64,000 nucleotides of DNA from Patescibacteria group bacterium (GTDB lineage Bacteria > Patescibacteriota > Minisyncoccia > Phycocordibacterales > UBA9973). Location of the stretch: contig JBBTYN010000002.1 in the NCBI GenBank assembly GCA_038061755.1, forward strand, positions 15,312-79,311. Reading direction: 5' to 3'. The notes beneath the pieces were generated by a model. It saw nothing but the letters and a program-made list of their open reading frames with translations. It ran no database searches and was not told the origin of the DNA. The position numbers and the translations under genes were made by a program. Positions 1 through 64,000 of the stretch are shown piece after piece. The first letter of the stretch is position 1. The number at the start of each line of letters is the position of its first letter.

Positions 1-824
1 ATGATATTTTAGAAGCAGAATCTGTGCGTGACATAGAATCCTATCATAAAAATGTTTGGAAAGAAGGAGTTAAAAAAACCCCCTCTAACTCCCCCTTATC
101 AGGTGGAGAAAATAAAGAGGGGGTGGATCGTTTGCCATATATCGTTATTATTATAGACGAGCTAGCAGACATAATGAGTACTTATCCTAGAGAACTCGAA
201 GCCGCAATCGTGCGCTTGGCGCAAATGTCTAGAGCAGTAGGCATACATTTAATACTCTCTACGCAACGCCCTGAGGTAAATATCATTACTGGTTTAATTA
301 AAGCAAACATTCCTGCCCGAGTGGCACTTAAAGTATCTTCACAAATAGATTCACGTACAATACTGGACGCTGGAGGAGCAGAGAAACTTTTAGGCGCTGG
401 TGATATGTTGTATTCTTCAGGTGACGCTCAACCAGAAAGACTGCAAAGCGCATTTATTTCCGAAAATGAAGTTAAAAAAGTTGTAAAATATCTAGCTGAT
501 GCATATAGAGATGAGGTCTCTGAAGAAATAACCCTTACTCCGGGGTCTGTATTAAACGATAAAAGTATTTTTGAAAGCTCTCTAGAAGATATAAATTCTA
601 ATGACGATGACGAAATGTATGAAGAAGCTCGTATTTGTGTAATGGAAGCTGGAAAAGCTTCAACTTCTTATCTTCAAAGAAAATTAAAGTTAGGATATGC
701 GCGAGCGGCACGACTAATGGATAAATTGGAAGAACGCGGAGTCATCGGCCCCGGAGATGGCGCAAAACCCAGAGAAGTATTGGAAAAAATAGAACGTACA
801 GAAAATGGAGAAAATATAATTTAA
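1..824 (+). CDS. ftsK: DNA translocase FtsK/SpoIIIE, C-terminal part (open to window start)
   Basis: Frame is open from nt 1. Walker B-like LPYIVIIIDELAD, STQRP motif, C-terminal winged-helix gamma domain (YLQRKLKLGYARAARLMDKLEERGVI). Confidence 0.8.
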   Translation, partial: DILEAESVRDIESYHKNVWKEGVKKTPSNSPLSGGENKEGVDRLPYIVIIIDELADIMSTYPRELEAAIVRLAQMSRAVGIHLILSTQRPEVNIITGLIKANIPARVALKVSSQIDSRTILDAGGAEKLLGAGDMLYSSGDAQPERLQSAFISENEVKKVVKYLADAYRDEVSEEITLTPGSVLNDKSIFESSLEDINSNDDDEMYEEARICVMEAGKASTSYLQRKLKLGYARAARLMDKLEERGVIGPGDGAKPREVLEKIERTENGENII

Positions 825-851
825 AAAAGGCAAGACCTAACATGTTAGGTC

Positions 852-1220
852 TTGCCTTTAATAAAAATGAACCAGAATACTAAAAAAATAATTAAAATAG
901 GAGGCTTCTCTGTTTTTTTTATTTTTATTATTATTTATGCAATTTTTGGGTCTAAAGATTTAATCTTTGGGGTAAAAATTAAAAATGTAAATCTAGTGGA
1001 TGGTGCTACGGTAACAGACAATATAATAAAACTGACTGGTAATGCAAAAAATGCAATAAATTTAACATTAGACGGACGGAAAATTTCAGTAGATGAGCAA
1101 GGCAACTTTAGTGAAATAATTGCGCTTCTTTCAGGATATAATATAATCAATATCAAAGCAGAAGATAAATTTGGCTATGTTGATGAAAAAAATTATAAAA
1201 TAATGTATCTACAAAAATAA
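852..1220 (+). CDS. hypothetical small membrane-anchored protein
   Basis: 122-aa ORF with N-terminal hydrophobic segment (FSVFFIFIIIYAIF). No recognisable motif. Confidence 0.35.
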   Translation: MPLIKMNQNTKKIIKIGGFSVFFIFIIIYAIFGSKDLIFGVKIKNVNLVDGATVTDNIIKLTGNAKNAINLTLDGRKISVDEQGNFSEIIALLSGYNIINIKAEDKFGYVDEKNYKIMYLQK

Positions 1221-1233
1221 TTTTTCTTTTTGA

Positions 1234-1272
1234 AAGGTCCTCGGTTCTCTGGGTCCCTATCCCAGCCAGACC
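1234..1272 (+). promoter_or_regulatory. Conserved 36-38 nt element (copy 1) 40 nt upstream of recA; contains hairpin CTGGG-TCCCTAT-CCCAG
   Basis: AGGTCCTCGGTTCTCTGGGTCCCTATCCCAGCCAGAC matches reverse complement of 34129..34166 exactly. Same orientation relative to downstream gene in both copies. Confidence 0.5.
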
Positions 1273-1311
1273 ATTTCAAAAAGTAAAATTATTTAAGTAG
1301 ATTAAAAAAGT

Positions 1312-2382
1312 ATGATAAAGAAAAAAGAGAAAAAAGAAGACAAGACTGTGGGTGGAGATGCTTCTGTGTTAAATGATACATTAAAAGCCATTCAAACAAA
1401 ATTTGGAGAAGGTTCAATAATGAAATTTGGTAATGCGCCAAAAGTGGACATCAATGTCATACCGACTGGTTCTATTGGACTTGATATGGCGCTCGGTGTT
1501 GGAGGAATACCACGTGGAAGAATTATTGAAATTTTTGGTCCAGAATCTTCAGGTAAAACCACACTATCCCTCCATATCGTCGCTGAAGCGCAAAAAAAAG
1601 GAGGAATTTGCGCCTACATAGATGCTGAACACGCAATGGATCCAGATTATACAAAAAAACTGGGAGTAAATATAAATGACTTGCTGATTTCTCAACCAGA
1701 CAATGGCGAGCAAGCGCTAGAGATCGTAGAGAGTTTGGTGCGAACGGGAAAAATTGATGTCATTGTAGTAGACTCCGTCGCCGCACTTACTCCTAAAGAT
1801 GAAATAGAAGGTGATATGGGAGCATATCATGTCGGCAAGCAAGCACGCTTGATGTCGCAAGCCCTTCGTAAATTAACAGCCATTGTTGCCCGATCAAAGA
1901 CCGTGGTTATTTTTATAAATCAAATCCGAATGCAAATCGGAGTAATGTTTGGCAACCCAGAAACTACTCCAGGAGGAAAAGCGTTAAAATTTTATACTTC
2001 AGTTCGGCTTGATATTCGAAAAATCGCTCAAATAAAAAAGGGAGAAGAAGTTGTGGGTTCACGTACTCGCGTCAAAGTCGTTAAAAATAAAGTAGCCGCG
2101 CCATTCAAGCAAACGGAATTTGATATTATTTATAACGAAGGTATTTCCAAAGAAGGAGAAATAATGGCTTTAGGAGAGAAATTTAAAATTATAGAAAAAA
2201 GCGGAAATTCATATTTTTACTTACCCGCCATAGCTTCAGCGAAGGCAGGTGTGACAGAGAGTTCGGAGAAAGTAAAATTAGGCGTAGGTTACGATGCTAC
2301 TCGTAAATTCTTAAAAGAGGAAAAGAAAATTTCTGAACAAATCTTAAAAGAAATTAAAAAAAAGTTTGCCGAAGAAGCTTAA
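1312..2382 (+). CDS. recA: Recombinase RecA
   Basis: [36 protein letters not shown] Walker A/RecA signature; full-length 356 aa. Confidence 0.93.
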
Positions 2383-2957
2383 ACTCGTTCGACATATTCT
2401 CCCGTTTCGGTATTTATTCGAATTATATCTCCTTCTCCTATAAACATTGGAGCATTCAAGGTTGCGCCATTTTCTAGAGTGATAATTTTATTGCCTCCTT
2501 TTGAGGTGTCTCCTCTAACAGCAGGCGGAGCTTCTTTTACAAAGAATTCCATTTTTATTGGCAAGATGACCTTAATAATCGTTTCTTCGTCGTCATTATC
2601 CCAAATTACAGCAGTCACATTTCCATTTTGTTTTAAAAATTTTCCCACAGTCCCGACCAATGCTTCACTGAGTTTGAATCTATTACTTTTGTCTTGTGGG
2701 TCGCAAAACCAATACTCACCTTTATTTTGATATAAAAATGTAATATCACGCTTTATAATATCTGCCTCATAAGCAGATTTAGAAACATGAAAAGTGGCAG
2801 GGAAAACTTTTCCTGATATTAAACTTCGTAATTTAACCTGATTTTGCGGTTTTCGCTGTTGAGTGCGAGCAACATGAGACTCTACTACTTCACACGGTTC
2901 ATCATCGTGAATGATTATTTTCTTTTCGCGAATTTCACTATATTGAAGCTGAGGCAT
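2379..2957 (-). CDS. efp: Translation elongation factor P
   Basis: 192 aa, EF-P KOW/OB architecture, conserved loop region ...[12 protein letters not shown]..., C-terminal [17 protein letters not shown]. Confidence 0.8.
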
Positions 2958-2961
2958 AACC

Positions 2962-3162
2962 TTATTTAACTACAAATGGGAGCAAGCCCATAAATCTAGC
3001 GTGTTTTATGGCAGAAGTTAAGGCGCGTTGATTTTTAGAAATCACACCGGTACGCTTGTGGCTCATTATTTTACCATTAGGATTTAAAAATTTCTTTAGA
3101 ATTTCAATATCCTTGTAATCTATGTATTTTATATTGTTTGCTGAAAAATAATCTTGTTTCAT
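2962..3162 (-). CDS. rpsR: 30S ribosomal protein S18
   Basis: 66 aa; YIDYKDIEILKKFLNPNGKI...RALTSAIKHARFMGLLPF typical S18. Confidence 0.85.
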   Translation of the reverse strand: MKQDYFSANNIKYIDYKDIEILKKFLNPNGKIMSHKRTGVISKNQRALTSAIKHARFMGLLPFVVK

Positions 3163-3173
3163 ATTGTTTTGTT

Positions 3174-3216
3174 CCCAAAGCCTTGCTTAGGGGAATCCCC
3201 TAAGCAAGGCTTTGGG
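3174..3216 (-). promoter_or_regulatory. Perfect 20-bp stem / 3-nt loop hairpin between ssb and rpsR (no U-tract)
   Basis: CCCAAAGCCTTGCTTAGGGG-AAT-CCCCTAAGCAAGGCTTTGGG; lies 10 nt after ssb stop and 11 nt before rpsR ATG on minus strand. Confidence 0.6.
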
Positions 3217-3226
3217 GTCTAATAAT

Positions 3227-3682
3227 TTAAAACGGAATATCTTCTGGGTTAATATCTTCTTCAGGATATTCTATGGAATCACTTTCGGCTCCTTCACTAG
3301 CTGGAGCTTTAGAGCCGGCGCTAGTCGTTCCGGCTGTACTCCCACTCTGACCTCCTTTAGGACCAAACTGCGTACGATCAGCAACTATTTCCGTACGATA
3401 TTTTTTCTCCCCGCTTGTTTTATCATCCCAACTTCTCGTTTGCATTCTACCTTCAACCAATATAGAACTACCTTTTTTCATATATTGCGCAACTGTTTCT
3501 GCTTGGCGTCCAAAAACTACTATATTATGATAATCAGCGGATTCTTGACGAACGCCATTTTTATCTTTCCAAACACGATTGGTGGCAATAGAAAATGTGC
3601 AAACTTTTATACCTGAAGGGAGAGAGCGAAGTTCTGGGTCGCGTGTAAGATTTCCTATTAAAATTGCTTTATTTAAATACAT
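3227..3682 (-). CDS. ssb: Single-stranded DNA-binding protein
   Basis: OB-fold N-terminus (ILIGNLTRDPELR), Gly/Ser-rich linker, acidic C-terminal tail ending DIPF. Confidence 0.88.
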   Translation of the reverse strand: MYLNKAILIGNLTRDPELRSLPSGIKVCTFSIATNRVWKDKNGVRQESADYHNIVVFGRQAETVAQYMKKGSSILVEGRMQTRSWDDKTSGEKKYRTEIVADRTQFGPKGGQSGSTAGTTSAGSKAPASEGAESDSIEYPEEDINPEDIPF

Positions 3683-3693
3683 ATATTTTTTAA

Positions 3694-4188
3694 TTAAACT
3701 GCTAGCATTGCATCTATTTCTTTATCAATCTCTTCTTTGTTTATAGGAACAGACATTTCATCATTTTTACTCTTTTCTGTCTTTATTTTTCTGTGCGCAA
3801 ACTCTCCACGCACAAATCTTTTTACATTAATAGTATTTTCCTTAACTGTTTTTAATATTAAAAATCGAACAATATTAGGATCAAGATTAAGCTTCTTTTT
3901 TAATTTCAAAATTTTATCAGAATCCATTGTGAATTTAATCCAACCAAAATACGCTGTTTTAAATTTATTACGTATATTAGAGATAACTTTAACCATAGGG
4001 TAAGCAAGTGATAACATTCTTGGCATTTCATCAGAAATAACAATACCATCTAGTGACAAAACAAGCTCTTTTAAATTGCCAAAAGTAGCTGGTACTTCTT
4101 CTTCTAAAAGTGTAGGAACTAAAAGATAAGCAAGTTCATAAACTCTGGAATTCACTTCCTCTGATATTTCATTTTCTACTTCTTGCAT
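3694..4188 (-). CDS. rpsF: 30S ribosomal protein S6 with C-terminal extension
   Basis: Conserved rpsF-ssb-rpsR order; LAYPMVK and AYFGWIKF...IVRFLILKT align with S6 core. Confidence 0.6.
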   Translation of the reverse strand: MQEVENEISEEVNSRVYELAYLLVPTLLEEEVPATFGNLKELVLSLDGIVISDEMPRMLSLAYPMVKVISNIRNKFKTAYFGWIKFTMDSDKILKLKKKLNLDPNIVRFLILKTVKENTINVKRFVRGEFAHRKIKTEKSKNDEMSVPINKEEIDKEIDAMLAV

Positions 4189-4211
4189 TTTTTTATACTA
4201 CCAAAAACTTT

Positions 4212-5048
4212 TTAAAAAGTAAAGACTCTCTTGGCATTTGCAAAAATAGTTTTCGCGACTTCCGCCTCTGGCAAATTTTTAATTTCAGCAATTTTCTTAA
4301 CAATTTCTTTTACATAAACAGGTTCATTGCGCTTGCCACGATATGGCACAGGAGCTACGTATGGGGAATCAGTCTCCGACATAATCATATCAAGTGGTAT
4401 ATTCCTAATAACTTCATCATAATCATGCGTAAAAGTAATGACTCCAGTAAAAGATAGAGTAAAACCAAAATCCAAAAATGCTTTGGCGTCTTCCCAAGTT
4501 CCAGCAAAAAAATGAACATTGCCTTTTACTCCAGTAAATTCTTTTAAGATTTCTAAAACATCTTGATATGCATTCAAGCTAGAATCTTTTGGATTATTTC
4601 TAATATGCAACATAAGTGGCTTTTTAGTTTCTTGCGCTAAAGAAACATGTTCTCTAAAAGTTTTTTTCTGTTTTTCTATTGTATCTGTATTACAATGAAA
4701 ATAATCTAAACCACACTCTCCTATGGCTACTACTTTTGGATCTTTTAAAAGTTCCCTATAAGCATCTTTATCAAATTCTTCAACCCTTGTCATAAAACCT
4801 TCACCACCGATTTCTTTATCATCATGATAAGACTCTTCAAGATGAATCGGATGCAGACCAACAATGGCAAAAACTCCTTCCTTATATTTATTAGCAATTT
4901 CCACTGCTCTTTTTGACGTACTAAACTGACTTCCAACATTTATTATCCAAGTGTTATTATCAAAGGCACGCTTAATAACCTTGTCTCTGTCATCATCAAA
5001 AGCCTTGAAATTCAAATGTGAATGTATGTCTATGTATTTAGGTTGCAT
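4212..5048 (-). CDS. tatD: TatD-family metal-dependent hydrolase (DNase)
   Basis: IDIHSHL N-terminal motif, GECGLDY, TatD fold; start taken at MQPKYIDIHSH. Confidence 0.8.
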   Translation of the reverse strand: MQPKYIDIHSHLNFKAFDDDRDKVIKRAFDNNTWIINVGSQFSTSKRAVEIANKYKEGVFAIVGLHPIHLEESYHDDKEIGGEGFMTRVEEFDKDAYRELLKDPKVVAIGECGLDYFHCNTDTIEKQKKTFREHVSLAQETKKPLMLHIRNNPKDSSLNAYQDVLEILKEFTGVKGNVHFFAGTWEDAKAFLDFGFTLSFTGVITFTHDYDEVIRNIPLDMIMSETDSPYVAPVPYRGKRNEPVYVKEIVKKIAEIKNLPEAEVAKTIFANAKRVFTF

Positions 5049-5050
5049 AA

Positions 5051-6475
5051 TTATTCTTTCCTTAAAAACAATGGTTTTTCTGGTTTTTTGTGTCCATTTA
5101 AACAAGAAAGAATTTTTTCTGATGTGTCAGGCATTACGGGCATTAACATCCACGCAATAAACGCTAATTGTTGGAATAAATTAGAGACAATTTTAATGGC
5201 TTCTTCTGGATTAGTTTTAAAAATTTTATATGGTTCTTTTTCTTGAATTGTCCTATCTAACTCTTGAATTTTAAACCAAATTTTATCCATATATTTTTTT
5301 ATATCAAAAACATCCAATTCTTCAGCATGAGGAAACGAACCAGCCACTACTGTCCGCACCGCATAATTTTCCACCATGGTTAATATCCGTGAAGCTAAAT
5401 TCCCTAATCCATTTGCAAGTCCAGAATTATAAGCTTCTTTAAATCTTTCCATGGTAAACGGACTATCTTCAAAAGAAGAAATCTCTCGCAAAAGAAAATA
5501 ACGCAAAGCATCCGTGCCGTATTCTTTTACAATTTCATCTGGATTAATTACATTCCCAAGGGATTTAGACATTTTTATTCCGCCTTCACCGGTAATAAAA
5601 CCATGATAAATAATGGTATCGGTGGTAGGTAATCCTGCAGACATCAGCATCCCTTGCCACATGACTGATTGAAATTTAACCATATCTTTGCCGGCGGTCT
5701 GGACAGTTTTTCCGTCAACCCAAAATTTTTCAAAAATTCCTTTACTGTCAGGCCACCCTAAGGTGGAAATATAATTTATGAAAGCGCCGAACCAAACATA
5801 CATCACTTGCGTGTCGTCTCCTAGTATCGGGATACCCCAAGAAAAACGTTTCTTGTTGCGAGAAACTGAAAAATCCTCCATGCCGTCTTGCACAAAATCA
5901 ATTGCCTCTTTTCGGCGCCATTCGGGAATTATTACTTGATCTCCAGCCAGATATTCTAAAAGCTGTTTTTTATAATTACTCAATCGGAAAAAATAGTTTT
6001 CTTCTTCAACCATTTCCGGTGTTTTGTTTGGGTGCAGCGAACACTTTCCGTCCATTAGGTCTTTCTCGGTAATAAATTTCTCGCAACCGACGCAATACAG
6101 ACCTCTGTATATTTTTTTATAAATATCTCCTTTGGCATCACAAAGACGCCAAAATTCTTGGGATGCTTTTAAGTGTTGCGAACTAGTAGTTCTAATAAAA
6201 TTATCCAAGGAAAGGTTTAAAACCTCTTTCAACTCCAAAAATTTTTGCGCATAAAAATCAACATATTCCTGCACATTTTTCCCTTCTTTTTGGCTAGCTT
6301 CCCAAATCTTTTGACCATATTCATCAGTGCCAGTGCTAAAAAAAACATCCTTCCCTAAGAGGCGTTGGTATCGAGCCAGAACATCCGACTGTACGAGTTC
6401 AAGGGCAAAACCAATATGTGGGTCTGCGTTTACATAGGGGATCGTTGTCGTAATATAGAAACTTTTTTTACTCAT
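5051..6475 (-). CDS. metG: Methionyl-tRNA synthetase (short form, no C-terminal tRNA-binding domain)
   Basis: PYVNADPHIGFA (HIGH), KMSKSLGNVI, Zn-knuckle CVGCEKF...C. Confidence 0.92.
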   Translation of the reverse strand: MSKKSFYITTTIPYVNADPHIGFALELVQSDVLARYQRLLGKDVFFSTGTDEYGQKIWEASQKEGKNVQEYVDFYAQKFLELKEVLNLSLDNFIRTTSSQHLKASQEFWRLCDAKGDIYKKIYRGLYCVGCEKFITEKDLMDGKCSLHPNKTPEMVEEENYFFRLSNYKKQLLEYLAGDQVIIPEWRRKEAIDFVQDGMEDFSVSRNKKRFSWGIPILGDDTQVMYVWFGAFINYISTLGWPDSKGIFEKFWVDGKTVQTAGKDMVKFQSVMWQGMLMSAGLPTTDTIIYHGFITGEGGIKMSKSLGNVINPDEIVKEYGTDALRYFLLREISSFEDSPFTMERFKEAYNSGLANGLGNLASRILTMVENYAVRTVVAGSFPHAEELDVFDIKKYMDKIWFKIQELDRTIQEKEPYKIFKTNPEEAIKIVSNLFQQLAFIAWMLMPVMPDTSEKILSCLNGHKKPEKPLFLRKE

Positions 6476-7544
6476 TTTTCGTTTTAGCTAAAATTTTATC
6501 TTTTTCAATATCACTTAAAAATTCCATTAAAATCACCGCTAAAGGAATAGCAAGAATCGCTCCCCAAATTCCACCTAATTCAAAACCAACAACAACAGCT
6601 AAAATAATAACAATTGGCGAAAGTCCAACAATTTTCTTTATAATTAGAGGAGTAAAAAGAAACACATCAAATTCATGAACAATAATATAAGCCATAGTTA
6701 CCATAAAGGCGCTACCAAATCCATTGGAAATATAAGAAAAAGCAAAAGTTGGAATAAGAGCAACAAGAATACCATAAGGAACCATTTCAAAGATACCTGT
6801 GATGATAGCTAAAAGTAATGCGTATTCTATGCCCAAAAGAGAAAGTATTAAATAAATAAGAACTCCAACAACAAAACCTAAAAGCATTTGCCCTTTTACC
6901 CAAAGACCTATTTTTCGGCTTGAGCGCGTCCACAAGTCTACTATATAATCATCGTATTTAGCAGGAACAATAATGTAAAGAAAATTCTCTATTCCTCTTT
7001 CTTGTATTGAAAAATAAAAAGAAATAAGAATAATTAATACAAAATTAAAAATACTTCCGAAAGCCACTGAAAGAATTTGTATAAATCCGCCAGAAAGATT
7101 AAGCACGAAAGCTTTCGATACAGATAGAAGCGTAACAAGTGAAAAATTTCCTGAAAGAGATCCAACTATATCTTTAGCGCCAGAAAATGCTTCATTTTGG
7201 AAAAAATTAAAAAAAGAAACATTTGGAATATATGTTGAAAGAAAAGTAGAAAAATTATAAATTTCTGTTATCAAAAGTGGAGCAAAAAGATAAAACATTC
7301 CACCTAAAAAAAGAAGTGCTATAACATAAAAAACAACAATCCCAAAAATTCTATTCTTAATTCCTATTTTTTTAAAATGTGGAACAGCTGAATCAATAAA
7401 AGAAGCGATTACAATTGCCGTTAAAACTACTAAAACTAAATCCATTAAGAAATACAATAAAAATATAAAAATTGGCACCAGAAAAAATTTCACTATGGTG
7501 CTGGTGGATATAGAGATATGATTAAAATCACTTTTTTCTGGCAT
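6468..7544 (-). CDS. AI-2E family (PerM/UPF0118) transporter
   Basis: 358 aa polytopic membrane protein with AI-2E-like topology and conserved C-terminal GLSP...GxxGxxLAIPL region. Confidence 0.55.
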   Translation of the reverse strand: MPEKSDFNHISISTSTIVKFFLVPIFIFLLYFLMDLVLVVLTAIVIASFIDSAVPHFKKIGIKNRIFGIVVFYVIALLFLGGMFYLFAPLLITEIYNFSTFLSTYIPNVSFFNFFQNEAFSGAKDIVGSLSGNFSLVTLLSVSKAFVLNLSGGFIQILSVAFGSIFNFVLIILISFYFSIQERGIENFLYIIVPAKYDDYIVDLWTRSSRKIGLWVKGQMLLGFVVGVLIYLILSLLGIEYALLLAIITGIFEMVPYGILVALIPTFAFSYISNGFGSAFMVTMAYIIVHEFDVFLFTPLIIKKIVGLSPIVIILAVVVGFELGGIWGAILAIPLAVILMEFLSDIEKDKILAKTKNE

Positions 7545-7574
7545 AAAAATATAATAGCATAAAACTGTCTTGAT

Positions 7575-7627
7575 AAAAAATAAAAAGAAAGGGCCGAAGG
7601 AAAAGCGTCGGCTCTTCCTTCGGCCCT
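7575..7627 (-). terminator. Rho-independent terminator after 7626..8078 gene
   Basis: GC-rich hairpin AGGGCCGAAGGAA...TTCCTTCGGCCCT followed on minus strand by TTTCTTTTTATTT. Confidence 0.7.
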
Positions 7628-8078
7628 AAAAGACCTTGATTTTTACTTTCGGCAAATGTGCGAACTGTTCTTTTTTCGCCTTTGCCCGTTTTTTTAGGGT
7701 TACTACATACACTTCATCGAACCCTAATTCAAACGCTTTTAACAGGTCGTCGCCGTTTATCGGGCAAAGCACTGATCCCGCATACAAAATCGGCGAAACG
7801 ACGACAACTCCTTTCCCGACAAATTTGTCTTGGAGTTTTTTCTCTTCATGTTCCAAGACATCCCTCATAATCATCCTCTCCTCCCATGTTTTTGTGACCC
7901 TGCGATTAAGTTCATCGTATTTTACGACATACCCAGCTTTTTCTAGGGCGGCACTGATCTTTGTTCCGCCTCCACAGATTACAACAACATAGTTGTCTTT
8001 TGCTTTTTTAACAACAAAATCAAAGAACTTTTGGCTGTCGGTTATATCGCCGGAGCCTTTGACTAAAATATTTTTCAT
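7626..8078 (-). CDS. small amino-acid-kinase-fold-like protein (PyrH/IPK-like motifs), function unknown
   Basis: ILVKGSGD ... VVVICGGGTKIS pattern resembles the AAK family, but the protein is only 150 aa. Good SD (AAAGGAGGG) upstream. Confidence 0.3.
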   Translation of the reverse strand: MKNILVKGSGDITDSQKFFDFVVKKAKDNYVVVICGGGTKISAALEKAGYVVKYDELNRRVTKTWEERMIMRDVLEHEEKKLQDKFVGKGVVVVSPILYAGSVLCPINGDDLLKAFELGFDEVYVVTLKKRAKAKKEQFAHLPKVKIKVF

Positions 8079-8190
8079 CTAGAACCCTCCTTTTTAGTTG
8101 TAGTTTAGGAACATTTTTTTTAAATCTACTCTTTCCTCCAAGATAGTCAACTATAGAAAATTATTTAAAGTATAAATAATTTTTAAAAAA

Positions 8191-8415
8191 CTATGCAAAT
8201 GCCGGTAAACCAATAAGTTTTTTGCCTATCATAATTTTACCAAAATTTTTCTTGCCAAATCTTTCACTCGCGCCTATGATTTCAAGATAAAGTGGATTGC
8301 CCTTTTTGTCCAAGTCCAAAAAAATCAGAGGGGAAAGTTCCACAGTTTTATTAACTCCTCCTGTTTTAAACTCTATATTTAAAGCATCTGCTTCTTTATC
8401 GTAACTTATTTTCAT
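8191..8415 (-). CDS. DUF2283-family protein (putative antitoxin/immunity partner of DUF4258)
   Basis: MKISYDKEADALNIEF...LIFLDLDKKGNPLYLEIIGAS matches DUF2283 signature. Confidence 0.6.
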   Translation of the reverse strand: MKISYDKEADALNIEFKTGGVNKTVELSPLIFLDLDKKGNPLYLEIIGASERFGKKNFGKIMIGKKLIGLPAFA

Positions 8416-8425
8416 ATTATGTATA

Positions 8426-8662
8426 TTATAACTTATCTATAGTTTTTGCAACCCAATGCATAGTCAAAACTATAATATATTCTTTTTTCCTTTTTATAAT
8501 AACCATTAAATAATTTTTATTAAATTTCCTATATAATTCTTCCCTAAAATTATAAGTTGACCTGACTAAATTAGGATTTTTAATTGTTTCAAGTACAAAC
8601 TGCTTGTTTATTTTTCTCTGTTCAAGTTTTATTGATGCATGTTTAGTAAAAATTATTAACAT
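8426..8662 (-). CDS. DUF4258-family protein (putative toxin, RNase-like)
   Basis: FTKHASIKLEQRKI...ETIKNP matches DUF4258 N-terminal signature; directly precedes DUF2283 gene. Confidence 0.6.
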   Translation of the reverse strand: MLIIFTKHASIKLEQRKINKQFVLETIKNPNLVRSTYNFREELYRKFNKNYLMVIIKRKKEYIIVLTMHWVAKTIDKL

Positions 8663-8663
8663 A

Positions 8664-9941
8664 TCAGAATTTCAATATTTTCAAAAATTTAGCCTTTTCT
8701 GTGTGTTCCTTAAAAGGCCCAATGAGTGCTAGATTGAGCTTGTTGTTTTGAAAAATATCTTTGGCTAAGTATTGGATTTGAACTGCAGTAACTTTGCGAA
8801 TTTCTTTAGCTTTTTCTTCAGCTGAAATTATTTCACGTTTTAAAAGCTCTTGCCCGCCATGAAAATTCGCAATATCGTCGCTTGATTCTAAGGAGAGCTT
8901 CATATTTCCTATCAAACATTCTTTTACTTTATTTAATTCTTCTTCGCTCACTTTAGAATTTTTTAATTTATTACATTCTTCCAAAACGGCCTTAAGCACT
9001 TCTTCTATTCTTTTATTGTCCACCCCGGCAGAAATTTGAAAAAATCCATGGTCGGTATAAGCATCATTATAAGCCCGAACATAATAACCAACGCCCATCT
9101 CCTCGCGAAGCTTTTGAAAAAGTCTAGAGCTCATTCCCCCGCCAAGCACCCCACCAAGCACTGAAAGAACAGCACTTTTTTTATTAAACAAATTTAAACT
9201 TCGCACTCCTAAAACAAAATGCGTCTGATCTGTCTTTTTAAAAGAAACTAGTACTTCCGGTTTTGCTTGCGCCTCTTTTACTTTTGCCTTTTTTATTTTC
9301 TTGCCTCTAGACACTTTTTCAAAAATTTTATTCACTTCATTCATCACCTGTTTCTCTGTCACCGCTCCAGATACAACTAAAACTGTAGCTTCTGGCAAAT
9401 AATGTTCTTTTTTATATTTTACAAAATCATCATTCTTCATTTCTAAAATATTTTTCTTCTCACCAGCAATATTCCATCCCGCCGGCTGATCACCATAAAG
9501 CAATTTCATCATCAAATCTTGCACATGTCTTTGTGGCATATCTTCATACATATTTATTTCTTCTATAATTACACCCTTTTCTCTCTGCATTTCAATCTCT
9601 GGAAAAGTAGAATTAAGATATATATCAGACACAATATCAAAAATCTGACTGAAATGTTTAGCATCAGACTTGGCATAATATCCTGTATATTCTTGCGCCG
9701 TGAAAGCATTGTATTGACTACCAAGAGCGTCTAATTCTTTTGAAATATCAATAGCCTTCGGTCTTTTAATAGTCCCCTTGAAACACATATGCTCTAAAAA
9801 GTGCGAAATCCCATTCACTTTTTTTTCTTCATATTTTGAACCAGCTTCCACGAGCACTAACACCGTCGCCGTCGGATTGTCTTTCATTGGCACCGTAATA
9901 ACTCGCAGACCATTCTTTAAAACTTTTTTAGAGAATTTCAT
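8664..9941 (-). CDS. M16-family zinc peptidase (insulinase-like)
   Basis: Inverted zinc motif HFLEHMCFKGT (HxxEH), 425 aa two-lobed M16 architecture. Confidence 0.8.
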   Translation of the reverse strand: MKFSKKVLKNGLRVITVPMKDNPTATVLVLVEAGSKYEEKKVNGISHFLEHMCFKGTIKRPKAIDISKELDALGSQYNAFTAQEYTGYYAKSDAKHFSQIFDIVSDIYLNSTFPEIEMQREKGVIIEEINMYEDMPQRHVQDLMMKLLYGDQPAGWNIAGEKKNILEMKNDDFVKYKKEHYLPEATVLVVSGAVTEKQVMNEVNKIFEKVSRGKKIKKAKVKEAQAKPEVLVSFKKTDQTHFVLGVRSLNLFNKKSAVLSVLGGVLGGGMSSRLFQKLREEMGVGYYVRAYNDAYTDHGFFQISAGVDNKRIEEVLKAVLEECNKLKNSKVSEEELNKVKECLIGNMKLSLESSDDIANFHGGQELLKREIISAEEKAKEIRKVTAVQIQYLAKDIFQNNKLNLALIGPFKEHTEKAKFLKILKF

Positions 9942-9997
9942 AAAATCTATTCTAGCATAAAAAATTATTTATAAATATCATAAAATATACGGCTATA

Positions 9998-10025
9998 TTG
10001 ACTTTTGTTTAAAATATGATAATCT
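9998..10025 (+). promoter_or_regulatory. Putative sigma70 promoter for tRNA-like gene
   Basis: TTGACT (-35), 16-nt spacer, TG-extended TAATCT (-10), about 24 nt upstream of tRNA-like 5-prime end. Confidence 0.4.
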
Positions 10026-10048
10026 ACTGTTTAGATACAAATTTTTGT

Positions 10049-10121
10049 GCCCCTATAACTCAGATGGGAGAGAACTCCCGACAAGGGAGAGACAGTGGTT
10101 CAAATCCACTTAGGGGGACCA
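10049..10121 (+). tRNA. tRNA-like gene with encoded CCA; atypical (5-nt anticodon loop, G1-G72 mismatch); isotype not assignable
   Basis: GCCCCTA acceptor; D-arm TAACTCAGATGGGAGAGA; T-arm AGTGG-TTCAAAT-CCACT; ends ACCA. Anticodon arm reads CTCCC-GACAA-GGGAG (2 nt short). Confidence 0.45.
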
Positions 10122-10152
10122 AAAACAATCGGGAGAAATCCTATTCACATAT

Positions 10153-10184
10153 AAGCCCTTCTTTACCGAAGGGCTTTTTTATTT
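10153..10184 (+). terminator. Rho-independent terminator downstream of tRNA-like gene
   Basis: AAGCCCTTC-TTTACC-GAAGGGCTT followed by TTTTTTATTT. Confidence 0.65.
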
Positions 10185-10198
10185 AGAGTGTGCTAAAT

Positions 10199-11614
10199 TT
10201 ATATCTTCTCTTTTATATAATTTTTTAAATCTGTCACTTTTACTCTCTCTTGCTTTCCTGTGTCACGGTCGCGGACAGTAACTGTGTCATCTGTCAGCGT
10301 ATCAAAATCAACTACAATACAAAATGGCGTGCCAATTTCATCCTGGCGACGATAACGCTTACCAATATTACCATTGTCATCAAATTCACAAATAATTTCT
10401 TTACGAAGCATTTCAAAAACTTCTCGGGCTTTTGACACAAGCTCTGGCTTGTTTTTTAGAAGCGGAAAAACAGCGCATTTGATTGGAGAAAGTCTTGGAT
10501 CAAGTTTTAGAAATACCCTAGTTTCACTTTCTTTTAATTCTTCTGTATAAGCGTTATCCAAAAACATTAAAAACAATCGAGCCAAGCCAACAGACGTCTC
10601 CATAATGTGTGGAATAAATCTTTCTTTACTTTCTTCATCATAATAATCTAGTGCGACGCCTGAAAATTTTGAATGTTGTGATAAATCCCAATCCCCTCGA
10701 GCATGAATGCCTTCTACTTCTTTAAAACTACCTCCAAAAAAATCAAAAGCATATTCGACATCGTAGGCCTCACTCGCATAGTGCGCTAATTTTTCATGTT
10801 TATACCATCTTATTTTTTCTTTTGGAATACCATATTTTAGATACCAATCCCATCGTGTTTTTTTCCAGTTTTCATACAATTCTTTTGTCTGTGACTTATG
10901 ATGAAAATACTGCATTTCCATTTGTTCAAATTCCCGTGTTCTAAAGATAAATTGACGAGCAGCAACTTCATTTCTAAATGCTTTACCTACTTGCGCTATA
11001 CCAAAAGGCAGCTTGGGGTGCAGAGAATCAAGAGTATTTTTATATTCTAAATAAATACCACCACAGGTTTCTGGTCTTAAATACATAACATTCTCTTCAG
11101 TTAAAACATCTACAGGTGAACCAAGGTTCGACTTAACCATGAGGGAAAAAGATCTTGCCGGGGTAAGATCTGCTGATTTACAATTTGGACAAATAAGCTT
11201 CTTCTCTGCTCTTAACTTATCAAGTTCTTTATTTAAAAAATCAAGAGGCATTTTATCAGCAACAATCCCAAAACTTTCCAAAATATGATCAGCTCGAAAT
11301 CTTGATTTACAATTTTTACAGTCTATTTGTGGATCGTTAAATCCACCGACATGACCGGAAGCCACCCATGTTTGTGAATGCATAAATATTGCGCTGTCCA
11401 AACCATAAACATCATCGCGAAGTTGAACCATCTCTTTAATCCATGCATTTTTTATATTTTCTTTTAAAAGAGTTCCATAATGACCATAGTCATACACGCC
11501 AGCAACCCCACCATATATTTCAGAAGAAGGATATACAAACCCACGCCTTTTACAAAGCGAAACTATTTTCTCCATTAAATTATCTTTATTATCTTTTTTG
11601 TTTTTTTCTTTCAT
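10199..11614 (-). CDS. glyQS: Glycyl-tRNA synthetase (alpha2 type)
   Basis: N-terminal RRGFVYPSSEIYGGVAGVYDYGHYG, class II motifs, C-terminal anticodon-binding domain. Confidence 0.9.
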   Translation of the reverse strand: MKEKNKKDNKDNLMEKIVSLCKRRGFVYPSSEIYGGVAGVYDYGHYGTLLKENIKNAWIKEMVQLRDDVYGLDSAIFMHSQTWVASGHVGGFNDPQIDCKNCKSRFRADHILESFGIVADKMPLDFLNKELDKLRAEKKLICPNCKSADLTPARSFSLMVKSNLGSPVDVLTEENVMYLRPETCGGIYLEYKNTLDSLHPKLPFGIAQVGKAFRNEVAARQFIFRTREFEQMEMQYFHHKSQTKELYENWKKTRWDWYLKYGIPKEKIRWYKHEKLAHYASEAYDVEYAFDFFGGSFKEVEGIHARGDWDLSQHSKFSGVALDYYDEESKERFIPHIMETSVGLARLFLMFLDNAYTEELKESETRVFLKLDPRLSPIKCAVFPLLKNKPELVSKAREVFEMLRKEIICEFDDNGNIGKRYRRQDEIGTPFCIVVDFDTLTDDTVTVRDRDTGKQERVKVTDLKNYIKEKI

Positions 11615-11624
11615 ATAAAATCAA

Positions 11625-13562
11625 TTATTTTACAACAACCCCTCCACCGACAGGAAACGCCACATCATCATTAAGCTTAGTATTAAGACCTATCTTGTTT
11701 ACTGCAACATCTACATTAGCAAAATCATCATGTCCAGTCAAAACTGCGTTATTTATAATTAGTGGAATCGTATCAACTTGAGAAAGTGAAGGCTTTAAAG
11801 AAATTTGAAAAGAAACGTTACGCGCTAGACTTATGATTCCAGAACCCTTTGGTATTCTGTCTACATTCCAAGTTATTTCCCTTGTAGAATCATTATATGT
11901 TAAATCCTCGCCGAGAGGAAAAATTGGCCCAACAAAAGTTGTCCATAAAGGAATGGTAGCTTTTATTTGCGCTTTCGAAATACTATTGGCAGTATTAGAA
12001 ATAGTCCACATAACAGTATAAGTGGTCGTTTGTTCGGCTTTTGGGGGTATCGGACCAGTATTAGTAAAAGATCCAGAATAATAAAGTGCCTTCCCAAAAA
12101 AACCAACATCTGAGATTATGCGAACAATTGCTCCATTTGAATTTTTAAGTTCATTTATAGCGGAACCTTCCACTGCCTGATTGCCAAAAATACTTACATC
12201 TAAGTTGGTTGTTGGGTTATTTAACATTCCACGAGATGCAGAAAATAAAGAAAGCGTGGAAACAGAAAATGAAACAGAACCAGAATCACCTGGGTTCACT
12301 TCTTTTAATTGGCTTTGAGAATTTTTATCCCAAGTAATTATATCGCTGGATGAATCATAAAAACCTTGTGAAACAAGTACGGTATCACGATTAAAAGCAT
12401 TTCCAGAAATTTTTGCACTTATCTTTAAATCACCTATCTTCGTATCTAAATTATTTAAATAACGAATTTCTGCCATTATTGGTGTCTTTGCGTCTACCGT
12501 ATATTCGTTTTGAGATATGCCATGTATAAAAATATTAGCTTCAATAAAAGGTTTTTTAATTAAAACAATATCCTTTATAGAATTAAAAATAACATCAATA
12601 GTAGACTTATCCGTATCAGACTGCGAGCCACTTGAAATATTAAATGTTTTTTCATCTCCATCAAAAACATCAATCATCTTGCCAGTTATAATAATATTAC
12701 GCTCTGCTCCAGGAGCAATATCACCCAAATCCCAAACATTGTTGCCAAAAGAAGGCGCTGGCACAGATTTTTTAAAAGTAAACCCAAATGGATAATCAAC
12801 CTTAACAAGAACTTTAGAAATTGCTTTAGTAGCGTTCAATGTAGCTTTTACGTTTAAGGTAATTTCTTGATTTGGACTTATTGAAATAGGAGCATCTACT
12901 GAAAGATTTATCGGCGTGGAAGTTATATTTACATTAAAAAGTTTTTCTTTTACGAAAATAGCATTAGACCCCGCTACTCGATATTCAAGAGTTACTTTTA
13001 TTGGACGAATACTTCCTTGTTCTCCAAAAAGTATTAATTTTACATTTTCATTACGAGTTGCTCCAGCTGGAATTTCTCCGAGTGAGGTGCGAAAATGTTC
13101 GGTGTTAGAAGACAAATCTACAGCTGAACTTTTAGGATATTCCATAACTAGATCTACTAAATCTAATGTGGAATTATTTCTATTTACAATCCCTACAACA
13201 AATGAAAGCTCTTCACCTCCGGCTGTAAAATTATTTCCAAGAATAGAAATATCAATATTGTTATTAGAAACAGCATTCCCACCAATAAAAAAAACATAAG
13301 TGGCATAACCCAAAGTTAAAACAAAAAAAATTATTGAAAAAATAAAAAATTTCTTAAATCTAGATGTTTTCATAAAAAATTTATCTTCAGCATCAGTATT
13401 AAATTCAACTTTTTCTTTTGTCTTCCAAGAATCCAAGGCTTCATTTTTATATAAATGAGAAAATACGTCTCGGTGCTCTATTTTGGTCTTATAATTCTTA
13501 CTAAAAAGCTTACTTTTTAAATCTTCAAGCCTATTCAACTTATTCATATCATCTAACGACAT
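11625..13562 (-). CDS. hypothetical N-terminally anchored extracellular protein (645 aa)
   Basis: Single TM helix (FFIFSIIFFVLTLGYATYVFF), then long beta-rich Asn/Ser/Thr-rich ectodomain. No catalytic motif recognised. Confidence 0.4.
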   Translation of the reverse strand: MSLDDMNKLNRLEDLKSKLFSKNYKTKIEHRDVFSHLYKNEALDSWKTKEKVEFNTDAEDKFFMKTSRFKKFFIFSIIFFVLTLGYATYVFFIGGNAVSNNNIDISILGNNFTAGGEELSFVVGIVNRNNSTLDLVDLVMEYPKSSAVDLSSNTEHFRTSLGEIPAGATRNENVKLILFGEQGSIRPIKVTLEYRVAGSNAIFVKEKLFNVNITSTPINLSVDAPISISPNQEITLNVKATLNATKAISKVLVKVDYPFGFTFKKSVPAPSFGNNVWDLGDIAPGAERNIIITGKMIDVFDGDEKTFNISSGSQSDTDKSTIDVIFNSIKDIVLIKKPFIEANIFIHGISQNEYTVDAKTPIMAEIRYLNNLDTKIGDLKISAKISGNAFNRDTVLVSQGFYDSSSDIITWDKNSQSQLKEVNPGDSGSVSFSVSTLSLFSASRGMLNNPTTNLDVSIFGNQAVEGSAINELKNSNGAIVRIISDVGFFGKALYYSGSFTNTGPIPPKAEQTTTYTVMWTISNTANSISKAQIKATIPLWTTFVGPIFPLGEDLTYNDSTREITWNVDRIPKGSGIISLARNVSFQISLKPSLSQVDTIPLIINNAVLTGHDDFANVDVAVNKIGLNTKLNDDVAFPVGGGVVVK

Positions 13563-13608
13563 ATACGCAATTGTAGCATCTAAAAGAAAAAATTAGAAGA
13601 AGTGATTT

Positions 13609-14187
13609 CTATAAATGCGTCTCCTTGAGAGCTTTGTTTATTTGATGCAATACTTCAGGTCTTGATTTAGAAATTTCAAACACCAAATTTTCTTCAAATG
13701 GAGATTTGATAAGATTTTGCAATATCTGATTTTCTCCAATGTATCCTAGGTTGTTAAGGATGCGCAAAACAATAATGGCCTCGATATTTCGCAATTCTTT
13801 TGTATTTGCTTTTTCTAAAACAGATAGACCATTTATTAAATCAACAAACAAAGCCTCATTGGGCTCAATGCCGGCAAGCAATCTTTTTAATAAATTAGCA
13901 ATATTGGAAAAAACTTCAAAAGTTCCAGAATTTTTAGAAAGATTTTCCAACATATTTGTTTTTGAGGCGCTAGTCACTCGCCAGAAATTCGCCCCTTGCA
14001 CAAGATCTATTTTTACATAAGCAAAATCCTGTAAAACAAAACGCAACTTGGAAGACATCTTGCGCACGCCTTGTGCTGTGGCATAAATCATTCCTAAGTC
14101 GCGAGTAAAAATAAAATAATATTTCCCGCATTCGCCAGAATTCTTACTTCCTAATATTATTCCCTCTGTGTGATAAATGTGATGCAT
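13609..14187 (-). CDS. recO: DNA repair protein RecO (short form)
   Basis: EGIILGSKNSGECGKYYFIFTRDLGMIYATAQGVRK matches RecO N-terminal OB-fold signature. Confidence 0.6.
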   Translation of the reverse strand: MHHIYHTEGIILGSKNSGECGKYYFIFTRDLGMIYATAQGVRKMSSKLRFVLQDFAYVKIDLVQGANFWRVTSASKTNMLENLSKNSGTFEVFSNIANLLKRLLAGIEPNEALFVDLINGLSVLEKANTKELRNIEAIIVLRILNNLGYIGENQILQNLIKSPFEENLVFEISKSRPEVLHQINKALKETHL

Positions 14188-14190
14188 TAT

Positions 14191-17100
14191 TTATCTTTTC
14201 TCAATTTTTACCTTAAAAACTAACTCATCTATTTTTATCTCTTGCCATGAGTTTATCGAAGGGTCTTGTCCATCATTTTCTTTAAATTCTATTTTGGAAA
14301 CTAGCACTGTCTTTTTCATGTCATTTTCAAATTTTTGAATTAATTTTTTACCTGCATCATTGGTTTCGAAAACAATTGAGATAACATGACTTGGAGTAAG
14401 ACCAATCTTTTTTCTCATATCCTGCAAAGCACGCACAAGCTCGCGATAATCTCCTTCTTGTTTTAAATCTTTTGTAATATCTGTATCGAGACTTACTTTA
14501 TTAATGCCCATTTTTATTTTTAAAATATAAACAATATTTTTGATATTTAATTCATTTTTTATTATCTCAATATATTGGTCAGACAATTTTTCAGCAATAA
14601 TTTCTAGCTTATTTAATGGTTGACGAACTTTAATACCAGCTTTCTGTCGAGCTTCCAAACCAAGGGTTACAACACTTCTAACTGTTTCCATCTTCTCTAA
14701 AACTTTCGGTTCAAAAAACGAAAAAATTTTAAATTTTTTCGTTGGCCAACTCGCCAAATGCACACTCTCTCTGTCATCTTCATTCTTTAATCGTAGCCAA
14801 ATATTTTCTGAAGTAAATGGTGCAAAAGGGGCTAAAAGTTTTGTAAGAGTTTTTAGCACAAAATATAAAGTTTCTTTTGCTTCTTTTTCTCCATTCTTAA
14901 TTCTGTCGCGAGAACGACGCAAATACCACGTAGAAAGATCTCCAATAAAATCTTTTATTGCTCTGACTGGCTCAAGCAACTTATAATCATCCATTTTTTT
15001 TGTGGATTCACTAATTAATTCGTCTAGTCGCGCCAAAATCCATTTATCTAAAATATTTTTAGAATTTGGCTGATTATTTGTCTCTAAATTTTTATCTCTG
15101 TAAAGCTCGTAAAAAATAAGTACATTATAAAGCAAACCAAAAACTTGTTGATGAAGTAAGGCAACAGTTTTTTCATCAAAATTTTTAGATTCTCCTGGCT
15201 GATTGACCGAATACATCCAAAGACGAAGAGTATCAACACCATATTTATCCATTGCTTCCCATGGATCAACAATATTGCCGAGAGATTTAGACATTTTCTT
15301 GCCTACAGCATCCATCAAGTGCCCGAGACAAATTACATTTTTGTATGCCTTATTTCTCCCCATAAGTATTCCAACGGCATGCAAGGTATAAAACCACCCG
15401 CGAGTCTGATCTATCGCTTCTGAAATAAAATCTGCAGGATAATTAATTTTTTTAACTGAAAATGGATAATGATCTTGCGCAAATGGCATACACCCAGAAT
15501 CAAACCAAACGTCCATCACCTCTTTGGTGCGTGTTAATTTTCCGTCGCAACTACAAACAAGATTAATTTCATCAATATAAGGTTTATGTAGATCCATCTG
15601 ACCACCACTATTTCTAGGCAACTGTAAAAAACCACATTGAAAAACTTCTGCATTCTGAATAACTGGATATTTAGTATTTAAATTATTTAATTCTTGCTTT
15701 ATACTTAAAGCTTCATAAGAAGACAACAAAAGACGAATTGGATATTCATGAGATATAATCAAAATATTTTTTCCAGAATATTTTTGCTCTAAATCTTGTA
15801 GAACATAAATCATCCTTTTTCGAACATCTTCATCTGTTTCTTTAGATATTACTACTTCAGACTCTCGTAATCCCTTGTTTATAATAACTTGATCTTTAGT
15901 AAATCCAAAAGTATTAGCTATAATTTCTGCTGTTTGTTTTGTTCTGGTAAAATTTGAAGATATAATAACATCTGGCTTGAATTTTAAGCTTTTTGACATT
16001 AACCTGACTTGTTCTCTACCTTCTTCTGTTAAAGCATCATTATCCTCACCAGGATTAAAACTCTCCACATTTTTTATATTAGCAAGAGAACCTCCATGTC
16101 GCATCACAAAATATTTATTTCCTGACTTTTTTGTTTTATTTTTTAGGTCTTCAATACTTCCAATAACATCAATTTTTTTACAAGACTCACAGATCCAAAC
16201 TGGAAGCGGGGTACCCCAATATCGCTCACGAGAAATTGCCCAATCTTTTATCTCCCTTAACCATTCACCAAAACGTCCGTCACGAATATGCGCCGGTTCC
16301 CATTTTATTCCTTTATTCTCTTCTATCATCTTCGCTTTTATTTTTGAATCGGAAACTTTTATATACCAAGAATCTCGAGCATAATAGATAAGCGCCGTAT
16401 GGCAACGCCAACAATGAGGATATGAGTGTTCATATTTTTCTTTTTTAAATAAAAGTCCCCTATGCGCTAAATCTTTTATCACGTCTACAGCCACATCTTC
16501 ATCTCGTACAAATCTGCCTTCAAACATCCCTGTACCTAATAAAAATTTTCCATCAAGCCCGACAATGTGATGCTTTGGCAAACCAATCTTTGTCCCAAGT
16601 TCAAAATCATCCTGTCCATACATTACTGCTGTATGCACAACTCCCGTGCCGTCTTCAGTCGTCACAAAATCCGCTCCGTAAACCTTAAAAGCTTTTTTTA
16701 ATTTATATTTCTCGCTTTCAGAAATTGTATTTTGAAGATAAGGATAAAGTGGTTCGTATTCTAAACCGATTAAATCTTTACCTTTAATTTCTTTAACTAT
16801 TTTATATTCTCCGTCTATTGCAGAAAGTCTTTCTTTAGCTAAAATTAAAAATTCTTTTTCTATTTTTATTTTTATATAAATAATATCTTTTCCTACAGCC
16901 AAAGCAACATTTCCAGGCAAAGTCCACGGAGTTGTCGTCCAAGCAAGAATATAAGTACTGGTGGAAATGTTACTTTTGCAGGGTGTCTCGCAGGCTGACG
17001 AGCCGAGAGGCAGCGCTGTGTCAGCAGACACAGACAGCGACCCTGCAGAAGTAACATTTCCGCCAGTTACTCGAAACTTCACATACACTGACAAATCTTT

Positions 17101-17718
17101 CACATCTTCATATCCTTGCGCAAGTTCGTGCGAAGATAAAACCGTGCCACAGCGTGGACACCAAGGCACTACTTTATAATCTTTATAAAGTAAATTTTGT
17201 TCATTTATTTTTTTTACAACATTCCAAACAGATTCAATGTAATCATTATGATAAGTGACATATGCATTTTCTTGATCCACCCAATATCCAATCCGATGGG
17301 TAAACTTATTCCAAATATCTAAATATTCCCAGACACTTTCTTTACATTCTTGATTAAATTTCGCTACACCATATTCTTCAATCGCTTTTTTAGAATTAAG
17401 CCCAAGCTTTTTTTCTACCTGCAATTCTACCGGTAATCCATGCGTATCCCATCCACCTTTTCGGCGAACATGAAAACCCTGCATAGTTTTATATCGAGGA
17501 ATTGCATCTTTAAATGCTCGAGCTTCCAAATGATGAATTCCCGGCTTGCCGTTCGCTGTCGGTGGACCTTCATAAAAAACAAACTCCCCTTTAGGTGAAT
17601 CTTTTTCTAGAGATTTTAAAAAAGTTTTATTTTCTTTCCAAAATTCTAAAATCCGCTCTTCGCGAAGAGCTGCATCACTTTTTTTGTTAGAATTTTCTTT
17701 CTGAACTTCCTTGGCCAT
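14191..17718 (-). CDS. ileS: Isoleucyl-tRNA synthetase carrying an inserted histidine-phosphatase-like domain
   Basis: HHLEAR (HIGH), WTTTPWTLPGN, KMSKSLGN. About 165-aa insert with RHG...SHE motifs between the zinc-knuckle region and DLHKPYID. Confidence 0.9.
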   Translation of the reverse strand: MAKEVQKENSNKKSDAALREERILEFWKENKTFLKSLEKDSPKGEFVFYEGPPTANGKPGIHHLEARAFKDAIPRYKTMQGFHVRRKGGWDTHGLPVELQVEKKLGLNSKKAIEEYGVAKFNQECKESVWEYLDIWNKFTHRIGYWVDQENAYVTYHNDYIESVWNVVKKINEQNLLYKDYKVVPWCPRCGTVLSSHELAQGYEDVKDLSVYVKFRVTGGNVTSAGSLSVSADTALPLGSSACETPCKSNISTSTYILAWTTTPWTLPGNVALAVGKDIIYIKIKIEKEFLILAKERLSAIDGEYKIVKEIKGKDLIGLEYEPLYPYLQNTISESEKYKLKKAFKVYGADFVTTEDGTGVVHTAVMYGQDDFELGTKIGLPKHHIVGLDGKFLLGTGMFEGRFVRDEDVAVDVIKDLAHRGLLFKKEKYEHSYPHCWRCHTALIYYARDSWYIKVSDSKIKAKMIEENKGIKWEPAHIRDGRFGEWLREIKDWAISRERYWGTPLPVWICESCKKIDVIGSIEDLKNKTKKSGNKYFVMRHGGSLANIKNVESFNPGEDNDALTEEGREQVRLMSKSLKFKPDVIISSNFTRTKQTAEIIANTFGFTKDQVIINKGLRESEVVISKETDEDVRKRMIYVLQDLEQKYSGKNILIISHEYPIRLLLSSYEALSIKQELNNLNTKYPVIQNAEVFQCGFLQLPRNSGGQMDLHKPYIDEINLVCSCDGKLTRTKEVMDVWFDSGCMPFAQDHYPFSVKKINYPADFISEAIDQTRGWFYTLHAVGILMGRNKAYKNVICLGHLMDAVGKKMSKSLGNIVDPWEAMDKYGVDTLRLWMYSVNQPGESKNFDEKTVALLHQQVFGLLYNVLIFYELYRDKNLETNNQPNSKNILDKWILARLDELISESTKKMDDYKLLEPVRAIKDFIGDLSTWYLRRSRDRIKNGEKEAKETLYFVLKTLTKLLAPFAPFTSENIWLRLKNEDDRESVHLASWPTKKFKIFSFFEPKVLEKMETVRSVVTLGLEARQKAGIKVRQPLNKLEIIAEKLSDQYIEIIKNELNIKNIVYILKIKMGINKVSLDTDITKDLKQEGDYRELVRALQDMRKKIGLTPSHVISIVFETNDAGKKLIQKFENDMKKTVLVSKIEFKENDGQDPSINSWQEIKIDELVFKVKIEKR

Positions 17719-17732
17719 TATTGAATAACTTT

Positions 17733-17777
17733 AACACAAAAACCTAATCGGCTCAATTAGTGGGAATTGAGCCGATT
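17733..17777 (-). promoter_or_regulatory. Terminator-like hairpin in ileS leader (putative attenuator)
   Basis: Perfect 13-bp stem AATCGGCTCAATT/AATTGAGCCGATT followed on minus strand by AGGTTTTTGTGTT, 20 nt before ileS ATG. Confidence 0.5.
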
Positions 17778-17845
17778 GGAATAAATAATAAAAAGTTGAA
17801 AATTAGTATAGAATTGTTTATTATAAAAGTATGGAAGGACAACCA

Positions 17846-18121
17846 ATGAAAATAGAAGAAAAAGAGCTTATAAAAAAAGCAGCAATACAGTTTCCGGATG
17901 GAGAAATTTTAACTGGAAAAGGACACGATGAAATACTTGAACGTGACGAATGTTTAGACAAAATTTTTAGTACTCAATCTCTAGGTAAAAGAAGTGAGGG
18001 ATTCGTGACAAATAAAGGACGATTCGTATCTAGACAAGAAGCTGATGAAATTGCTTTCAAGGCTGGGCAAATTAAAAAACAAAGAGGGTGGCTCCAAAGC
18101 CAAGATTTAAATTTAGAATAA
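17846..18121 (+). CDS. hypothetical small protein
   Basis: SD GGAAGGA 6 nt upstream of ATG; charged, non-repetitive 91-aa product; no motif recognised. Confidence 0.4.
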   Translation: MKIEEKELIKKAAIQFPDGEILTGKGHDEILERDECLDKIFSTQSLGKRSEGFVTNKGRFVSRQEADEIAFKAGQIKKQRGWLQSQDLNLE

Positions 18122-18182
18122 AATTTAGATATAGTTACTCAGAATTATTGTATTATAAGTTGTGGCTGACCCTAATTATTAA

Positions 18183-18587
<405 letters not shown>

Positions 18588-18615
18588 AATTTATTTAAAA
18601 AACATGTTAAAAACC

Positions 18616-21600
18616 TTAATACGACACATCAAGGTTGTCCTCATTAGTTTTTAATGTCACTGCCACAAACCCCTGCTTTTTAGTTGTGGTAATATTCTTC
18701 CCAATTTTTTCTTTAATAATAGTTAAGTCAATAGCTTTTTTATAATTAAATGTATATTTTTCTACATTCTTAATTGTTATTTTTGTATCTAAATCAGTCA
18801 GAACTCCTTTCTTCTCTTGCCAATCATAAACTATATTAGTATTTGGAACGATTGTAATAATACCATTTCTGATTATTTTATTGTAAGAGAATTTAAGTTT
18901 TGTATTATTTTCTCTTAATTTAATAAAAGGAATTATTGTTGTATTTCCAGAATTGTCCGTAAGAGTTACAGATGTTTTTGTAATAATTATTGTTGGATTT
19001 TTATCTATTGCATCTTGCGCAGAGAAAACTACATCTTTGGTATTTATATTAAACGTTACTTGTAATTCTGGAGGATTTATATCATATACTGTTATCCCGT
19101 CTAGTGTAGCTTGTAATGTTTTATCTATTGTTCCATCTCCATTTTGATCAATTTTTAAATCAGTGTTTAATACTTCAGAATCAGGAGTAATATTCATTGT
19201 GGCTATAGTAGAAGATGAGGAGGGAATACCTTGAAATGAAGTTGATTCTGAAATAGAATTACCTTCCTGTTTTTCCACGTCTAGAGAAAAGCTACCCTGT
19301 TGATATCCTTGCATTTTCAGAGTATAAGAAATACCGGTAGGTATTGAAATAAATTGTACATCCCCTATTTTTTCATAATTTACACCCGGAATTTCTTGTT
19401 TAATTTCTTTAGTTATTGGATCCTCGCCTGTGTATCTACCTTGGGTATCCATAATTCCTAATGTAAGTGGTGAATGAAGGGTATAATGGAGACGAGGTTT
19501 GTTAGAAATTAAAGTTGAAGTATCGTTAACTAAAACATTATTCGTATCAATAAAAGTAGAATCTTTAATTTCAGAATTTATAAAATCAAGAAGATCTGAT
19601 ACTTCTAAGATGTCTCGATGAACTCTGTCTGGAATATTTTCTTCATTATATTTATTTAAATCCACCCACCATCTTTCGACATTTGGAGATTGTGACATCC
19701 ATAAAGCGCTTGGTACCACTACAACTCCATCTCCATCAATAACTTTACGAGGTTTATAGGAAAGATATTCATTTCCAGAAAAATCAACATATGCTTTGTA
19801 ATCTAATCCCACGGTTGTTTCTTCTCCCCATCCTGCAACTTGAATCACTTTCGTATTTGGTGACGGCTGCCAATTGTCAAGTATTTGGTGCACAGCTTGT
19901 GCTTGATCATATAAAGTATTATTACCATTATTTGGATGTACAGTATCACTAAAAGATGGTTTAATTCTGCTTTCTTCTGTTCCTAAAATATAATTTTTTA
20001 AATCAACTTCATCTGAAATATTTAATCCGTATATTGATTTTTGTAAATTAAAAAATAATTTATTTTCAAAAGTAATCAAATTTTCTGGAACAAATGGAAC
20101 TTGAGGCATTGTAAAATAACCAGCTGATGGTAAAAGATTATAAACAGAAGACATATTTTCAGAAAGCTGTCTTGATCTATCTGCTCTCATGATAAAGCCA
20201 AAAGGACCAATCTCTGAGCCATGTAATAAATTAATCACCGCGTCAGGTGTACCTACTTGCGGAACTGCAATCAATATAACCTTATCAATTTTATCATAAA
20301 GAGGATTATTAGTATCTTTTAATTTCTGAATTAAAGCTTTCGCGACCAAGCCTCCATTGGAATGAGCAATAATCGTAACCTTTCCAGATTTAGAACTTTT
20401 TTGTAGATCTTCTAACTTTTTAAAAATAAAAGACTCAGAAAAGTTTTGAAACGTATTGTACGAAATATTACCGTTAAAACTAGCTCCATTTGTAATAATA
20501 TCACCAAGAGAAAGTCTCCAATCATATGGAATAAAATCATAATCTGCAATAATTTTTTCATCATTTTTCCACTTTTTTAGATCACTAATAAAAGATTGAT
20601 ACATATTGAAGCTATATACATCGTCAACGATTCCTGTTTCATCTAATTCTCCATTATTTTTTGTATCATCTTTAGTATGGATAGTACTATTGATACTTTT
20701 TCCTTGATTATCTAATGCAAGATCAGCGTGATTTGAATCATTATGAGATACCCACAATTCTTTATCACCAGAACCGTCTTGTTCATATAATCTAGAACCC
20801 ATTATCCCAGGCAGAAAAAGAACATTAGAAAAACAATCCACAGTATATACTGTAACTAAAGGCTTCATCACCACTGTTCCATTTTCACCCGCCAGAACGC
20901 AACCATAGTAACAATATGTGCCAGCTAGAGCATTTGCCGTCCCAGAAAAGTCAAAAGTTTTATAATAAATTGCTATTCTTCCACCTGCCCCTCCGATTAA
21001 TCCATAAGGCCAAGAACTATTTCCACCATTTGCTTGGAAAGCACCAGTGCCACTTATTTTATTTGCATTTACATAAATACTGCCTCCACTAACTCTATCA
21101 TAATTTCCATTTGCTGAAACAATACCATCATTTTTAAAAATATTGTCTACCACCAAACGAATCGCACCACCACCACGACGACTCTCTGTTCCACTCCCAA
21201 AGTCTACAGGCTCTGTATCTGAACCATAAACAGGTTTCGCCATGGCGCCTCCGCCTTTTCCGCCATAACTCGCCCCAGCTTCATAAAATGTATCTGGAGT
21301 TCCAAGACCATTAATATATCCTTTTCCATCAGCAGAAATTGAAGAACCATTTTCAATATTAAGATTTGAAACTTTTAAAGAAAGTATTTTCTCAGGAATT
21401 ACAGTAATATTTGAATTTCCTAAAATGGAAACTAGGTTTGCATTAATAATCTCCCCACCTGAAAGAGTAAGTGTTGAAGTTTTATCAAGAATAATATCTT
21501 TGGCTGTTATATTTGCCCCATCCTCCGATGAAACCTTTGCGCCATTAGAAATATTTATATTATTTAAATTAAACGGGCTATCATTTTTTTGAAAACGCCA

Positions 21601-22431
21601 AGAATTATTCAAATAAAGATCATTAGATGATTCATCAAAAAGACCCACTGTGCCATTTTCACTGCAAGTCATGCTCCAGCCATCATAACTGCCACAGCCT
21701 CCTTTGGCTTCTGCTTTACCAGTAAATGAAGAATTTTCATAATAGAGAGCTACTCGTCCCCCACCACCAGGACTTTTATAATAAGAACCAAACATAAGAC
21801 CCCCGCCATTAGCGCGCAATACTCCACTTCCTACAATTTTTTTAGCAGTCACATAAATACTGCCACCACTGCTTGAAACATTTCCACCAGAAGAGACAAT
21901 GCCATTATTAGTAAAAGTATCAGAAACTACTATACGCATAGCTCCTCCGCCATAACCCACTCCACCACTTCCTAAGTCAGTGGGCTTTGTAGCTGATCCA
22001 TAAGTTTTTGAATATGTAGCAGCACCATTACTAAGTCCGCCATAACTCGCGCCAATACTATCATTAGATGAAGCTCCAGGACCTTGATTAGCGCCATATC
22101 CTTTGTTGTCGGCTGAGATAGACGCGCCGAAATTGATGGTGAGATTAACGGCATTAATTTTTACTCCCTTAAAAGCGCTTGAAGAAAGAGGATCGCCTAA
22201 AAGAATCAGCGTCGCGTTATTGGTTATCGTTAAATTATTAAAAAAATATTCCCCAGCCGGCAAAGAAATGTTTGAACTTAAGACTACTTCAGCTTCGTCC
22301 GCATCGTTAATTCCATTTCCGTTTAAGTCTAGCGGAGAAACAGCAATAGCTTTCGGAACAAAAAATACCCCACAAAACGCAAAATACAAAACAAAAAACG
22401 AAAACAAGAGAATCGATTTTTGTGGACGCAT
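18616..22431 (-). CDS. Giant secreted protein (1271 aa) with Gly-rich beta-repeat N-terminal region and LCAT/PGAP1-like alpha/beta-hydrolase (lipase) domain
   Basis: Signal peptide MRPQKSILLFSFFVLYFAFCGVFFVPKAIA; FLPGIMGSRL ... YDWR ... IIAHSNGGLV (GxSxG) diagnostic of LCAT-like lipase family. Confidence 0.7.
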   Translation of the reverse strand: MRPQKSILLFSFFVLYFAFCGVFFVPKAIAVSPLDLNGNGINDADEAEVVLSSNISLPAGEYFFNNLTITNNATLILLGDPLSSSAFKGVKINAVNLTINFGASISADNKGYGANQGPGASSNDSIGASYGGLSNGAATYSKTYGSATKPTDLGSGGVGYGGGAMRIVVSDTFTNNGIVSSGGNVSSSGGSIYVTAKKIVGSGVLRANGGGLMFGSYYKSPGGGGRVALYYENSSFTGKAEAKGGCGSYDGWSMTCSENGTVGLFDESSNDLYLNNSWRFQKNDSPFNLNNINISNGAKVSSEDGANITAKDIILDKTSTLTLSGGEIINANLVSILGNSNITVIPEKILSLKVSNLNIENGSSISADGKGYINGLGTPDTFYEAGASYGGKGGGAMAKPVYGSDTEPVDFGSGTESRRGGGAIRLVVDNIFKNDGIVSANGNYDRVSGGSIYVNANKISGTGAFQANGGNSSWPYGLIGGAGGRIAIYYKTFDFSGTANALAGTYCYYGCVLAGENGTVVMKPLVTVYTVDCFSNVLFLPGIMGSRLYEQDGSGDKELWVSHNDSNHADLALDNQGKSINSTIHTKDDTKNNGELDETGIVDDVYSFNMYQSFISDLKKWKNDEKIIADYDFIPYDWRLSLGDIITNGASFNGNISYNTFQNFSESFIFKKLEDLQKSSKSGKVTIIAHSNGGLVAKALIQKLKDTNNPLYDKIDKVILIAVPQVGTPDAVINLLHGSEIGPFGFIMRADRSRQLSENMSSVYNLLPSAGYFTMPQVPFVPENLITFENKLFFNLQKSIYGLNISDEVDLKNYILGTEESRIKPSFSDTVHPNNGNNTLYDQAQAVHQILDNWQPSPNTKVIQVAGWGEETTVGLDYKAYVDFSGNEYLSYKPRKVIDGDGVVVVPSALWMSQSPNVERWWVDLNKYNEENIPDRVHRDILEVSDLLDFINSEIKDSTFIDTNNVLVNDTSTLISNKPRLHYTLHSPLTLGIMDTQGRYTGEDPITKEIKQEIPGVNYEKIGDVQFISIPTGISYTLKMQGYQQGSFSLDVEKQEGNSISESTSFQGIPSSSSTIATMNITPDSEVLNTDLKIDQNGDGTIDKTLQATLDGITVYDINPPELQVTFNINTKDVVFSAQDAIDKNPTIIITKTSVTLTDNSGNTTIIPFIKLRENNTKLKFSYNKIIRNGIITIVPNTNIVYDWQEKKGVLTDLDTKITIKNVEKYTFNYKKAIDLTIIKEKIGKNITTTKKQGFVAVTLKTNEDNLDVSY

Positions 22432-22505
22432 ATAATTTAAAATTATTTATATGGTTTTATTATCTCATAGATTTTAAAGAAAAAGTACTTAAATGTGGAT
22501 AACTA

Positions 22506-24131
22506 CTATCTTAATCCAAGTTTTTCAAGTCTAGACGTGATCGCGCCTTTTTTTCTGCCAAATTTTTTTGTCAGGTCGGCTATTGAAATACCAGAACCGA
22601 ATAATTTTCTTAATTCCTCGTCTTGCTCTTTGCTCCATGGGCGATATGCATTTGGATGTTTTTCTCTAATTTCGGCAAAAGGTTTTGGGCGCGCCGAGTA
22701 CGGCGCGCTATCTTTTTTTTCTTCCTCATTTTTCTGATTTTTAATTTTCCCTCCACAAGTAATTACAAAATCATCATGCATTTTTTTGAGATTGGTTACA
22801 GAAAGTTTACCAAAAACTTTTATCGCCTCAATAGATTTATTTTTAAAATCAACATCTTTTTCTAAAATTTCTGGGTGCACTTTAAACGCATGCTCATTAA
22901 TGCCAAGCAGATAAAGACCCGAGAGCCTGCGCACCCGAGAGAGCGCCACATAACCTTGTCCAAATTCAAACACTTGCGACAAATCCATTACTGCCGCATC
23001 CATGCTCATCCCCTGACTCTTATGCACTGTAATAGCCCAAGCCAATCGAAGCGGAACCTGCGTTATTTGTGCGCGAACTTTTCCATTTTCTTCCACCATC
23101 CAATCCGCGGGCGGGATAATTATTTTTCGTTCATTTCTAGTTTTAATAACTGGATACCCGCTAAATTCTTCAAAACCGGTCACCACTCCAAGCGTACCAT
23201 TCACAAATCTTTCTTTTTGATTATTTTTGGTGCACATCACCACCGCGCCGATTTTAAGTTCTAAATTCTCTGGCGACAAGCATCCTTTCTTGAGCGTCTC
23301 CACCACTTTTTCATTTCCGCTCCCAGACATTTTAAATAATTTTACTTCTTCCTTTATTTTCGCAAGCTCAATATTGTTTACCCGATCTACATCCATATTA
23401 TGTGAAAAAAGTTTAGTAATATTTACAATCTCTTCTCCCATATCATCAAGGTCAATCTGCCGAGTATTTATAAATTTTCTATGGATTGGAGAAAAATTAT
23501 TCGCGCGGATGCCAGAGAGCACGGCAAGAAAATCTTTATCATCTTGGCGATGCTGTTCAGTTAAGTAACAAACAAATAAATGCGCCCTCTCCCAAGCCCC
23601 ACTTTCATAAGCAAAAATTCCCACAGGTCCGACCTGTGGAATAAGTGAACTTTGTTTATTTTTATTCTGATTATTTTCTTTGTCCTCTCTTCTAATAATC
23701 GGTGGCAATTGAAAAAAATCACCAACCAAAACAATCTGGATCCCGCCAAATGGTTCATCATTTTGTTTTATTTCCCGACAAACCAGATCCACCATATCAA
23801 GCATATTAGAAGAAAGCATAGAAATCTCATCAATAATCAAAACCCGAGTCCGATTGACACGCTTGCAAATATATTCACTGCTCGCAATTTTATCTAAATC
23901 ATATTTATCTAATTTTGTTCGAATACCGATACCGCTCCAAGAATGAATCGTCATCCCACCGATATGCGTCGCGGCAATACCCGTCGAAGCAGTAATCGCA
24001 GGCTCCACGTCGCAAGTACGCAAATAATTCACAAAATTATTTATCGTGTGTGTTTTCCCTGCCCCCGGTTCGCCCGTCAAAAAAACATTCGCGCCAGTTT
24101 TTAAAATATTTAAAGCTTCACTTTGAGTCAC
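22506..24131 (-). CDS. Pif1/RecD-family ATP-dependent DNA helicase with C-terminal HTH-like tail
   Basis: Walker A GEPGAGKTH, GMTIHSWSGIG, LIIDEISML, Pif1-like motif order. Confidence 0.65.
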   Translation of the reverse strand: MTQSEALNILKTGANVFLTGEPGAGKTHTINNFVNYLRTCDVEPAITASTGIAATHIGGMTIHSWSGIGIRTKLDKYDLDKIASSEYICKRVNRTRVLIIDEISMLSSNMLDMVDLVCREIKQNDEPFGGIQIVLVGDFFQLPPIIRREDKENNQNKNKQSSLIPQVGPVGIFAYESGAWERAHLFVCYLTEQHRQDDKDFLAVLSGIRANNFSPIHRKFINTRQIDLDDMGEEIVNITKLFSHNMDVDRVNNIELAKIKEEVKLFKMSGSGNEKVVETLKKGCLSPENLELKIGAVVMCTKNNQKERFVNGTLGVVTGFEEFSGYPVIKTRNERKIIIPPADWMVEENGKVRAQITQVPLRLAWAITVHKSQGMSMDAAVMDLSQVFEFGQGYVALSRVRRLSGLYLLGINEHAFKVHPEILEKDVDFKNKSIEAIKVFGKLSVTNLKKMHDDFVITCGGKIKNQKNEEEKKDSAPYSARPKPFAEIREKHPNAYRPWSKEQDEELRKLFGSGISIADLTKKFGRKKGAITSRLEKLGLR

Positions 24132-24142
24132 GCCTTATTCTA

Positions 24143-25894
24143 CTACATTTTCTTTGGCGCCACGATGCCGAGAAGATACAACCCATTTTTCATTACAAAA
24201 GAAAACGCATAAGTCAGAGCAATTTTATAAGAAGAAGTTTTGTCTTCTTTATCCACTATCATCGTATTGCCATAAAAACTGTTAAAAGCGCGAGCAACTT
24301 CTATTAAATAATTCGCAATATGATGAGGTTCGTATAGAGATGCGGAACGCAACACAATTTCCGGAAATTTATATAATAATTTTTCCACTTCAAAAATTTC
24401 AGACGAAAAAGCATGCGGGTCTGGCAAAATATTTTCTTTTTGCGCTTTTTCTAAAACTGAATTTGCACGAGCATAAGAATATTGAAGGTATGGTCCTGAA
24501 TCCCCCTCAAAAGAAATTGATTTTTCAAAATCGTAAATAATATCTCCACCAATCCCTTGTTTAAGGATAGAATATTTTAATGCAGAAACACTTACTTCAT
24601 TTGCCACCTTCTCTTCTTTCTCTGGAGAAAAATTTCTGTCTGTCATTTTCTCTAAAATAGCGTCTCGAGCGTCATTTAATAGTGATTCACCAGTTATCAC
24701 GTTCCCTTTTCTAGACCCCATCTTACCAGAAGCGAGGCGCATCATCCCATGCGTAATGTGTCTCATCTTTGCCGCATGTTCCGGATGAATCAAGAAAATA
24801 ACCTTCATCACAACGCGCATATAATCCATTTGCTCATTTGCGGTAACCATAATAGACAAATCCATTTCTGGATAAGTTTTAAATTTTTCTTCTGTCAATC
24901 CAAGCTCTTTGGTTTCATAGGTTGGTAACCCCTGCGAAGTAATGAAAACTCTAGTGTGCAATTTTGGATCGTATTTTTCTGCTTTAAAAACAATAGCGCC
25001 ATCAGATTCTTCGAAAATCTTACCAATATTTCCATTAACAATATCTTGTCCAATATCCGCCATTACGCTTTCCAAAAAATAAAAATCAAACTTTGTGCCA
25101 AGTATTTTATATAAATCTTCAAAAGCCTCCATTGTTACCCTAAAACCCCAATCATATATTTCATTTATTTTTTTGTCTTTTTTGTTATCACTTTTTATAT
25201 AAAGTTTTTTATTTATTTCATCTATTTCTTTTTTTGCTTTTTCATCAATTTCATAAAGCTCTGCTCCACTAGCATAAGCCCGCCCTATATTTGATGCTTG
25301 TAGAGCATTTGATCCTGCCTTGCTTTGCAATTTTTCATTTTCCAAAAGTCCATAAATAGCTTTAGCTACATGCAGACCAAGATCTCCCTGATAATTAGCC
25401 CGAACAACTTCTGCCCCAGAAAATTCAACGAGGCGAGATATTGATTCACCAATAACATTACTCATAAGATGCCCAATATGAAAAGGCTTAAAAGGATTTG
25501 GATCTGTATATTCCACCATTATTTTTTTCCCTTCTAATAAGTTATTTTTCCCAAAACTTTCCGCACTATTTAAAATTTCTTCAACACTATTTGCAAAAAA
25601 TTTTCGAGATAAATAAAAATTAATAAAACCATTGCCAGCAATTTCTACTTTTTCAATATTTTTATCAAGATTTAATCTAATTATTTCAGTAATTATTTTT
25701 TCTGCTAATTCTTTAGGATTTCTCTCAACACCTTTTCCTATAGCTAAGGCCACGTTCGTAGAATAATCTCCATTCTTCAAATCTTCCGGGTGTTCAAGAA
25801 CAATATTATTAACTTCTATGTTGAGATTTTTAAGCGCATCTTTTATTAAATTTTTTATTTCTTGCTCCATCTTATTTTTTTCCAGTGCTTCCAA
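24143..25894 (-). CDS. argS: Arginyl-tRNA synthetase
   Basis: N-terminal Arg_tRNA_synt_N-like region, PFHIGHLMSNVIG (HIGH), class I fold, C-terminal DALR-like domain. Confidence 0.85.
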   Translation of the reverse strand: MEALEKNKMEQEIKNLIKDALKNLNIEVNNIVLEHPEDLKNGDYSTNVALAIGKGVERNPKELAEKIITEIIRLNLDKNIEKVEIAGNGFINFYLSRKFFANSVEEILNSAESFGKNNLLEGKKIMVEYTDPNPFKPFHIGHLMSNVIGESISRLVEFSGAEVVRANYQGDLGLHVAKAIYGLLENEKLQSKAGSNALQASNIGRAYASGAELYEIDEKAKKEIDEINKKLYIKSDNKKDKKINEIYDWGFRVTMEAFEDLYKILGTKFDFYFLESVMADIGQDIVNGNIGKIFEESDGAIVFKAEKYDPKLHTRVFITSQGLPTYETKELGLTEEKFKTYPEMDLSIMVTANEQMDYMRVVMKVIFLIHPEHAAKMRHITHGMMRLASGKMGSRKGNVITGESLLNDARDAILEKMTDRNFSPEKEEKVANEVSVSALKYSILKQGIGGDIIYDFEKSISFEGDSGPYLQYSYARANSVLEKAQKENILPDPHAFSSEIFEVEKLLYKFPEIVLRSASLYEPHHIANYLIEVARAFNSFYGNTMIVDKEDKTSSYKIALTYAFSFVMKNGLYLLGIVAPKKM

Positions 25895-26294
25895 ACTTTC
25901 CTTCCCCGCGAGCCGACTCGCTTAATTTATTGACCTCTTTTAATTTTGCAATAATTACAGGCATAATCACAAGCTGTGAAACTTTATCCCCTTCCTCAAA
26001 AGTATACGGCTTATTGGATAAATTTACCAATAAAGTATTGTATTCACCTCTATATCCCGCATCAAAAACTCCACCCATGTGATTAAAACCTTCTTTTGAA
26101 ATACTAGATTTATCCATAACAATAGCTGTATATCCTTTAGGAAATTCTAGAGCGAATCCATGCCAAAATCTATAATGCTCGCCCGGTTTTACTGTCACCG
26201 TTTCAATAGCATATAAATCCATCCCCACATCTCCAGAATGATGATATTTCGGCAACTTCGCATTTTCTTTTAATTTTTTAACTTTGATTATCAT
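25872..26294 (-). CDS. dut: dUTP diphosphatase
   Basis: SGDVGMDL, GVFDAGYRGE motifs of trimeric dUTPase. Confidence 0.82.
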   Translation of the reverse strand: MIIKVKKLKENAKLPKYHHSGDVGMDLYAIETVTVKPGEHYRFWHGFALEFPKGYTAIVMDKSSISKEGFNHMGGVFDAGYRGEYNTLLVNLSNKPYTFEEGDKVSQLVIMPVIIAKLKEVNKLSESARGEGKFGSTGKK

Positions 26295-26298
26295 TCTT

Positions 26299-27003
26299 TT
26301 ATTTCATAACTTTTTTAATCTTCTCATAAATTTTATTATGAATATTTTCACGAGTATCCATTTCACCATCTTTTACACATTCAATTTTAATCCAACCTTT
26401 CTGCGTCTTCGCTAGCCAAAGGGCACTCTTGCGAGAATTCTCTAAGAATTTAACGTCTTTTTCATGCACATCCTGCTTCTTGCCTAAATATTTTCTCTTG
26501 CCGTTTTTATTGCCGTTGCCATTTCTTTCTTTAATTAATTGCAAAACAATATCTGTCGGCACACTTAAATAAAATACAGCATCTGGCTTTGGAATTTTAA
26601 AAACTTCATATTCCATTTCAGCGAGCCATTTCAAAAAGCTTTCTCTTTTCTTTGTATCAGCAATTTTACCACCCTGATGAATCTGGTTAGCGCTGGCATA
26701 TCTATCAGCAATAACAATATTTCCATCTTTCAGCCAATTTTCAATTTTCTTACTTGATTCAAAGCGATCTGCCGCATAAAGAACAGACGCAATTTTCGGA
26801 TGTACTTTCACAAAATTATAATACTGCTCAGACAAACAATGCCCAATGAATTTACCAAAGAAATTTTTATAGTATTCTGGAAAATCCAAAAGTTTCACCG
26901 TATAACCTTCTTTTACCAATCGTACACGCAAGAGCTTAACCTGTGTAGCCTTCCCACTTCCATCTGTACCATCTATAACTATGAGTTTGCCCTTTTTTGC
27001 CAT
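26299..27003 (-). CDS. tmk: Thymidylate kinase-like nucleoside monophosphate kinase
   Basis: IVIDGTDGSGKATQ P-loop and ADRY lid-region pattern. Confidence 0.7.
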   Translation of the reverse strand: MAKKGKLIVIDGTDGSGKATQVKLLRVRLVKEGYTVKLLDFPEYYKNFFGKFIGHCLSEQYYNFVKVHPKIASVLYAADRFESSKKIENWLKDGNIVIADRYASANQIHQGGKIADTKKRESFLKWLAEMEYEVFKIPKPDAVFYLSVPTDIVLQLIKERNGNGNKNGKRKYLGKKQDVHEKDVKFLENSRKSALWLAKTQKGWIKIECVKDGEMDTRENIHNKIYEKIKKVMK

Positions 27004-27007
27004 TTTT

Positions 27008-27709
27008 TTATTTAGCCTCTCTTAAAGACTCCATTTCAAATGAATTTATCAAAATGTCATCATCCACATTTACTAAATAAGCCAAAGCTTTAGCTGGTTT
27101 TTCAACCGGCATGGCCATATTAAAATTATTTTTATGATCCCCTGCTTTTTCAAAAAGATCAGTATGAATAAAACCAGGATAAAATCCCACAACACTGATG
27201 TTAAAAGGAGCAAGTTCTATTTGTAAACATTTAGTAAAGCCAGTTACCGCCCATTTTGAAGCATTGTAAACAGAACGTTCAGATCTTGCATTAAGACCAG
27301 CCCTTGAACTAATATTTATAATTCTTCCGTATTTTTGTTTTTTTAATTGTGGAACCAATGCATTCGCAACTAAAAAAGTTCCAAGTGTATTTACCAAAAG
27401 AGCATTTTTTATTTCTTTCGGACTATTTTCCTCAATTGGGCCCTTAATCCAAACTCCAGCACAATTTATTAAACAATCAATTTTTTTATATTTTTTAATA
27501 ACTTGCGAAAATGAATTTTTTATTTGCTCAGCGTCTGTAACGTCACAAATAATACCATCGCACTTTAATTCTTTAGCAGTTTTCTCTACTTCTTTAATAT
27601 TTTTACCTAAAATTACAACATAATTTTGGGAAGATAAAATTTTAGCTGTGGCTTTTCCTAACCCACCGTTTCCGCCTGTTATTACAATTACTTTTTTGTT
27701 TGACTTCAT
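27008..27709 (-). CDS. Short-chain dehydrogenase/reductase (SDR) family oxidoreductase
   Basis: VIVITGGNGGLGKA Rossmann motif; YNASK catalytic motif. Confidence 0.75.
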   Translation of the reverse strand: MKSNKKVIVITGGNGGLGKATAKILSSQNYVVILGKNIKEVEKTAKELKCDGIICDVTDAEQIKNSFSQVIKKYKKIDCLINCAGVWIKGPIEENSPKEIKNALLVNTLGTFLVANALVPQLKKQKYGRIINISSRAGLNARSERSVYNASKWAVTGFTKCLQIELAPFNISVVGFYPGFIHTDLFEKAGDHKNNFNMAMPVEKPAKALAYLVNVDDDILINSFEMESLREAK

Positions 27710-27712
27710 ATT

Positions 27713-28903
27713 TTATTTCTTCCCCTTTAAAACTTTATCAATTTTTCTGGCAATCATAATCATATCTTTCTCTTTTCTACCACGAGTTGTTTCGGCTGGA
27801 GTGCCGATACGAATACCAGAAGGATCAAATGGTGAACGAGTTTCACCCGGAATAGTATTTTTATTGCAAATAATTCCAGCTTTTTCAAGTTTGGCTTCAG
27901 CTTCTTTTCCAGAAATACCTTTTCCATCCATCCAAGTATCCACTAAAATAAGATGCGATTCTGTTCCTCCAGAAACAATTCTCCAACCTAAACGAGTAAG
28001 CTCGAGAGCCAATACTTTTGCATTCTTGATCACTTGTTTTGCATATTTTTTAAATGCTGGTGAATCGTCTTCTTTGAGGGCGACGGCAATTCCGGCAATC
28101 TGCCCCATATGCGGACCTCCCTGCAAACCTGGAAAAATCGCTTTATCAATTAAAACTGAAATATCTTTATCGTCTAATTTTTTATCTTTTCTGGAAAAAA
28201 TAATTGCGCCTCTGGGACCACGGAGAGTTTTATGGGTAGTTGTAGTAACTATGTCTGCATATTTAAAAGGTGTCGGATAAGCTTCGCCCGCTACCAATCC
28301 AGCAAAATGAGACATGTCCACCATTAAATACGCTCCACAAGCATCAGCCGCTTCACGACACTTTTTAAAATCAACAATTCTAGGATACGCTGTAAAACCA
28401 ACAATTATTAACTTCGGCTTTTCTCTAATGGCATCTTCTTTCATTTTTTCATAATCAATGAGTTCAGTTTTTAAATCTATACCAATAGGCACTTGCTCCC
28501 ACATCTTGCCAGTAATAGAAACTTTCTGACCATGAGTCAAATGTCCGCCAGAAGAAAGAGGTAATCCCATCACCTTGCCACCTTTTGGCACAAGAGCAAG
28601 ATATACAGCTAAATTTGCCGGTGATCCTGAAAGTGGCTGAACATTTACATGCCATAAATCTTTTTTTAATTTGAAAAGTTTTAAAGCTCTATCTTGGCAA
28701 AGAGTCTCGAGCTCATCTATATATCTCTGCCCTCCATAATATCGAGCATAGGGATATCCTTCTGCATATTTATTGTCAAAAATAGAACCAAGCGCTGTCA
28801 AAACATCTTTAGAAACATAGTTTTCTGAGGGAATAAGATTAATCACACTTTTTTGTCTCTTTGTTTCATTTTCAATAAGACTCTCAATTTTTTTATCTCT
28901 CAT
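27713..28903 (-). CDS. glyA: Serine hydroxymethyltransferase
   Basis: LIPSENY, PLP-lysine region TTTTHKTLRGPRG. Confidence 0.92.
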   Translation of the reverse strand: MRDKKIESLIENETKRQKSVINLIPSENYVSKDVLTALGSIFDNKYAEGYPYARYYGGQRYIDELETLCQDRALKLFKLKKDLWHVNVQPLSGSPANLAVYLALVPKGGKVMGLPLSSGGHLTHGQKVSITGKMWEQVPIGIDLKTELIDYEKMKEDAIREKPKLIIVGFTAYPRIVDFKKCREAADACGAYLMVDMSHFAGLVAGEAYPTPFKYADIVTTTTHKTLRGPRGAIIFSRKDKKLDDKDISVLIDKAIFPGLQGGPHMGQIAGIAVALKEDDSPAFKKYAKQVIKNAKVLALELTRLGWRIVSGGTESHLILVDTWMDGKGISGKEAEAKLEKAGIICNKNTIPGETRSPFDPSGIRIGTPAETTRGRKEKDMIMIARKIDKVLKGKK

Positions 28904-28941
28904 AAACCAAATTGTAACACTATTATTTTATTTTTACAAAA

Positions 28942-29811
28942 CTACTTTTGAAATGAAAAAATCTCATTCTGACCGTCAGATTTCATAACTATCGTACCCA
29001 ATAAATCAGTGCGAAAAATATTTGCTCCAAATTTAGCTAGAGTATCCAGAGTTTCTTGATGTGGATGACCATAATTATTATTTTTACCATCAGAAATAGA
29101 TGCGTATTGAGGAGAAACAGCTTTCACAAAACTTGTAGATGAAGAAGTCCGAGAGCCATGATGCCCGACTTTTAAAATAGTGCTTTTTAATTGAATTTCA
29201 GAATTTTCTCCAAGAATTATTTGTTCTGTTTTTGCGCCAGCATCACCGGTAAGTATTACAGAGGTATCACCAAAAGATAAACGCGCCACGACCGAACCAT
29301 CATTAGTTGCCCACTCTGAAACATCTCTATCAGGAAATAAAATATTAATCACTGCTCCTCCTCCTATGTCTAATCTCATTCCTCTTTTGGCTAAAATATC
29401 TGGAATATTTTGTTTTTTCATTTCTTCTCTAAGACTTTGATAAGTTTTAGAATCTGTCAAAGTGCCAGACTCAAGAACAACCCCTACTTTATAATTTTTT
29501 AAAATATCTAAAAGCCCTCCAATATGGTCTACATCCGGATTAGTAATAACTATTGCATCAATACTCTTATCAAATGGAGACATCACTCTTTGTAATGGAC
29601 CCAAAACTTTACGCGGTGGTCCACCATCAAACATTACTTGCGTCCCAGTCGGAGATTCTATAAAAAGTCCGTCACCTTGACCAACATCTAGCATTGCAAA
29701 AGTAAGTCCCCTGTGAGAATTTTCCCAATCTATTTTTACTAAAAAAGCATTTATGAATAAAAGAAATATAACAAAAATTAACAGGCTATATTTCTTGCAA
29801 TTTTTCAACAT
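28942..29811 (-). CDS. ComEC/Rec2-related metallo-beta-lactamase-fold protein (stand-alone, N-terminally anchored)
   Basis: N-terminal TM; MLDVGQGDG ... DHIGG ... GHHGS MBL motifs typical of ComEC C-terminal domain. Confidence 0.6.
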   Translation of the reverse strand: MLKNCKKYSLLIFVIFLLFINAFLVKIDWENSHRGLTFAMLDVGQGDGLFIESPTGTQVMFDGGPPRKVLGPLQRVMSPFDKSIDAIVITNPDVDHIGGLLDILKNYKVGVVLESGTLTDSKTYQSLREEMKKQNIPDILAKRGMRLDIGGGAVINILFPDRDVSEWATNDGSVVARLSFGDTSVILTGDAGAKTEQIILGENSEIQLKSTILKVGHHGSRTSSSTSFVKAVSPQYASISDGKNNNYGHPHQETLDTLAKFGANIFRTDLLGTIVMKSDGQNEIFSFQK

Positions 29812-29825
29812 GATATAATACTAGC

Positions 29826-30380
29826 ATGAAAAAATTTGAAGAAATAAAATTTAATATAGGAGAATTAAAAGGAATTTCTACTAAAAATATTGAAGAACAT
29901 CTGAAACTTTATGCGGGTTATGTGAAAAATACTAACCTAATAATTGAAAAAGCGGAATTACAAACAAGGTTTGGTTTTGAATTTAATGGTATGCGAAACC
30001 ATGAATATTATTTCAAATCTCTAGAAGGCGGAGCAAAAAAGTTACCGGCAAACTCACAACTTAAAATAGCCATAGAAAAAGACGCACCATATTTTGATTT
30101 ATGGCTTAATAGTTTTAAAATTCTCGCCATGACTCGTGGTGTCGGCTGGGCAGTCTTAAATTATGACAAGCAAACTAAACAATTAATTCATACGTGGATA
30201 GATGAACATCATTTAGGACAACTAAATGGACTTAACTGGATTCTGGGTATTGATATGTGGGAACATGCTTTCGTTGCTGATTACCAACCAAGCGGTAAAA
30301 AACAATATGTGGAAGATTTTTTTGCAAATCTCAATTGGGAAGTGATAGAAGAAAATTTTAAAAACTCATTGAAGTCATAA
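29826..30380 (+). CDS. sod: Fe/Mn superoxide dismutase-family protein (divergent N-terminus)
   Basis: NHEYYF, GVGWAVL, DMWEHAFVADYQ, NWEVIEENF match SOD C-terminal domain. N-terminal HHxKHH region reduced to a single His. Confidence 0.55.
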   Translation: MKKFEEIKFNIGELKGISTKNIEEHLKLYAGYVKNTNLIIEKAELQTRFGFEFNGMRNHEYYFKSLEGGAKKLPANSQLKIAIEKDAPYFDLWLNSFKILAMTRGVGWAVLNYDKQTKQLIHTWIDEHHLGQLNGLNWILGIDMWEHAFVADYQPSGKKQYVEDFFANLNWEVIEENFKNSLKS

Positions 30381-31836
30381 AAAAACTTTTTATATTTCTA
30401 CCGAAAAGTCTATAAATAAAATAGGCGTAAATAATTAGTGTTAAAAAAAGTGGAAAATCAGGAAAAGTAAAAGCAGCAAATGGCAGATTAGAGAAAAAAC
30501 TTATCACCCCAAGTTCATAGTGTAAAAATAAATATGAAAGATAGCCCACAGGCACAGCTAATACATAATAAATAAGTCCAAGGAAACCAGTAATAAACCC
30601 AAGCATCATTGTAAAAGGAATAAAAGGTAAAATTAAAATATTTGCCGGCAGAGCCACAAGCGAAAAATTTCCCATTTTATAAAGAATAAATGGAAAAACA
30701 AAAATATAAGCAGCACAAGTTACTGATACTATGTCTCGTAATTCAAAAATTTTAGGCACCCACAAAAAATATTTTTCAATTCTTGGCGCGAGAAAAATCA
30801 CCGCAACTGTCGCAAGAAATGAAAGTTGAAAAGAAACATCAAAAACGAGAAGAAAAGGATTAAGGATTATCATAAATACACCAGCCAACAATAACGCTCG
30901 CGCAACATCATAATCTCTTCCTGTTGCCCGAGCTACGAGAGCAAGTATCGCCATTATTCCCGCTCGAATAGCAGTTGAACTCCCACCAGTCATTATGATA
31001 AATAAAAATATTGCTAAAATTCCCATTCCAATACCGAAATTTTTAGGAAGAAAGCCAAACAATTTCATAATCCATTCAGCGACAATCGTCACGTTATATC
31101 CAGAAAGAGCAACGATGTGTATCGTACCGGTGTTTATAAAACTTTGCCGTAAATCTTGACTAAAAGAAGATTTTTCACCCAAAATAAGACCGCTCATAAA
31201 TAAATTCTCAGGGGCATTAATGGCAAAATTTATTTTTTCTAAAAATTTATTTTTAACAGAAAATAGCATGCTTTGAATTAGATTACCATTCCCATGCGAA
31301 ACAATTTCAATTTTTGGATAAATCATTACATATAAAATTCCATCTTTGCGCAAATAGTTTACATAGTCAAAAACTTTACCTTGATCAGTAATAAAATTTT
31401 CTGACTTTTTTAAAATTCCCGTAAAATTGATCTCATCTCCGTATTTATAATCTGTATCTAAACCAGTAGATAAAAGAATTTCCATTTTGGTGGAAGTCTG
31501 TATTTCTACTGTTAATTGCTGACTATTTTCTTTAATACTAGGCTCATCTGTGATTTCTCCCGAAAAAATAACTTTTTGCCCCACTTGCGATTCGAAGAAA
31601 GCTGGATTTGGCACATCAACCATCTGAAATCTAAAAATCCCAAAAGAAAAAGCCAAAATAAAAATTGAAGCCAAAATTCCCCAGTTATTTTTTGAAATTA
31701 AAGTAAAAAATAAAAATAATGCACCGGCAATCACGCTAAACAAAACAACTAAATATAAATCTACCAAGACAAAAGAGCGCAAAAGCACTCCCATCAAAAA
31801 ACCAAAACAAATTATAAAAAAAACTCTATCACGCAT
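30358..31836 (-). CDS. comEC: ComEC/Rec2 competence protein, membrane channel portion (DUF4131 + Competence domain)
   Basis: FMSGLILGEKSSF...GTIHIVALSGYNVTIV Competence-domain motif; 10+ TM helices. Confidence 0.7.
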   Translation of the reverse strand: MRDRVFFIICFGFLMGVLLRSFVLVDLYLVVLFSVIAGALFLFFTLISKNNWGILASIFILAFSFGIFRFQMVDVPNPAFFESQVGQKVIFSGEITDEPSIKENSQQLTVEIQTSTKMEILLSTGLDTDYKYGDEINFTGILKKSENFITDQGKVFDYVNYLRKDGILYVMIYPKIEIVSHGNGNLIQSMLFSVKNKFLEKINFAINAPENLFMSGLILGEKSSFSQDLRQSFINTGTIHIVALSGYNVTIVAEWIMKLFGFLPKNFGIGMGILAIFLFIIMTGGSSTAIRAGIMAILALVARATGRDYDVARALLLAGVFMIILNPFLLVFDVSFQLSFLATVAVIFLAPRIEKYFLWVPKIFELRDIVSVTCAAYIFVFPFILYKMGNFSLVALPANILILPFIPFTMMLGFITGFLGLIYYVLAVPVGYLSYLFLHYELGVISFFSNLPFAAFTFPDFPLFLTLIIYAYFIYRLFGRNIKSFFMTSMSF

Positions 31837-31845
31837 TTAAAATAA

Positions 31846-32337
31846 TTATTTTTTCAATTTCACTGGAACACCCTCTGTAAAACTCGTCGCTATTTCGTCC
31901 GCTCTTTCATTATATTTGTCTCCATTGTGTCCTTTCACATAAGTCCATTTTATTTTAAAATCTTGCGTAAGTTTATACAATTCTTCCCAAAGTTTGCGGT
32001 TCAAAATAGGTTTATTACCGGCATTGCGCCAATTATTTTTCTGCCAATTAAAAATCCACTCCGTAATTCCTAAAATCACATACTTAGAATCAGAAACAAT
32101 TTCCATGCTGTCAAAGGGCATCTTTGACATATTTGACATATTTAATTTTAGATATTTTAACGCCTCTATCGGCGCTGTTAATTCCATTTGATTATTTGTC
32201 GCATATCCTACCCCTCCACCAATTTCAAAAATCTTATCCATTATCATAAAAATAGCTCCCCATCCAGCCTTACCTGGATTTCCTTTCGCCGCCCCATCTG
32301 TATAAATTTTCATATATGTTTTTCTTGCATTTTTCAT
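31846..32337 (-). CDS. rnhA: Ribonuclease HI
   Basis: IYTDGAAKGNPGKAGWGAI, TNNQMEL, DSKYV, C-terminal HNGDKYNERADE. Confidence 0.82.
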   Translation of the reverse strand: MKNARKTYMKIYTDGAAKGNPGKAGWGAIFMIMDKIFEIGGGVGYATNNQMELTAPIEALKYLKLNMSNMSKMPFDSMEIVSDSKYVILGITEWIFNWQKNNWRNAGNKPILNRKLWEELYKLTQDFKIKWTYVKGHNGDKYNERADEIATSFTEGVPVKLKK

Positions 32338-32342
32338 AATTT

Positions 32343-34073
32343 TTATAATATATTTTCTATTCTTAATCTTAGCTCTTCTCTACCTTTAAATCTAGATAAA
32401 TCAAAAGTAGCCAAAAGATTAACCATTTTCTTTTCTGTGATAGATACATCAAAAGAATCAAAATCAGAAAAAAATGAAATAGCTGTAGCCTTACCAGATA
32501 AATCAGAAAAAATAATTTCTAAATGTTCCTCAGATCCATTTTTGCCAAATTTTTTTATTTTTTCTATCTTAACGTCAGGAAAGAAGAAAATAGGCTTCAA
32601 ATTACCTAAACCAAAAGGTGCGAGCTTTTCTATCTCCTTCCAATTTTTCATATTTACAATACTCAAATTAGATTTGATATCATAATTTGCAACATCTTCT
32701 TTTTTATCTCTTTTTACTTTGTGAAAAGAAAGAGACAGCGCTTCTTCCAAAAAATGAATTTTATCATCATGCACAGTAAATCCTCCTGCAAATTCATGCC
32801 CGCCAAAATCTACAAATGATTCACTATTTTCACTCATCAGCTCCACGACAGAAATTGATCCATCGCTACGACAAGAACCCTTGATACAATCATTTTCATC
32901 TTTTGCCCACACAAAAACAGATTTTTTATATTTATCTGATATTTTTCCTGCCACCAATCCCAAAACTCCGACCTTCCATTCTGGATTACCTATCACAATC
33001 ACATCTTTCATATCTCCCCCTTCTAATTTCTTATCTATGTGTTTATTCACGTCACGCATAATACCTTTCACAATATTTTTTCTTTCATCATTTATTTTTG
33101 ATAAATGATTTACCAATATGCCTGCTTCTACCTCATCTCTCGTAGAAAGAAGTTCATAAGCCCGCATGGGGTCATCCATTCGCGAAGCAGCATTTAATCT
33201 AGGCGTTACCATAAAACAAATATCATCAACTGATAAATATTTTTGCTCAATCTTTATTTTTGCCAAAAGTTTTTGCAAGCCTGGACGAGGAGACTTCTTT
33301 AACACCTTCATCCCAAAATACGCAATAGATCTATTCTCACCAGAAAGCGGAACCATATCAGAAAGTGTTGCTAAGCCAGCCATATCCAGCATCCATTTTT
33401 CACTACCGTTCTTAATACCAAAATATTCGCCATATTTACAGATAAATCCTTGCATAAATTTAAAAACAACACCTGCCCCACAAAGCATTTTTTCTGGGTA
33501 TGATTCCACGGAATCATACGGCGTACCGTCAATTGAAACGCCGCCTGTTTTTGGATTCAAAATTGCATAAGCGCGAGGTAAATCAAAAGAGACAAGCCCA
33601 CCTTCGCTAAAGCTCTGACGAGGCACGTGATGATCAATTATTATCACATCTATACCATCCACTTCTGCTTGCGCCACTTCTGCAAATGCTGTGATTCCTA
33701 AATCAACAGTAATTAAAAGTTTAACATTAGACTTTGCAAATTGTTTAATCGCATCCATATTTAAACCATAACCCTCAGAATTCCTTTGAGGAATATATAC
33801 TTCAAAATTTTTATAATTTATCAATTTAAATAAATCAGTCAAAATAACTGCTCCCGGTATGCCATCACAATCATAGTCAGCATAAATGATTATTTTTTCT
33901 TTATTCTCTATCGCTTCATATAGCCTAACGCAAGCTTTATCCATATCCCGCATCAAAAAAGGATCATGAAAATCTCGCTCATAATCTGGATTGAGAAAAA
34001 TTTCCGCTTGTTCTATATCAACAATACCTCTTTTTTCTAAAAGTGTTCGCAGTAATTCTCCATATCTTTGCAT
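32343..34073 (-). CDS. recJ: Single-stranded-DNA-specific exonuclease RecJ
   Basis: DHH motifs (IIYADYDCDGIPGA, DHH region), DHHA1 domain. Start set at MQRYGELL because the upstream part of the ORF-track ORF is the non-coding conserved element. Confidence 0.85.
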   Translation of the reverse strand: MQRYGELLRTLLEKRGIVDIEQAEIFLNPDYERDFHDPFLMRDMDKACVRLYEAIENKEKIIIYADYDCDGIPGAVILTDLFKLINYKNFEVYIPQRNSEGYGLNMDAIKQFAKSNVKLLITVDLGITAFAEVAQAEVDGIDVIIIDHHVPRQSFSEGGLVSFDLPRAYAILNPKTGGVSIDGTPYDSVESYPEKMLCGAGVVFKFMQGFICKYGEYFGIKNGSEKWMLDMAGLATLSDMVPLSGENRSIAYFGMKVLKKSPRPGLQKLLAKIKIEQKYLSVDDICFMVTPRLNAASRMDDPMRAYELLSTRDEVEAGILVNHLSKINDERKNIVKGIMRDVNKHIDKKLEGGDMKDVIVIGNPEWKVGVLGLVAGKISDKYKKSVFVWAKDENDCIKGSCRSDGSISVVELMSENSESFVDFGGHEFAGGFTVHDDKIHFLEEALSLSFHKVKRDKKEDVANYDIKSNLSIVNMKNWKEIEKLAPFGLGNLKPIFFFPDVKIEKIKKFGKNGSEEHLEIIFSDLSGKATAISFFSDFDSFDVSITEKKMVNLLATFDLSRFKGREELRLRIENIL

Positions 34074-34128
34074 AACTGAAATTTTAACATATAATATAGA
34101 AAGTTTCGCAAAATAAAGTTTTGGAATA

Positions 34129-34166
34129 GTCTGGCTGGGATAGGGACCCAGAGAACCGAGGACCTG
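34129..34166 (-). promoter_or_regulatory. Conserved 36-38 nt element (copy 2) 55 nt upstream of recJ, same orientation as copy 1
   Basis: Reverse complement equals 1234..1271; intergenic between recJ (-) and HIT gene (+). Confidence 0.5.
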
Positions 34167-34182
34167 AGAAAACTTTGATTTT

Positions 34183-34587
34183 GTGAAACTTTCTATGGAA
34201 AACTGTATTTTTTGCAAAATAATAAAAGAAGAAATTCCTTGCATAAAAATTTATGAAAACAAAAACTTTTTATCCTTTTTAGATATACAGCCAGTGTCCG
34301 ATGGACATCTTTTATTGATTCCCAAAAAACACATTGTTTGGATGCAAAACGCTAACGATGAAACAATCTCAGAAATTTTTAAATTATCTAAAAAATTAAT
34401 GCTTGCTATTAAAAAAGGAATCGCGTGTGACTATGTCCAATTATCCATCGTCGGCAAAGATGTTCCACATTTTCATATTCACCTAATTCCAAGATATTTT
34501 AAAGATAGTCTGCCGATGTTCCCAACAAAAAAATACAAAGATAAAGAATCAAATGAAGCTGCCAAAAAAATTATCGGAGCATTTTGA
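34183..34587 (+). CDS. HIT-family (histidine triad) nucleotide hydrolase
   Basis: CIFCKI N-terminus, HFHIHLIP histidine triad. Confidence 0.82.
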   Translation: MKLSMENCIFCKIIKEEIPCIKIYENKNFLSFLDIQPVSDGHLLLIPKKHIVWMQNANDETISEIFKLSKKLMLAIKKGIACDYVQLSIVGKDVPHFHIHLIPRYFKDSLPMFPTKKYKDKESNEAAKKIIGAF

Positions 34588-35608
34588 TTCCCGGCAAGGT
34601 TCCATCTACCAAAAAATCAAGCATAGCACCACCGCCAGTAGACACAAAAGAAAATTTATTTTCCATATTCATTTTATTTATTAAAGATACAGTATCTCCT
34701 CCACCAATAATACTTTCAGCTTTGGATTTCGCGACTAATTTTAATATTTTTTTAGTAGCTCCTGCTCCGCCATCTTCATATTTACCAAGCGGACCATTCC
34801 AAAGTATAAGTTTTGATTTTTTGATTAGAGCTGCCAAATTTTTTACTGTTTTTTCTCCTATATCTAAGATAGCGTCATTTTTCATTACAAAATCCGTAGG
34901 TAAAATTAATTTCCCACCACGGCGGGCAGGCTTATTTTTTAATAATTCTGCAATCTCATAATTTTTATTACTAACTAAAGACTCCCCAATCTCGTAACCT
35001 TTTGCTTTCAAAAAATCATGGGCCAAGGCTCCACCGATAAACACATAATCCGCTAATTTTAAATATTTTTTTATAAGAGGCATTTTAGTAGAAAATTTAT
35101 CCCCGCCTAAAATAAATAAAAATGGGTGTTTGGGTTTTTTGAAAGCATGAGATAAATTTTCTAATTCTTTCTTAAACTCCAAACCAGTAAAACTCGGTAA
35201 ATATTTAGGCAATCCTACTATTGATGCATGTTCTCTATGAGAAACTGAAAAAGCATCATTTACATAAATATCTCCTAAGATTGCTAACTTTTTAGCGAAA
35301 GCTCCATCATTTTTTATTTCACCAGGAAATTTTCTGATATTATCAAAAAAGATAACTCTGTTTTCAGCTATTTTTGAAATTGAAAAAAAACATCTTATCA
35401 CGGGCCCAAGGTTTGCTTTACCATCTTTACCAAGATGGGTAATTAAAATTATTTTCGCCCCTTTTTTAAGTAAAAACTTAATAGTTGGTAAAGCTTTTTT
35501 TATGCGAAAATCATCTTCCACTTTTCCATTTTTAATAGGCACATTAAAATCTACTCGCAAAAGCACCGTCTTTCCTTTTAAATTTTTTATTATTTTAATG
35601 CTTCGCAT
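34571..35608 (-). CDS. pgk: Phosphoglycerate kinase (compact)
   Basis: LLRVDFNVP, ILITHLGKDG, C-terminal GGGAMLDFL. Confidence 0.85.
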   Translation of the reverse strand: MRSIKIIKNLKGKTVLLRVDFNVPIKNGKVEDDFRIKKALPTIKFLLKKGAKIILITHLGKDGKANLGPVIRCFFSISKIAENRVIFFDNIRKFPGEIKNDGAFAKKLAILGDIYVNDAFSVSHREHASIVGLPKYLPSFTGLEFKKELENLSHAFKKPKHPFLFILGGDKFSTKMPLIKKYLKLADYVFIGGALAHDFLKAKGYEIGESLVSNKNYEIAELLKNKPARRGGKLILPTDFVMKNDAILDIGEKTVKNLAALIKKSKLILWNGPLGKYEDGGAGATKKILKLVAKSKAESIIGGGDTVSLINKMNMENKFSFVSTGGGAMLDFLVDGTLPGIKMLR

Positions 35609-36354
35609 ATTTTTACAATTTCTACAAACTTTTTTACATTCAAACTAGCGCGGCCAGGGAGCAATCCGTCCACTCCTCCATTTTTCAAAAAATCTTCCGC
35701 GCTTTTTTCATTAACAGAACCACCATAAATAATCCTCGTGCTGGATGCATCCGAACCAAATTTATCAGAAAGAATTTTACGAATAAAAATAGTCATTTCT
35801 CTAGAATCAGCCGAAGTCGCATCTTTACGATTTACTGTACTAGAAAGCGCCCAGACTGGTTCATAAGCAATGATAATTTTTGAAATTGAATTCTTGGAGA
35901 CTCCCGCTAAACATTCTTCTATTTGTGTTTTAACTAAATTAAAATAACTATGACCCTCGTCACGAACACTTTCCCCCACGCACAGTATTGGCACAAGAAG
36001 AGCTGAAAGTGATGCTTTTATTTTTTTATTTATATCATTATTATTTTCCCCAAGAGCGCGTCTTTCAGAATGGCCCAATATCACGTATCTAACACCAATA
36101 CTAGAAAGCATAAAAGAAGATATTTCCCCAGTAAAAGCACCCACATCACCACCGAAAGCATCCTGCGCGCCAAGTTTTATTTTGCTAGTTCTAATTTTTT
36201 TTAATCTTTCTAAATAAATAAATGGAGAACAAATTACAACTTCGGTTTTCTTAACTCTAGAAACCTCTTTTGCCACACCAGAAAACAACTTTTCCGCTTC
36301 TTTTAAAGTAAGCGGATTCATTTTCCAGTTGCCGATGACAATCTTTTTAGACAT
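35590..36354 (-). CDS. tpiA: Triosephosphate isomerase
   Basis: GNWKMN, AYEPVWA, IIYGGSV. Confidence 0.87.
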   Translation of the reverse strand: MSKKIVIGNWKMNPLTLKEAEKLFSGVAKEVSRVKKTEVVICSPFIYLERLKKIRTSKIKLGAQDAFGGDVGAFTGEISSFMLSSIGVRYVILGHSERRALGENNNDINKKIKASLSALLVPILCVGESVRDEGHSYFNLVKTQIEECLAGVSKNSISKIIIAYEPVWALSSTVNRKDATSADSREMTIFIRKILSDKFGSDASSTRIIYGGSVNEKSAEDFLKNGGVDGLLPGRASLNVKKFVEIVKICEALK

Positions 36355-36375
36355 GACAAAATTATAGCATTAAAA

Positions 36376-37695
36376 TTATCTAATTTCTTTCCATCTTTTT
36401 ATTTTCCATTTACCCCCGGGACCTGTTGTAAAAAGGGGTTGAGACAAGCCTATCGCATAGCTAACCTTAGCTTCATTCTGCATCGTTAGTCCATAGCCTG
36501 TGACCTCTCTAAGCGTCACATTATTTTGAAGTTGAATTTGTCCATGCGGAGCATAAAGCAATAGATTACCTGTGGCGGCATTTTGTACCTTAATAGCCAA
36601 ATTATTTCCTCCAGATTCAGCACTATTATTTCTAGACACAAGCATCACATAAGAATCAGTATTATCAGTGGATCCGAAATAATTTGAATTGTTTTGAAGA
36701 TAAATAAATCCTTTTGTGTCTCTATTCAATGGGTCATCTGCTATAATGACAACACTTTTGTTTCCTACGCTGTCATCAACTTTAATTGTAGCGCCTCCTT
36801 GCACCATAAGCTGTCCTTTTATCCAAATTGCTCCTGTTAAATTAAGAACCGCGTTATTTCCATCTACAAGCACATCACAATTTATCTTGGTGGGACCAAG
36901 CGTTACGCTAGTGGTAATATTATAAGGGCATGGAGACGAAATTGTATCTCCTGCGATAGCATCATTTTCCCATTGATCAAGTAAGTCATCTGAAATAGGC
37001 ATAATCCCATAAGGTTGATCTGCGCTGTTCGGATATTTAGTCCCTGTTACAGTAGTATCATTATCAATGTTTTGATAATAAGCATTTTGGTCAACCTTTG
37101 AATTAGTAATACTATTGGCATACATATTTACACTAGAGTGTATATTATCAATACTGCCAGAACTCCCTGCGGAAACAGCGCTGCCAGTCACAAAATTATG
37201 ATTTTTATCATCCCCGTCAATTGGTCCGTCTGAATAAATATTGCCAAAAACTCCGGAGTTATTTTTCATACGTACACCTCCAGGACCTATCTGCACAGCA
37301 AAACTAAAATTAAAACCATTAGTAGTAGTAATATCTTTTAGAACAGTCCGAAAATGACTGTTTACACTGGCTATTGAAGTAATTTCTTTTTCGTTGGCTC
37401 CGGTAACAGCAACGGTTGAGTTTGCGCTACTATTGTTAAGAGTTAGAGTTTTCGGAAAATTAATGGTGATATTATTTTTAATTCTAAAATATGCATCTTC
37501 ACTTCCCGATTCCGCTAAAAAATACGATTTTTTTGAATTTAAATTCATATTAGCATTTCTAAATTCCCGCACCGTTGGACTTACGAGTCCAGTGATTATT
37601 GCTAAAGAAATAAAAAGAAAAAATAAGACAGATATCAACATTGCCGCACCAGACTGATTATTAATTTTTCTTCTTGTTTGCTTTTTTATTTTCAT
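36376..37695 (-). CDS. PilX-like minor pilin / pilus-associated protein
   Basis: N-terminus QSGAAMLISVLFFLFISLAIITGLV resembles PilX; co-directional with pilin genes. Confidence 0.4.
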   Translation of the reverse strand: MKIKKQTRRKINNQSGAAMLISVLFFLFISLAIITGLVSPTVREFRNANMNLNSKKSYFLAESGSEDAYFRIKNNITINFPKTLTLNNSSANSTVAVTGANEKEITSIASVNSHFRTVLKDITTTNGFNFSFAVQIGPGGVRMKNNSGVFGNIYSDGPIDGDDKNHNFVTGSAVSAGSSGSIDNIHSSVNMYANSITNSKVDQNAYYQNIDNDTTVTGTKYPNSADQPYGIMPISDDLLDQWENDAIAGDTISSPCPYNITTSVTLGPTKINCDVLVDGNNAVLNLTGAIWIKGQLMVQGGATIKVDDSVGNKSVVIIADDPLNRDTKGFIYLQNNSNYFGSTDNTDSYVMLVSRNNSAESGGNNLAIKVQNAATGNLLLYAPHGQIQLQNNVTLREVTGYGLTMQNEAKVSYAIGLSQPLFTTGPGGKWKIKRWKEIR

Positions 37696-37703
37696 AATTT
37701 TAA

Positions 37704-37735
37704 ATTCGTAATTCGTAATTCGTAATTCGTAATTG
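37704..37735. repeat. Heptanucleotide tandem repeat (ATTCGTA)x4.5 immediately upstream of PilX-like gene start
   Basis: Four full ATTCGTA units plus partial; lies -9 to -40 relative to ATG at 37695 on minus strand. Confidence 0.9.
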
Positions 37736-37738
37736 ATT

Positions 37739-38299
37739 TTAATAACTGCCTCTTAAAACCACTGTGTCATAAAAATCTTGAATATTGCCTGATGGATCAT
37801 TAATGGATCTTAGAGTTAAAACTATTTTGACAGCTTTTCCTTTATTTGTATTTATTTGAGTAAAAGTAAGAGCCATAATATTAATGTTCGGGGTATTCAA
37901 GTTTCCTGTAAGCGTTCCATTTTCAAGAAGTTCAATATTGGAATCGGAAAGCAGGAACTCTACTGTTTTCGCCACTCCAGCATCATCTGTAGTTGCAAGA
38001 TTTAAATCGCTAGTACTAATTAAATTTATGCCATTTGCTTGCCTGATTTCTCGCGACATTCTTTCTATTATATTTCCACTTTGTACTAACTCAGCCTGTA
38101 TAGTAGTTTCTTTAAAAGATCTAGCCATTGTAATCATGGCATTAATCACCACTGAAGAAAGAACAGAAAAAAAAGCAATATAAAAAAGAAGTTCTAAAAC
38201 AGCATAGCCATGTTCATAAGACAGTGCTTTAGGCTCTGTCCAGACAGAACCTAAAGCACTGTCTAGTATTATTTTTTTATTTTTTTTTATCTTTATCAT
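37739..38299 (-). CDS. Type IV pilin-like protein with long leader
   Basis: G-YAVLELLFYIAFFSVL hydrophobic N-terminal pilin-like segment after 30-aa leader. Confidence 0.45.
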   Translation of the reverse strand: MIKIKKNKKIILDSALGSVWTEPKALSYEHGYAVLELLFYIAFFSVLSSVVINAMITMARSFKETTIQAELVQSGNIIERMSREIRQANGINLISTSDLNLATTDDAGVAKTVEFLLSDSNIELLENGTLTGNLNTPNINIMALTFTQINTNKGKAVKIVLTLRSINDPSGNIQDFYDTVVLRGSY

Positions 38300-38793
38300 G
38301 AAAAAATATCTATTATGTAAAATTGCAAGGTTTTAGTGATGGTCACTCCACCTTCTAGCCAGAAGACTGTTACTGTCACCAATTTTGCTTTAGGATCATC
38401 TGTGCCACTGCTCGCAATATCTTGAGTGTCATTATCGCGATTCACACCGGCGATAGTCACCCTGCGAGTAAAAATTCCCACAGTATTAGCTGTTTGAGAC
38501 AATGTCCAAGTACCGCCAGAAAATGTCGGATAATAATTTGTACTGACGGCTAAACTGGAAATATTGCTCCACGCATTATCTCGAAGTATCCGTACCGCTT
38601 CTGCTCCTTCTTCTAATAAAAATGTTGCCTGCGTTGTATGAAAAGCTTGACGAGAAACATAAATAGATTTTTGAGCAACGGCCGTCGCCGCTAGGATTGA
38701 AACAGTAATAATTGAAATAGCCACCAATATTTCGACCACCATAAACCCCGGATTTTTAATGATTTTTTTCATATTAGTCTGAACTAGCAACAC
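38296..38793 (-). CDS. Type IV prepilin / pseudopilin
   Basis: KNPG-FMVVEILVAISIIT prepilin peptidase site and N-methyl motif. Confidence 0.6.
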   Translation of the reverse strand: MLLVQTNMKKIIKNPGFMVVEILVAISIITVSILAATAVAQKSIYVSRQAFHTTQATFLLEEGAEAVRILRDNAWSNISSLAVSTNYYPTFSGGTWTLSQTANTVGIFTRRVTIAGVNRDNDTQDIASSGTDDPKAKLVTVTVFWLEGGVTITKTLQFYIIDIFS

Positions 38794-39241
38794 CTGTGGC
38801 AGAAATTGTAATAATTTTGGAATAGTTTATGGTGGAAATAGTCACAGTAGCAGTAGCACTTGGACTTCCTGAAAGACGATTGAAGAAAATTTCTCCTGAT
38901 GATCCACTCACAATACCAATAGTAACATTCGTAATACTTGCAGGAGTTACAATATCTATTATTTCATTGCCAACCGTGTCTGGTATAAAGCCTGTCCCTT
39001 TAAAAATTATAACTTTATCAGATTGGAAATGTACTCCGTAGGAAGACGAATTAAGTGATGAAAGCGTTTCTCCACGCGCTTTGTCTATGGATGACAATAT
39101 ATCAACAACTCCGCTTTTAAGCACTTGCATCTCTCTTGATTTTGAAAATTGTGGGATAACAACTGAAAAAATAACACCCAGCACAGCAACTACAATTAAT
39201 AATTCCAAAAAAGTTATCCCTCGTTTGTAATTTTTTTTCAT
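38774..39241 (-). CDS. Type IV prepilin (probable major pilin)
   Basis: KRG-ITFLELLIVVAVLGVI canonical class III signal. Confidence 0.7.
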   Translation of the reverse strand: MKKNYKRGITFLELLIVVAVLGVIFSVVIPQFSKSREMQVLKSGVVDILSSIDKARGETLSSLNSSSYGVHFQSDKVIIFKGTGFIPDTVGNEIIDIVTPASITNVTIGIVSGSSGEIFFNRLSGSPSATATVTISTINYSKIITISATGVASSD

Positions 39242-39255
39242 AAAATTAATTCATC

Positions 39256-40473
39256 TTAATTTATGCTACCCAAAATAGAATAAAGGGGCGAAATCATTGA
39301 GATAGCAAAAAATCCGACTCCAGCCCCAATAACAATCATCAGCAGTGGCTCAATAATAGTAGAAAGATTTTTAGTTTTATTTTCAACTTCCTCTTCGTAG
39401 AATAAAGCAATTTCAAGCAACATATCAGACAGTTTTCCTGTTTCTTCTCCGACCTCAATCATCTCTGACATCATTACAGGATACAAATCAAGATGAGTCT
39501 CAAATGCTTTGGAAAATGGCTCCCCTTTTTCTATCGCCAATTTTGCTTCATTTAAAACTTTTTTATAATAAATATTTTGTACCACATCTTCGGTTATTTC
39601 TATAGTTCGAGTTAAAGAAACACCAGAAATTAAAAGTGACGAAATGGTGCGTGCTGTGCGAGCAGTATTAAGTTCTATTGTTAAATTATTAACAACAGGA
39701 ATTTTTAAAATAACAAAATCAATATAGGGGGCCATAAATTTAGCGCGAAAAAGTGAAAAGATTCCAAAGGCTGCACAAAAGATGATTACAAAAGTTAGTA
39801 TTAAATTATTAGAGAAAAAATTACCAAAGAAAATAAGAATCTGAGTGGAAAAAGGCAAAGTCACGCCGAGCTCTTTGAATGTGCCTGCCAAAGTTGGCAC
39901 CACGAAAGCAAACATCAAAATGCCAATAATAACCATTGCCGACATAATTACCCCAGGGTAAATGAGCGCGCTCTTTATTTTCTTATTCAATGAATTAGAC
40001 TTTTCTAAATTTAGCCCGATGTCAGAGAGCGCTCCTGCAAGATTCCCAGACTCTTCTCCTGCGCGAATCATTGAAATAAAAAGTTTTGAAAAAACATCAG
40101 GAAATTTTGAAAGAGCAGTTGAAAAAGTTTCCCCGGAATTTATATCATTTGCTATAGAAGTTAAAATTTTACCGAGTTTAGGATTCTTTGTTTGTTTTTT
40201 TAAAACTGATAAGGCCCTAGAAAGTGAGAGTCCCGCTTTTATCATCCCGCTCAAATTTTTAGTCAAAATAATCTGTTCTCCAACCTTCACTTTTTCAAAA
40301 ATACTGGATAACGTTAAAAATTTATCAGTAAAATATTTATTTTTTTCTGAAATTGATAATGGAATAATGCCACGAGAACGCAACTCTCGAGCAAGAGCAT
40401 AGCGATCAGTAGCATCTAAAATGTTTTCTAAAATTTCACCTGTTTTTGATTTTGCGCTGTATATAAAAAGCAT
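39256..40473 (-). CDS. pilC: Type IV pilus assembly platform protein PilC (GspF family)
   Basis: Duplicated GspF domains, 3 TM segments, 405 aa. Confidence 0.85.
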   Translation of the reverse strand: MLFIYSAKSKTGEILENILDATDRYALARELRSRGIIPLSISEKNKYFTDKFLTLSSIFEKVKVGEQIILTKNLSGMIKAGLSLSRALSVLKKQTKNPKLGKILTSIANDINSGETFSTALSKFPDVFSKLFISMIRAGEESGNLAGALSDIGLNLEKSNSLNKKIKSALIYPGVIMSAMVIIGILMFAFVVPTLAGTFKELGVTLPFSTQILIFFGNFFSNNLILTFVIIFCAAFGIFSLFRAKFMAPYIDFVILKIPVVNNLTIELNTARTARTISSLLISGVSLTRTIEITEDVVQNIYYKKVLNEAKLAIEKGEPFSKAFETHLDLYPVMMSEMIEVGEETGKLSDMLLEIALFYEEEVENKTKNLSTIIEPLLMIVIGAGVGFFAISMISPLYSILGSIN

Positions 40474-40491
40474 AAAAAATTTAAAAAAAAA

Positions 40492-42249
40492 TTATTCCGA
40501 AACAACTCGGAATACTTCTTCTAAAGTGGTAACACCCAAGACTGCTTGAAAAACTCCATCTTCAATCATTGTCATCATCCCCTCAGCTTTAGCTTGCGCC
40601 TCCATATCATCTTGAGAACTTCCTTTAATAATCATTTCTTTAATAGTAGCTGTAACTTTTAACACTTCATGCATCCCAATACGACTTGAATATCCATCTT
40701 CAAATTCAGCGCTCTTTACTGCTTTATAAAAAGGAATTTTGTCCCAAGTATCTTTTGGGCCTATAACATTTTCAATTTTTAAAAAATCTAATACTCTATC
40801 TAAATCAACGATCTTTTCAAGATTTTTTACCTCGACAGAAGATAAGAAATATTTTTCCTTATTTGAGGTAAGCCTACGCACTAATCTTTGAGCAATAATT
40901 GTCTTCACTGTTGCTGTTATCAAGAAAGGTTCAACTCCCATATCTATAAGTCTTGGTATTGCTCCAGAGGCTGAGTTGGTGTGAATTGTAGAAAGAACTA
41001 AATGTCCAGTTAGAGAAGCATTTATTGCTAGTTCGGCTGTTTCTCCATCACGAATTTCTCCCACCATTACAATATCCGGATCTTGACGCAATAATGAACG
41101 AAGCCCATTGGCAAAAGTTAAACCAATCTCTGGTTTTACTTGTGTTTGATTAACTCTTGGCATTTGATATTCGATAGGGTCTTCCACTGTTGAAATATTC
41201 ACTTCTGGCCTATTTAAAATATCAAGCATCGTGTAGAGTGTAGTCGTCTTCCCGCTTCCTGTTGGGCCAGTGGCGAGCACCATGCCAGTTTTTTGTTTTA
41301 ATGAATTATGTATCCGTTCCAGTCCTTCACCATGAAAACCAAGCGTTTCTAAAGAAAAGCCATTAGTATTTTCTTTTAAGATTCTAATAACTGTCTTTTC
41401 TCCAAAAAAAGTCGGCAAAGTAGAAACACGAAAAGAAATTTTTTCTCCATTTTGTTCTATTTTAAATCTGCCGTCTTGAGGCAATCTTTTTTCATCCAGT
41501 TTTAAATTAGATAAAACTTTAATACGCGCCGTTATCCCAGAGCCGGCATTTTTTTCCAAGACCATCGCATCATGCAAAATTCCATCTATTCTATAACGCA
41601 CGGTAAGTTCTTTTTCCCCAGGCTCAATATGAATATCAGATGCATTTTGCAAAATTGCGTGAAAAATCAAAGAGTCTACTATTTTTACAACTGGAAGATC
41701 TTCCGCTATTTCTTTTAATTCTGCATCGGATTTTTCACCTTCTTCTCCAAAAGGAGCATTTATTGTAGCACTTTCTTTTTGTATAATATCCTGAAACTCT
41801 GATTTCAAACTTTGTCGATACTGAACCAAAACAGACCTAATAGAAATTGTGTCAGTCAGTCGAGGTAAAATTTTTAAACCAGAACGTTTTTTTATAAAAT
41901 CAATTACAGGCAAGTCATCAACATCAAGCATCGCTACTTCTAAACTATTCCCATTCTTCCCGCTTTTTTTGTAAGCGACAATATTGTAATTGCGCGCAAT
42001 CGGCTCAGGAATAATAGAAAGTACAGAAAAATCTATTTTTTGATTATTTAAATCAATGAACGGTATACCCAAAACAGAAGCTTCCATTCGCTTCAAATCT
42101 GTTTCAGATATTTTCCCATCGGAAAGTAAAATATCGCCAATTTTTTGTTTTTTAGTTTCAGCTTTTTTAAAAGCCTCTTCAAGGTCTGCCTTAGACACAA
42201 GCCCTTCATCTAAAATAACTTTTTTTAACTGTTCTTCATTGATTTGCAT
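40492..42249 (-). CDS. pilB: Type IV pilus assembly ATPase PilB (GspE family)
   Basis: GspE_N domain, Walker A ATGPTGSGKTTTLY, Asp box, His box. Confidence 0.9.
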   Translation of the reverse strand: MQINEEQLKKVILDEGLVSKADLEEAFKKAETKKQKIGDILLSDGKISETDLKRMEASVLGIPFIDLNNQKIDFSVLSIIPEPIARNYNIVAYKKSGKNGNSLEVAMLDVDDLPVIDFIKKRSGLKILPRLTDTISIRSVLVQYRQSLKSEFQDIIQKESATINAPFGEEGEKSDAELKEIAEDLPVVKIVDSLIFHAILQNASDIHIEPGEKELTVRYRIDGILHDAMVLEKNAGSGITARIKVLSNLKLDEKRLPQDGRFKIEQNGEKISFRVSTLPTFFGEKTVIRILKENTNGFSLETLGFHGEGLERIHNSLKQKTGMVLATGPTGSGKTTTLYTMLDILNRPEVNISTVEDPIEYQMPRVNQTQVKPEIGLTFANGLRSLLRQDPDIVMVGEIRDGETAELAINASLTGHLVLSTIHTNSASGAIPRLIDMGVEPFLITATVKTIIAQRLVRRLTSNKEKYFLSSVEVKNLEKIVDLDRVLDFLKIENVIGPKDTWDKIPFYKAVKSAEFEDGYSSRIGMHEVLKVTATIKEMIIKGSSQDDMEAQAKAEGMMTMIEDGVFQAVLGVTTLEEVFRVVSE

Positions 42250-42264
42250 TACAAATATAGTATA

Positions 42265-42298
42265 GCAAAAAAATCTCCCAAATGGGAGATTTTTTTGC
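42265..42298. terminator. Perfect palindromic bidirectional terminator-like hairpin
   Basis: GCAAAAAAATCTCCCA-AAT-GGGAGATTTTTTTGC, flanked by A/T tracts on both sides. Confidence 0.6.
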
Positions 42299-42315
42299 TA
42301 ATAATTAAAATTAAA

Positions 42316-43488
42316 TTAATTCTCTATATACCCCGGACTTTTCTTTTGTGAACAAGAGTTACTTCCACAAGTCCATGTCCATTTAGAAGGACTACTTATT
42401 GGATTTGTGCCAATAATAGTGCCATCACCACATGTATAGTGGTTACTAAAACAAGTAGTACCACTAGAAAGTGTACATGATGTATTTGATCCACCATTAG
42501 AACCAAGACAATCCCAGGCAGAAGAACCATTACCATTCGCTGGGGTACCTGAACTACAAGTATTGTAAACTAACGGAGAAGAACAGATACCATTAATAAG
42601 TGCCGGTGCACACTTTATTCCATCCCAAATAGTTCCAGTATCGCAACTCGCAGTGGCTAAGGCAGTGGCAAGTTGTTTTGCATTATTATAAAGAAAGAAT
42701 GCTCTACTTTTATGGGTACTCTCAATTATATATGGAATAACAACACCTGTTTTGGTACCTACATCATAAGTACCGGTAGTTGGGGGCTTAATAGGGTTTG
42801 AAGTTGAAGAAACAATAGGAAAGTTAGCTGAAGTAGCTCCGCTATTATTGGTACTACTAGTTACAGACGACCCAAGAACAATTTCAGGATTTATTACACT
42901 CCAAGAAAGAGTTGTGGTACAACTGTTATTTCCTACTGTTATTATACAATTAGAAGCAGTTAGAGTACTGGACATTGCGGGGGCGACAACAACACCATTA
43001 AAATTGATCCAGCCCACGACTTCACTTCCCCAAGCGTAACCCGAAAAAGCAGTACCCGATAAAGTTACACCATAACTAGTGCCTGTAAGGGAAATCCAAC
43101 CATCCCAACCACTACTGCCATCTCCTCCAGACAGAGCTTTTGCCCAACCAGTCAAGCTACTACCAGCCACTTTGGCATTATCAGCAGTAGTTCCACCTCC
43201 AGTTGGAAAACCAGAAAGTTCTCCAAACTTTACCCAACCAATATTTGATGACCAAGCATAACCAGTAAGATAACCAGTTGTTAAATTTTTAGTTACGCCA
43301 TAACTTGAAGTCGCGCAATTATTACCAGGATTCGTACAATTAAAACTTATCCAGCCAATATTAGATGACCAAGCATAACCAGACATATTGTCCGTAGAAC
43401 TTGCTGAAACTATAATAGGTGAAAGACAAAAAACAAATACTAGAACAAAAATAATTTTCAAGAAAGATTTTAAGAAAGAAATTTTCAT
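42316..43488 (-). CDS. Secreted repeat protein with GYAWSSNIGW(I/V)xF repeats and Cys-rich C-terminus (possible pilus-associated adhesin)
   Basis: Signal peptide; three copies of GYAWSSNIGWISF-like motif; last gene of pilB-led gene string. Confidence 0.4.
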   Translation of the reverse strand: MKISFLKSFLKIIFVLVFVFCLSPIIVSASSTDNMSGYAWSSNIGWISFNCTNPGNNCATSSYGVTKNLTTGYLTGYAWSSNIGWVKFGELSGFPTGGGTTADNAKVAGSSLTGWAKALSGGDGSSGWDGWISLTGTSYGVTLSGTAFSGYAWGSEVVGWINFNGVVVAPAMSSTLTASNCIITVGNNSCTTTLSWSVINPEIVLGSSVTSSTNNSGATSANFPIVSSTSNPIKPPTTGTYDVGTKTGVVIPYIIESTHKSRAFFLYNNAKQLATALATASCDTGTIWDGIKCAPALINGICSSPLVYNTCSSGTPANGNGSSAWDCLGSNGGSNTSCTLSSGTTCFSNHYTCGDGTIIGTNPISSPSKWTWTCGSNSCSQKKSPGYIEN

Positions 43489-43555
43489 TATTTTAATATT
43501 ATACCATTAAGATTACTAAAAAGGGTATAAAATTGAAATCTATACTGTGGATAAC

Positions 43556-43610
43556 GATACTAGCTGATACTAGCTAGATACTAGCTAGGACAGTCCTCGC
43601 TAGTGGTGTC
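43556..43610. repeat. REP-like palindromic element cluster A (tandem GATACTAGCT x3 plus palindrome CTAGCTAGGACAGTCCTCGCTAG)
   Basis: Read directly; homologous to 44283..44315 and 45337..45391. Confidence 0.8.
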
Positions 43611-44271
43611 AAATAAGATAACTTTCCACAAAATTATTAAAAGATTTAGTGTCTCTAAAATAATCAGGAAAGACTTTTTTATTCAAAATATTGCCCTCTA
43701 GCCTATCGACACCAATATAATCTTGATAACTAGAGTACCTATAAGATTTTAGAAAATCTTTCTTTTCACCAAGTGATTCTTTAATTTTCTTTTCCCAACC
43801 GGGGAATTTTATATCAAGTGAATTAAAATGAATATATGCAAAAAGTTTTCGCATATAAATGTCGTCAGACTTTACACATTTTGATTTAAATGGTCCGCCA
43901 AACAAAGCACCTTGTCTTTGATATTTAATATTAAAAAACATTGAATATCCTGTCCCTAATTTTCTCATAAACTTTGTTATCCCTCCATCCACTTCTTGGC
44001 GTATCATTAAATGAAAATGATTAGTCATCAAACACCATGCGCCTATAAATACTAATGGTTTTCCTTTTTCAATCACCATTATTTCTTCATAACTTTTATG
44101 TAGAATGTTTGTTAAATTGTTGAGCTTTATCACATCTTCATTATTTGCAACATATAAAAGCATTATGAATCTTTCATAATCTTTCTGTAATTTAAAAATA
44201 TTTCTTTTATCAATTCCTCTATTCCAAAGGTGGTAGTATTCACCAGTGACAAAAGGATCTTTTCGCAACAT
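43609..44271 (-). mobile_element. IS200/IS605-family Y1 (HuH) transposase, REP-associated tyrosine transposase (RAYT)-like
   Basis: EYYHLWNRGIDKRNIF, HuH motif LMTNHFHLMI, YQRQGALFGGPFKSKCV...YIHFN; flanked by REP-like palindromes on both sides. Confidence 0.7.
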
Positions 44272-44282
44272 CTATTTAATAT

Positions 44283-44315
44283 AACACACTAGCTAGGACA
44301 GTCCTAGCTAGTGTT
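44283..44315. repeat. REP-like perfect palindrome B
   Basis: AACACACTAGCTAGGAC-A-GTCCTAGCTAGTGTT, 12 nt upstream of the transposase start. Confidence 0.85.
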
Positions 44316-44344
44316 AAAAAAACAGTCCGAAATATTTCGGACTG
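44316..44344 (-). terminator. Rho-independent terminator of 44395..45156 gene
   Basis: Perfect palindrome CAGTCCGAAATATTTCGGACTG followed by T7 on minus strand. Confidence 0.7.
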
Positions 44345-44394
44345 CCCAATGATAGTTTTAACAAAATCATCAGAAATGAAAATTTTTGGAGATA

Positions 44395-45156
44395 TTAACG
44401 GGACCAAATCGGCATCAGATTTTCGTCAATATAAATGCTGAATACCAGCCCGGGCATACCTTGTTTAAAGGTGGAAAAACTTACATCCCAGGTCGCTTTT
44501 GACTCAAACGATCTAGCCAGGTCAAAAATCGCGGAAATATTAATTAACTCCTTCACATACTTGTTTCCGCTTAATTTTATTCCCCCGATATCCCCCGCGG
44601 CGTAATAATAATGAATTTTGTTGTTATTTTTAACGACCCAGGGGTACACAACTTTGTAGAATGTATTGAACAAATAGATCTCGGGGGAATTTACCACTTT
44701 GGCAAATTCATCCTGCATTTGAAACCCCGCGCCATTTATTTCAACCTCTTTTTTGAGGCTCCCTTGTATCTGCCAACTTTCGGACATGGTCCGATAATTA
44801 ATCGACGCGCTAACGCCGTTTTTTCCCGCTTCCTGCAAATGACCCAATGGGTGTATTAACGCCGCCGATACGAATCCAACAGAAGCAAGGCGGACAGCTT
44901 TTTCCCCAAGTCCGGCATCGTAAAAATTTATTAAGCCGGTCTCACTGGAATAATCCACATTATTTCTAATTTTCCCCGTTTCATTAGGGTTTTTGAAAAA
45001 CTTCACGTCCGCAATCCAGATTTTTTCGGAACTCGCAACGTTTTCCGTCTGACCCTTCCTATATGAAAGGGCGAGTATTAAATTTTCTTCCGCCGAAGCC
45101 ACGGAAACCGTTGCCAACAACATTGCCGCAACCAAAATCCCGATTATCTTTTTCAT
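44395..45156 (-). CDS. hypothetical secreted protein (elevated GC)
   Basis: Signal peptide MKKIIGILVAAMLLATVSVASA; GC visibly higher than genome background. Confidence 0.4.
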   Translation of the reverse strand: MKKIIGILVAAMLLATVSVASAEENLILALSYRKGQTENVASSEKIWIADVKFFKNPNETGKIRNNVDYSSETGLINFYDAGLGEKAVRLASVGFVSAALIHPLGHLQEAGKNGVSASINYRTMSESWQIQGSLKKEVEINGAGFQMQDEFAKVVNSPEIYLFNTFYKVVYPWVVKNNNKIHYYYAAGDIGGIKLSGNKYVKELINISAIFDLARSFESKATWDVSFSTFKQGMPGLVFSIYIDENLMPIWSR

Positions 45157-45336
45157 CCCGCACCTCCAAAAAATTTTAGATTATTTTATTGTAAAAGGAC
45201 AAAAAACATCCTTTATTGATTGTTTAATGTATTATACTACTTTTCTATTTTAAAGTCAACTACTTAGAAATGTAGGGTAATTTCTGCGTAATTTGTAAAA
45301 AATTATTTATTTTCCAATTTTTCAATGCGAGATTTT

Positions 45337-45391
45337 ACACACTAGCAAGGACAGTCCTAGCTAGCCTTTAGCTAGGATTGTTCTTGCTAGT
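45337..45391. repeat. REP-like element doublet C (two inverted copies)
   Basis: ACACACTAGCAAGGACAGTCCTAGCTAG and TAGCTAGGATTGTTCTTGCTAGT (inverted relative to the first). Confidence 0.75.
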
Positions 45392-45404
45392 ACTTGCCAA
45401 CATC

Positions 45405-46121
45405 TTACGGAAGCATTAATTTTCCTAGTAGGAGGTTGTTGCAAGTAACTTGACCGCCGCCGCAAACAGCATTACATTGATAATATTGACTAGGAAACCT
45501 GCAGTAAACGGTTATACAAGTAGCTGCCTCGGTGAGGGTCCCACCTGCGGGACACCCGTATGTTTGTCTATATATTGGGAAGCCAGTCTTTGATATGACG
45601 TTGCCGCCAACATCTAGATCACCTGAAACATTTACATTGCCACTTTGGTCTATAGCCATTGTTTTTACTCTAGCACTGTTAAGAAATTGTAAAGTGCCAG
45701 AATTAGTCTGTAATGAGTAACTCTGTGTTCCCGGTGATTGCAAAGTAAGCGCTGGACCAGGCCCGAAACCAACCTGGCCCCCGAAACCAGCCTTGCTCTT
45801 GCTCAAAGGTCTTAATAAAGAAACATCTCCCATAACAGATAATTTTGAAGCTGGACCTGTCGTCCCGATGCCAACATTGCCGTTTTTAACTATAAGACCA
45901 TTAGGAGCAGGAAGGTGCGTTGCATCTCCTGTATTGAGTACTAATCCCCCAGCTTTTGACTGACCTGAAAAGGTTACATTCAGTGGCGTATCGGTATTAT
46001 TACCAGGTGGAGGTGCTGTAGGACCAACATATTGACTATATGCAGAAACAAAACTAACTCCAGCTACTAATATTAATGCTAGAATGATAGATTTTATATT
46101 TTGTATTATTTTTGTTTTCAT
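45405..46121 (-). CDS. Secreted protein with tail-fibre-like motif (GNVGIGTTGPASKLSV) and Cys-rich C-terminus
   Basis: Signal peptide; motif GNVGIGTT.P..KL.V typical of phage tail-fibre-like beta-helix proteins; elevated GC. Confidence 0.4.
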   Translation of the reverse strand: MKTKIIQNIKSIILALILVAGVSFVSAYSQYVGPTAPPPGNNTDTPLNVTFSGQSKAGGLVLNTGDATHLPAPNGLIVKNGNVGIGTTGPASKLSVMGDVSLLRPLSKSKAGFGGQVGFGPGPALTLQSPGTQSYSLQTNSGTLQFLNSARVKTMAIDQSGNVNVSGDLDVGGNVISKTGFPIYRQTYGCPAGGTLTEAATCITVYCRFPSQYYQCNAVCGGGQVTCNNLLLGKLMLP

Positions 46122-46138
46122 ATTATTTTAATTTATTA

Positions 46139-46372
46139 TTAATAATTTGTTTTAGTTGGAGCGGTGGTGGAATCAATAAGTTGCTTTAATTCTTTGGTAT
46201 TCACTGGATTTGAGGTAGTGGCTGGAGCAGTGGTGGAATCAATGAGAGCTTGCATTTGTTGAGCTTCAGTAAGAGTTGGAGGAGATTTTGGTTTGAATAA
46301 AAAATAAAAAATAAATAAACCTAAAACGATAATAATCAGAACAGATACTGCTATCTTTTGATTTTTAGTCAT
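46139..46372 (-). CDS. small membrane-anchored protein with internal ALIDSTTAP repeats
   Basis: 77 aa, N-terminal TM, duplicated QxLIDSTTAPxxT segment. Confidence 0.3.
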   Translation of the reverse strand: MTKNQKIAVSVLIIIVLGLFIFYFLFKPKSPPTLTEAQQMQALIDSTTAPATTSNPVNTKELKQLIDSTTAPTKTNY

Positions 46373-46415
46373 AATTATTTATAAGTATAAAACAAAATAA
46401 AGATAAAGGGAACTT

Positions 46416-46438
46416 GGGGTGTGGATAACCCCCACACC
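46416..46438. repeat. Direct-repeat/hairpin motif GGTGTGG..ATAACCCC (left flank of GIY-YIG gene)
   Basis: GGGGTGTGGATAACCCCCACACC; related copy at 46737..46760 in same orientation. Confidence 0.6.
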
Positions 46439-46445
46439 TTTTATT

Positions 46446-46709
46446 TTATTTAAGACTTTCGGAGATTCTTCTTTTTAGTTGTCCTAACGCTTTTCCATCT
46501 TTCTTTAGATTATATTCTCTCGTTCTGGCGTCATGCTCATTAGCGCAAGCTTCATAATAACGAATTTCAAATGGTCTCCTTGCTTTAGTTGAACGATTAA
46601 GTCCATTGTTGTGTTCCGAAAGTCTTCGCTTCAGATCATTAGTTGAACCAATATATAATTTTTCATCTTTTAGACTTTTTAAAATATACACATAGTACAT
46701 AATAACCAT
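46446..46709 (-). CDS. Small GIY-YIG nuclease-family protein (YhbQ/Slx1-like)
   Basis: YYVYILKSLKDEKLYIGSTNDLKRRLSEHN GIY-YIG motif, conserved Arg, Glu, Asn. Confidence 0.7.
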   Translation of the reverse strand: MVIMYYVYILKSLKDEKLYIGSTNDLKRRLSEHNNGLNRSTKARRPFEIRYYEACANEHDARTREYNLKKDGKALGQLKRRISESLK

Positions 46710-46736
46710 TATATGATCTGAAGTTATAAAATGAAA

Positions 46737-46760
46737 GGTGTGGGGGATAACCCCAACAGC
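46737..46760. repeat. Direct-repeat motif GGTGTGGGGGATAACCCC (right flank of GIY-YIG gene)
   Basis: Read in sequence; shares GGTGTGG and GATAACCCC with 46416..46438. Confidence 0.6.
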
Positions 46761-46918
46761 TTCATTGACAAAAACTATATTTTCTGTTAGAATCTGTTAA
46801 GAATAATATTGTACAAGAACTGACAAAAATAGGACTGAATGTCCTTTGACATAAGAATAAAAAAATAGATTGGCTCATTTCGAGCAAAAAAAACGATACA
46901 TACTAAAAGGAGGATGTC

Positions 46919-48232
46919 ATGAAAAAGATACTTGCAACAGCAGTACTAATGATGTTTGTATTAGTAGGATGCGATGGCAGAGAAACGACATCGGCACCGA
47001 CACCGACAGATCCAACGCCACAGGCAACATTGGTTTCTATCAGCGTTACTCCGAGCAACCCGACCATAATGGTCGGGGCGACACAACAGTTCATTGCTAT
47101 CGGGGCATATTCCGACAGCACGACACAAAATCTGACGGTCTCCGCAACTTGGAGCTCGCCGGACACAGGCAAGGCGACAATTTCGTCAGGCGGACTGGCC
47201 ACAGCAGTAACTACCGGATTGGTAACAATTACGGCGACGTCAGGCAGTGTTTCGGGAACAGCTACATTGACGGTAGTAACCGTAACGTCACCGCCAGCTC
47301 CATATACAGCTCCGTCTGGTTGGTCACTTAGTCAAGTAACAACAGACGGAGCCAGTATTATTACTACGGGATCAAATGTATCCGGCGCAACCGCAATAGC
47401 TTTCAATAGCGATGGAACGATCAAGTGGCAAAAAAGTGAGCCTGGGACTTACGGAAAGTCCAAGGCAACTGGTGACTACACTTATGTTACCAGAACATAC
47501 CAAACCGGAATTGACTACAATTCCAGCACATCTATCGAGAAGATCAATAACTTGACAGGCGAAATAGTATCTACTGTTGTTGTGGGCACACAAACAGACC
47601 CCAATGGAGCAGCAGCTTCTTATTTAGGCTCGTTTGCAACCAGCACCAACGCAGTGTACGTCGCAGGAAGCGACGGCAATGGTTCGACAATCAAAATCTC
47701 CAAACTTGATTTGTCGTTAACCAACAAGACCTTTTTGTTGGGATACAAAAGTAGCGACTTAAGGGACATGGGAACAGTTGAAAGAAGCACGTCGTTCGGA
47801 AATTATTTTTATAGTATAAGCTCAGGCAGTATTGATGCTTATACATTAGACGGCGTGTATTTCGGGTACACCCTTGCTCTTCCTGGAGCAGAGTTCGTCA
47901 ACACCCTCCACAAAGGCAATGTGCAGTATGTATCAGGCTTACAAGCCGGAACAGCCTACGTCTGGGTTTATAAAGACGGAGACCTGCAAAACAGCTTCCC
48001 CTTGGGCACAGGATCTGCCGAAGGAATGGATTTCGGTCCTGATGGCGAAATGTATGTAGCCATCAGTGGAGGAGTCGGTCCAGTCAGGATTGATCACACC
48101 ACCGGCACCATAGCCTGGACCGGCACTACTGCCGGGCACTCAGTTGCTTACCTGAATGGCAAAATCTACGTCGCCACAGGAGGCAACAAAATTGAGGTAT
48201 TTGACGCCATAACAGGAGGTAAAATTAATTGA
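46919..48232 (+). CDS. Lipoprotein with Big_2 (bacterial Ig-like) domain and beta-propeller-like C-terminal region; about 50% GC, likely horizontally acquired
   Basis: Lipobox LVGC; ATLVSISVTPSNPTIMVGATQQFIAIGAYSD...TITATSGSVSGTATLTV Big_2 signature; strong SD AAAGGAGG; GC far above flanking DNA. Confidence 0.6.
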   Translation: MKKILATAVLMMFVLVGCDGRETTSAPTPTDPTPQATLVSISVTPSNPTIMVGATQQFIAIGAYSDSTTQNLTVSATWSSPDTGKATISSGGLATAVTTGLVTITATSGSVSGTATLTVVTVTSPPAPYTAPSGWSLSQVTTDGASIITTGSNVSGATAIAFNSDGTIKWQKSEPGTYGKSKATGDYTYVTRTYQTGIDYNSSTSIEKINNLTGEIVSTVVVGTQTDPNGAAASYLGSFATSTNAVYVAGSDGNGSTIKISKLDLSLTNKTFLLGYKSSDLRDMGTVERSTSFGNYFYSISSGSIDAYTLDGVYFGYTLALPGAEFVNTLHKGNVQYVSGLQAGTAYVWVYKDGDLQNSFPLGTGSAEGMDFGPDGEMYVAISGGVGPVRIDHTTGTIAWTGTTAGHSVAYLNGKIYVATGGNKIEVFDAITGGKIN

Positions 48233-48248
48233 TAGAATCATCAAGCTC

Positions 48249-48293
48249 ATAGCCCATCTTCAACAAAGTTGAAGATGGGCTATCTTTATTTTA
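48249..48293 (+). terminator. Rho-independent terminator
   Basis: Perfect 16-bp stem ATAGCCCATCTTCAAC-AAA-GTTGAAGATGGGCTAT then CTTTATTTT. Confidence 0.8.
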
Positions 48294-48315
48294 ATTTAAG
48301 GCACAAAAGACCTTT

Positions 48316-48930
48316 TTACGCTAAAAATTCTTTAACTTTTTCTTGAAAGAAAACTTGCATGTTTGTTTTTGATTGTTGTTTCTGAAGCCAGATAATCGCT
48401 TCATCGTCTAAATCCTCTGGTGATGTTAACTGCTCGCAAAACAATCTATCATTAAAAGTGTCATTATATTTTTCTTTTGCATCTAAAATTAGTGTTTCTA
48501 AGGTTGCATGTTTTTCAAAAAGAATAAAATATAAATCAACATAATCCTTAAAAGATCGCCTACGTCCAATGGTATAGGCTTTCATAGAAGCAATATCTAA
48601 AACAGAAGCTAGCGGTACAATGTTTGTATCAATAGTTTTATATTTCAAAATGAATGGATAATGCAAAAAAGTCATCTTAACATTTTCCACCATCAAAGTA
48701 AGTTCATTTTTTGTATTTACTAAAACAGAAACGGAATTGAATTTTTCTTCAATTTTTACAACTAAAGTTTTCTTAATAGGGTCGGGTGAAAAAAAATCTA
48801 AATCAACAGAAATACGATGCCCTATTTGTAAAGCTAGAGCTGTGCCTCCAGCTAAATAAAAATTATCACGCAAAAAACCACACATATCCCAAACCTTTTT
48901 TGTTTCTTGATTTAATGATTCGTAATGCAT
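48316..48930 (-). CDS. AbiEii/AbiGii-family nucleotidyltransferase (type IV toxin-antitoxin toxin-like)
   Basis: FYLAGGTALALQIGHRISVDLDFF N-terminal NTase motif characteristic of DUF1814/AbiEii. Confidence 0.6.
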   Translation of the reverse strand: MHYESLNQETKKVWDMCGFLRDNFYLAGGTALALQIGHRISVDLDFFSPDPIKKTLVVKIEEKFNSVSVLVNTKNELTLMVENVKMTFLHYPFILKYKTIDTNIVPLASVLDIASMKAYTIGRRRSFKDYVDLYFILFEKHATLETLILDAKEKYNDTFNDRLFCEQLTSPEDLDDEAIIWLQKQQSKTNMQVFFQEKVKEFLA

Positions 48931-48941
48931 ATTTTTTTAAC

Positions 48942-49211
48942 TTAAACAAACATCATACGCGCTAATTTTATGGCAGAAGGTCTGACAGCTGAAACAGAAA
49001 TATTATTGAGAACTTTTTTGACTTCCGGAATACCATAAAAGAATTTTATCCAACGCCAATGCTCAAAATTGCCATATAAAATGGTATTTGTAATAATTGT
49101 ATTTTTCATCTTTATGGGATCACATTTTTCAAAATCATATGACCATAATATAGACTTAAAATTATTAGGTATTTTATTCATATATACATTATAACATAAT
49201 TTAGATTGCAT
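48942..49211 (-). CDS. hypothetical small protein, possible cognate partner of AbiEii-like gene
   Basis: 89-aa ORF 11 nt upstream of and co-directional with NTase gene; no motif recognised. Confidence 0.3.
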   Translation of the reverse strand: MQSKLCYNVYMNKIPNNFKSILWSYDFEKCDPIKMKNTIITNTILYGNFEHWRWIKFFYGIPEVKKVLNNISVSAVRPSAIKLARMMFV

Positions 49212-49245
49212 TTAAATAGCACTTATGATATTGTTTTCATGTATG

Positions 49246-49271
49246 AGTCCTGTAGCAACAGGGCTTTTTTT
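49246..49271 (+). promoter_or_regulatory. Terminator-like hairpin in nusA leader (putative attenuator), followed by GC-rich structured segment 49290..49375
   Basis: AGTCCTGT-AGCA-ACAGGGCT + T7; then CCGCGTCCTAAAGGACTTACGCGG and CACGACGTG hairpins before nusA ATG at 49378. Confidence 0.5.
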
Positions 49272-49377
49272 AATAAAACTTAATAAAAATTGCGTCGCGT
49301 TTTGGCCGCGTCCTAAAGGACTTACGCGGCATGATTCCGCAGAATCAACAATTACACGACGTGATTTCGCAAAATCA

Positions 49378-50514
49378 ATGTTAGATATAAAAACATTCAA
49401 ATCAGCTTTAGAACAATTGGAAGAAGAACGAAAAATTCCAAAAGCAAAAATACTAGAAGCAATAGAGCAAGCGATGGCCGCGGCTTATAAAAAAGATTAC
49501 GGAAAAAAAGGACAAATTGTTCGAGCCAAGTTTGATATGGAGACTGGAAAAACAGATTTCTTCCAAATAAAAATCGTGGTAGATGAAAGTATTGCTATAA
49601 TAGATGCAGATGATGAGTCAATTACAGGTGATGACGAACGTGTGCATTTTAATTCCGAGCATCACATCCTTCTCGAAGACGCAAAAAAAATAAAAAAGGG
49701 GGTAGAACTTAATGATGAAATTATTTTCCCATTAGAACAAAAAGATGATTATGGACGCATTGCCGCGCAGACCGCCAAGCAAGTCATCATCCAAAAAATT
49801 CGTGAAGCAGAACGCACTTCTATCATAGACGAATACGGCACTAAAGAAGGAGAAGTTATTTCTGGCATAGTTCAAAAAGTAGAACGAGGAAATGTTTATG
49901 TTGATTTCAATAGAGCGACAGGAATATTGCCTACTGAAGAACAAATTCCAGGAGAATACTGGACCCGAGGACAAAGAATCCGAGCTTACCTTTATAGTGT
50001 GGAAGACACGCATCGAGGTATAAACTTGCGTCTTTCTCGGACTCATCCTAAATTTGTAGAAAAACTTTTTGCCATAGAAGCGCCAGAAATAGAAAATGGC
50101 GTAGTGGAAATAAAATCTATCGCTCGTGAAGCAGGCGCCCGTTCAAAAATCGCGGTTTATTCAAACGATGAACACATCGACCCAGTAGGTTCTTGTGTTG
50201 GACAAAAAGGAACTCGAGTAAACACTATTACCACAGAACTTTCTGGAGAAAAAATTGACATAATTCCTTGGTCCGAAAATCCTACCCAATTTGTTTCTAA
50301 TTCTCTTTCCCCAGCAAAAGTTATTTCAATTGTTATAGACGAAAAAGAACACAAGGCAATTGTAGAAGTGGCAAATGACCAGCTATCCCTCGCTATCGGC
50401 AAAGGTGGACAAAATGTGCGCCTTGCAGCCAAACTCACTGGATGGAGAATAGATATTAAGGGTGATGAAAAAATTGTTGAAAGTGAAGTTAAAAAAAGTG
50501 AAGTTGTAGAGTAA
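49378..50514 (+). CDS. nusA: Transcription termination/antitermination factor NusA
   Basis: N-terminal domain, S1 and two KH domains (GSCVGQKGTRVNTI, LAIGKGGQNVRLA). Start set at MLDIKTF; the ORF-track upstream extension is the leader. Confidence 0.85.
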   Translation: MLDIKTFKSALEQLEEERKIPKAKILEAIEQAMAAAYKKDYGKKGQIVRAKFDMETGKTDFFQIKIVVDESIAIIDADDESITGDDERVHFNSEHHILLEDAKKIKKGVELNDEIIFPLEQKDDYGRIAAQTAKQVIIQKIREAERTSIIDEYGTKEGEVISGIVQKVERGNVYVDFNRATGILPTEEQIPGEYWTRGQRIRAYLYSVEDTHRGINLRLSRTHPKFVEKLFAIEAPEIENGVVEIKSIAREAGARSKIAVYSNDEHIDPVGSCVGQKGTRVNTITTELSGEKIDIIPWSENPTQFVSNSLSPAKVISIVIDEKEHKAIVEVANDQLSLAIGKGGQNVRLAAKLTGWRIDIKGDEKIVESEVKKSEVVE

Positions 50515-50540
50515 AATTTATTATTAGTTAAAAATCAAAT

Positions 50541-52565
50541 ATGAATCAATTTTTATTGTTTGCAATCATTAGTTCATTTGTGGCTATTGTTTACGGTTTG
50601 TTTCTAGCTAAATCAATATTAAAAAAGAGTCCCGGGAATACCCGTATGCAAGAAATTGCTAAAGCGATTCAAGAAGGGGCTAGCGCTTATTTAAATAAAC
50701 AATATAAAACAATCAGTATTATTGCTGTAATACTTTTCTTTATTATTGGCTTTGTACCAAAACTCGGATGGACTATGGCTTTTGGATTTTTAGTTGGAGC
50801 TGTTTTTTCTGCTTTGGCAGGATATATAGGTATGAATGTGTCAGTCAGAGCGAATGTCAGAACAACAGAAGCTGCCAGAAGTGGAATAAATGAAGCCCTT
50901 TCTCTCGCTTTCAAAGGCGGCACAGTGACTGGACTTTTAGTAGTTGGACTTGCCTTGCTTGGAGTGACTGCTTTTTATGCAATTACAAAAGATGTTACTG
51001 CGCTTATCGGACTTGGTTTCGGCGCTTCACTTATTTCAATTTTTGCAAGATTGGGCGGAGGAATTTTTACCAAAGCAGCTGATGTCGGAGCAGACCTCGT
51101 CGGTAAACTTGAAGCAGGAATTCCAGAAGATGATCCAAGAAATCCAGGAGTTATCGCAGATAATGTAGGAGACAATGTCGGAGATTGCGCTGGTATGGCC
51201 GCTGATTTATTTGAAACTTATGCTGTTACCTCAGTTGCGACGATGCTTTTAGGCTCGCTTCTTTTTGTCGGATTTGAAAATGCAATTTTATATCCGCTCG
51301 TAATTGGTGGAATGGCAATATTTGCATCTATCATCGGTACTTGGTTTGTACGCTTAGGCAAGAGTGAAGGTAAGAATCAAAACATTATGGGCGCTCTATA
51401 TAAAGGCCTTATCGCCTCCGGTGTTATTGCTGCTGCCCTATTTTACCCTGTTACAAAATTACTCATGGCAGGAAATGGCAAATATGAAGTAATGGATTTA
51501 TTTATTTGCTCTCTTGTTGGTCTTTTTGTTACTGGAGCGCTTGTTGTCATCACAGAATATTTTACTTCTACAAAATACTATCCTGTAAAATCTATTGCCG
51601 AAGCATCAATTTCTGGTCATGGCACAAATGTTATTCAAGGTTTGGCTATCTCAATGAAATCTACTGCTCTTCCTTTAATTACAATAGTTTTAGGAATTTT
51701 AATTAGTTACAGCTATGGTGGACTTTATGGAATCGCAGTGGCTGCAATGTCTATGCTTTCAATGACAGGAATTATTGTGGCCATAGATGCCTATGGTCCT
51801 ATCACAGACAATGCGGGAGGTATCGCAGAAATGGCAGAACTTCCAGAATCAGTTCGCAATGTAACTGATCCATTAGATGCCGTAGGAAATACAACAAAAG
51901 CTGTCACAAAAGGTTATGCTATCGGTTCTGCAGGTTTAGCCGCTCTTGTTCTTTTTGCCTCTTATACAGAAGAAATTGTAAAAGCTGGAAAAAGTATCAG
52001 TTTTGATTTGAGTAATCCATATGTAATTATTGGACTCTTTTTAGGAGGACTTCTTCCTTATTATTTTGGTGCGCTTTGTATGGAAGCAGTAGGAAAAACT
52101 GCTGGAAAAGTGGTAGAAGAAATTCGCAGACAATTTAGAGAAATAAAAGGAATTATGGAAGGCACTGCAAAACCAGACTACGCAAAAGCTGTTTCAATTA
52201 TTACTGGCGCTGCTATCAAGCAAATGATCTTGCCTGCCCTCATACCAGTTCTTGCGCCAATTTTAGTGATTATTCTTTTTGGAAAAGAAAAAGGTTTTGT
52301 GGTTTTAGGAGGTCTTCTTGTTGGCTCTATCATTACAGGACTTTTCGTCGCAATTTCAATGACCTCAGGTGGAGGCGCATGGGACAATGCAAAGAAACAT
52401 ATAGAACAAGGCAACCACGGAGGAAAAGGTAGCGATGCTCACAAAGCTGCCGTTACTGGTGACACCGTCGGAGATCCTTATAAAGATACAGCCGGTCCTG
52501 CTATCAACCCTATGATAAAAATCTTAAATATAGTTGCATTGCTTTTAGTTATTTTATTAATCTAG
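50541..52565 (+). CDS. hppA: Membrane-bound H+/Na+-translocating pyrophosphatase
   Basis: [27 protein letters not shown], 15-16 TM helices. Confidence 0.92.
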
Positions 52566-52694
52566 TTGTAACATTTCTATCTTTACAACGTCATAATTAG
52601 TGTATAATAGACAGGTGTCGAACTTATCTATTATTACTAATTTTACTAATTGTTAATTAATTTGCCCTGCGATAATGTGGGCATAAAAAAATTT

Positions 52695-53561
52695 ATGAAA
52701 AAATATTTGACGTTATTCGTGATTTTCTTGATGGTGTTTGTATTAAGCAATAAAATAGCACGAGCAGAAAATGATATCGATGACTCGTCTAATGACATCA
52801 AAATTGAATCATCTGATGACGAAAACGAAGACAATGATTCTTTGTCTGGCAAAAATAAGGATAAAGACGATGACAACGACGACGACAGTATTAAAGACTC
52901 TTTAGATCAAGACGATGACAACGACGGCATCCTTGATTCAAAAGATTTGAAACCTCTCGACAATGACAACGACGGTGTTAGTGATAAAAAAGATCGAGAC
53001 ACTCAAATTAAAAGAGAAGCTTTGAAGAAAGAATTTGAAGCTAGAAGAGAAGAAATCAAGAAACAAATTAAAGCTATCCGAGAAGAAGCCAAAACTAAAA
53101 TGGAAGCTTTGAGAGAAAGCATCAAGAGCGAAAAAGATGGAGTAAAAGCAAAGATTAAAGACTTGAGAATAAACGGAAGAGAAAAGGCTTTGGTGAGATT
53201 TGACGGAGCTGTAGAGCGAATAAGTAGCTTGAAGGATAAAGTTAACGCTCAAATAGTGAAGCTCGAAGCCAAAGGTGTAAGTGTAGTAGATGCTAAGGCT
53301 TTTGTAGCGACAGCCGAGACAAAATTAGAGAGTGCTAAGACAAAAATTGCAGAAATAAATACTATTCTTGCCGCTTCTGTTGATCAGCTTTCTCTTGAGA
53401 ACAAGACTAAGCTTAGAACATTGGCGCAAGAGACACAGACTTTACTGGTAGAATCTCATCAATCTTTGAAAGATGCGGTTAAATCTTTAAAGGATGAAAT
53501 AAAAACAATGCTTGAAGATTTGAAAAATGCTACAGAAACAGGAAATGAAAGTGCTCAATAA
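52695..53561 (+). CDS. Secreted acidic protein with Asp-rich calcium-binding-like repeats and Lys/Glu-rich coiled-coil
   Basis: Signal peptide MKKYLTLFVIFLMVFVLSNKIARA; DDDNDDD, DQDDDNDGILD, DNDNDGVSD (DxDxDG-type). Confidence 0.4.
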   Translation: MKKYLTLFVIFLMVFVLSNKIARAENDIDDSSNDIKIESSDDENEDNDSLSGKNKDKDDDNDDDSIKDSLDQDDDNDGILDSKDLKPLDNDNDGVSDKKDRDTQIKREALKKEFEARREEIKKQIKAIREEAKTKMEALRESIKSEKDGVKAKIKDLRINGREKALVRFDGAVERISSLKDKVNAQIVKLEAKGVSVVDAKAFVATAETKLESAKTKIAEINTILAASVDQLSLENKTKLRTLAQETQTLLVESHQSLKDAVKSLKDEIKTMLEDLKNATETGNESAQ

Positions 53562-53588
53562 AATTATAAGCTAAATCATAAAAACAAT

Positions 53589-53810
53589 ATGGAACCAGAA
53601 AAAAAATCAAATGGAGCGTTTATAGGATTAGCGATAATAATTATTATCCTTGTTATTGGTGGCATATATGTTTGGCAATCTAAGGTAGACACGGGTGCAT
53701 TAAACAACAGCGCCCTTACTGCCGAAGAAGCAAAAAGTCTAGATACCCTAGACCAAGACTTAAATACTTTGGATACCAATGTTGGCGTCGATGTAAATAC
53801 TCTACAATAA
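53589..53810 (+). CDS. small single-TM protein
   Basis: 73 aa; TM LAIIIIILVIGGIYVW; terminator downstream. Confidence 0.3.
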   Translation: MEPEKKSNGAFIGLAIIIIILVIGGIYVWQSKVDTGALNNSALTAEEAKSLDTLDQDLNTLDTNVGVDVNTLQ

Positions 53811-53834
53811 AGATTCTCATCTTTAATAAGTCTC

Positions 53835-53872
53835 AAAAGCCCTGTCACCTAAAAAGTGGCGGGGTTTTTTGA
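53835..53872 (+). terminator. Rho-independent terminator
   Basis: GCCCTGTCACC-TAAAAA-GTGGCGGGG then TTTTTT. Confidence 0.6.
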
Positions 53873-53904
53873 CAAAAAAGTAAAATAAATATAAACTAAA
53901 AATT

Positions 53905-54960
53905 ATGAAAATAACAGTTAAAAAACTACCTAGAAGTGAAATAGAAATTGAAGGTGAATTGGAAGCAGATATTTTTGAGTCTTATTTTGCAAAGGCTTTA
54001 AAAAAGCTTGGTGAAAATATAAAATTAGATGGATTTAGGAAAGGAAAAGTACCAGAAAATGTAATGCTATCAAACATCCCAGAAATTACTATCTTGGAAG
54101 AAATGGCAGAGATGGCGCTAGGAGAATATTATCCAAAAATTTTAAAAGATGAAAAAATAGATGCAATTGGTCGCCCAGAAATTTCTATTATTAAATTGGC
54201 GCGTAAAAATCCATTAGGTTTTAAAATCAAAACTGCCGTCTTGCCAGAAATAAAACTTCCCGACTATAAAAACATCTCTAAAAAAATAGTAGGAGATATT
54301 ACTGATGCTGAGAAAAATGTTATTGTCTCTAATGAAGATTTGGAAAATACAATAATGGACATTCGCAAATCTCGCGCGCCCAAGGTACACATGGCGGAGC
54401 ATAAACACAAAGAAGGCAAAGAACATGTTCATCCAGAGCCGGAGCTTCCCGAGCTCAATAATGCCTTCGTTCAAGCGTTAGGTCCCTTTAAAGATGTAGA
54501 AGATTTCAAAAATAAGCTTAAAGAAAATATAAAACTAGAAAAAGAAAATCAACAGAAAGAAAAAACGAGATTAAAAATTGTTGAGGAAATAGTAGAAAAT
54601 AGTAAAATGGATTTGCCAGAGATTTTAATTAAAGTTGAATTGGATAAAATTTTATATCGCATGGAATCCGATATCACTCAAATGGGATTAAAGTTTGAAG
54701 ATTATTTGAAACATCTGAATAAAACAAAAGAAGATTTGAAAAAAGAATTTAGAATTGATGCAGAGAAAAAAGCCAAACTCGCTCTGATTTTAAATGAAAT
54801 AGCAAAAGCAGAAAAAATAGAGGCCGACCCAGAACAAGTAGCAAACGAAGTAGCCGCAATTTTGGAACATTACAAAGACGCAGATCCAGAACGCGCCCAA
54901 ATGCACGCCGAAAACGTTCTAACTAACGAAAAAATTTTTCAGTTTCTAGAGAGCCAGTAG
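53905..54960 (+). CDS. tig: Trigger factor (short, His-rich insertion, apparently no PPIase domain)
   Basis: N-terminal ribosome-binding domain with GFRKGKVP signature; C-terminal arm domain. Confidence 0.7.
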   Translation: MKITVKKLPRSEIEIEGELEADIFESYFAKALKKLGENIKLDGFRKGKVPENVMLSNIPEITILEEMAEMALGEYYPKILKDEKIDAIGRPEISIIKLARKNPLGFKIKTAVLPEIKLPDYKNISKKIVGDITDAEKNVIVSNEDLENTIMDIRKSRAPKVHMAEHKHKEGKEHVHPEPELPELNNAFVQALGPFKDVEDFKNKLKENIKLEKENQQKEKTRLKIVEEIVENSKMDLPEILIKVELDKILYRMESDITQMGLKFEDYLKHLNKTKEDLKKEFRIDAEKKAKLALILNEIAKAEKIEADPEQVANEVAAILEHYKDADPERAQMHAENVLTNEKIFQFLESQ

Positions 54961-54963
54961 ATT

Positions 54964-54984
54964 TTCCTCCCCTGATAAGGGGAG
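54964..54984 (+). terminator. Terminator-like hairpin after tig
   Basis: CCTCCCC-TGATAA-GGGGAGG perfect 7-bp stem. Confidence 0.5.
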
Positions 54985-55056
54985 GTTAGGAGGGGTTGTG
55001 TTTTAAAATGAAATAGAAAGAGCAACCCTCAATCTATCTTCAGAATAGAAGAAGTT

Positions 55057-55124
55057 AAAAAAAAGCAAGGTTGATTATTCACACTTACGAAGATATTTTA
55101 CAAGATCAACTTGCTTCATAAAAA
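55057..55124 (-). terminator. Terminator after hicB-like gene
   Basis: Stem GCAAGTTGAT...ATCAACCTTGC followed by T8 on minus strand. Confidence 0.45.
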
Positions 55125-55125
55125 A

Positions 55126-55353
55126 TTAAGCAAAAACAGCTAAACTTTCTCGTGTGATAAGAGATCTGCCTTCGGATTTTCTTGATAAAAGACGATTAGT
55201 TTCAAGTATAAGCAAAAGTGCTTCTTTTAGATTAGCTTTTGTTTCAGATAATGTTTTGCCTTGAGTATTTACACCAGGAATTTCCTCAATCCATCCAGAA
55301 TACCATTTGCCAGACTTTTTATAAACTGCAGTGAATTTTCGTGATTGCTTCAT
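55126..55353 (-). CDS. HicB-like (UPF0150) antitoxin-family protein, no adjacent HicA recognised
   Basis: KFTAVYKKSGKWYSGWIEEIPGVNTQGKTLSETKANLKEALLLILE matches HicB N-terminal domain. Confidence 0.5.
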   Translation of the reverse strand: MKQSRKFTAVYKKSGKWYSGWIEEIPGVNTQGKTLSETKANLKEALLLILETNRLLSRKSEGRSLITRESLAVFA

Positions 55354-55405
55354 AAGTCTAATATATCAAAACCTAAAACAAATATCAAGAAAATTGTATT
55401 TATTT

Positions 55406-56320
55406 TTACAACCCTAGAGCATAACAAAGAAGCGCCATGCGGACATATAGGCCATTTTGAGCTTGGCGGAAATAAACTGCGCGAGAGTCAGCATCAATTT
55501 CCAAATCAATTTCATTTACTTTTGGAAGCGGATGCATAATAATCGCATCTTTTTTCATATTTTTTAAATATTCTTTCTTGAGAATAAATAAATCTTTTAC
55601 TTTGTTATAAACTTTCGCATTACTAAAACGCTCTTTTTGCACCCGAGTCATATAAAGCACATCAAGTAGAGATAATTTTTCTTCCAAACTTCGCAGTTCT
55701 TCAAAAACTACACCATCATCCTTTAATTCTTTAATATATTCTCTAGGTAATTCTAATTCTTTAGGTGAAATAAAATAAAACTTATTCCTATTATATTGTC
55801 GCAAGAATGGAACTAAAGATTTAAGTGTCCTGCTATTTAACAAATCCCCGCCAAAACCAATATTCAAATTTGTAAGTCGTCCATGCTCCTTTTTTATTGT
55901 ATAAAGATCCAGAAATCCTTGTGTCGGATGCTGGTTTGTCCCATCCCCCGCATTAATAAGCGGTACCGTAGCCACTTTCGCAGCTTTGTCTAAAGTAAAA
56001 GCTTTCGGATGACGGATGACCACCAAATCAACATATGAACAAAGAATTTTTGTAGTATCCTCAATTGTTTCTCCTTTATGAGTGGAAGAATTTTCTGTCG
56101 CATTTTCTGCAGAAACAATTTTCGCTCCCAGCTTAAGCGCTGCCACTTCAAAAGACAACCGAGTTCTAGTTGAAGGCTCAAAAAAAATACAAGCAATAAT
56201 TTTGTCTTTTAGAATTTGCTTAACTTTCTTTTTCTTGCAATCCTCCTCCATGGTGGATGCTCGAGCTAAAATTTTCTCAATTTCAATTTTTTTAAACTGG
56301 TTAGCTGAAATTATATTCAT
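55406..56320 (-). CDS. pyrB: Aspartate carbamoyltransferase catalytic subunit
   Basis: STRTRLSFE, HPTQ, HPLP. Confidence 0.88.
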   Translation of the reverse strand: MNIISANQFKKIEIEKILARASTMEEDCKKKKVKQILKDKIIACIFFEPSTRTRLSFEVAALKLGAKIVSAENATENSSTHKGETIEDTTKILCSYVDLVVIRHPKAFTLDKAAKVATVPLINAGDGTNQHPTQGFLDLYTIKKEHGRLTNLNIGFGGDLLNSRTLKSLVPFLRQYNRNKFYFISPKELELPREYIKELKDDGVVFEELRSLEEKLSLLDVLYMTRVQKERFSNAKVYNKVKDLFILKKEYLKNMKKDAIIMHPLPKVNEIDLEIDADSRAVYFRQAQNGLYVRMALLCYALGL

Positions 56321-56327
56321 GGATTTT

Positions 56328-59300
56328 TTAATTATTTAAATATTCTTTATAAGACTTAATTTCTAGGTCTTCCACATTATAATGCGCCAGGGCTTTAATA
56401 AAAGCTCTCGCTAATTGTAAATCTGTAAATAGTGGTATTTGATTATCTACTGTTGCCCTGCGAATACGAAAACCATCTGTCATCACATGCCCTTCATTAT
56501 TTTTTTTATTTGAAAGTGGGGCTTCAGACTTACTTAAAATTACCACAAAAGACACTTTTTTACCTTCAATAATATTTAAAATATTTGGTGTATGCTCAAA
56601 TGCTTTGCGAACTAATTCGCATGGAACACCATGTTTTTTAAAAAATTCAGCCGTTGTGTCTGTCGCAAAAATTGTATAACCTAAGGAAATTAAGATATTC
56701 CCTGTTTCTAAAAATTTCGCTTTATTTAATTCTCCACCAAGAGAAAGCATAACGTTTTTATTTTTAAAATCAAAATTATTAGTACTCAAGATTGACTTCA
56801 AGAGCGCGTCGTCATAATCCTTGCCGAAACAAGCGGCTTCTCCGGTGGAAGACATTTCTACCCGCAAGATCGGATCAACACCAAGCAGTCTAGAAAAAGA
56901 AAATTGTGGCGACTTTACAACCACACTTTTGGGATACACAAAATTATGTATCTTTGCTTTTCCAAAAAAACTATCCACCGCAATTTCAGGAAAATTGGCA
57001 TCCATGGCTTTAGATAAAAGTGGAAAGGTACGACTAGCCCGCACATTAACTTCTATAACAAATGGTATATTGTCTTTTACTAAAAATTGAATATTAAATG
57101 GTCCAGTAATTGAGAGTTCGCGCGCTATTTTTTTAGAAATTTCTTTTAATTGAAATTCAGTTGAAGCATAGACCCTTTGCGTTGGATAGACAATGGTTGC
57201 GTCTCCTGAATGCACTCCAGCATTTTCCACATGTTCAGAAATTCCATAAATCATAAGTTTTCCTTTTTGAGCTACTCCATCAAATTCAAGCTCTTTGGCA
57301 TTTTCTATATATTTGGAAATAGTTACAGGATATTCTGGTGAAAGTATCGCTGCTTTACTTATAAAATTATGTAATTGCTCTTTGTTGTAACAAACCCGCA
57401 TCGCCGCCCCAGAGAGCACATAAGAAGGACGAACCAAAACAGGAAAACCATAATTTTCTGCAAATTTTTCTGCTTCCTTTTTTGAAATAAAACTTTGCCA
57501 TTTGGGTTGTAAGATTCCAAGCTTATCAAGTAAAGCCGAAAAAGTATTACGATCTTCAGCTCGATCAATATCTTCCGCTTTCGTTCCTAAAATAGGAAAA
57601 TTAGAAAGGGAAAGTTTTTTCACTAGATTGTTTGGTCTTTGTCCTCCCACAGAAACTATAAACCCACCAGCTTCTTCAAACTCAAAAATGTCCGCTACTG
57701 TTTCAAAAGATAAATTTTCAAAATAAAGACGATCTGACATATCATAATCAGTTGAAACAGTTTCAGGATTGCAATTTATAATAATTGATTGTTTTTTATA
57801 TTTCTTCAACGCCAGCGCCGCATATACAGAAGACCAGTCAAACTCAACAGAAGAACCAATATGGTATGGACCACCACCTAAAACAACTATTGCATTTTGC
57901 CCAAGTGGGGACACGTCGTTATGATTCCCACGGTAGGTTAAATATAAATAATTAGTTTTGGCTGGAAACTCCCCAGCTAAAGTATCAATAGTGAAAAAAG
58001 AAGGCAAGATCCTAAAATTTTTGCGTAACTTACGAATTTCTAATTCTGTTTTTCCACATAGATTTCCAATTTTCTTATCTGAAAGACCAGTTTGTTTTAA
58101 ATTTAAAATCGTTTCTTTGTTTAGAACTTTACTTTTTGCAAAAATTTTCTGCGTATTTACAATATTTTGAATTCTAAATAAAAACCACAAATCAATACCA
58201 GTTATTTTATGAATTTCTTCAACACTCACCCCCTTTTTAATACTTTCCGCAATTGCAAAAATTCTTCTTGGGGTCGGAATATTTAAAAATGTTTCTAATT
58301 CTTTTTTATTATTAAAACCATTATCAGTGATACTTTCAAAATCACCAGAATACATTCGCACCGCTTTCTCTAAAGCTTCTTCGAAACTTCTTCCAATAGC
58401 CATTACCTCCCCCACCGACTTCATCGTGCTTCCTATATGCGGAGCAACACCAACAAATTTTGTTAAGTCCCAGCGTGGCATCTTTACCACTATATAATCA
58501 AGAGCCGGCTCAAAAAAACATTGAGTTACTTTTGTAATTTTATTTTCTATTTCAAGCAAACTTGCTCCGAGGGCCAACTTGGCCGCAACATAAGCAAGCG
58601 GATAGCCAGTTGCCTTCGAAGCAAGAGCGCTGGAACGAGACAAGCGCGCATTCACTTCAATCACGAAATAATCAAGTTCACCATTTTTAGGATGCGGATT
58701 AAGAGCATATTGTACGTTACACTCACCGACTATCTTCAAGCTCTGAACAATTTTTATACTTGCTTCTCTTAGGCGATGATACTCTTCATTATTTAATGTT
58801 TGGCTCGGAGCAACAACAATAGAATCTCCTGTGTGAATACCAAGCGGGTCCAAATTTTCCATATTACACACTGTTACAATATTCCCAAACTGATCACGCA
58901 CCACTTCATATTCAATCTCCTTAAAATGATGCAAATATTTTTCAATTAAAACTTGTGGGGATACTGCGAATACGCCTATAACAATTTTTTCTAGCTCTTC
59001 CATATTATGGGCCACACCAGATTTTTGCCCACCCAAGGCAAAGGCAGCTCGAATCATAAGTGGAAAGCCAATTTTTTTTGCCACATCTTTTGCTTCTTTT
59101 AATTTTGTGGCACATCCTGAAGTAGGGACAGGAATATTAATACTTTTTAAATGTTTGGCAAACTTTTCTCTATCCTCAGTTAAAATAATTGATGAAACGG
59201 GGCTACCGAGAACTTTTACATTATATTTTTTTAATATACCTTTTTTCTTAAGTTCCAATCCGCAGTTTAAAGCTGTCTGCCCACCAAAAGACAACATAAT

Positions 59301-59561
59301 TCCATCAGGTAATTCTTTCTTTATAACTTTTTCTACAAAAAAATCATTTACCGGTAAAAAATAAACCTCATCTGCTAATGTTTTAGAAGTTTGGAACGTA
59401 GCAATATTTGGATTCACTAAAATAACTTTAATCTTATCTTCTTTTAGAGCCTTAATTGCTTGACTGCCAGAATAATCAAATTCTCCTGCTTCGCCTATTT
59501 TCAGCGCGCCACTTCCAAGCACTAATACTTTTTTTATTAATTTTACTTTGTTATTTTTCAT
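56328..59561 (-). CDS. carB: Carbamoyl-phosphate synthase large subunit
   Basis: Duplicated ATP-grasp halves, oligomerisation and MGS-like domains, 1077 aa. Confidence 0.95.
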   Translation of the reverse strand: MKNNKVKLIKKVLVLGSGALKIGEAGEFDYSGSQAIKALKEDKIKVILVNPNIATFQTSKTLADEVYFLPVNDFFVEKVIKKELPDGIMLSFGGQTALNCGLELKKKGILKKYNVKVLGSPVSSIILTEDREKFAKHLKSINIPVPTSGCATKLKEAKDVAKKIGFPLMIRAAFALGGQKSGVAHNMEELEKIVIGVFAVSPQVLIEKYLHHFKEIEYEVVRDQFGNIVTVCNMENLDPLGIHTGDSIVVAPSQTLNNEEYHRLREASIKIVQSLKIVGECNVQYALNPHPKNGELDYFVIEVNARLSRSSALASKATGYPLAYVAAKLALGASLLEIENKITKVTQCFFEPALDYIVVKMPRWDLTKFVGVAPHIGSTMKSVGEVMAIGRSFEEALEKAVRMYSGDFESITDNGFNNKKELETFLNIPTPRRIFAIAESIKKGVSVEEIHKITGIDLWFLFRIQNIVNTQKIFAKSKVLNKETILNLKQTGLSDKKIGNLCGKTELEIRKLRKNFRILPSFFTIDTLAGEFPAKTNYLYLTYRGNHNDVSPLGQNAIVVLGGGPYHIGSSVEFDWSSVYAALALKKYKKQSIIINCNPETVSTDYDMSDRLYFENLSFETVADIFEFEEAGGFIVSVGGQRPNNLVKKLSLSNFPILGTKAEDIDRAEDRNTFSALLDKLGILQPKWQSFISKKEAEKFAENYGFPVLVRPSYVLSGAAMRVCYNKEQLHNFISKAAILSPEYPVTISKYIENAKELEFDGVAQKGKLMIYGISEHVENAGVHSGDATIVYPTQRVYASTEFQLKEISKKIARELSITGPFNIQFLVKDNIPFVIEVNVRASRTFPLLSKAMDANFPEIAVDSFFGKAKIHNFVYPKSVVVKSPQFSFSRLLGVDPILRVEMSSTGEAACFGKDYDDALLKSILSTNNFDFKNKNVMLSLGGELNKAKFLETGNILISLGYTIFATDTTAEFFKKHGVPCELVRKAFEHTPNILNIIEGKKVSFVVILSKSEAPLSNKKNNEGHVMTDGFRIRRATVDNQIPLFTDLQLARAFIKALAHYNVEDLEIKSYKEYLNN

Positions 59562-60633
59562 GATTTTTTATTTTTGATTTTATAAGTCCAGCTCTTTCTA
59601 GAAAAAAATCAAATATCCAATCAGTATCAAGTGGTCCTGGAGAACTCTCTGGATGAAACTGCACAGACATAAATGGCAGACTCTCGTGAATAATCCCTTC
59701 ATTAGTATTGTCATTAGCATTATAAAACCATTCCTTAAAACCTTTGGGTATTTTTTTAACTGCAAAACCATGATTTTGTGTTGTTAAATAACATTTATTA
59801 GTACCTTTTTCTACTACAGGTTGATTCTGACTTCGATGACCAAATTTCATCTTGTGCGTAGTACCACCTAGAGCCAATGTTAAAATTTGATTACCTAAAC
59901 AAATACCTAATGTAGGAATTTTTTGAGTAACAATCTTTTTTACATTATTAATTGTATTTTCAACTTTTGTCGGGTCTCCAGGGCCGTTGGAAATAACCAC
60001 TGCGGAAAATAGAAAATCAAGTTTTGTGACATCTGTATCCCAAGGAACTACTACAACTTTAAATCCACGAGCTATTAATCTGCGAACTATGTTGTATTTT
60101 ACCCCGCAATCTATCACCACAATAGTTTTTTTACCAATACTATATTCTAAAATCTTTTTTGTGGAAACTTCAGAAACTAAATTCCTTAAATTAGGATCTT
60201 CAAAATGCACATCTTTATCATTAAAGATTATTTTACCTAAACTAACTCCTTCGTCTCTTAATTTTTGTGTCAACGCTCTTGTATCTTTAATTTCAAGCAA
60301 TGGAATTCCCTCCTTTTTAAACCATTCACTTAGCGTCATTTCCATAGCGTAATGTGATGGTGTATTTATATAATTGCAAACTATCAATCCAGAAACTTGA
60401 ATTTTTTGCGATTCCCAAAACTCTTTTTTAGGAACACCATAATTTCCAATTATAGGATATGTTAAAACCAGAATCTGCCCCTTAAACGAAGGGTCAGTTA
60501 ATGCCTCCAGATATCCCACCATTCCTGTAGCAAAAACTACTTCTCCAGCTACAGATTTCTCCGCACCAAAGCTTTTTCCCGTAAATTCGACACCATCTTT
60601 TAATATTAACTTTGCGGATTTTCTATTTACCAT
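59551..60633 (-). CDS. carA: Carbamoyl-phosphate synthase small subunit (glutamine amidotransferase)
   Basis: GICLGNQIL catalytic Cys, His-Glu at C-terminus. Confidence 0.9.
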   Translation of the reverse strand: MVNRKSAKLILKDGVEFTGKSFGAEKSVAGEVVFATGMVGYLEALTDPSFKGQILVLTYPIIGNYGVPKKEFWESQKIQVSGLIVCNYINTPSHYAMEMTLSEWFKKEGIPLLEIKDTRALTQKLRDEGVSLGKIIFNDKDVHFEDPNLRNLVSEVSTKKILEYSIGKKTIVVIDCGVKYNIVRRLIARGFKVVVVPWDTDVTKLDFLFSAVVISNGPGDPTKVENTINNVKKIVTQKIPTLGICLGNQILTLALGGTTHKMKFGHRSQNQPVVEKGTNKCYLTTQNHGFAVKKIPKGFKEWFYNANDNTNEGIIHESLPFMSVQFHPESSPGPLDTDWIFDFFLERAGLIKSKIKNHEK

Positions 60634-61840
60634 ATGGAACTCCTTTAATTATTGTTCTAACAACACTCCCGGGGAAAGTAATTCCTTCAAACGGTGACCA
60701 ACCACATTTTGTTTTTAGTTTATCTTTTGTAATCGTGATTGGTTTATTTAAATCGAGAATTGTCAGTGACCCTACATAACCTTTTTCTATTTTTCCATAC
60801 TTATCTAAAATAAAATTATTTATAAAATTCGCAGAATTATAACTACAAACTCTTTCAACTTCTTCTGTAAAATTATGTTCTCGTATCAACCAAGTAATAA
60901 ATGGACCATAAGTGTCCAAATGAGTAAGACCAGAAATTCCTTTTTCTTTTTCCTCTATAGTATGAGGAGCATGATCGGTCGCCAGATAATCTATGTCACC
61001 ATTTTTTAATAATTTAATTAAACTCAAACGATTTTCTTTTGTTTGACGTATTGGTGGATTTACTTGAAAATTTTTTCTATTTTCAGGAAGCATCGTTTCA
61101 TCAAAATACAAATGATGTGGCGTGACTTCTACTGTTACATTTATTCCACGTTTTTTTGCATCTATTATTTTATTTATTCCTTCAATTGTAGAACAATGAC
61201 AAATTTTCCCCACCAGATTATATTTTTCAATAAGTTTTAAAGCAAAATCTACGGCAGAAATCTCGGCTTCAGGTGGACGTTTTGCTTCATGTGTATTTTT
61301 ATTTGCATTTTCTTCCAAAATTTTTGGGTCTTCACAATGAAAACTTACATATTGATTCTCATATTTTTCTAATACTTTTTCCAACTCTTCATTTGAAGTA
61401 AAAAATAAATCTCCTACTGATGGACCCATAAAAACTTTATAAGGAACTTTTTTAAAAAGAGGTTTTGCATTAGGACCAATACCAGCATAGAGTACTATTG
61501 TGATAGGAGACTTTTTTGTTAAATTATTTTTTGTTTCAAAACTATCATCATCTACGGGTGGTACCGGATTGTTTGGCATCTCTCCGATAGCCACCACTCC
61601 GCCATTTATAGCAGCCTCTCCCGCAGTAATAAAATCTTCTTTATAATCTTGCTTATGGCTCGCATCTTCTCGTGCGTGTACGTGCAAATCTATGAATCCA
61701 GAAAAAATTATTTCATCTTTCAAAACTAAATCAGCTATGCCTGAGGGCTCTGCAACATTTACAATTAATCCAGTATTAGTATCTATTTCTATACATTTTT
61801 TTTCTCCAGTATTTGCAATAATTCCTTCGACACTAAACAT
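60623..61840 (-). CDS. pyrC: Dihydroorotase
   Basis: DLHVHARE, ATDHAPH, amidohydrolase fold. Confidence 0.8.
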   Translation of the reverse strand: MFSVEGIIANTGEKKCIEIDTNTGLIVNVAEPSGIADLVLKDEIIFSGFIDLHVHAREDASHKQDYKEDFITAGEAAINGGVVAIGEMPNNPVPPVDDDSFETKNNLTKKSPITIVLYAGIGPNAKPLFKKVPYKVFMGPSVGDLFFTSNEELEKVLEKYENQYVSFHCEDPKILEENANKNTHEAKRPPEAEISAVDFALKLIEKYNLVGKICHCSTIEGINKIIDAKKRGINVTVEVTPHHLYFDETMLPENRKNFQVNPPIRQTKENRLSLIKLLKNGDIDYLATDHAPHTIEEKEKGISGLTHLDTYGPFITWLIREHNFTEEVERVCSYNSANFINNFILDKYGKIEKGYVGSLTILDLNKPITITKDKLKTKCGWSPFEGITFPGSVVRTIIKGVPYGK

Positions 61841-61849
61841 AAATTTTGG

Positions 61850-61875
61850 ATAAAAAAATAACCCCGATAGGGGCT
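61850..61875 (-). terminator. Rho-independent terminator after pyrF
   Basis: CCCCTATCGGGG hairpin followed by TTATTTTTTT on minus strand. Confidence 0.6.
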
Positions 61876-61966
61876 TTTATAATAGAAATAAAGATATTAT
61901 AGATGTTTGTTAGAAAAATATTTGATTTGTTTTCCAATTGATACATTAAAGAAGATAATAGCATTT

Positions 61967-62776
61967 TTAAGAACATAAGCAAGCCCTGTATTTTCTAATT
62001 TCATCTCGAAGTTTTTGCGCTTCAATTTTTGGATTATCAGAAAAAATTATTCCTCTAGAGGAATTTATTATAAGTCCCAAACCTTTGCTATTTAATCCAA
62101 CTTTTAATGTTTCTTTTAAATCTCCTCCTTGAGCGCCTACCCCAGGAACCAAAAAAGTCATATCCCCTACAATAGAACGAATTTTTTTCATCTCCTTTGG
62201 ATAAGTCGCCCCTACAACAAGCATACAATTTTTATTTTTATTCCAATTTTTTGAAACTTTTTCTGCCACAATCTGCCAAAGTGTTTTGCCTTTAACCTCT
62301 AAATCTTGAAAATCTTTTGATCCGGGATTTGAAGTGCGACAAAGTAAAATCACTCCTTTATCTTTTCTATCTAAAATCGGTTGCACCGCTTCATGTCCTA
62401 AATATGGATACACAGTGAAAGCATCAAAGCCAAGCCAATCAAATATAGAAGTAATGTAACCATTGTTTGTATTTCCTATGTCCCCTCTCTTTGCGTCTAG
62501 TATAGTAAAAATATCTGGATGATTTTTAATCAAATAATCCATCGTCATCTTTAATTCTCGTATTCCTTTATCACCCCGAGCTTCATAAAATGCGCTATTT
62601 GGTTTAAAGGCAACCGCATATTCGTGCGTCTCTTTAATAATCCATTTATTAAATTCAAATTGTGGAAATTTCTTTTTTAAAAATCTTTTTGGAATTTTTG
62701 CAAAATCTGCATCCAATCCAATGCATAAAAGTGAATTTATCTTTTTAGCTCTTTTGTTGTATTTATCTATGATCAT
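61967..62776 (-). CDS. pyrF: Orotidine 5-phosphate decarboxylase (type 2)
   Basis: LCIGLDAD, ILDAKRGDIGNT. Confidence 0.78.
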   Translation of the reverse strand: MIIDKYNKRAKKINSLLCIGLDADFAKIPKRFLKKKFPQFEFNKWIIKETHEYAVAFKPNSAFYEARGDKGIRELKMTMDYLIKNHPDIFTILDAKRGDIGNTNNGYITSIFDWLGFDAFTVYPYLGHEAVQPILDRKDKGVILLCRTSNPGSKDFQDLEVKGKTLWQIVAEKVSKNWNKNKNCMLVVGATYPKEMKKIRSIVGDMTFLVPGVGAQGGDLKETLKVGLNSKGLGLIINSSRGIIFSDNPKIEAQKLRDEIRKYRACLCS

Positions 62777-62786
62777 TATTTATTCT

Positions 62787-63410
62787 TTATTTGTTTTTGG
62801 ATTCTAAAAATTTTTTACCATGACCAACTTTAATATTTATAGGAATTCCTTCTTTGCAAAATGGACATACGCTCGCTTCATATGTAGCAACATAAAGGCT
62901 AGAAAGAAAAGAAAAAGGCACATCTAATATTTTAGAACTTAAATCTTTATTTTTATTAACCATTGCACAAGTATCTATAATATTACCACCAGCATCCTTT
63001 ACAGCCTTAGCTGTTTTGAGCAATGAACCACCAGTGGTTACTATATCTTCGACAATCAAAACTCTTTTACCTTTGACATAATTCTCATACCCACGAGTAA
63101 AAATTTGCCCCCCATCTGGTGACTTTTCTGTATACACTGCTAAAACTTCCCTACTATATATTTCACTCAAATGATATGCTATCCACTGAGAAAGTATTAT
63201 TCCTCCCAATGCTGGACCAACGACAATTTCAATATTTTTATCTTTATATTTTTCTGCAAAAATTTTACCTACTTCTGATGTTTCTTTTGTGTGTGGATAC
63301 AAAAAATCTTTATTTATATAAGTATCAATATGAAGTCCTGAAGTACCAACAAAATGACTATCTGAAAGCACTGCCCCGACTTTCTTTAAAATTTCTATTA
63401 CATAACTCAT
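62787..63410 (-). CDS. pyrE: Orotate phosphoribosyltransferase
   Basis: PRPP-binding VLIVEDIVTTGGSL. Confidence 0.8.
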   Translation of the reverse strand: MSYVIEILKKVGAVLSDSHFVGTSGLHIDTYINKDFLYPHTKETSEVGKIFAEKYKDKNIEIVVGPALGGIILSQWIAYHLSEIYSREVLAVYTEKSPDGGQIFTRGYENYVKGKRVLIVEDIVTTGGSLLKTAKAVKDAGGNIIDTCAMVNKNKDLSSKILDVPFSFLSSLYVATYEASVCPFCKEGIPINIKVGHGKKFLESKNK

Positions 63411-63414
63411 AAAC

Positions 63415-64000
63415 TTATCTTAACCTTTCTTTTATCTCTTGTGCAAGATATGGGTTCCATATTGCTCCTGTAGCTGACATCACAATATCTGCACCAGCAT
63501 TTCGGTATTCAAAAAAATCATCAGGCGTAGTCACCCCGCCAACACCTACAATGGTAAATTTGTAACCAAATTCTTCTCGTAATTTTTTTAATCTTTTAAC
63601 CATATCTAATCCTGCCCATTTTATTGCATGACCGCAAAGACCACTTATTAATCTGCCTTCACCAAGAAGAGCTTGTTTACCATTTTCATCTAATACTTTA
63701 GCCGGCATAGTATTGATAGCAGAAATACCTTCCACGATATTTCCAATCTTTTGTATTAAATTTTTTAATACTTCTTCGTCTTCAAAATAGGCAATTTTAA
63801 TAATTAAAGGAATTTCTCCAATAACTTCTTTTATCGCCTTAGCTACTTTCACGCTTCGCTCTATGTCATAACAAAGCAAATTATTTGTGCCTTCATTTGG
63901 ACAACTTAAATTCACTTCCATCACTTTCACCCCAACATCTTTAAGCAATTTAGCGGTAATGCGATAATCATTTATATATTCTTCCACATTCTGTCCTTTC
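63415..64000 (-). CDS. pyrD: Dihydroorotate dehydrogenase, C-terminal part (N-terminus beyond window end)
   Basis: NLSCPN motif, TIM-barrel DHOD C-terminal region; ORF open to window end. Confidence 0.7.
   Translation of the reverse strand, partial: KGQNVEEYINDYRITAKLLKDVGVKVMEVNLSCPNEGTNNLLCYDIERSVKVAKAIKEVIGEIPLIIKIAYFEDEEVLKNLIQKIGNIVEGISAINTMPAKVLDENGKQALLGEGRLISGLCGHAIKWAGLDMVKRLKKLREEFGYKFTIVGVGGVTTPDDFFEYRNAGADIVMSATGAIWNPYLAQEIKERLR

Follow-up and report, generated by a model that had tools for sequence, protein, structure and literature searches.

The stretch of DNA analysed here, a window of 64,000 nucleotides with a G+C content of about 34%, contains the same short element upstream of two recombination genes, recA and recJ, and the question is whether this element places both genes under a common control. 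The first-pass annotation had proposed such a control, suggesting that the element serves both genes as an operator or as a 5'-UTR structure within a damage-response regulon. The observation itself is correct. An exact 37-mer (AGGTCCTCGGTTCTCTGGGTCCCTATCCCAGCCAGAC) is located at 1235–1271 on the forward strand and at 34129–34165 on the reverse strand. The recA gene follows 40 nt and the recJ gene 55 nt downstream, and the orientation relative to the gene is the same in both cases. The small stem-loop inside the 37-mer, with 5 bp and a loop of 7 nt (CTGGG-TCCCTAT-CCCAG), is genuine and shows covariation in relatives. No other site for AGGTCCTCGGTTCTCTGGGTCCCTATCCCAGCCAGAC with up to three mismatches was found in the 64-kb window, the number of matches expected from 100 dinucleotide shuffles was 0.00, and half-patterns of the 37-mer recovered the same two sites. 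The regulatory reading of this observation mostly fails, as the following sections show.

Structure and surroundings of the two copies

In both copies the 37-mer is only the apex of a hairpin of approximately 90 nt, the outer stems of which differ in sequence between the copies and pair in each of them. The spans of the whole elements, 1210–1299 (forward strand) and 34101–34190 (reverse strand), were mapped from the consensus structure of the repeat family described below. For copy 1 this span is supported by the fold, by compensatory changes in the outer stem (P1) and by comparison with element-free relatives; for copy 2 it is supported by the fold, the consensus structure, the covariance model and the relatives.

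The conserved core of copy 1 (1235–1276, forward strand) is an exact match, coincides with the invariant columns in an alignment of 104 copies and reached 94.5 bits with the covariance model that was built from this alignment. It consists of A, GGTC (P2), CTC, GG, TTCT, CTGGG (P3), the loop TCCCTAT, CCCAG, CC, A, GACC and ATTT, and is enclosed by the P1 arms at 1210–1232 and 1277–1299 (fold –29.9 kcal/mol, z = –5.3). The core of copy 2 (34124–34165, reverse strand; 84.4 bits) shares 37 identical nucleotides with copy 1 and possesses GACT instead of GACC, resulting in one G·T pair in P2. Its P1 arms (34168–34190 and 34101–34123) show no sequence relationship to the arms of copy 1 (fold –20.3 kcal/mol, z = –2.2). 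When the covariance model was run over the whole window with filters off, these two copies were the only matches and no degenerate copies of the element were detected; the genes for IleRS, ArgRS, ComEC, the Pif1 helicase and others of the window carry no copy.

Beside copy 1, the recA gene (1312–2382, forward strand) was identified by its PF00154 domain (454 bits). Its product is 100% identical to RecA from a MAG of Patescibacteria in groundwater, and this species has been assembled repeatedly from groundwater of the Hainich. Candidatus Nomurabacteria/Paceibacterota are the closest relatives with a name. Upstream of copy 1, a small Glucodextran_B-like ORF (852–1220, forward strand; PF09136, E = 1e-8) is present. 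The arrangement ftsK, small ORF, recA is conserved, and synteny identifies the small ORF as a conserved neighbour. In the window this ORF ends within the 5' arm of copy 1, which contributes its final codons (LQK) and its stop codon.

The recJ gene (32343–34073, reverse strand) encodes DHH, DHHA1 and RecJ_OB domains. Homologues of RecJ begin with MQRY..., and a longer ORF starting at 34244 is a spurious 5' extension through the element; this false start is possible because the element is open in that frame. Divergently to recJ lies a gene of the HIT family (34195–34587, forward strand; PF01230, E = 1e-19). Copy 2 occupies most of the 121-nt spacer between the two genes, and the ATG of the HIT gene follows a few nucleotides past the end of P1, 1 nt from a palindromic stretch that continues P1. 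The element is therefore equally located upstream of the HIT gene, in antisense orientation. Furthermore, a candidate extended –10 motif of recJ (TGTTAAAAT), read from the sequence, is located downstream of the element, so that the element probably lies outside the recJ leader; the view that both copies belong to the leaders of repair genes thus probably does not hold for recJ. Promoter and terminator scans around both copies revealed neither a sigma-70-like site nor an intrinsic terminator overlapping either of them on the relevant strand, and a function of the element as terminator was ruled out for the latter reason.

A palindromic repeat family in Patescibacteria

A degenerate pattern of the core was scanned over one genome per species and yielded at least 117 stretches. 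Approximately 15 of these came from GC-rich genomes (Streptomyces, Micromonospora, Myxococcaceae and others) and possessed neither the GGT...AGACC frame nor the stems, and were therefore discarded as chance matches. At least 106 true copies remained, in about 60 assemblies of Patescibacteria (Nomurabacteria/Paceibacterota). Among the matches listed, an assembly usually contains two to five copies, which are lower bounds, and more than 40 distinct insertion sites occur. At least five copies were found in one contig of 356 kb and at least four in one of 813 kb, and the density is about one copy per 30–90 kb. Viral contigs scanned with the core pattern gave no match, so that nothing speaks for carriage by phages. 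When 729 kb of Patescibacteria loci were searched with the covariance model, it gave 112 matches, all but about nine of which the strict pattern had already captured.

The element has a length of about 90–100 bp. Alignment of 104 distinct copies, with an invariant centre and variable flanks, gave the consensus cTTTTTnTcA-GGTCCTCGGTTCTC-YGGGKCCC(loop)CCCRG-CCAGACC-ATTCnAAAAAg. The outer stem P1 comprises about 19–25 bp and varies in sequence, with its pairing kept, and encloses a near-invariant frame (A-GGTCCTCGG ... CCAGACC-ATTC). The apical hairpin within this frame is replaceable: the window copies carry the form TTCTC-YGGGKCCC...CCCRG, and other apices occur in the same frame elsewhere. In the approximately nine copies missed by the pattern and in metagenomic recA loci, the frame GGTCCTCGG...CCAGACC and the outer stem are kept and the apex is replaced; the variants comprise AAGGGGGTCAG, two other hairpins and one deletion, and the frame is retained in every apex variant found with the covariance model. 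The core is free of stop codons in five of the six reading frames.

RNAalifold predicted 30 base pairs for the alignment. Double, compensatory changes across copies were found for all 19 P1 pairs, and P2 (GGUC/GACC) and the GG/CC pairs showed no variation. One pair of P3 covaries (CG 60, UA 37, GC 4), and in the Nomurabacteria genome GW2011_GWB1_40_7 (L008) the stem CTGGG/CCCAG is changed to CCGGG/CCCGG, which is compensatory. In the fixed structure 87.5% of the cells are paired versus 66.4% in shuffles, none of 500 shuffles reaching 87.5%, and if the partners are slid out of register, 33–58% are paired. The kind of mismatches bears on the level at which the pairing is maintained. In the outer stem, G·T mismatches were less frequent than A·C mismatches on the element strand (69 vs 110), and the same applied to G·U and A·C on the mRNA strand (68 vs 96). 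A helix under selection in a transcript would be expected to show the reverse, with G·U tolerated and A·C avoided. Since the stem mismatches show no excess of wobble pairs, the pairing appears as a property of the DNA palindrome, and the absence of a G·U excess argues against a strand-specific RNA structure. In a haplotype of the species of the window (L002), a change of AA to TT in the 3' arm results in a perfect P1 palindrome. Such a change is of the kind made by intramolecular template switching, which may have acted here.

Searches against Rfam 15 with gathering scores over the whole window revealed no family at the element and only a tRNA elsewhere; for the region of copy 1, a relaxed search (E ≤ 10) gave only spurious matches to miRNA hairpins far below the cut-offs. 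SRP RNA, a tRNA-like T-arm, the k-turn and the twister, pistol and hammerhead ribozymes were considered as well and rejected, as their signature nucleotides are missing and Rfam gave no match. Literature searches by topic and by sequence string returned nothing on the element or on MITE- or RPE-like repeats in Patescibacteria, and the matches to the sequence string were unrelated primers. As far as we can tell, the family is undescribed in Rfam and in the searchable literature, and is kin to repeats of the RPE/MITE kind.

Insertion sites, orientation and host genes

The presence of the element at the two sites of the window is patchy in relatives. Among 80 metagenomic recA loci with RecA proteins 70–95% identical, the element is located beside recA in about nine and absent in about 70; the loci without it possess a spacer of 5–15 nt or unrelated hairpins. 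In L011 the element is found upstream of recA in the orientation of the window, and in L013 the region upstream of recA is without it. The region upstream of recJ was compared in six relatives, four of which contain the element (in one case flipped), one (L029) a degenerate or different hairpin, and one (L040) an empty site with a spacer of only 36 nt. The annotation had itself named absence upstream of recA or recJ in close relatives as a reason to abandon its reading, and this absence is what the recA loci and L040 display. Filled and empty orthologous sites were also observed in UvrA, UvrB, KsgA and the CCA-adding enzyme, and the empty sites occur in genomes which carry the element elsewhere.

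The orientation of the element changes between orthologous sites. At the recA site the ratio of both orientations is 5:3, the element being reversed in three of eight genomes (L008/L084, L057 and L108). At the recJ site the ratio is 3:1; in the one reversed carrier (L055) the arms are the same as in the window, and the flips at the recA site likewise left the flanking stems the same. Both orientations were detected at orthologous sites in PolA, LigA, UvrA, UvrB, KsgA, the CCA-adding enzyme and PheRS as well. Relative to transcription, 66 copies are in sense and 30 in antisense orientation (69% sense). This proportion differs from 50:50; it does not differ from the 60:40 which is expected if one antisense frame is closed by a stop codon (P = 0.095). 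The two inverted window copies might also have served to invert, in a site-specific manner, the 33 kb that separate them; this was considered and set aside, as the synteny of relatives gave no sign of it.

Several observations suggest that the element moves as a whole. The arms of a copy in PolA (L043) and of a copy in UvrB (L065) from different genomes are 94% identical, and for a pair of copies that share a genome (L113) the identity of the arms is 85%. Near-identical arms at non-orthologous sites imply that whole elements reached new sites. The outer stem as an inverted flank of the target was rejected, because the whole hairpin is extra in comparison to relatives with an empty recA site and because the stretch of about 24–35 residues in LigA, KsgA and UvrB is entirely extra. 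The P1 arms are inverted repeats themselves, but vary between copies, and terminal inverted repeats other than these arms were not found. Comparison of filled and empty sites at recJ, recA and UvrB revealed no convincing target-site duplication, the flanks having diverged; an AT dinucleotide on both sides of the element at the recJ site is a possible duplication.

Within a genome, the centre of the element seems to evolve in concert. Identical apices were found in 16 of 74 within-genome pairs versus 4.5% of the between-genome pairs. In L156 all three copies carry apex B, and the arms at its recA site are homologous to those of the window, which has apex A. These comparisons indicate a probable homogenisation or replacement of the element centre within genomes, and such a homogenisation of the cores would lead to the exact identity of 37 nt between the two window copies. 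At the recA site of nine genomes the core is 92% identical, a figure that is partly due to ascertainment as copies were found by the pattern, versus 39% at the four-fold degenerate sites of recA, which are saturated; all differences of the core are located in P3 and its loop. Degenerate copies are few, about 9 of the 112 matches of the covariance model, and judged from these sequences the conservation of the core appears much too high for a selfish relic in decay.

About 60 of the at least 106 copies are located within long ORFs that stay open across the element. All frames but the stop-carrying one are used by intragenic copies: sense frames 0, 1 and 2 by 20, 2 and 22 copies, and antisense frames 0 and 1 by 13 and 4. 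Depending on the frame, the peptides GPRFSG.., QVLGSPGP.., GLAGVGDPENRGP.., RSSVL.. or WSGRERDPENRGP are encoded. Orthologues without the element are shorter by about 24–35 residues, and the whole hairpin is therefore extra translated sequence. The translated insert of about 33 residues is rich in Gly, Pro and Ser and is placed in loops of nucleic-acid enzymes; other copies persist in short spacers between genes.

The hosts belong to at least 20 families identified by Pfam, and the copy numbers given here derive from the matches listed and are lower bounds. Among enzymes of DNA repair and recombination, the element was found in PolA (about 11 copies), UvrD (about 9, at two sites), LigA (5–6, within the zinc-finger loop), UvrB (4, at two sites) and UvrA (3), as well as in UvrC, DprA and an SMC-like ATPase (one each). 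Hosts which act on tRNA or rRNA or in translation are the CCA-adding enzyme (5), PheRS-beta (3–4), KsgA (3–4), TsaD (3), GatA (2), IleRS (2), LeuRS, Tgt and MnmA (one each). A class-V aminotransferase (6) and a DUF4147/MOFRL protein (1) were identified beside these. Ribosomal, RNA-polymerase, hypothetical or membrane proteins were not hosts of any copy among the matches listed. Recurrent intergenic sites are the region before recA, occupied in 8 genomes, the interval from ftsK to the small ORF, occupied in 3 genomes, and the region before recJ; other intergenic neighbours are genes for a release factor, AtpB, DsbD, an M24 peptidase and an ABC ATPase, and genes without a known product.

The association with repair genes, which the first-pass annotation had stressed, therefore stands in part. 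Genome-maintenance genes provide 10 of 22 intragenic sites versus a rough baseline of 8% in this window (P about 3e-6), and with a baseline of 15% the enrichment is still significant at P = 7e-4. The expectation of a regulon restricted to repair genes did not survive the search of other genomes, in which more than 40 distinct sites and a majority of copies in coding sequence were found. About one third of the intragenic copies are located in tRNA or translation enzymes, and with these as a second main host class a damage regulon is a poor fit. The bias is unexpected under random insertion, and tolerance, hot spots or a recombination-borne spread in conserved genes would have to account for it. 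A part of it may result from local clustering of the hosts, polA, uvrB, uvrA and uvrC being neighbours as are uvrD and ksgA, and a part from tolerance in long enzymes of low expression. In addition, a second, unrelated family of in-frame hairpins (peptide ..LRRSHSVLEGQ..) occupies the same loops of UvrB and the CCA-adding enzyme in other genomes, and in L065 the element is nested in a member of this family or replaces half of it. The occupation of the same loops by a second family speaks for hot spots that tolerate insertions rather than for a gene-specific regulation.

Origin of the element and comparison with known systems

Taken together, the two copies of the window are probably members of a family of palindromic repeats of about 90–100 bp that is specific to Patescibacteria of the Nomurabacteria/Paceibacterota type, which represents non-autonomous, formerly or still mobile DNA and is analogous to the Rickettsia palindromic elements (RPE). 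The whole hairpin would move to new sites, and its central part would invert between the two arms, which would lead to the scrambled orientation. The arms would be kept complementary at the level of DNA, plausibly by the template switching mentioned above, and within a genome a partial homogenisation would make the cores of its copies alike. The sites before recA and between the HIT gene and recJ would then be two insertion sites, and any effect on the expression of recA or recJ would be incidental.

A different explanation, which we regard as possible but rather unlikely, is that the conserved frame GGTCCTCGG...CCAGACC is an orientation-free DNA signal, which is presented on a hairpin or cruciform, recognised by a protein and marks genes of genome maintenance. 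It could act as a roadblock or operator of a LexA-independent damage or competence response, even within genes, or as an uptake or recombination signal by which maintenance genes are preferentially preserved in naturally competent bacteria with reduced genomes. The conservation of the core past synonymous saturation with few decayed copies would be understandable in this case, as would the orientation independence, which suits recognition of double-stranded or cruciform DNA. The hosts also fit, since intragenic copies span the full excision-repair set (uvrA, uvrB, uvrC, uvrD, polA and ligA) and dprA, intergenic copies lie by recA, recJ and ftsK, and the enrichment is strong; the window also contains comEC and a gene for a pilB-like ATPase, and the bias resembles the one reported for the DNA uptake sequences DUS and USS. 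These points have to be weighed against the patchy occurrence, with about 70 of 80 relatives being devoid of the element upstream of recA and several intragenic sites being empty, and against the share of tRNA and translation enzymes and the unrelated intergenic neighbours. One copy per 30–90 kb is moreover far too sparse for an uptake tag, and the loops are shared with an unrelated hairpin family.

A cis-acting leader RNA, riboswitch-like or bound by a protein, or a classical operator of a recA and recJ damage regulon is very improbable. Both window copies are upstream of a recombination gene in a common orientation, the hairpin fold is strong with covarying stems, and 69% of the copies are in sense orientation, all of which this explanation would account for; but it is contradicted by the reversed copies at the recA site and the recJ site, by the fact that most copies are parts of translated ORFs, by the lack of a G·U excess and of a match in Rfam, by most orthologous leaders being without the element, and at recJ by the –10 motif downstream of the element and the abutting HIT gene. 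Dispersal, flips, absence in relatives and the lack of a G·U excess together leave the claim of a regulon operator unsupported. Least credible of all is an intervening sequence which is excised and religated at the RNA level. The frame resembles a bulge-helix-bulge motif, with a 4-bp helix (GGUC/GACC), CUC and AUUC on opposite strands and a freely variable apex, and the excised segment in the window copies, as read from the sequence, would comprise 33 nt. The internal loops (3x1 and 3x4), however, are not clean 3-nt bulges, apices of 33, 34, 35 nt and longer all occur in frame in the unspliced genomic ORF, so that many frames would be broken by splicing, and 30 of 96 copies run antisense to the mRNA. 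The antisense copies and the open ORFs with apices of a length not divisible by three together exclude splicing.

The reading as a non-autonomous repeat family is further supported by comparison with known systems. In the accounts consulted here, RPE are palindromic repeats of a reduced genome which are found in frame in many genes (Ogata et al. 2000, as described in PMC10969869 and PMC6649704). The element resembles them, as far as these accounts describe RPE, in that palindromic repeats (about 100–150 bp) in small AT-rich reduced genomes occur both intergenically and in frame in unrelated genes, and the host proteins evidently stay functional; RPE have no associated transposase. According to the same accounts, every RPE codes for a conserved peptide (PMC10969869), and repeat identity is lost over time (PMC6649704). 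The element of the Patescibacteria shares with RPE the dispersed hairpin repeat and the in-frame copies in open, unrelated genes. It differs from them in using five frames in both orientations, without a conserved peptide, in its conserved central core of about 40 nt with compensating variable arms and a modular apex, in a core that is about 92% identical past synonymous saturation, and in hosts strongly biased to DNA-repair and tRNA enzymes. By description, it is best read as RPE-like, in a different host phylum.

Other repeats and signals are less similar. REP/REPIN are short hairpin repeats at the DNA level that are long maintained and occur in either orientation. They are extragenic, have conserved arms and a variable loop and depend on a single-copy RAYT gene, and their pattern of conservation is the reverse of that of the element, more than half of whose copies are intragenic and whose arms are variable. 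DUS and USS are orientation-independent and present in coding and non-coding DNA, and Davidsen et al. reportedly found in 2004 that they are biased toward genome-maintenance genes. In contrast to the element, a hairpin of about 90 nt with two copies in 64 kb, they are 9–12-mers which occur about once per kb and are 100-fold more frequent. LexA/SOS boxes share the association with recA, uvrA, uvrB and uvrD; however, these operators are short, located in promoters and consistently upstream, whereas the element is mostly intragenic, patchy and within a long hairpin, and thus deviates from them in position and consistency. The features of a cis-regulatory RNA, namely a constant orientation, leader conservation, covariation of the RNA type and a match to a known family, were not found either. 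Classical MITEs (Correia, ERIC, BOX, RUP) are likewise small non-autonomous repeats, but are defined by terminal inverted repeats together with target-site duplications. Neither was detectable in the comparison of filled and empty sites of the element, the flanks of which have diverged. MITEs sometimes create in-frame fusions (PMC10969869). In nematomorph mitochondria, coding palindromes have been described which are perfect repeats and the arms of which encode conserved residues of the host protein (PMC6649704). These palindromes and the mobile GC clusters of fungal mitochondria resemble the element as hairpins in translated, AT-rich sequence with upkeep of the palindrome at the DNA level; the nematomorph repeats, however, have no common conserved core, whereas the element is wholly extra sequence with a common core.

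For the annotation of these genomes it follows that no common operator or leader RNA should be assigned here to recA and recJ. The hairpins are a hazard for annotation in general, since they extend ORFs, as in the false recJ start at 34244, and mimic regulatory motifs, and they account for some puzzling insertions in proteins of these bacteria. After Rickettsia, Patescibacteria would be the second lineage with reduced genomes in which palindromic DNA is present in coding sequences, and at least two hairpin families occupy the same protein loops. Beyond what is described for RPE, the family combines an invariant frame with a swappable apex, stem pairing at the DNA level, and conservation past saturation with a bias to repair and tRNA enzymes. 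If the conserved frame were indeed a DNA signal, it would offer a first handle on the control or protection of genome-maintenance genes in these bacteria, in which a LexA box was not observed. The family is a test case for the persistence of selfish or semi-domesticated hairpins in streamlined genomes.

Palindromes in the recA-upstream spacer and elsewhere in the window

The spacer upstream of recA, in which copy 1 of the hairpin element is located (window 1210-1299, forward strand), also differs within the species. In locus L002, which originates from the same species and encodes an identical RecA, AA is replaced by TT in the 3' arm of this copy (L002:~2590-2610, corresponding to window 1283-1292). 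Two mismatches present in the stem of the window copy are removed by this exchange, and the palindrome in L002 is perfect. In several relatives (L133, L138, L148 and L152), a third hairpin type was observed about 60-190 nt upstream of recA. It reads ..CCCTGTTAAAT...ATTTAACAGGG.., is flanked by GAGCnnAGCGAATATATTTTA and occupies the same spacer as the element. The recA-upstream spacer is a hot spot for palindromic insertions of different kinds.

Five further strong intergenic hairpins of the window (3162-3228, 814-871, 42250-42313, 38211-38271 and 45336-45396) lack the conserved core of the element. With the covariance model built from the aligned element copies, they showed weak scores of 17-22 bits on both strands, and they are probably ordinary terminator-like palindromes.

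Insertions within protein-coding genes

A second family of in-frame hairpins, which is unrelated to the element, was found in the same protein loops, namely in UvrB site 1 (L048:~1130-1240), in L104, in UvrB site 2 (L026) and in the CCA-adding enzyme (L063). Its core is ..CTCCGTCGYTCGCAYTCYRTCTTGGAAGGGCAAG.., encoding the peptide ..LRRSHSVLEGQ.., and its flanking stems are variable and specific to this family. In L065, this hairpin and the element are nested.

Beside the hairpins, whole-domain insertions are present in aminoacyl-tRNA synthetases: the IleRS of the window (14191-17718, reverse strand) and that of L102 harbor an internal histidine-phosphatase domain (PF00300), and the LeuRS of the relative L045 contains an internal NUDIX domain. 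The UvrD protein of L035 (175-3525), comprising 1116 amino acids, showed a weak Intein_splicing match at residues 553-645 and may possess an intein besides its hairpin insertion.

Host genes and taxonomic labels of element-bearing contigs

In several element-bearing genomes (L026, L043, L065, L087 and L061), polA, uvrB, uvrA and uvrC are neighbors and uvrD adjoins ksgA. Due to this clustering, the apparent over-representation of intragenic copies in genome-maintenance genes may be inflated.

Some contigs with the element are labelled as Burkholderiales (L053), as an archaeon (L071) or, at several loci, as Saccharibacteria. The flanks of the element in these contigs are AT-rich and Nomurabacteria-like, and the deviating labels are probably due to mis-binning or mislabelling.

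tRNA and ORF calls in the window

Rfam called a tRNA at 10049-10118 on the forward strand (39.3 bits; gathering score 29), antisense between the genes of a peptidase M16 and the glycyl-tRNA synthetase. The alignment has a 2-nt deletion in the anticodon arm, which apparently leaves a loop of 5 nt, and ARAGORN detected no tRNA in the whole window, including this site.

In the mechanically generated ORF list, recJ (32343-34244, reverse strand) is 57 codons too long; it passes through the element and overlaps the divergently transcribed HIT gene. The same extension was made by gene callers in L116. Hairpins of this kind can produce false N-terminal extensions of ORFs.

Follow-up and report, generated by a model that had tools for sequence, protein, structure and literature searches.

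The isoleucyl-tRNA synthetase (IleRS) that a tiny-celled bacterium (Patescibacteria) encodes in the window, by which we mean the whole stretch of 64,000 nucleotides that was analysed, carries a histidine phosphatase nested within its own polypeptide. The ileS gene (14191..17718, minus strand) is one uninterrupted open reading frame that specifies a type-2 (eukaryote/archaea-like) IleRS of 1175 aa, and the nested domain occupies residues 533-705 (15604..16122, minus strand), as delimited by Pfam His_Phos_1 and by alignment to insert-less IleRS. That this is a real nested His_Phos domain of branch 1 is practically certain. We found no description of a phosphatase-in-synthetase architecture in the literature on IleRS, aminoacyl-tRNA synthetases (aaRS), histidine phosphatases, PGAM or CPR/Patescibacteria/Parcubacteria.

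Results

An intact type-2 IleRS hosts the phosphatase

The window protein scores 868.3 bits against the isoleucine-tRNA ligase equivalog TIGR00392 (cut-off 621.4), and its synthetase part gives Pfam matches to tRNA-synt_1, Anticodon_1 and DUF5915. Residues 1-532 (16123..17718, minus strand) comprise the first Rossmann half, the CP core, the CP1 editing domain, CP2 and the first half of CP3, up to ...VIGSIEDLKNKTKKS, and the tRNA-synt_1 match runs through residues 23-532. Beyond the insert, residues 706-1175 (14194..15603, minus strand, from the Pfam and NCBIfam stretches) contain DLHKPYID, DVWFDSG and the second Rossmann half, together with the SC-fold, the anticodon-binding domain and the type-2 C-terminal domains, the last being recognised by DUF5915 at residues 1074-1174. 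At the class I HIGH position the canonical motif is replaced by GIHH (residues 60-63; 17530..17541, minus strand), a non-canonical G/AXHH motif found in this form in 94 of 120 homologues, and KMSKS (15283-15297, minus strand) is present and invariant in all 120. In IleRS2, G/AXHH is a functional variant that has been tied to mupirocin hyper-resistance (PMC10485003). The CP1 editing motifs WTTTPWTLP and GTGVVHT are invariant columns among the homologues. The two halves of the CP3 zinc knuckle, a motif reported for Thermus IleRS (PMC7191050), lie on either side of the insert, with CxxC (C510, C513; 16180..16191) upstream and CxC (C722, C724; 15547..15555) downstream, both on the minus strand; the four cysteines are kept as CCCC in 108/120 homologues.

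KMSKS is conserved, as are the zinc knuckle and the editing motifs, and the host appears to be the intact, housekeeping type-2 IleRS of the organism. Since the editing motifs are intact, the insert is not a substitute for editing; the original prediction had suggested a moonlighting, regulatory or editing-related activity as possible roles. The best non-equivalog NCBIfam matches of the protein are MupA and MupB, which are of the IleRS2 type, but the scores of 775 and 770 bits against an exception-model cut-off of 1900 reject an acquired mupirocin-resistance MupA/MupB. A protein 100% identical to that of the window is deposited at NCBI as MEK7471120.1, and the same protein occurs on 9 contigs, which rules out an assembly chimera.

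The insert is a whole histidine phosphatase in short form

The limits of the insert were set by aligning the window protein to the 50%-identical insert-less IleRS of a relative, L081 (...CIGSIEELRERGFKGEIEDLHRPFID...). The segment of about 173 aa delimited in this way is the equivalent of a complete stand-alone enzyme (about 190 aa) in a short form, and it sits in the zinc-knuckle CP3 loop of IleRS. The original prediction had put a module of about 165 aa at 15600-16110, that is, at residues 537-707, and came near to both the extent and the length found here; the strings that it had read in the protein (VIGSIEDL, FVMRHGGSLAN, LTEEGREQ, ILIISHEYP and DLHKPYID) are all present. The host loop, which it had assigned to CP2, is part of CP3 in the nomenclature of Candida albicans IleRS, CP3 being here the zinc-binding type of Thermus IleRS (PMC7191050).

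The presence of a histidine phosphatase in IleRS, as originally proposed, was confirmed by Pfam His_Phos_1 (PF00300), which matches residues 537-675 with an E value of 7.7e-20 and 71.8 bits against a gathering cut-off of 21.7; the match is split in two stretches owing to a deletion in the cap. AF2 predicts the insert alone as an autonomous fold (pLDDT 91.9, pTM 0.89). When this model was compared with the PDB, Foldseek returned 286 matches at E<=1e-3, with TM about 0.65, and all 50 of the 286 that were listed belong to the histidine-phosphatase superfamily, one of them being a tau55-domain paralogue. The best matches all belong to branch 1, and structural neighbours are RosC, TIGAR, CobC, PspA, Rv2419c, Sts-1 and dPGM, and the nearest structures (RosC, CobC, PspA, TIGAR) are only 16-22% identical to the insert. 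The domain could not be placed in the dPGM, CobC, PspA, SixA or GpmB subfamilies, as its scores fall far below the NCBIfam cut-offs for dPGM_arch (57 vs 225), CobC (36.6 vs 162.9), PspA (34 vs 350), SixA (24.8 vs 74.5) and GpmB (31.7 vs 261). An intein, or another self-splicing or mobile insert, was likewise rejected: the fold is His_Phos and not HINT, the junctions fall between ...KKS and GNKYF... and between ...LPRNSG and GQMDLH, and the N-terminal Cys or Ser of inteins and their C-terminal His-Asn, followed by Cys, Ser or Thr, are absent, the 'PHN' of relatives being followed by Glu.

With the enzymes of branch 1 (PhoE/YhfR, CobC, PspA, RosC, TIGAR, Rv2419c, SixA, Sts-1 and dPGM) the insert shares the fold and the RHG...R...E...H residues, and by analogy phosphoryl transfer via a phospho-histidine intermediate would be expected in it too. 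Unlike them, it is nested in a synthetase loop, or encoded by a translationally coupled neighbour gene, instead of being free, its cap is minimal or absent, and it remains below every subfamily cut-off tested. About 24 aa of the cap are gone in 19 of the 120 homologues, the window protein included, and an independent deletion is found in another relative (P0067); the substrate-shaping cap is hypervariable, with at least two deletions. The domain is mildly acidic, with a median pI of 6.2 and a net charge of -3.

Catalytic residues are kept in a divergent domain

The Arg/His/Arg/Glu/His constellation is present in the window protein and kept across the 120 relatives. In the RHG motif (R540/H541/G542; 16093..16101, minus strand) R and H are found in 120/120 homologues and G in 119/120, and N547, the Asn of RHGxxxxN (16078..16080, minus strand), is also found in 119/120. 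R592, the predicted second phosphate-binding Arg, in the motif SSNFTRTKQTAE (15943..15945, minus strand), and H657, the second catalytic His, in the motif ILIISHE (15748..15750, minus strand), occur in all 120, as does R635. E619, the predicted general acid/base, in the motif LRE (15862..15864, minus strand), is Glu in 119 and Asp in one. Mean identity among the same homologues is 42% in the insert vs 76% elsewhere in IleRS, and 60 of the 66 IleRS-embedded copies that are more distant show the catalytic pattern too. It is very probable that the embedded phosphatase is catalytically active. Judging from the family, H541, the predicted phospho-accepting nucleophile, would attack a terminal phosphoryl group held by R540, which would line the phosphate pocket, and by R592, N547 and H657; E619 would protonate the leaving group and the phospho-histidine intermediate would then be hydrolysed. 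The domain would in this way take phosphate off a phosphomonoester or a terminal phosphoryl group.

The insert is lineage-wide and recurs in ValRS

PF00300 is found in all of the best 120 IleRS homologues, and at least 483 GTDB species representatives of Paceibacteria/Parcubacteria have a phosphatase-bearing IleRS, a count that is a lower bound because one restrictive pattern was used. Within a large Patescibacteria clade, an IleRS with the insert is the lineage-wide norm. A word-index search with the insert only had given 12 short proteins and no IleRS, as if the fusion were a unique one-off; this reading was overturned by full-length and exhaustive representative searches, several of the short matches being IleRS fragments. 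The description of the fusion as unusual, given in the original prediction, therefore holds relative to model organisms but not within this clade, where the survey of related lineages found the same insert, nor does it allow for recurrence in ValRS.

The connectors flanking the IleRS insert (KKSGNKY... and ...PLPHNxxYELDLH) are highly conserved. Additional copies are found in IleRS at positions about 747-762 and about 873-890 (P0172, P0185, P0219), and an HD/HD_3 domain, of the YfbR-like nucleotidase family, is found in the C-terminal region of some relatives. The domain also occurs in the ValRS of Gracilibacteria/Peregrinibacteria, in 1-4 copies, most of them placed at the CP3-equivalent site between IPVWY and DTWFSS. 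Among these ValRS-embedded copies, 38/84 are substituted at Glu or at the second His, so that catalysis is not kept throughout the ValRS branch.

Stand-alone and fused forms at the ileS locus

The gene order of the neighbourhood is ileS-recO-DUF11-glyS, with argS upstream. In the window, recO (13609..14187, minus strand; Pfam RecO_N and RecO_C) is the downstream neighbour of ileS that is conserved in the clade and adjoins it in 67 of 81 loci, and argS (24143..25894, minus strand; Pfam tRNA-synt_1d, DALR_1 and Arg_tRNA_synt_N) is separated from ileS by about 6.4 kb of other genes. In many relatives argS is directly upstream of ileS, or of a gene for a stand-alone phosphatase. Embedded domains are 37-44% identical to these stand-alone homologues, one of whose genes directly precedes an insert-less ileS in L081, L082, L087 and L091; on another contig (P0144) a stand-alone phosphatase gene is present and the gene downstream of it is cut off. 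In L081 the phosphatase has 213 aa and the IleRS 938 aa.

Across 80 metagenome loci, 38 copies were embedded and 42 stand-alone. The stand-alone copies had ileS within 1.5 kb downstream in 39/42 cases, directly so in 36/42, and argS upstream in 35/42, and some stand-alone phosphatase and ileS genes overlap or stand 1-3 bp apart. Fused loci had zero stand-alone copies within 6 kb, and their argS-ileS gap was often 25-60 bp. On these gene maps, the stand-alone and fused forms are complementary in occurrence. The insert would originate from a family of stand-alone phosphatases of ~190 aa, encoded between argS and insert-less ileS in sister Patescibacteria, and in Paceibacteria/Parcubacteria the entire stand-alone phosphatase would have moved into IleRS.

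Some stand-alone relatives sit elsewhere, beside secY/adk or in an archaeal context. Genes found sporadically between the phosphatase gene and ileS appear unrelated, one of them being toxin-antitoxin-like by eye. The neighbourhoods of the examined loci held no conserved kinase, toxin or RNA-repair gene, PADLOC gave zero matches to defence systems, and a stand-alone phosphatase beside insert-less valS was absent at both of the 2 Gracilibacteria loci checked. Rfam, run at gathering thresholds to look for a T-box or other leader RNA ahead of ileS, gave one tRNA only in the window.

Discussion

Why would a synthetase carry a phosphatase? The textbook charging reaction needs none, and IleRS chemistry includes no phosphomonoester. 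Because the phosphatase lies either within IleRS or beside it, because it has been fused at three or more IleRS sites and again in ValRS, and because its cap is hypervariable and deleted at least twice, we infer that it acts physically with IleRS on something that is bound to IleRS. The genomic evidence makes a functional coupling of the phosphatase to IleRS probable, and we lean towards our explanation as a whole, with its preferred tRNA-end mechanism. As to what this coupling may achieve, we tentatively propose an extra step, so far unrecognised, in the Ile-tRNA charging of Patescibacteria (Val in other lineages), in which the synthetase-bound phosphatase would remove a phosphate or pyrophosphate block from the tRNA end or from the synthetase. 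The tRNA acceptor end specifically is our leading, and rather speculative, guess for the substrate. IleRS would supply recognition of tRNA-Ile, and the phosphatase would strip phosphate or pyrophosphate from the acceptor-end ribose; candidate blocks on aminoacylation are a 3'-phosphate left by a nuclease and a 3'-pyrophosphate from a toxSAS-type toxin. A tRNA-specific pyrophosphorylation of the 3'-CCA that prevents aminoacylation has been described (PMC11559606; bioRxiv 10.1101/2021.04.30.441581).

Several observations weaken a role at the tRNA end. The mildly acidic domain is unlike the expected RNA-binding surface, and its nearest structures (RosC, CobC, PspA, TIGAR) are small-molecule phosphatases; we know of no superfamily member that acts on RNA ends. 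Three different insertion sites and arrays of up to four copies disfavour a single precise geometry to A76, and repair of the tRNA end leaves the restriction to IleRS and ValRS unexplained. The loci also lack a conserved neighbour gene for a kinase, toxin or RNA repair, and part of the ValRS-embedded copies are substituted in the catalytic set. The full-length AF2 model, whose MSA held only homologues at 66-79% identity, is poor (pLDDT 68.5, pTM 0.45, Rossmann core below 50), and the direction of the pocket is not readable from it.

Part of this evidence would suit a phosphatase of small, nucleotide-like molecules whose target is a diffusible product or inhibitor close to the synthetase, such as AMP, another nucleoside mono- or bisphosphate or an antimetabolite in phosphorylated form, with the fusion serving to raise local concentration. 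The best structural matches (RosC, CobC, HFP) act on nucleotide-like 5'-phosphates, the variable geometry and copy number suit a proximity effect better than precise docking, and the YfbR-like HD/HD_3 domain in a subset of relatives points the same way. We nevertheless consider this reading unlikely: a specific substrate would normally constrain the cap, which is hypervariable or deleted, and destruction of AMP is of no obvious benefit to a presumed nucleotide scavenger such as this organism. PPi is an unlikely target in particular, because the family acts on phosphomonoesters and PPi would be used by the membrane H+-pyrophosphatase that is encoded in the window.

The phosphatase might instead protect the synthetase, by removing an inhibitory phosphate from IleRS itself, either at a serine of the KMSKS loop or close to it, or at a phospho-histidine. 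Kinase toxins of the HipA/HipT type phosphorylate such KMSKS-loop sites in the class I synthetases GltX and TrpS, and all three insertion sites flank the second Rossmann half, which bears KMSKS. Protein phosphatases do occur in the superfamily, Sts-1 turned up in the structural comparison, and SixA gives a weak match (E 1.6e-5). With the cap small or missing, the pocket would lie open, and an immunity-like role would fit the tethering, the presence of several copies and the translational coupling of the partner gene. However, no kinase gene is conserved nearby, we did not find toxin phosphorylation of IleRS or ValRS documented in the literature searched, and the SixA score of 24.8 is far under the cut-off of 74.5. 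We hold self-protection of this kind to be improbable.

Moonlighting, which the original prediction had considered, would in its pure form mean that an unrelated metabolic phosphatase was co-expressed with IleRS and then trapped by accident in an essential, highly expressed gene of a reduced genome. The genomes of Patescibacteria are compact and a fusion may be neutral, catalytic residues would stay conserved in this case too, and the stand-alone relatives beside secY/adk or in an archaeal context could be expected. The operon evidence argues against it, with 39/42 stand-alone copies having ileS within 1.5 kb downstream and stand-alone and fused presence being complementary, as do the highly conserved connectors and the nesting in loops, which has come about at no fewer than three sites of IleRS and separately in ValRS, and we regard moonlighting as quite unlikely. 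A silent structural or ligand-sensing pseudo-enzyme, binding a phosphorylated ligand and regulating IleRS, is very improbable because the full catalytic set, which pseudo-enzymes usually lose, is kept across 120 IleRS sequences at 42% insert identity, even if some ValRS-embedded copies lack Glu or the second His and the cap deletion shortens the window domain and leaves it with a two-piece, lower-scoring Pfam match.

The coupling of phosphatase and synthetase that we favour has partial parallels in known systems. The CP1 editing domain is likewise autonomous and hydrolytic and, nested in the Rossmann fold, acts on a ligand brought by the synthetase body, but CP1 is universal in Ile/Val/LeuRS and cleaves aminoacyl esters, whereas the window insert is lineage-specific, located in CP3 and a phosphatase; the window IleRS keeps an intact CP1 besides it. 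NCBIfam NF040702, an IleRS with an N-acetyltransferase domain, is a curated example of IleRS hosting a catalytic domain of foreign type. There the insert is GNAT and here it is His_Phos, and membership of the window protein in NF040702 was rejected, with 308 bits against a cut-off of 1999 and the GNAT Pfam match absent. Branch-1 phosphatases are fused to nucleic-acid or tRNA-related proteins in the RNase H/acid phosphatase (NF005567, Rv2228c type) and in TFIIIC tau55 (PDB 2yn2 paralogue). These are terminal fusions to other partners, unlike the nested insert of the window, and the likeness to NF005567 is at superfamily level only (49 bits vs a cut-off of 326). To our knowledge, the reason for the fusion has not been established in either the Rv2228c type or tau55. 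With bacterial IleRS2 the window host shares GIHH, KMSKS, CP1 editing and the type-2 C-terminal domains, but the described IleRS2 enzymes are without a phosphatase (PMC10485003). A survey of 96,219 IleRS domain architectures mentions neither a phosphatase nor Patescibacteria (bioRxiv 10.64898/2026.02.03.703510).

Three independent genomic ties connect the phosphatase with the synthetase, namely nesting in hundreds of species, operon adjacency in insert-less sister lineages and parallel nesting in ValRS. Few enzymes are as well studied as the aaRS, and new biology has repeatedly emerged from their accessory domains, be they editing domains or eukaryotic appendages. The natural 'split' and 'fused' versions allow direct comparison with recombinant protein. 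The GXHH motif, linked as it is to mupirocin hyper-resistance, may also bear on episymbionts facing the antibiotics of their neighbours. Either tRNA-Ile/tRNA-Val or their synthetases undergo a phosphate-based modification or damage in this large uncultured radiation, or alternatively the synthetase has acquired a second enzymatic job. If the former is true, the nested phosphatase would serve the aminoacylation machinery as an integral module for repair or against toxins.

Results

A complete histidine-phosphatase (His_Phos) domain is nested within the CP3 subdomain of a functional-looking isoleucyl-tRNA synthetase (IleRS). The ileS gene of the window (14191..17718, minus strand) is a single unbroken ORF of 1175 aa that scores 868 bits against TIGR00392 (cut-off 621) and matches the Pfam families tRNA-synt_1, Anticodon_1 and DUF5915 (type-2, C-terminal). 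To the segment between ...WICESCKKIDVIGSIEDLKNKTKKS and GQMDLHKPYIDEINLVCSCDG... Pfam assigns His_Phos_1 (E 7.7e-20, 71.8 bits vs 21.7), so that the original prediction of a PGAM-like phosphatase inside IleRS was correct. From an alignment of the protein to a 50%-identical IleRS lacking the segment (locus L081: ...CIGSIEELRERGFKGEIEDLHRPFID...), we place the insertion at residues 533-705 (15604..16122, minus strand); the interval first proposed, 15600-16110 (residues 537-707), had located the domain with slightly different borders. The insert splits a zinc knuckle, CxxC...CxC (C510, C513 / C722, C724), conserved in 108/120 relatives. This region, zinc-binding as in Thermus IleRS, belongs to CP3 under the nomenclature of PMC7191050 and not to CP2, as had been supposed. 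Nine contigs carry the protein, and its sequence matches NCBI MEK7471120.1 (Patescibacteria MAG) exactly, which rules out an assembly artefact. A six-frame HMM scan of the window located the phosphatase domain in ileS only; the MetRS, GlyRS and ArgRS genes (5051-6475, 10199-11614 and 24143-25894) do not carry it.

Judged by its sequence, the host IleRS looks fully functional. Homologues show no variation in KMSKS or in the CP1 editing motifs, and the neighbourhood is a housekeeping one (argS ... ileS-recO-DUF11 protein-glyS). The HIGH motif reads GIHH (17530-17541, minus strand; residues 60-63), a non-canonical G/AXHH variant that in IleRS2 has been linked to mupirocin hyper-resistance (PMC10485003). 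GIHH occurs in 94/120 homologues, and 16 others are more divergent (VLHT, PLHS) and lack the fourth His. Where the editing domain begins there is a Ser/Thr/Ala-rich stretch of low complexity (GNVTSAGSLSVSADTALPLGSSACETPCKSNI; residues 220-251, 16966-17061, minus strand); almost no homologue has it, and its modelled confidence is very low. In the window argS and ileS, which adjoin in relatives, are separated by a Pif1-like helicase (22506-24131) and by a predicted surface protein of 1271 aa (18616-22431, minus strand), in which Gly-rich repeats accompany an LCAT-like lipase/alpha-beta hydrolase domain. Just upstream of the glyS region, Rfam detects a tRNA (10049-10118, plus strand; 39 bits) that ARAGORN did not call.

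Modelled by itself on 28 aligned insert sequences, the insert folds confidently (pLDDT 91.9, pTM 0.89), as expected of an autonomous domain; AF2 on the full-length protein gave too weak a model (pTM 0.45) for the domain's orientation to be read from it. Foldseek returned 286 PDB matches at E<=1e-3, and the 50 matches listed are histidine-phosphatase-superfamily proteins (16-22% identity, TM ~0.65), among them RosC, TIGAR, CobC, PspA, Rv2419c/Rv3214, Sts-1, dPGM and PhoE. The catalytic residues are under selection: across 120 IleRS homologues (64-79% identical overall), no change is seen at R540, H541, R592, R635 or H657, N547 is kept in 119/120, and so is E619, with Asp in the remaining one. 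Since this invariance persists at a mean insert identity to the window of only 42%, against 76% for the rest of IleRS, the insert appears to evolve fast while strong purifying selection preserves its catalytic machinery. The full catalytic set is also retained in 60 of 66 more distant IleRS-embedded copies. None of the subfamily models dPGM, CobC, PspA, SixA and GpmB was reached by the insert, and therefore homology gives no substrate. The cap seems dispensable, because a short form lacking ~24 cap residues between the LRE and GES motifs, to which the window copy belongs, is found in 19/120 homologues and a separate, independent deletion occurred in homologue P0067. The domain is mildly acidic (median pI 6.2).

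The fusion, predicted to be unusual, is present as claimed, yet within a large Parcubacteria/Paceibacteria clade it is how IleRS normally looks, given that PF00300 is found in 120/120 best homologues (labelled Nomurabacteria, Paceibacterota, Minisyncoccia or Patescibacteria group), that at least 483 species-level GTDB genomes, including Zambryski-, Niyogi-, Wolfe- and Yonath-bacteria, match one restrictive peptide pattern, and that the junction is mostly shared. The architecture is thus lineage-wide. Used as query in an exhaustive profile-free search, the insert matched 1402 cluster representatives at E<=1e-3; when the best 150 of these and 12 proteins from a separate insert-only homologue search were analysed, 78 had IleRS flanks, ~52 of them at the same junction, and most of the remainder were fragments without one flank. 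Some phosphatase-bearing IleRS (P0043, P0050, P0079, P0081, P0129 and P0028; 1311-1355 aa) also hold an HD / HD_3 domain (YfbR-like nucleotidase family) within the C-terminal DUF5915 region (~residues 1115-1270), that is, two phosphohydrolases in one synthetase.

CP3 is not the only place where the domain is nested: it recurs elsewhere in IleRS, and in ValRS. Additional IleRS copies lie after the DVWFDSG motif (window residues ~747-762) and where the SC-fold meets the anticodon-binding domain (~873-890). In P0219 both of these sites are occupied and CP3 is empty; in P0172 all three are occupied. P0185 is another IleRS with His_Phos outside CP3, at the ~747-762 / ~873-890 sites. In ValRS of Gracilibacteria/Peregrinibacteria (proteins P0134 and P0287-P0404), which belong to other Patescibacteria classes, 71 of the 120 best matches contain 1-4 copies, mostly between IPVWY and DTWFSS, the topological equivalent of the CP3 site. 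They are ~31% identical to the IleRS copies, and the full catalytic set is found in only 46/84, ~45% lacking the catalytic Glu or the second His.

A split, operonic version also exists. Stand-alone relatives of 186-213 aa (MKLNNKYYILRHG...SxWPEKF...GELRKL), 37-44% identical to the embedded domains, have their genes between argS and an ileS without the insert, 3 bp before this ileS in L081 (IleRS of 938 aa, with GIHH), overlapping it by 4 bp in L082 (canonical HYGH), and in the same position in L087-L089 and L091; on the contig of P0144 argS lies upstream and the contig ends in the downstream gene. A metagenome scan seeded with this family returned 80 loci, 38 with copies embedded in IleRS and 42 stand-alone. 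Directly after 36/42 of the latter comes ileS, three more being separated from it by 0.7-1.4 kb of unrelated inserted genes, and argS precedes 35/42. Exceptions are one relative adjoining secY/adk and another in an archaeal context. No stand-alone copy was found within 6 kb in 80 fused loci, where argS frequently abuts ileS (25-60 bp gap), and the embedded segment corresponds to almost all of the stand-alone protein, starting at NKY(F/Y)...RHG and running through the last strand. By this adjacency, absence and correspondence, the domain is fused in some lineages and adjacent in others, a Rosetta-stone relation of complementary distribution. Split-arrangement lineages also have a conserved ~100-aa ORF between ileS and recO (L081 6027-6341, L087 5650-5952), which has no Pfam match.

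Discussion

What could a phosphatase do inside a synthetase? We infer that the domain actively hydrolyses phosphomonoesters by the phospho-histidine mechanism of its family, and that it works in physical association with IleRS. Our favoured substrate is tRNA-Ile, from whose acceptor-end ribose the domain would remove phosphate or pyrophosphate. Three points favour this substrate: target recognition, which a phosphatase without a cap lacks, would come from IleRS; blocks of this sort are real and can be confined to particular RNAs, toxSAS pyrophosphorylation of the tRNA 3'-CCA end being one example (PMC11559606); and each of the three IleRS insertion sites borders the second Rossmann half. We nevertheless regard it as a tentative and rather doubtful candidate, because we know of no RNA-end phosphatase in the histidine phosphatase superfamily, the domain has no basic character, a precise geometry is hard to square with such variable sites and copy numbers, and the restriction to Ile and Val is left unexplained. 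PADLOC gave no match, and no conserved kinase or toxin gene was found near the phosphatase/ileS loci.

Alternatively, the domain might be a cis-acting protein phosphatase shielding the synthetase, or might act by proximity as a phosphatase of nucleotides or small molecules. The adjacency and recurrence data speak against pure moonlighting, and the invariant catalytic residues against a pseudo-enzyme. Scavenging of PPi is unlikely, because the window encodes a membrane-bound H+-translocating pyrophosphatase (50541-52565, plus strand; Pfam H_PPase, 906 bits), whose presence suggests that PPi serves energy conservation in this organism. The window also encodes a full-length carbamoyl-phosphate synthase large subunit (56328-59561, minus strand; 1077 aa), notable because most nucleotide and amino-acid biosynthesis is usually said to be missing from this lineage.

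Has the architecture gone unnoticed? Databases do show it: at NCBI the proteins go by 'class I tRNA ligase family protein', and both domains appear in precomputed Pfam listings. Full-text searches and targeted reading yielded no description of a phosphatase within IleRS, and a 2026 survey of 96,219 IleRS architectures mentions neither phosphatase nor Patescibacteria (bioRxiv 10.64898/2026.02.03.703510). A foreign catalytic insert in IleRS is already a known kind of arrangement, as NF040702 (NCBIfam 'IleRS with GNAT domain') illustrates. What is new here is the phosphatase insert, and its function is potentially new as well.

Follow-up and report, generated by a model that had tools for sequence, protein, structure and literature searches.

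The Tle1-5/Tli and TslA/TilA pairs each consist of a secreted phospholipase and an adjacent small protective gene. In Staphylococcus aureus the T7SS lipase TslA is accompanied by tandem TilA immunity genes. Tle4/TplE (PA1510), a PGAP1-like type VI lipase effector, is likewise encoded next to its cognate protective gene, and the Tle4-Tli4 complex is available as 4R1D (PMC4832377). CPR bacteria were reported to be devoid of lipid synthesis and enriched in lysolipids, and secreted phospholipases were proposed to breach host envelopes (PMC11665869, PMC8080830). Secretion of a phospholipase by a CPR bacterium lacking phospholipid synthesis, disrupting the host membrane and gaining lipids, was also proposed (PMC8080830; review PMC11665869). 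In its general form the idea of lipid acquisition or attack, which had been raised for the present locus, has already been published for CPR bacteria. A giant protein with LCAT fold, a beta-solenoid module and a partner gene with four transmembrane segments (4-TM) are not described in these two publications. The likeness to Vamp_34_196 of Vampirococcus lugosii, a proposed secreted phospholipase, lies in the biological idea.

The gene investigated here belongs to an ultra-small Paceibacteria-type CPR bacterium from Hainich groundwater. The window, i.e. the whole stretch of 64,000 nucleotides that was analysed, contains the predicted reading frame exactly as proposed (Table 1). At NCBI the name 'MAG: alpha/beta hydrolase [Patescibacteria group bacterium]' is given to a protein of identical sequence (P0001). 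With 633 matching proteins in the databases and identical copies on at least nine contigs, one of them 220 kb long, the ORF is well beyond chance. The gene very probably encodes a secreted serine hydrolase of the LCAT family with a working catalytic triad.

Table 1 Features of the lipase locus (positions within the window)
Feature	Residues	Position	Strand	Basis or remark
Whole ORF	1-1271 (1271 aa)	18616..22431	-	ORF list; ATG start; predicted order: signal peptide, beta-solenoid and LCAT-like hydrolase, followed by two beta-sandwiches
Predicted Sec signal peptide	1-30	22342..22431	-	hydropathy and sequence; heuristic
Gly-rich beta-solenoid	31-525	20857..22341	-	internal repeats and AlphaFold model
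LCAT/LPLA2-fold alpha/beta-hydrolase domain	530-965	19537..20844	-	Pfam, model, Foldseek, hhalign
FLPGIMGSRL motif and first strand	539-548	20815..20844	-	invariant columns, model
Y636-D637-W638-R639, LCAT-family 'PYDWR' motif	636-639	20515..20526	-	invariant in 29 sequences
Ser691, predicted catalytic nucleophile, AHS691NGG (GxSxG)	691	20359..20361	-	invariant; codon checked
Asp901, predicted catalytic acid, DGD901G	901	19729..19731	-	G900-D901 invariant; codon checked
His938, predicted catalytic base, VH938RDILE	938	19618..19620	-	invariant; codon checked
All-beta C-terminal region	975-1271	18619..19509	-	model secondary structure, pLDDT >85
4-TM membrane protein (partner)	134 aa	18183..18587	-	28 nt downstream of lipase gene

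The assignment to an LCAT-like family, made in the original prediction from motifs, was borne out by a scan with lipase-family HMMs. Pfam LCAT (PF02450, a family comprising LCAT, LPLA2 and PDAT) matched aa 610-905, corresponding to profile positions 68-352 of 392, with E 2e-12 and 47.5 bits (curated cutoff 21), and nine further family members score above this cutoff. The alternative label PGAP1/DUF676 did not hold. Both profiles gave short matches in the elbow region (aa 673-728) with scores below the family thresholds (PGAP1, PF07819: 17.9 bits vs 24.3; DUF676, PF05057: 19.8 bits vs 20.3). The AlphaFold model covering the hydrolase domain (pLDDT 88.3) was compared with known structures by Foldseek. 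The best matches were the LPLA2 entries 4x92/4x97 (E 3e-11, target-normalised TM-score 0.65-0.68), and LCAT followed with 5txf/4xx1 (E 6e-9 to 2e-8). Ranks 1-12 (E 3e-11 to 5e-7) are LPLA2/LCAT chains with TM-scores, normalised in the same way, of 0.57-0.68 over ~460 columns, except for Tle4 (4r1d, E 7.6e-8, 0.40) at rank 10. In overall fold, taken as an alpha/beta-hydrolase core with membrane-binding and cap insertions, the domain is thus similar to both enzymes. By sequence alone no LCAT or LPLA2 chain of the PDB was significant (best E 0.066), and a profile search of PDB sequences ranked Tle4 (4r1d_A) first with E 3e-4, in a match that extends over the FLPGIMG motif as well as the segment from elbow to cap. 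Alignment by hhalign with an LCAT sequence whose Ser numbering agrees with PMC6277198 gave a probability of 95.6%.

The three motifs on which the family assignment had been based are all present in one copy: FLPGIMGSRL (aa 539-548), YDWR (aa 636-639) and AHSNGG (aa 689-694); DGDG (aa 899-902) and HRDIL (aa 938-942) were found in addition. The human counterpart of the PYDWR motif is 'APYDWRLEP' of LCAT. In an alignment of 29 sequences F539, P541 and G542 are invariant. The first strand of the model (residues 17-21, equal to aa 536-540) leads into this segment, which aligns with 'VIFIPGIMGTNL' of Tle4 and is presumed, from general knowledge of alpha/beta-hydrolases, to form the oxyanion hole. 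Furthermore, a complete catalytic triad could be assigned to Ser691, Asp901 and His938, none of which varies among the 29 sequences, down to 32% identity. Ser691 is located between strand 166-171 and helix 174-187 of the model, i.e. at a nucleophile elbow, and was aligned by hhalign with Ser181 of LCAT, the residue labelled by a covalent inhibitor (PMC6277198). Asp901 was aligned with Asp345 in 'EDGDDTV' of LCAT. In the model His938 comes after the final core strand, in keeping with the canonical order Ser-Asp-His. Since it lies outside the hhalign block, we infer its equivalence to LCAT His377 from order and invariance.

In general, the predicted enzyme shares with LCAT and LPLA2 (PLA2G15) the Pfam family, the PYDWR motif and the order of the GxSxG nucleophile, the DGD acid and the His base, and these proteins are its best structural matches (target-normalised TM-score 0.60-0.68). 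In contrast to these eukaryotic enzymes, with only 13-16% sequence identity, the domain is embedded in a protein of 1271 aa between a solenoid and two beta-sandwiches, and a dedicated 4-TM partner gene is present. Another difference concerns the equivalent of the LCAT membrane-binding domain (aa ~549-635). This segment is acidic, polar and partly disordered, with pLDDT <50 for model residues 72-88. Thus, there is no obvious sign that the catalytic domain itself docks to membranes. Sterol or ceramide would be unlikely acceptors. The LCAT fold by itself leaves the substrate unfixed, a point against the reading preferred below. Among bacterial proteins of solved structure, Tle4 comes closest by sequence profile (E 3e-4) and aligns in the FxPGIMG and HSxGG...LxPSxxY segments. 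At best the relationship is remote, and the CPR lipase is closer to LPLA2/LCAT.

An export signal had been postulated as well and is predicted from hydropathy and homologous sequences. The N-terminus MRPQKS is followed by a hydrophobic stretch of 20 residues and PKAIA|VS, corresponding to an n-region with R2/K5, an h-region at aa ~7-25 and the cleavage site AIA|VS. The only other strongly hydrophobic segment is a buried strand around aa 718. In homologues an AxA-type site is kept directly before a conserved DLNxNG motif. A hydrophobic N-terminal segment was found in 57 of 67 family ORFs; the remaining ORFs begin at contig edges. At the other end of the protein two beta-sandwiches were modelled, with no Pfam family matching aa 975-1271. 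The first (aa ~979-1081), with a conserved RLHxxLHSP, shows a mean identity of 41% across the family and the second (aa ~1122-1270), which is variable, 25%. H986, S987, P988 and G1046 show little or no variation, and the linker carries the Ca-loop-like DQNGDGTID (aa 1095-1103).

The Gly-rich beta-repeat described for the N-terminal part was recovered as a predicted beta-solenoid. The Gly content of aa 31-520 is 17%, two internal repeats of ~210 aa (aa ~48-265 and ~312-520) are 39% identical (E 6e-29), and the AlphaFold model is all-beta with pLDDT 91.8 and pTM 0.89. A dockerin/EF-hand-like DLNGNGINDADE loop opens the module. No Pfam family and no significant PDB match (best E 0.03, TM-score <=0.2) was detected for the solenoid; the weak PDB matches are all beta-helix adhesins, lyases or tailspikes. 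A long beta-solenoid is a feature of Ag43, pertactin, the TPS domains of EtpA/HMW1 and tapirins, too. Chlamydial Pmp proteins contain GGA[ILV]/FxxN repeats, which the GGGA[IM]R...F[TK]N[ND]G motifs in the repeats of the solenoid resemble. An autotransporter or TPS substrate can be ruled out: in contrast to those proteins the lipase has neither a beta-barrel nor a TpsB partner, and the organism is presumably monoderm. From sequence comparison the solenoid is a swappable module, a property absent from the original prediction and new here. Modules 50-71% identical to it were found on proteins with different enzyme heads, one of them similar to Zn-phospholipase C at a borderline score (26.2 bits vs 26.8). 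Only twelve lipase ORFs among the fetched loci (9 distinct after merging duplicate contigs) carry the solenoid; the N-terminal architecture of the family is strongly variable and modular. Solenoid proteins with other heads have different, head-specific membrane proteins as neighbours, which supports an effector/immunity arrangement by analogy.

The lipase gene is not alone. Lipase and 4-TM partner form a near-universal two-gene unit in the family, which is new here; the partner had escaped notice before. A partner homologue starts -13 to +115 nt downstream of 66 of the 67 complete family lipase genes, and the pairing holds although the flanking genes change between loci. No terminator-like site was found in the intergenic gap between lipase and partner. 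The predicted topology of the partner is N-in/C-in, and outer loop 1 contains a pair of Cys residues. The only conserved positions are F74, W77, F80, S122 and this Cys pair. The near absence of conserved polar residues argues against an enzyme or transporter. The outer loops are short with ~15-20 residues, and as a point against an immunity role these would be small for blocking an enzyme of 1200 aa. Searches of Pfam and PDB revealed no relative; neither Tli4 nor another known immunity protein resembles the partner, which also speaks against such a role. A relationship to the Lipocone/VanZ-type 4-TM lipid-head-group enzymes (PMC12419801) was also considered and rejected, as none of 16 members matched VanZ or a related Pfam family (E up to 1) and the partner lacks the conserved polar residues of an active site facing the outer leaflet.

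The distribution of partner copies is unusual. Of 69 loci, 14 contain extra tandem copies, which are often decayed or frameshifted. Two of four loci sampled from the partner side, all in MAG assemblies, contain orphan copies. In one of them (L093) no lipase was found within 6 kb upstream. The other (L092) shows synteny with the window and encodes a Pif1 of 86% identity. Here the first 211 codons of the lipase and its last 8 codons, out of frame, remain as a remnant after deletion of ~3.2 kb. Despite this deletion the partner gene is intact. It is only 37% identical to the partner of the window, where the neighbouring Pif1 reaches 86%, so the partner is fast-evolving or allelic. The covariation of partner and lipase domains gave an uninformative pattern. 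Tandem, decayed and orphan copies look like an effector with its immunity gene, and the genomic hallmarks of such pairs were all found: a small gene conserved next to the effector, copies in tandem or as orphans, and rapid divergence. A function of the partner as immunity protein is about an even bet.

The CPR pair follows the logic of Tle1-5/Tli and TslA/TilA, including tandem or orphan copies and rapid divergence of the protective gene. Differences are the enzyme subfamily, the 4-TM partner instead of a lipoprotein or soluble immunity fold, the ultra-small and presumably episymbiotic producer, and the lack of a specialised secretion system. In contrast to Tle4 the lipase has a Sec signal peptide, and T6SS genes (VgrG, PAAR, Hcp) are absent from the 64-kb window. 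Tli4 is soluble and periplasmic, whereas the partner is a polytopic membrane protein without detectable similarity. According to one preprint, activation of a Tle can likewise depend on its Tli immunity protein. Therefore, a dual chaperone and immunity role of the partner is conceivable.

Our preferred reading, to which we assign a probability of roughly 0.5, is a Sec-exported phospholipase A that attacks foreign membranes while the partner protects the producer. The enzyme would be exported to the surface or outside of the Paceibacteria-type cell, and after cleavage of the signal peptide the ~500-residue solenoid may serve as stalk or adhesin. It would bear the LCAT/LPLA2-fold hydrolase with Ser691-Asp901-His938, followed by the two beta-sandwiches. 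By analogy to LCAT, LPLA2 and Tle4, an acyl-enzyme would be formed with an acyl chain of a glycerophospholipid. This chain would be released as fatty acid, leaving a lysophospholipid, or possibly be handed to another acceptor. A phospholipid of a foreign membrane is slightly favoured as substrate; this membrane would belong to a neighbouring cell or to a host. The partner, probably co-transcribed, would reside in the producer's own membrane and shield it in an immunity-like manner, and both would constitute an effector/immunity-type unit conserved across the family. Thus, the pair is a candidate for how lipid-dependent CPR bacteria attack or harvest the membranes of other cells.

The same chemistry might serve feeding, with a different role for the partner. 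The lipase would then harvest fatty acids or lysolipids for the CPR membrane, and the partner would act as dock, acyl acceptor or uptake protein. The LCAT-family enzymes LCAT and LPLA2 are natural transacylases, the reported lipid dependence and lysolipid enrichment of CPR bacteria fit, and near-universal pairing is expected of an obligate functional partner. In some homologues, for example P0088, a C-terminal TM anchor suggests display on the surface of the producer. However, conserved polar or charged residues within the membrane, expected in a transporter or enzyme, are missing in the partner. Decaying tandem duplicates, and an intact, fast-diverging partner kept after deletion of the lipase, would also be unusual for a dock or transporter. 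We regard this explanation as rather unlikely. Alternatively, the substrate might be no membrane lipid but another ester, such as polyhydroxyalkanoate, a cutin-like polyester or O-acetylated polysaccharide or peptidoglycan, with a likeness to LCAT at fold level only. Of the weaker Foldseek matches, the PhaZ7 PHB depolymerase (E ~5e-3) and lipases of Bacillus type point in this direction, as does the hydrophilic equivalent of the membrane-binding domain with its low-confidence loop. However, significant Foldseek matches are restricted to the phospholipid-acting enzymes LPLA2, LCAT and Tle4 (E 1e-11 to 1e-7; others >=1e-3), the Pfam LCAT score is far over the cutoff with the PYDWR motif included, and the borderline Zn-phospholipase-C-like head on a solenoid-sharing protein speaks for lipids. 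Such a substrate is very improbable.

A housekeeping function was considered, too. The lipase would remodel the cell's own membrane or surface lipids by deacylation/reacylation or by lipoprotein/lipoteichoic-type processing instead of attacking other cells, and the partner would be a substrate-presenting or regulatory subunit. The genomic context is compatible with this: in the window the gene lies among the housekeeping genes RecO, IleRS, Pif1 and ArgRS, with no mobile-element or secretion-system genes beside it, and the family is widespread, with 487 loci in Paceibacteria-type species representatives. Nevertheless, the lipase was lost in the close relative L092, so it is not essential. The flanking genes vary between loci, the N-terminal part is modular and differs strongly in architecture, and the solenoid, common to other secreted enzyme heads, resembles polymorphic surface or effector proteins more than core metabolism. 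Altogether, a housekeeping role appears improbable.

Among window ORFs of at least 150 aa no fab or pls genes were found, a result for 64 kb from which absence in the whole genome is not deducible. As a further point against the preferred reading, secretion or delivery machinery dedicated to the lipase is not evident within the window; a cluster of type IV pilus genes is located ~15 kb from the lipase gene.

The lipase gene was borne out as a single ORF with an ATG start. The motifs named in the original prediction occur once each, FLPGIMGSRL at aa 539-548, YDWR at 636-639 and AHSNGG at 689-694, and further motifs are DGDG (899-902) and HRDIL (938-942). The proposed relationship to lecithin:cholesterol acyltransferase (LCAT) was confirmed by the Pfam family LCAT (PF02450), which matches aa 610-905 (E 2e-12; 47.5 bits, curated cutoff 21). 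The additional label PGAP1/DUF676 was not supported; both families remained below their own cutoffs, and their matches were confined to the nucleophile-elbow region. DUF7379 also matched this region only, below cutoff, and DUF900 nominally exceeded its cutoff over 60 residues. No family was obtained in an NCBIfam search of the lipase and nothing in a single-sequence phmmer search of the PDB; profile searches of PDB sequences reached the Pseudomonas type VI lipase effector Tle4 and lipases, weakly.

Coordinates of the features discussed (window positions unless a locus or protein is named; L numbers denote fetched genome loci)
Feature	Position	Strand	Remarks
Lipase gene	18616..22431	-	1271 aa
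Beta-sandwich 1	lipase aa ~979-1081		after catalytic domain
Beta-sandwich 2	lipase aa ~1122-1270		joined to sandwich 1 by DQNGDGTID loop
Partner gene	18183..18587	-	134 aa, same strand as lipase, 28 nt downstream
Stretch of lowest G+C	18001..20000		0.282 vs 0.32-0.40 elsewhere in the window
96-aa ORF	17831..18121	+	opposite strand, between partner gene and IleRS
Isoleucyl-tRNA synthetase (IleRS)	14191..17718	-	1175 aa; histidine-phosphatase insert
645-aa protein	11625..13562	-	sub-threshold DUF11 repeat match, 23.3 bits vs cutoff 24.6
tRNA	10049..10118	+	Rfam 39.3 bits, cutoff 29; not reported by ARAGORN
Type IV pilus-type cluster	36376..46121	-	
PilB-like ATPase	40492..42249	-	in pilus-type cluster
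PilC-like platform protein	39256..40473	-	in pilus-type cluster
437-aa protein	46919..48232	+	Big_2 Ig-like domain
204-aa ORF	48316..48930	-	AbiEii match
L092, lipase remnant + partner	5310..6423		GCA_028718635.1, contig JAQULK010000001.1
L084, lipase + partner units	2304..9812		two units in tandem, one genome
L088, giant solenoid protein	3331..7789		other N-terminal head
L089, giant solenoid protein	3502..7978		other N-terminal head
L090, giant solenoid protein	3344..7600		other N-terminal head

The region aa 520-1271 was modelled by AlphaFold2 from an input of 29 sequences, with a pLDDT of 88.3 and a pTM of 0.82. Lysosomal phospholipase A2 (LPLA2; 4x92/4x97) ranked first when the model was compared with the PDB by Foldseek (E 3e-11 to 7e-11, target-normalised TM-score 0.65-0.68). 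Human LCAT (E 6e-9 to 5e-7, TM-score 0.57-0.64) and Pseudomonas Tle4 (4r1d; E 7.6e-8, TM-score 0.40) followed, and the remaining matches were at least thousand-fold weaker than these three. Ser691, Gly900, Asp901 and His938 are invariant in the 29-sequence alignment, which extends down to 32% identity; the same was found for Tyr-Asp-Trp-Arg 636-639 and for Phe539, Pro541 and Gly542. In the model Ser691 is located between a strand and a helix, as in a nucleophile elbow, and Asp901 and His938 follow later core strands in the canonical order. Comparison of mature human LCAT with the lipase profile gave a probability of 95.6% (E 1.2e-8) and paired AHS691NGG with GHS181LGC and DGD901G with DGD345D. 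The serine numbering of the LCAT sequence used matches the published catalytic Ser181 (PMC6277198). Since the histidine lies outside the aligned block, we infer from order and invariance that His938 corresponds to LCAT His377. A catalytic triad could be placed at the invariant residues Ser691, Asp901 and His938, and the lipase-family HMM was passed. Pfam threshold, predicted fold and putative catalytic residues assign the domain to the LCAT family. The invariance of the triad speaks against an adhesin whose enzyme is dead, and this reading was rejected. The lipase does not belong to the Tle4 effectors of type VI secretion systems (T6SS), to which its similarity is remote, and membership in such a system was rejected, as its genes are absent from the 64-kb window.

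The N-terminus of the lipase consists of a basic n-region, a hydrophobic core of about 20 residues and a site between AIA and VS. In the homologues an AxA-type site is kept directly before a conserved DLNxNG motif. Export via the predicted signal peptide is a well-founded inference. The Gly-rich repeats described for the N-terminal region were found as well: residues 31-520 contain 17% glycine, and two repeats (aa ~48-265 and ~312-520) are 39% identical (E 6e-29). AlphaFold predicted an all-beta solenoid for aa 28-535 (pLDDT 91.8, pTM 0.89). Foldseek detected no significant solved relative of it (best E 0.03); the weak matches were all beta-helix adhesins, polysaccharide lyases and tailspikes. 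Among the lipase ORFs of the fetched loci, just 12 bear the solenoid (9 distinct after merging of duplicate contigs), and the remaining ones, 760-1350 aa in length, have unrelated N-termini without Pfam match. By these comparisons the solenoid is a variable module and no fixed part of the lipase family.

For the two C-terminal beta-sandwiches no Pfam family was found. The mean pairwise identity across the family is 46% for the catalytic domain, 41% for the first and 25% for the second sandwich; unlike the catalytic domain and the first sandwich, the second one is not conserved. The extreme C-terminus is interchangeable among homologues (P0088, P0007/P0016/P0017/P0031/P0008, P0033/P0046/P0060/P0066). 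Its variants are a beta-sandwich ending in Y, as in the lipase of the window, a 'PxKF'-type domain (NCBI name for P0017), a helical tail ('...DAQxLxDMLxxLLDN') and, in the homologue P0088, a TM helix with a basic tail, which would anchor the enzyme to the producer. The stretch of lowest G+C spans the C-terminal sandwiches and the partner gene; it may be due to a composition rich in Ile, Lys, Asn and Thr or to a different evolutionary history of the end of this unit.

The gene directly downstream, here called the partner and carrying the locus tag AAB623_00535, codes for a small protein with four TM helices suggested by its hydropathy. In four of the five loci first inspected, the lipase gene is followed by a homologous ORF, with all other neighbours differing. 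Linkage was tested with HMMs against genome loci comprising 67 complete lipase ORFs that are followed by 500 nt or more of sequence. For 58 of these a partner match was detected downstream on the same strand, with its start between -13 and +115 nt. One round of HMM iteration also brought in the adjacent ORFs of eight of the nine remaining loci (E 5e-5 to 3e-25), and at the last locus (L047) the partner is located at +414 nt, behind an apparently frameshifted lipase C-terminus. The partner is a near-universal companion gene of the lipase. Co-transcription is supported only by the absence of a terminator-like site from the gap between both genes; the promoter and terminator scan as a whole was not above shuffled expectation (21 sites vs 23.2 and 3 vs 2.7). 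A metagenome scan with a single partner sequence yielded five short loci only, two with a lipase upstream, one with a C-terminal lipase fragment downstream and two uninformative. Mirror-tree style covariation between the partner and the lipase sub-domains gave Spearman coefficients of 0.47, 0.43 and 0.23, values confounded by phylogeny.

Common to the partner family are a basic N-terminus, a Cys pair in outer loop 1 and the conserved residues F74, W77, F80 and S122; the basic C-terminal tail fits a predicted N-in/C-in topology. Pfam gave no family (best E 0.0014, reached by one member out of 16), and a PDB search up to E 10 gave no match. The 123 homologues in the database are all unnamed CPR proteins. 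A relationship to lipocone/VanZ proteins was rejected by Pfam search and family description.

Furthermore, the partner gene shows a genetic behaviour of its own. Extra copies lie downstream in 14 of 69 loci; in about 13 loci, including L004, L005, L012 and L031, they number one to four. Several of the copies are split by frameshifts, which suggests birth-and-death dynamics. At one locus (L084) two lipase-partner units lie in tandem. The partner-anchored sample comprised four loci: L091 and L094 with the lipase directly upstream and two orphans. In one orphan, L093, the upstream gene is AlaRS, and no trace of a lipase was found over 6 kb. The other, L092, shares the gene order of the window (SHMT-SDR-Tmk-dUTPase-ArgRS-Pif1 ... 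IleRS-RecO), with Pif1 86% identical. At the lipase position only a 211-codon ORF is present, consisting of the signal peptide and the first ~180 solenoid residues and 65-70% identical to the window protein. The last eight lipase codons follow out of frame ('EDDLNVSY*' vs 'EDNLDVSY*' in the window), and 55 nt beyond this remnant the partner gene is intact. The sequence of this MAG assembly indicates an internal lipase deletion of ~3.2 kb with retention of the partner. The L092 partner is only 37% identical to that of the window. Compared with the 86% of Pif1, it thus either diverges much faster than its neighbours or represents a different allele. Judged from the gene sequences, the place next to the lipase, the tandem copies in decay, the orphans and the rapid divergence form the classic signature of an immunity gene.

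The solenoid also occurs on proteins without LCAT domain, with 50-71% identity. These bear one of two N-terminal enzyme heads, a Pfam-less 'HSQGNFYAN' head with GxSxG or one whose match to Zn-phospholipase C is borderline (26.2 and 21.6 bits vs a cutoff of 26.8). Their locus differs from that of the lipase. In L088-L090 the conserved order is a Y1_Tnp-like gene, a small single-pass membrane protein, the giant protein, a 48-aa TM ORF and rplJ-rplL. The upstream single-pass protein changes with the head: next to the HSQG type it measures 212/216 aa, whereas the PLC-like type is accompanied by an unrelated protein of 165 aa. At these three loci this resembles an exchange of partners according to the head. 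The four-TM partner was looked for beside these proteins and is absent; thus, its occurrence follows the lipase domain rather than the stalk.

As a mechanism we propose that the Sec-exported lipase would act as phospholipase A, possibly as transacylase, on the glycerophospholipids of another cell. The solenoid would serve as stalk or adhesin and the four-TM protein would protect the producer's own membrane. CPR bacteria were reported to be without lipid synthesis and enriched in lysolipids, and it has been proposed that they may turn secreted phospholipases on host envelopes (PMC8080830; PMC11665869). The role suggested here for the lipase agrees with these proposals. The polar, partly disordered equivalent of the LCAT membrane-binding domain and the short outer loops of the partner count against this mechanism, and the orphan evidence comprises two loci (n=2), both from MAGs.

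The main rival is a feeding device, in which the enzyme could harvest acyl chains and the partner could be its dock or uptake protein. The chemistry is common to both readings; only the role of the partner differs. An immunity protein which also activates its lipase has a reported precedent. The scarcity of conserved polar residues in the partner argues against an enzyme or a transporter. The most far-reaching reading, with a probability of roughly one in three, is a lineage-wide effector/immunity-like module in Paceibacteria-type CPR bacteria without specialised secretion system. It would consist of a Sec-exported LCAT-fold phospholipase/acyltransferase on interchangeable stalks and a previously undescribed four-TM immunity family. 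By removing acyl chains from the membranes of hosts or neighbours, the lipase would account for host damage as well as for the scavenged membranes rich in lysolipids that were reported for CPR cells, and the four-TM protein would shield the producer's scavenged membrane. With other lipid-enzyme heads on the same stalk, each beside a membrane protein of its own, the system would be a polymorphic 'lipid weapon'.

Much of bacterial diversity belongs to the Patescibacteria/CPR, which are reported to lack the synthesis of fatty acids and phospholipids, and the lipase-partner unit bears on the question how these bacteria obtain or attack lipids. A generic NCBI annotation already exists and secreted CPR phospholipases have been discussed before. 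While there is nothing unusual in the domain assignment, the conserved unit is the main new finding. No paper on the LCAT-fold family, the solenoid module or the four-TM partner was found in the literature searched, which is absence of evidence. The locus is a concrete, widespread and tractable candidate with a predicted secreted enzyme, an intact LCAT-type active site and a strictly linked membrane partner with immunity-like genetics. If the effector/immunity reading is true, genomic observations would be tied to lysolipid enrichment in situ, a new family of immunity proteins would be added, and effector/immunity logic would extend to ultra-small episymbionts of monoderm type that have neither T6SS nor T7SS. 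Should the lipase be an ordinary envelope esterase instead, the finding shrinks to a correctly annotated alpha/beta hydrolase.

The identical protein is recorded in NCBI as 'MAG: alpha/beta hydrolase [Patescibacteria group bacterium]', on contigs of Hainich groundwater assemblies (record names such as Hain_H41_01um). Relatives of the lipase were detected at 487 loci in a scan with one genome per GTDB species. The best 80 of these 487 almost all bear the labels Nomura-, Zambryski-, Lloyd-, Kaiser-, Yonath-, Moran- and Magasanik-bacteria or Paceibacterota. The window is a typical CPR housekeeping region with RecA, SSB, several aminoacyl-tRNA synthetases, RecO, Pif1, Tmk, SHMT, ComEC, RecJ, PGK, TIM, PilB/PilC, NusA, H+-PPase and CPSase. 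No fab or pls genes were found among the ORFs of at least 150 aa within the 64-kb window, which does not imply absence from the whole genome.

Several further observations were made in the neighbourhood, including a tRNA (see table). The IleRS carries a PGAM-like insert at aa ~537-700 within its catalytic core (Pfam His_Phos_1, E 7.7e-20). This architecture was also found in the syntenic L092 (1212 aa) and in L001/L002, and is thus conserved in the lineage. For the 96-aa ORF a precomputed Pfam match to T4_Y16D (PF26092) exists in the identical contigs L001 and L002, and the direct scan gave no Pfam match at E up to 0.001. Eight ORFs without Pfam match (36376-39241 and 42316-46121) flank the pilus genes and may encode pilins or other parts of the cell surface. 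The DUF11-like and Big_2 proteins are probable surface proteins. The AbiEii nucleotidyltransferase toxin match of the 204-aa ORF covers only the first ~50 profile positions (E 3.4e-13), and this ORF may be a truncated toxin-antitoxin remnant.
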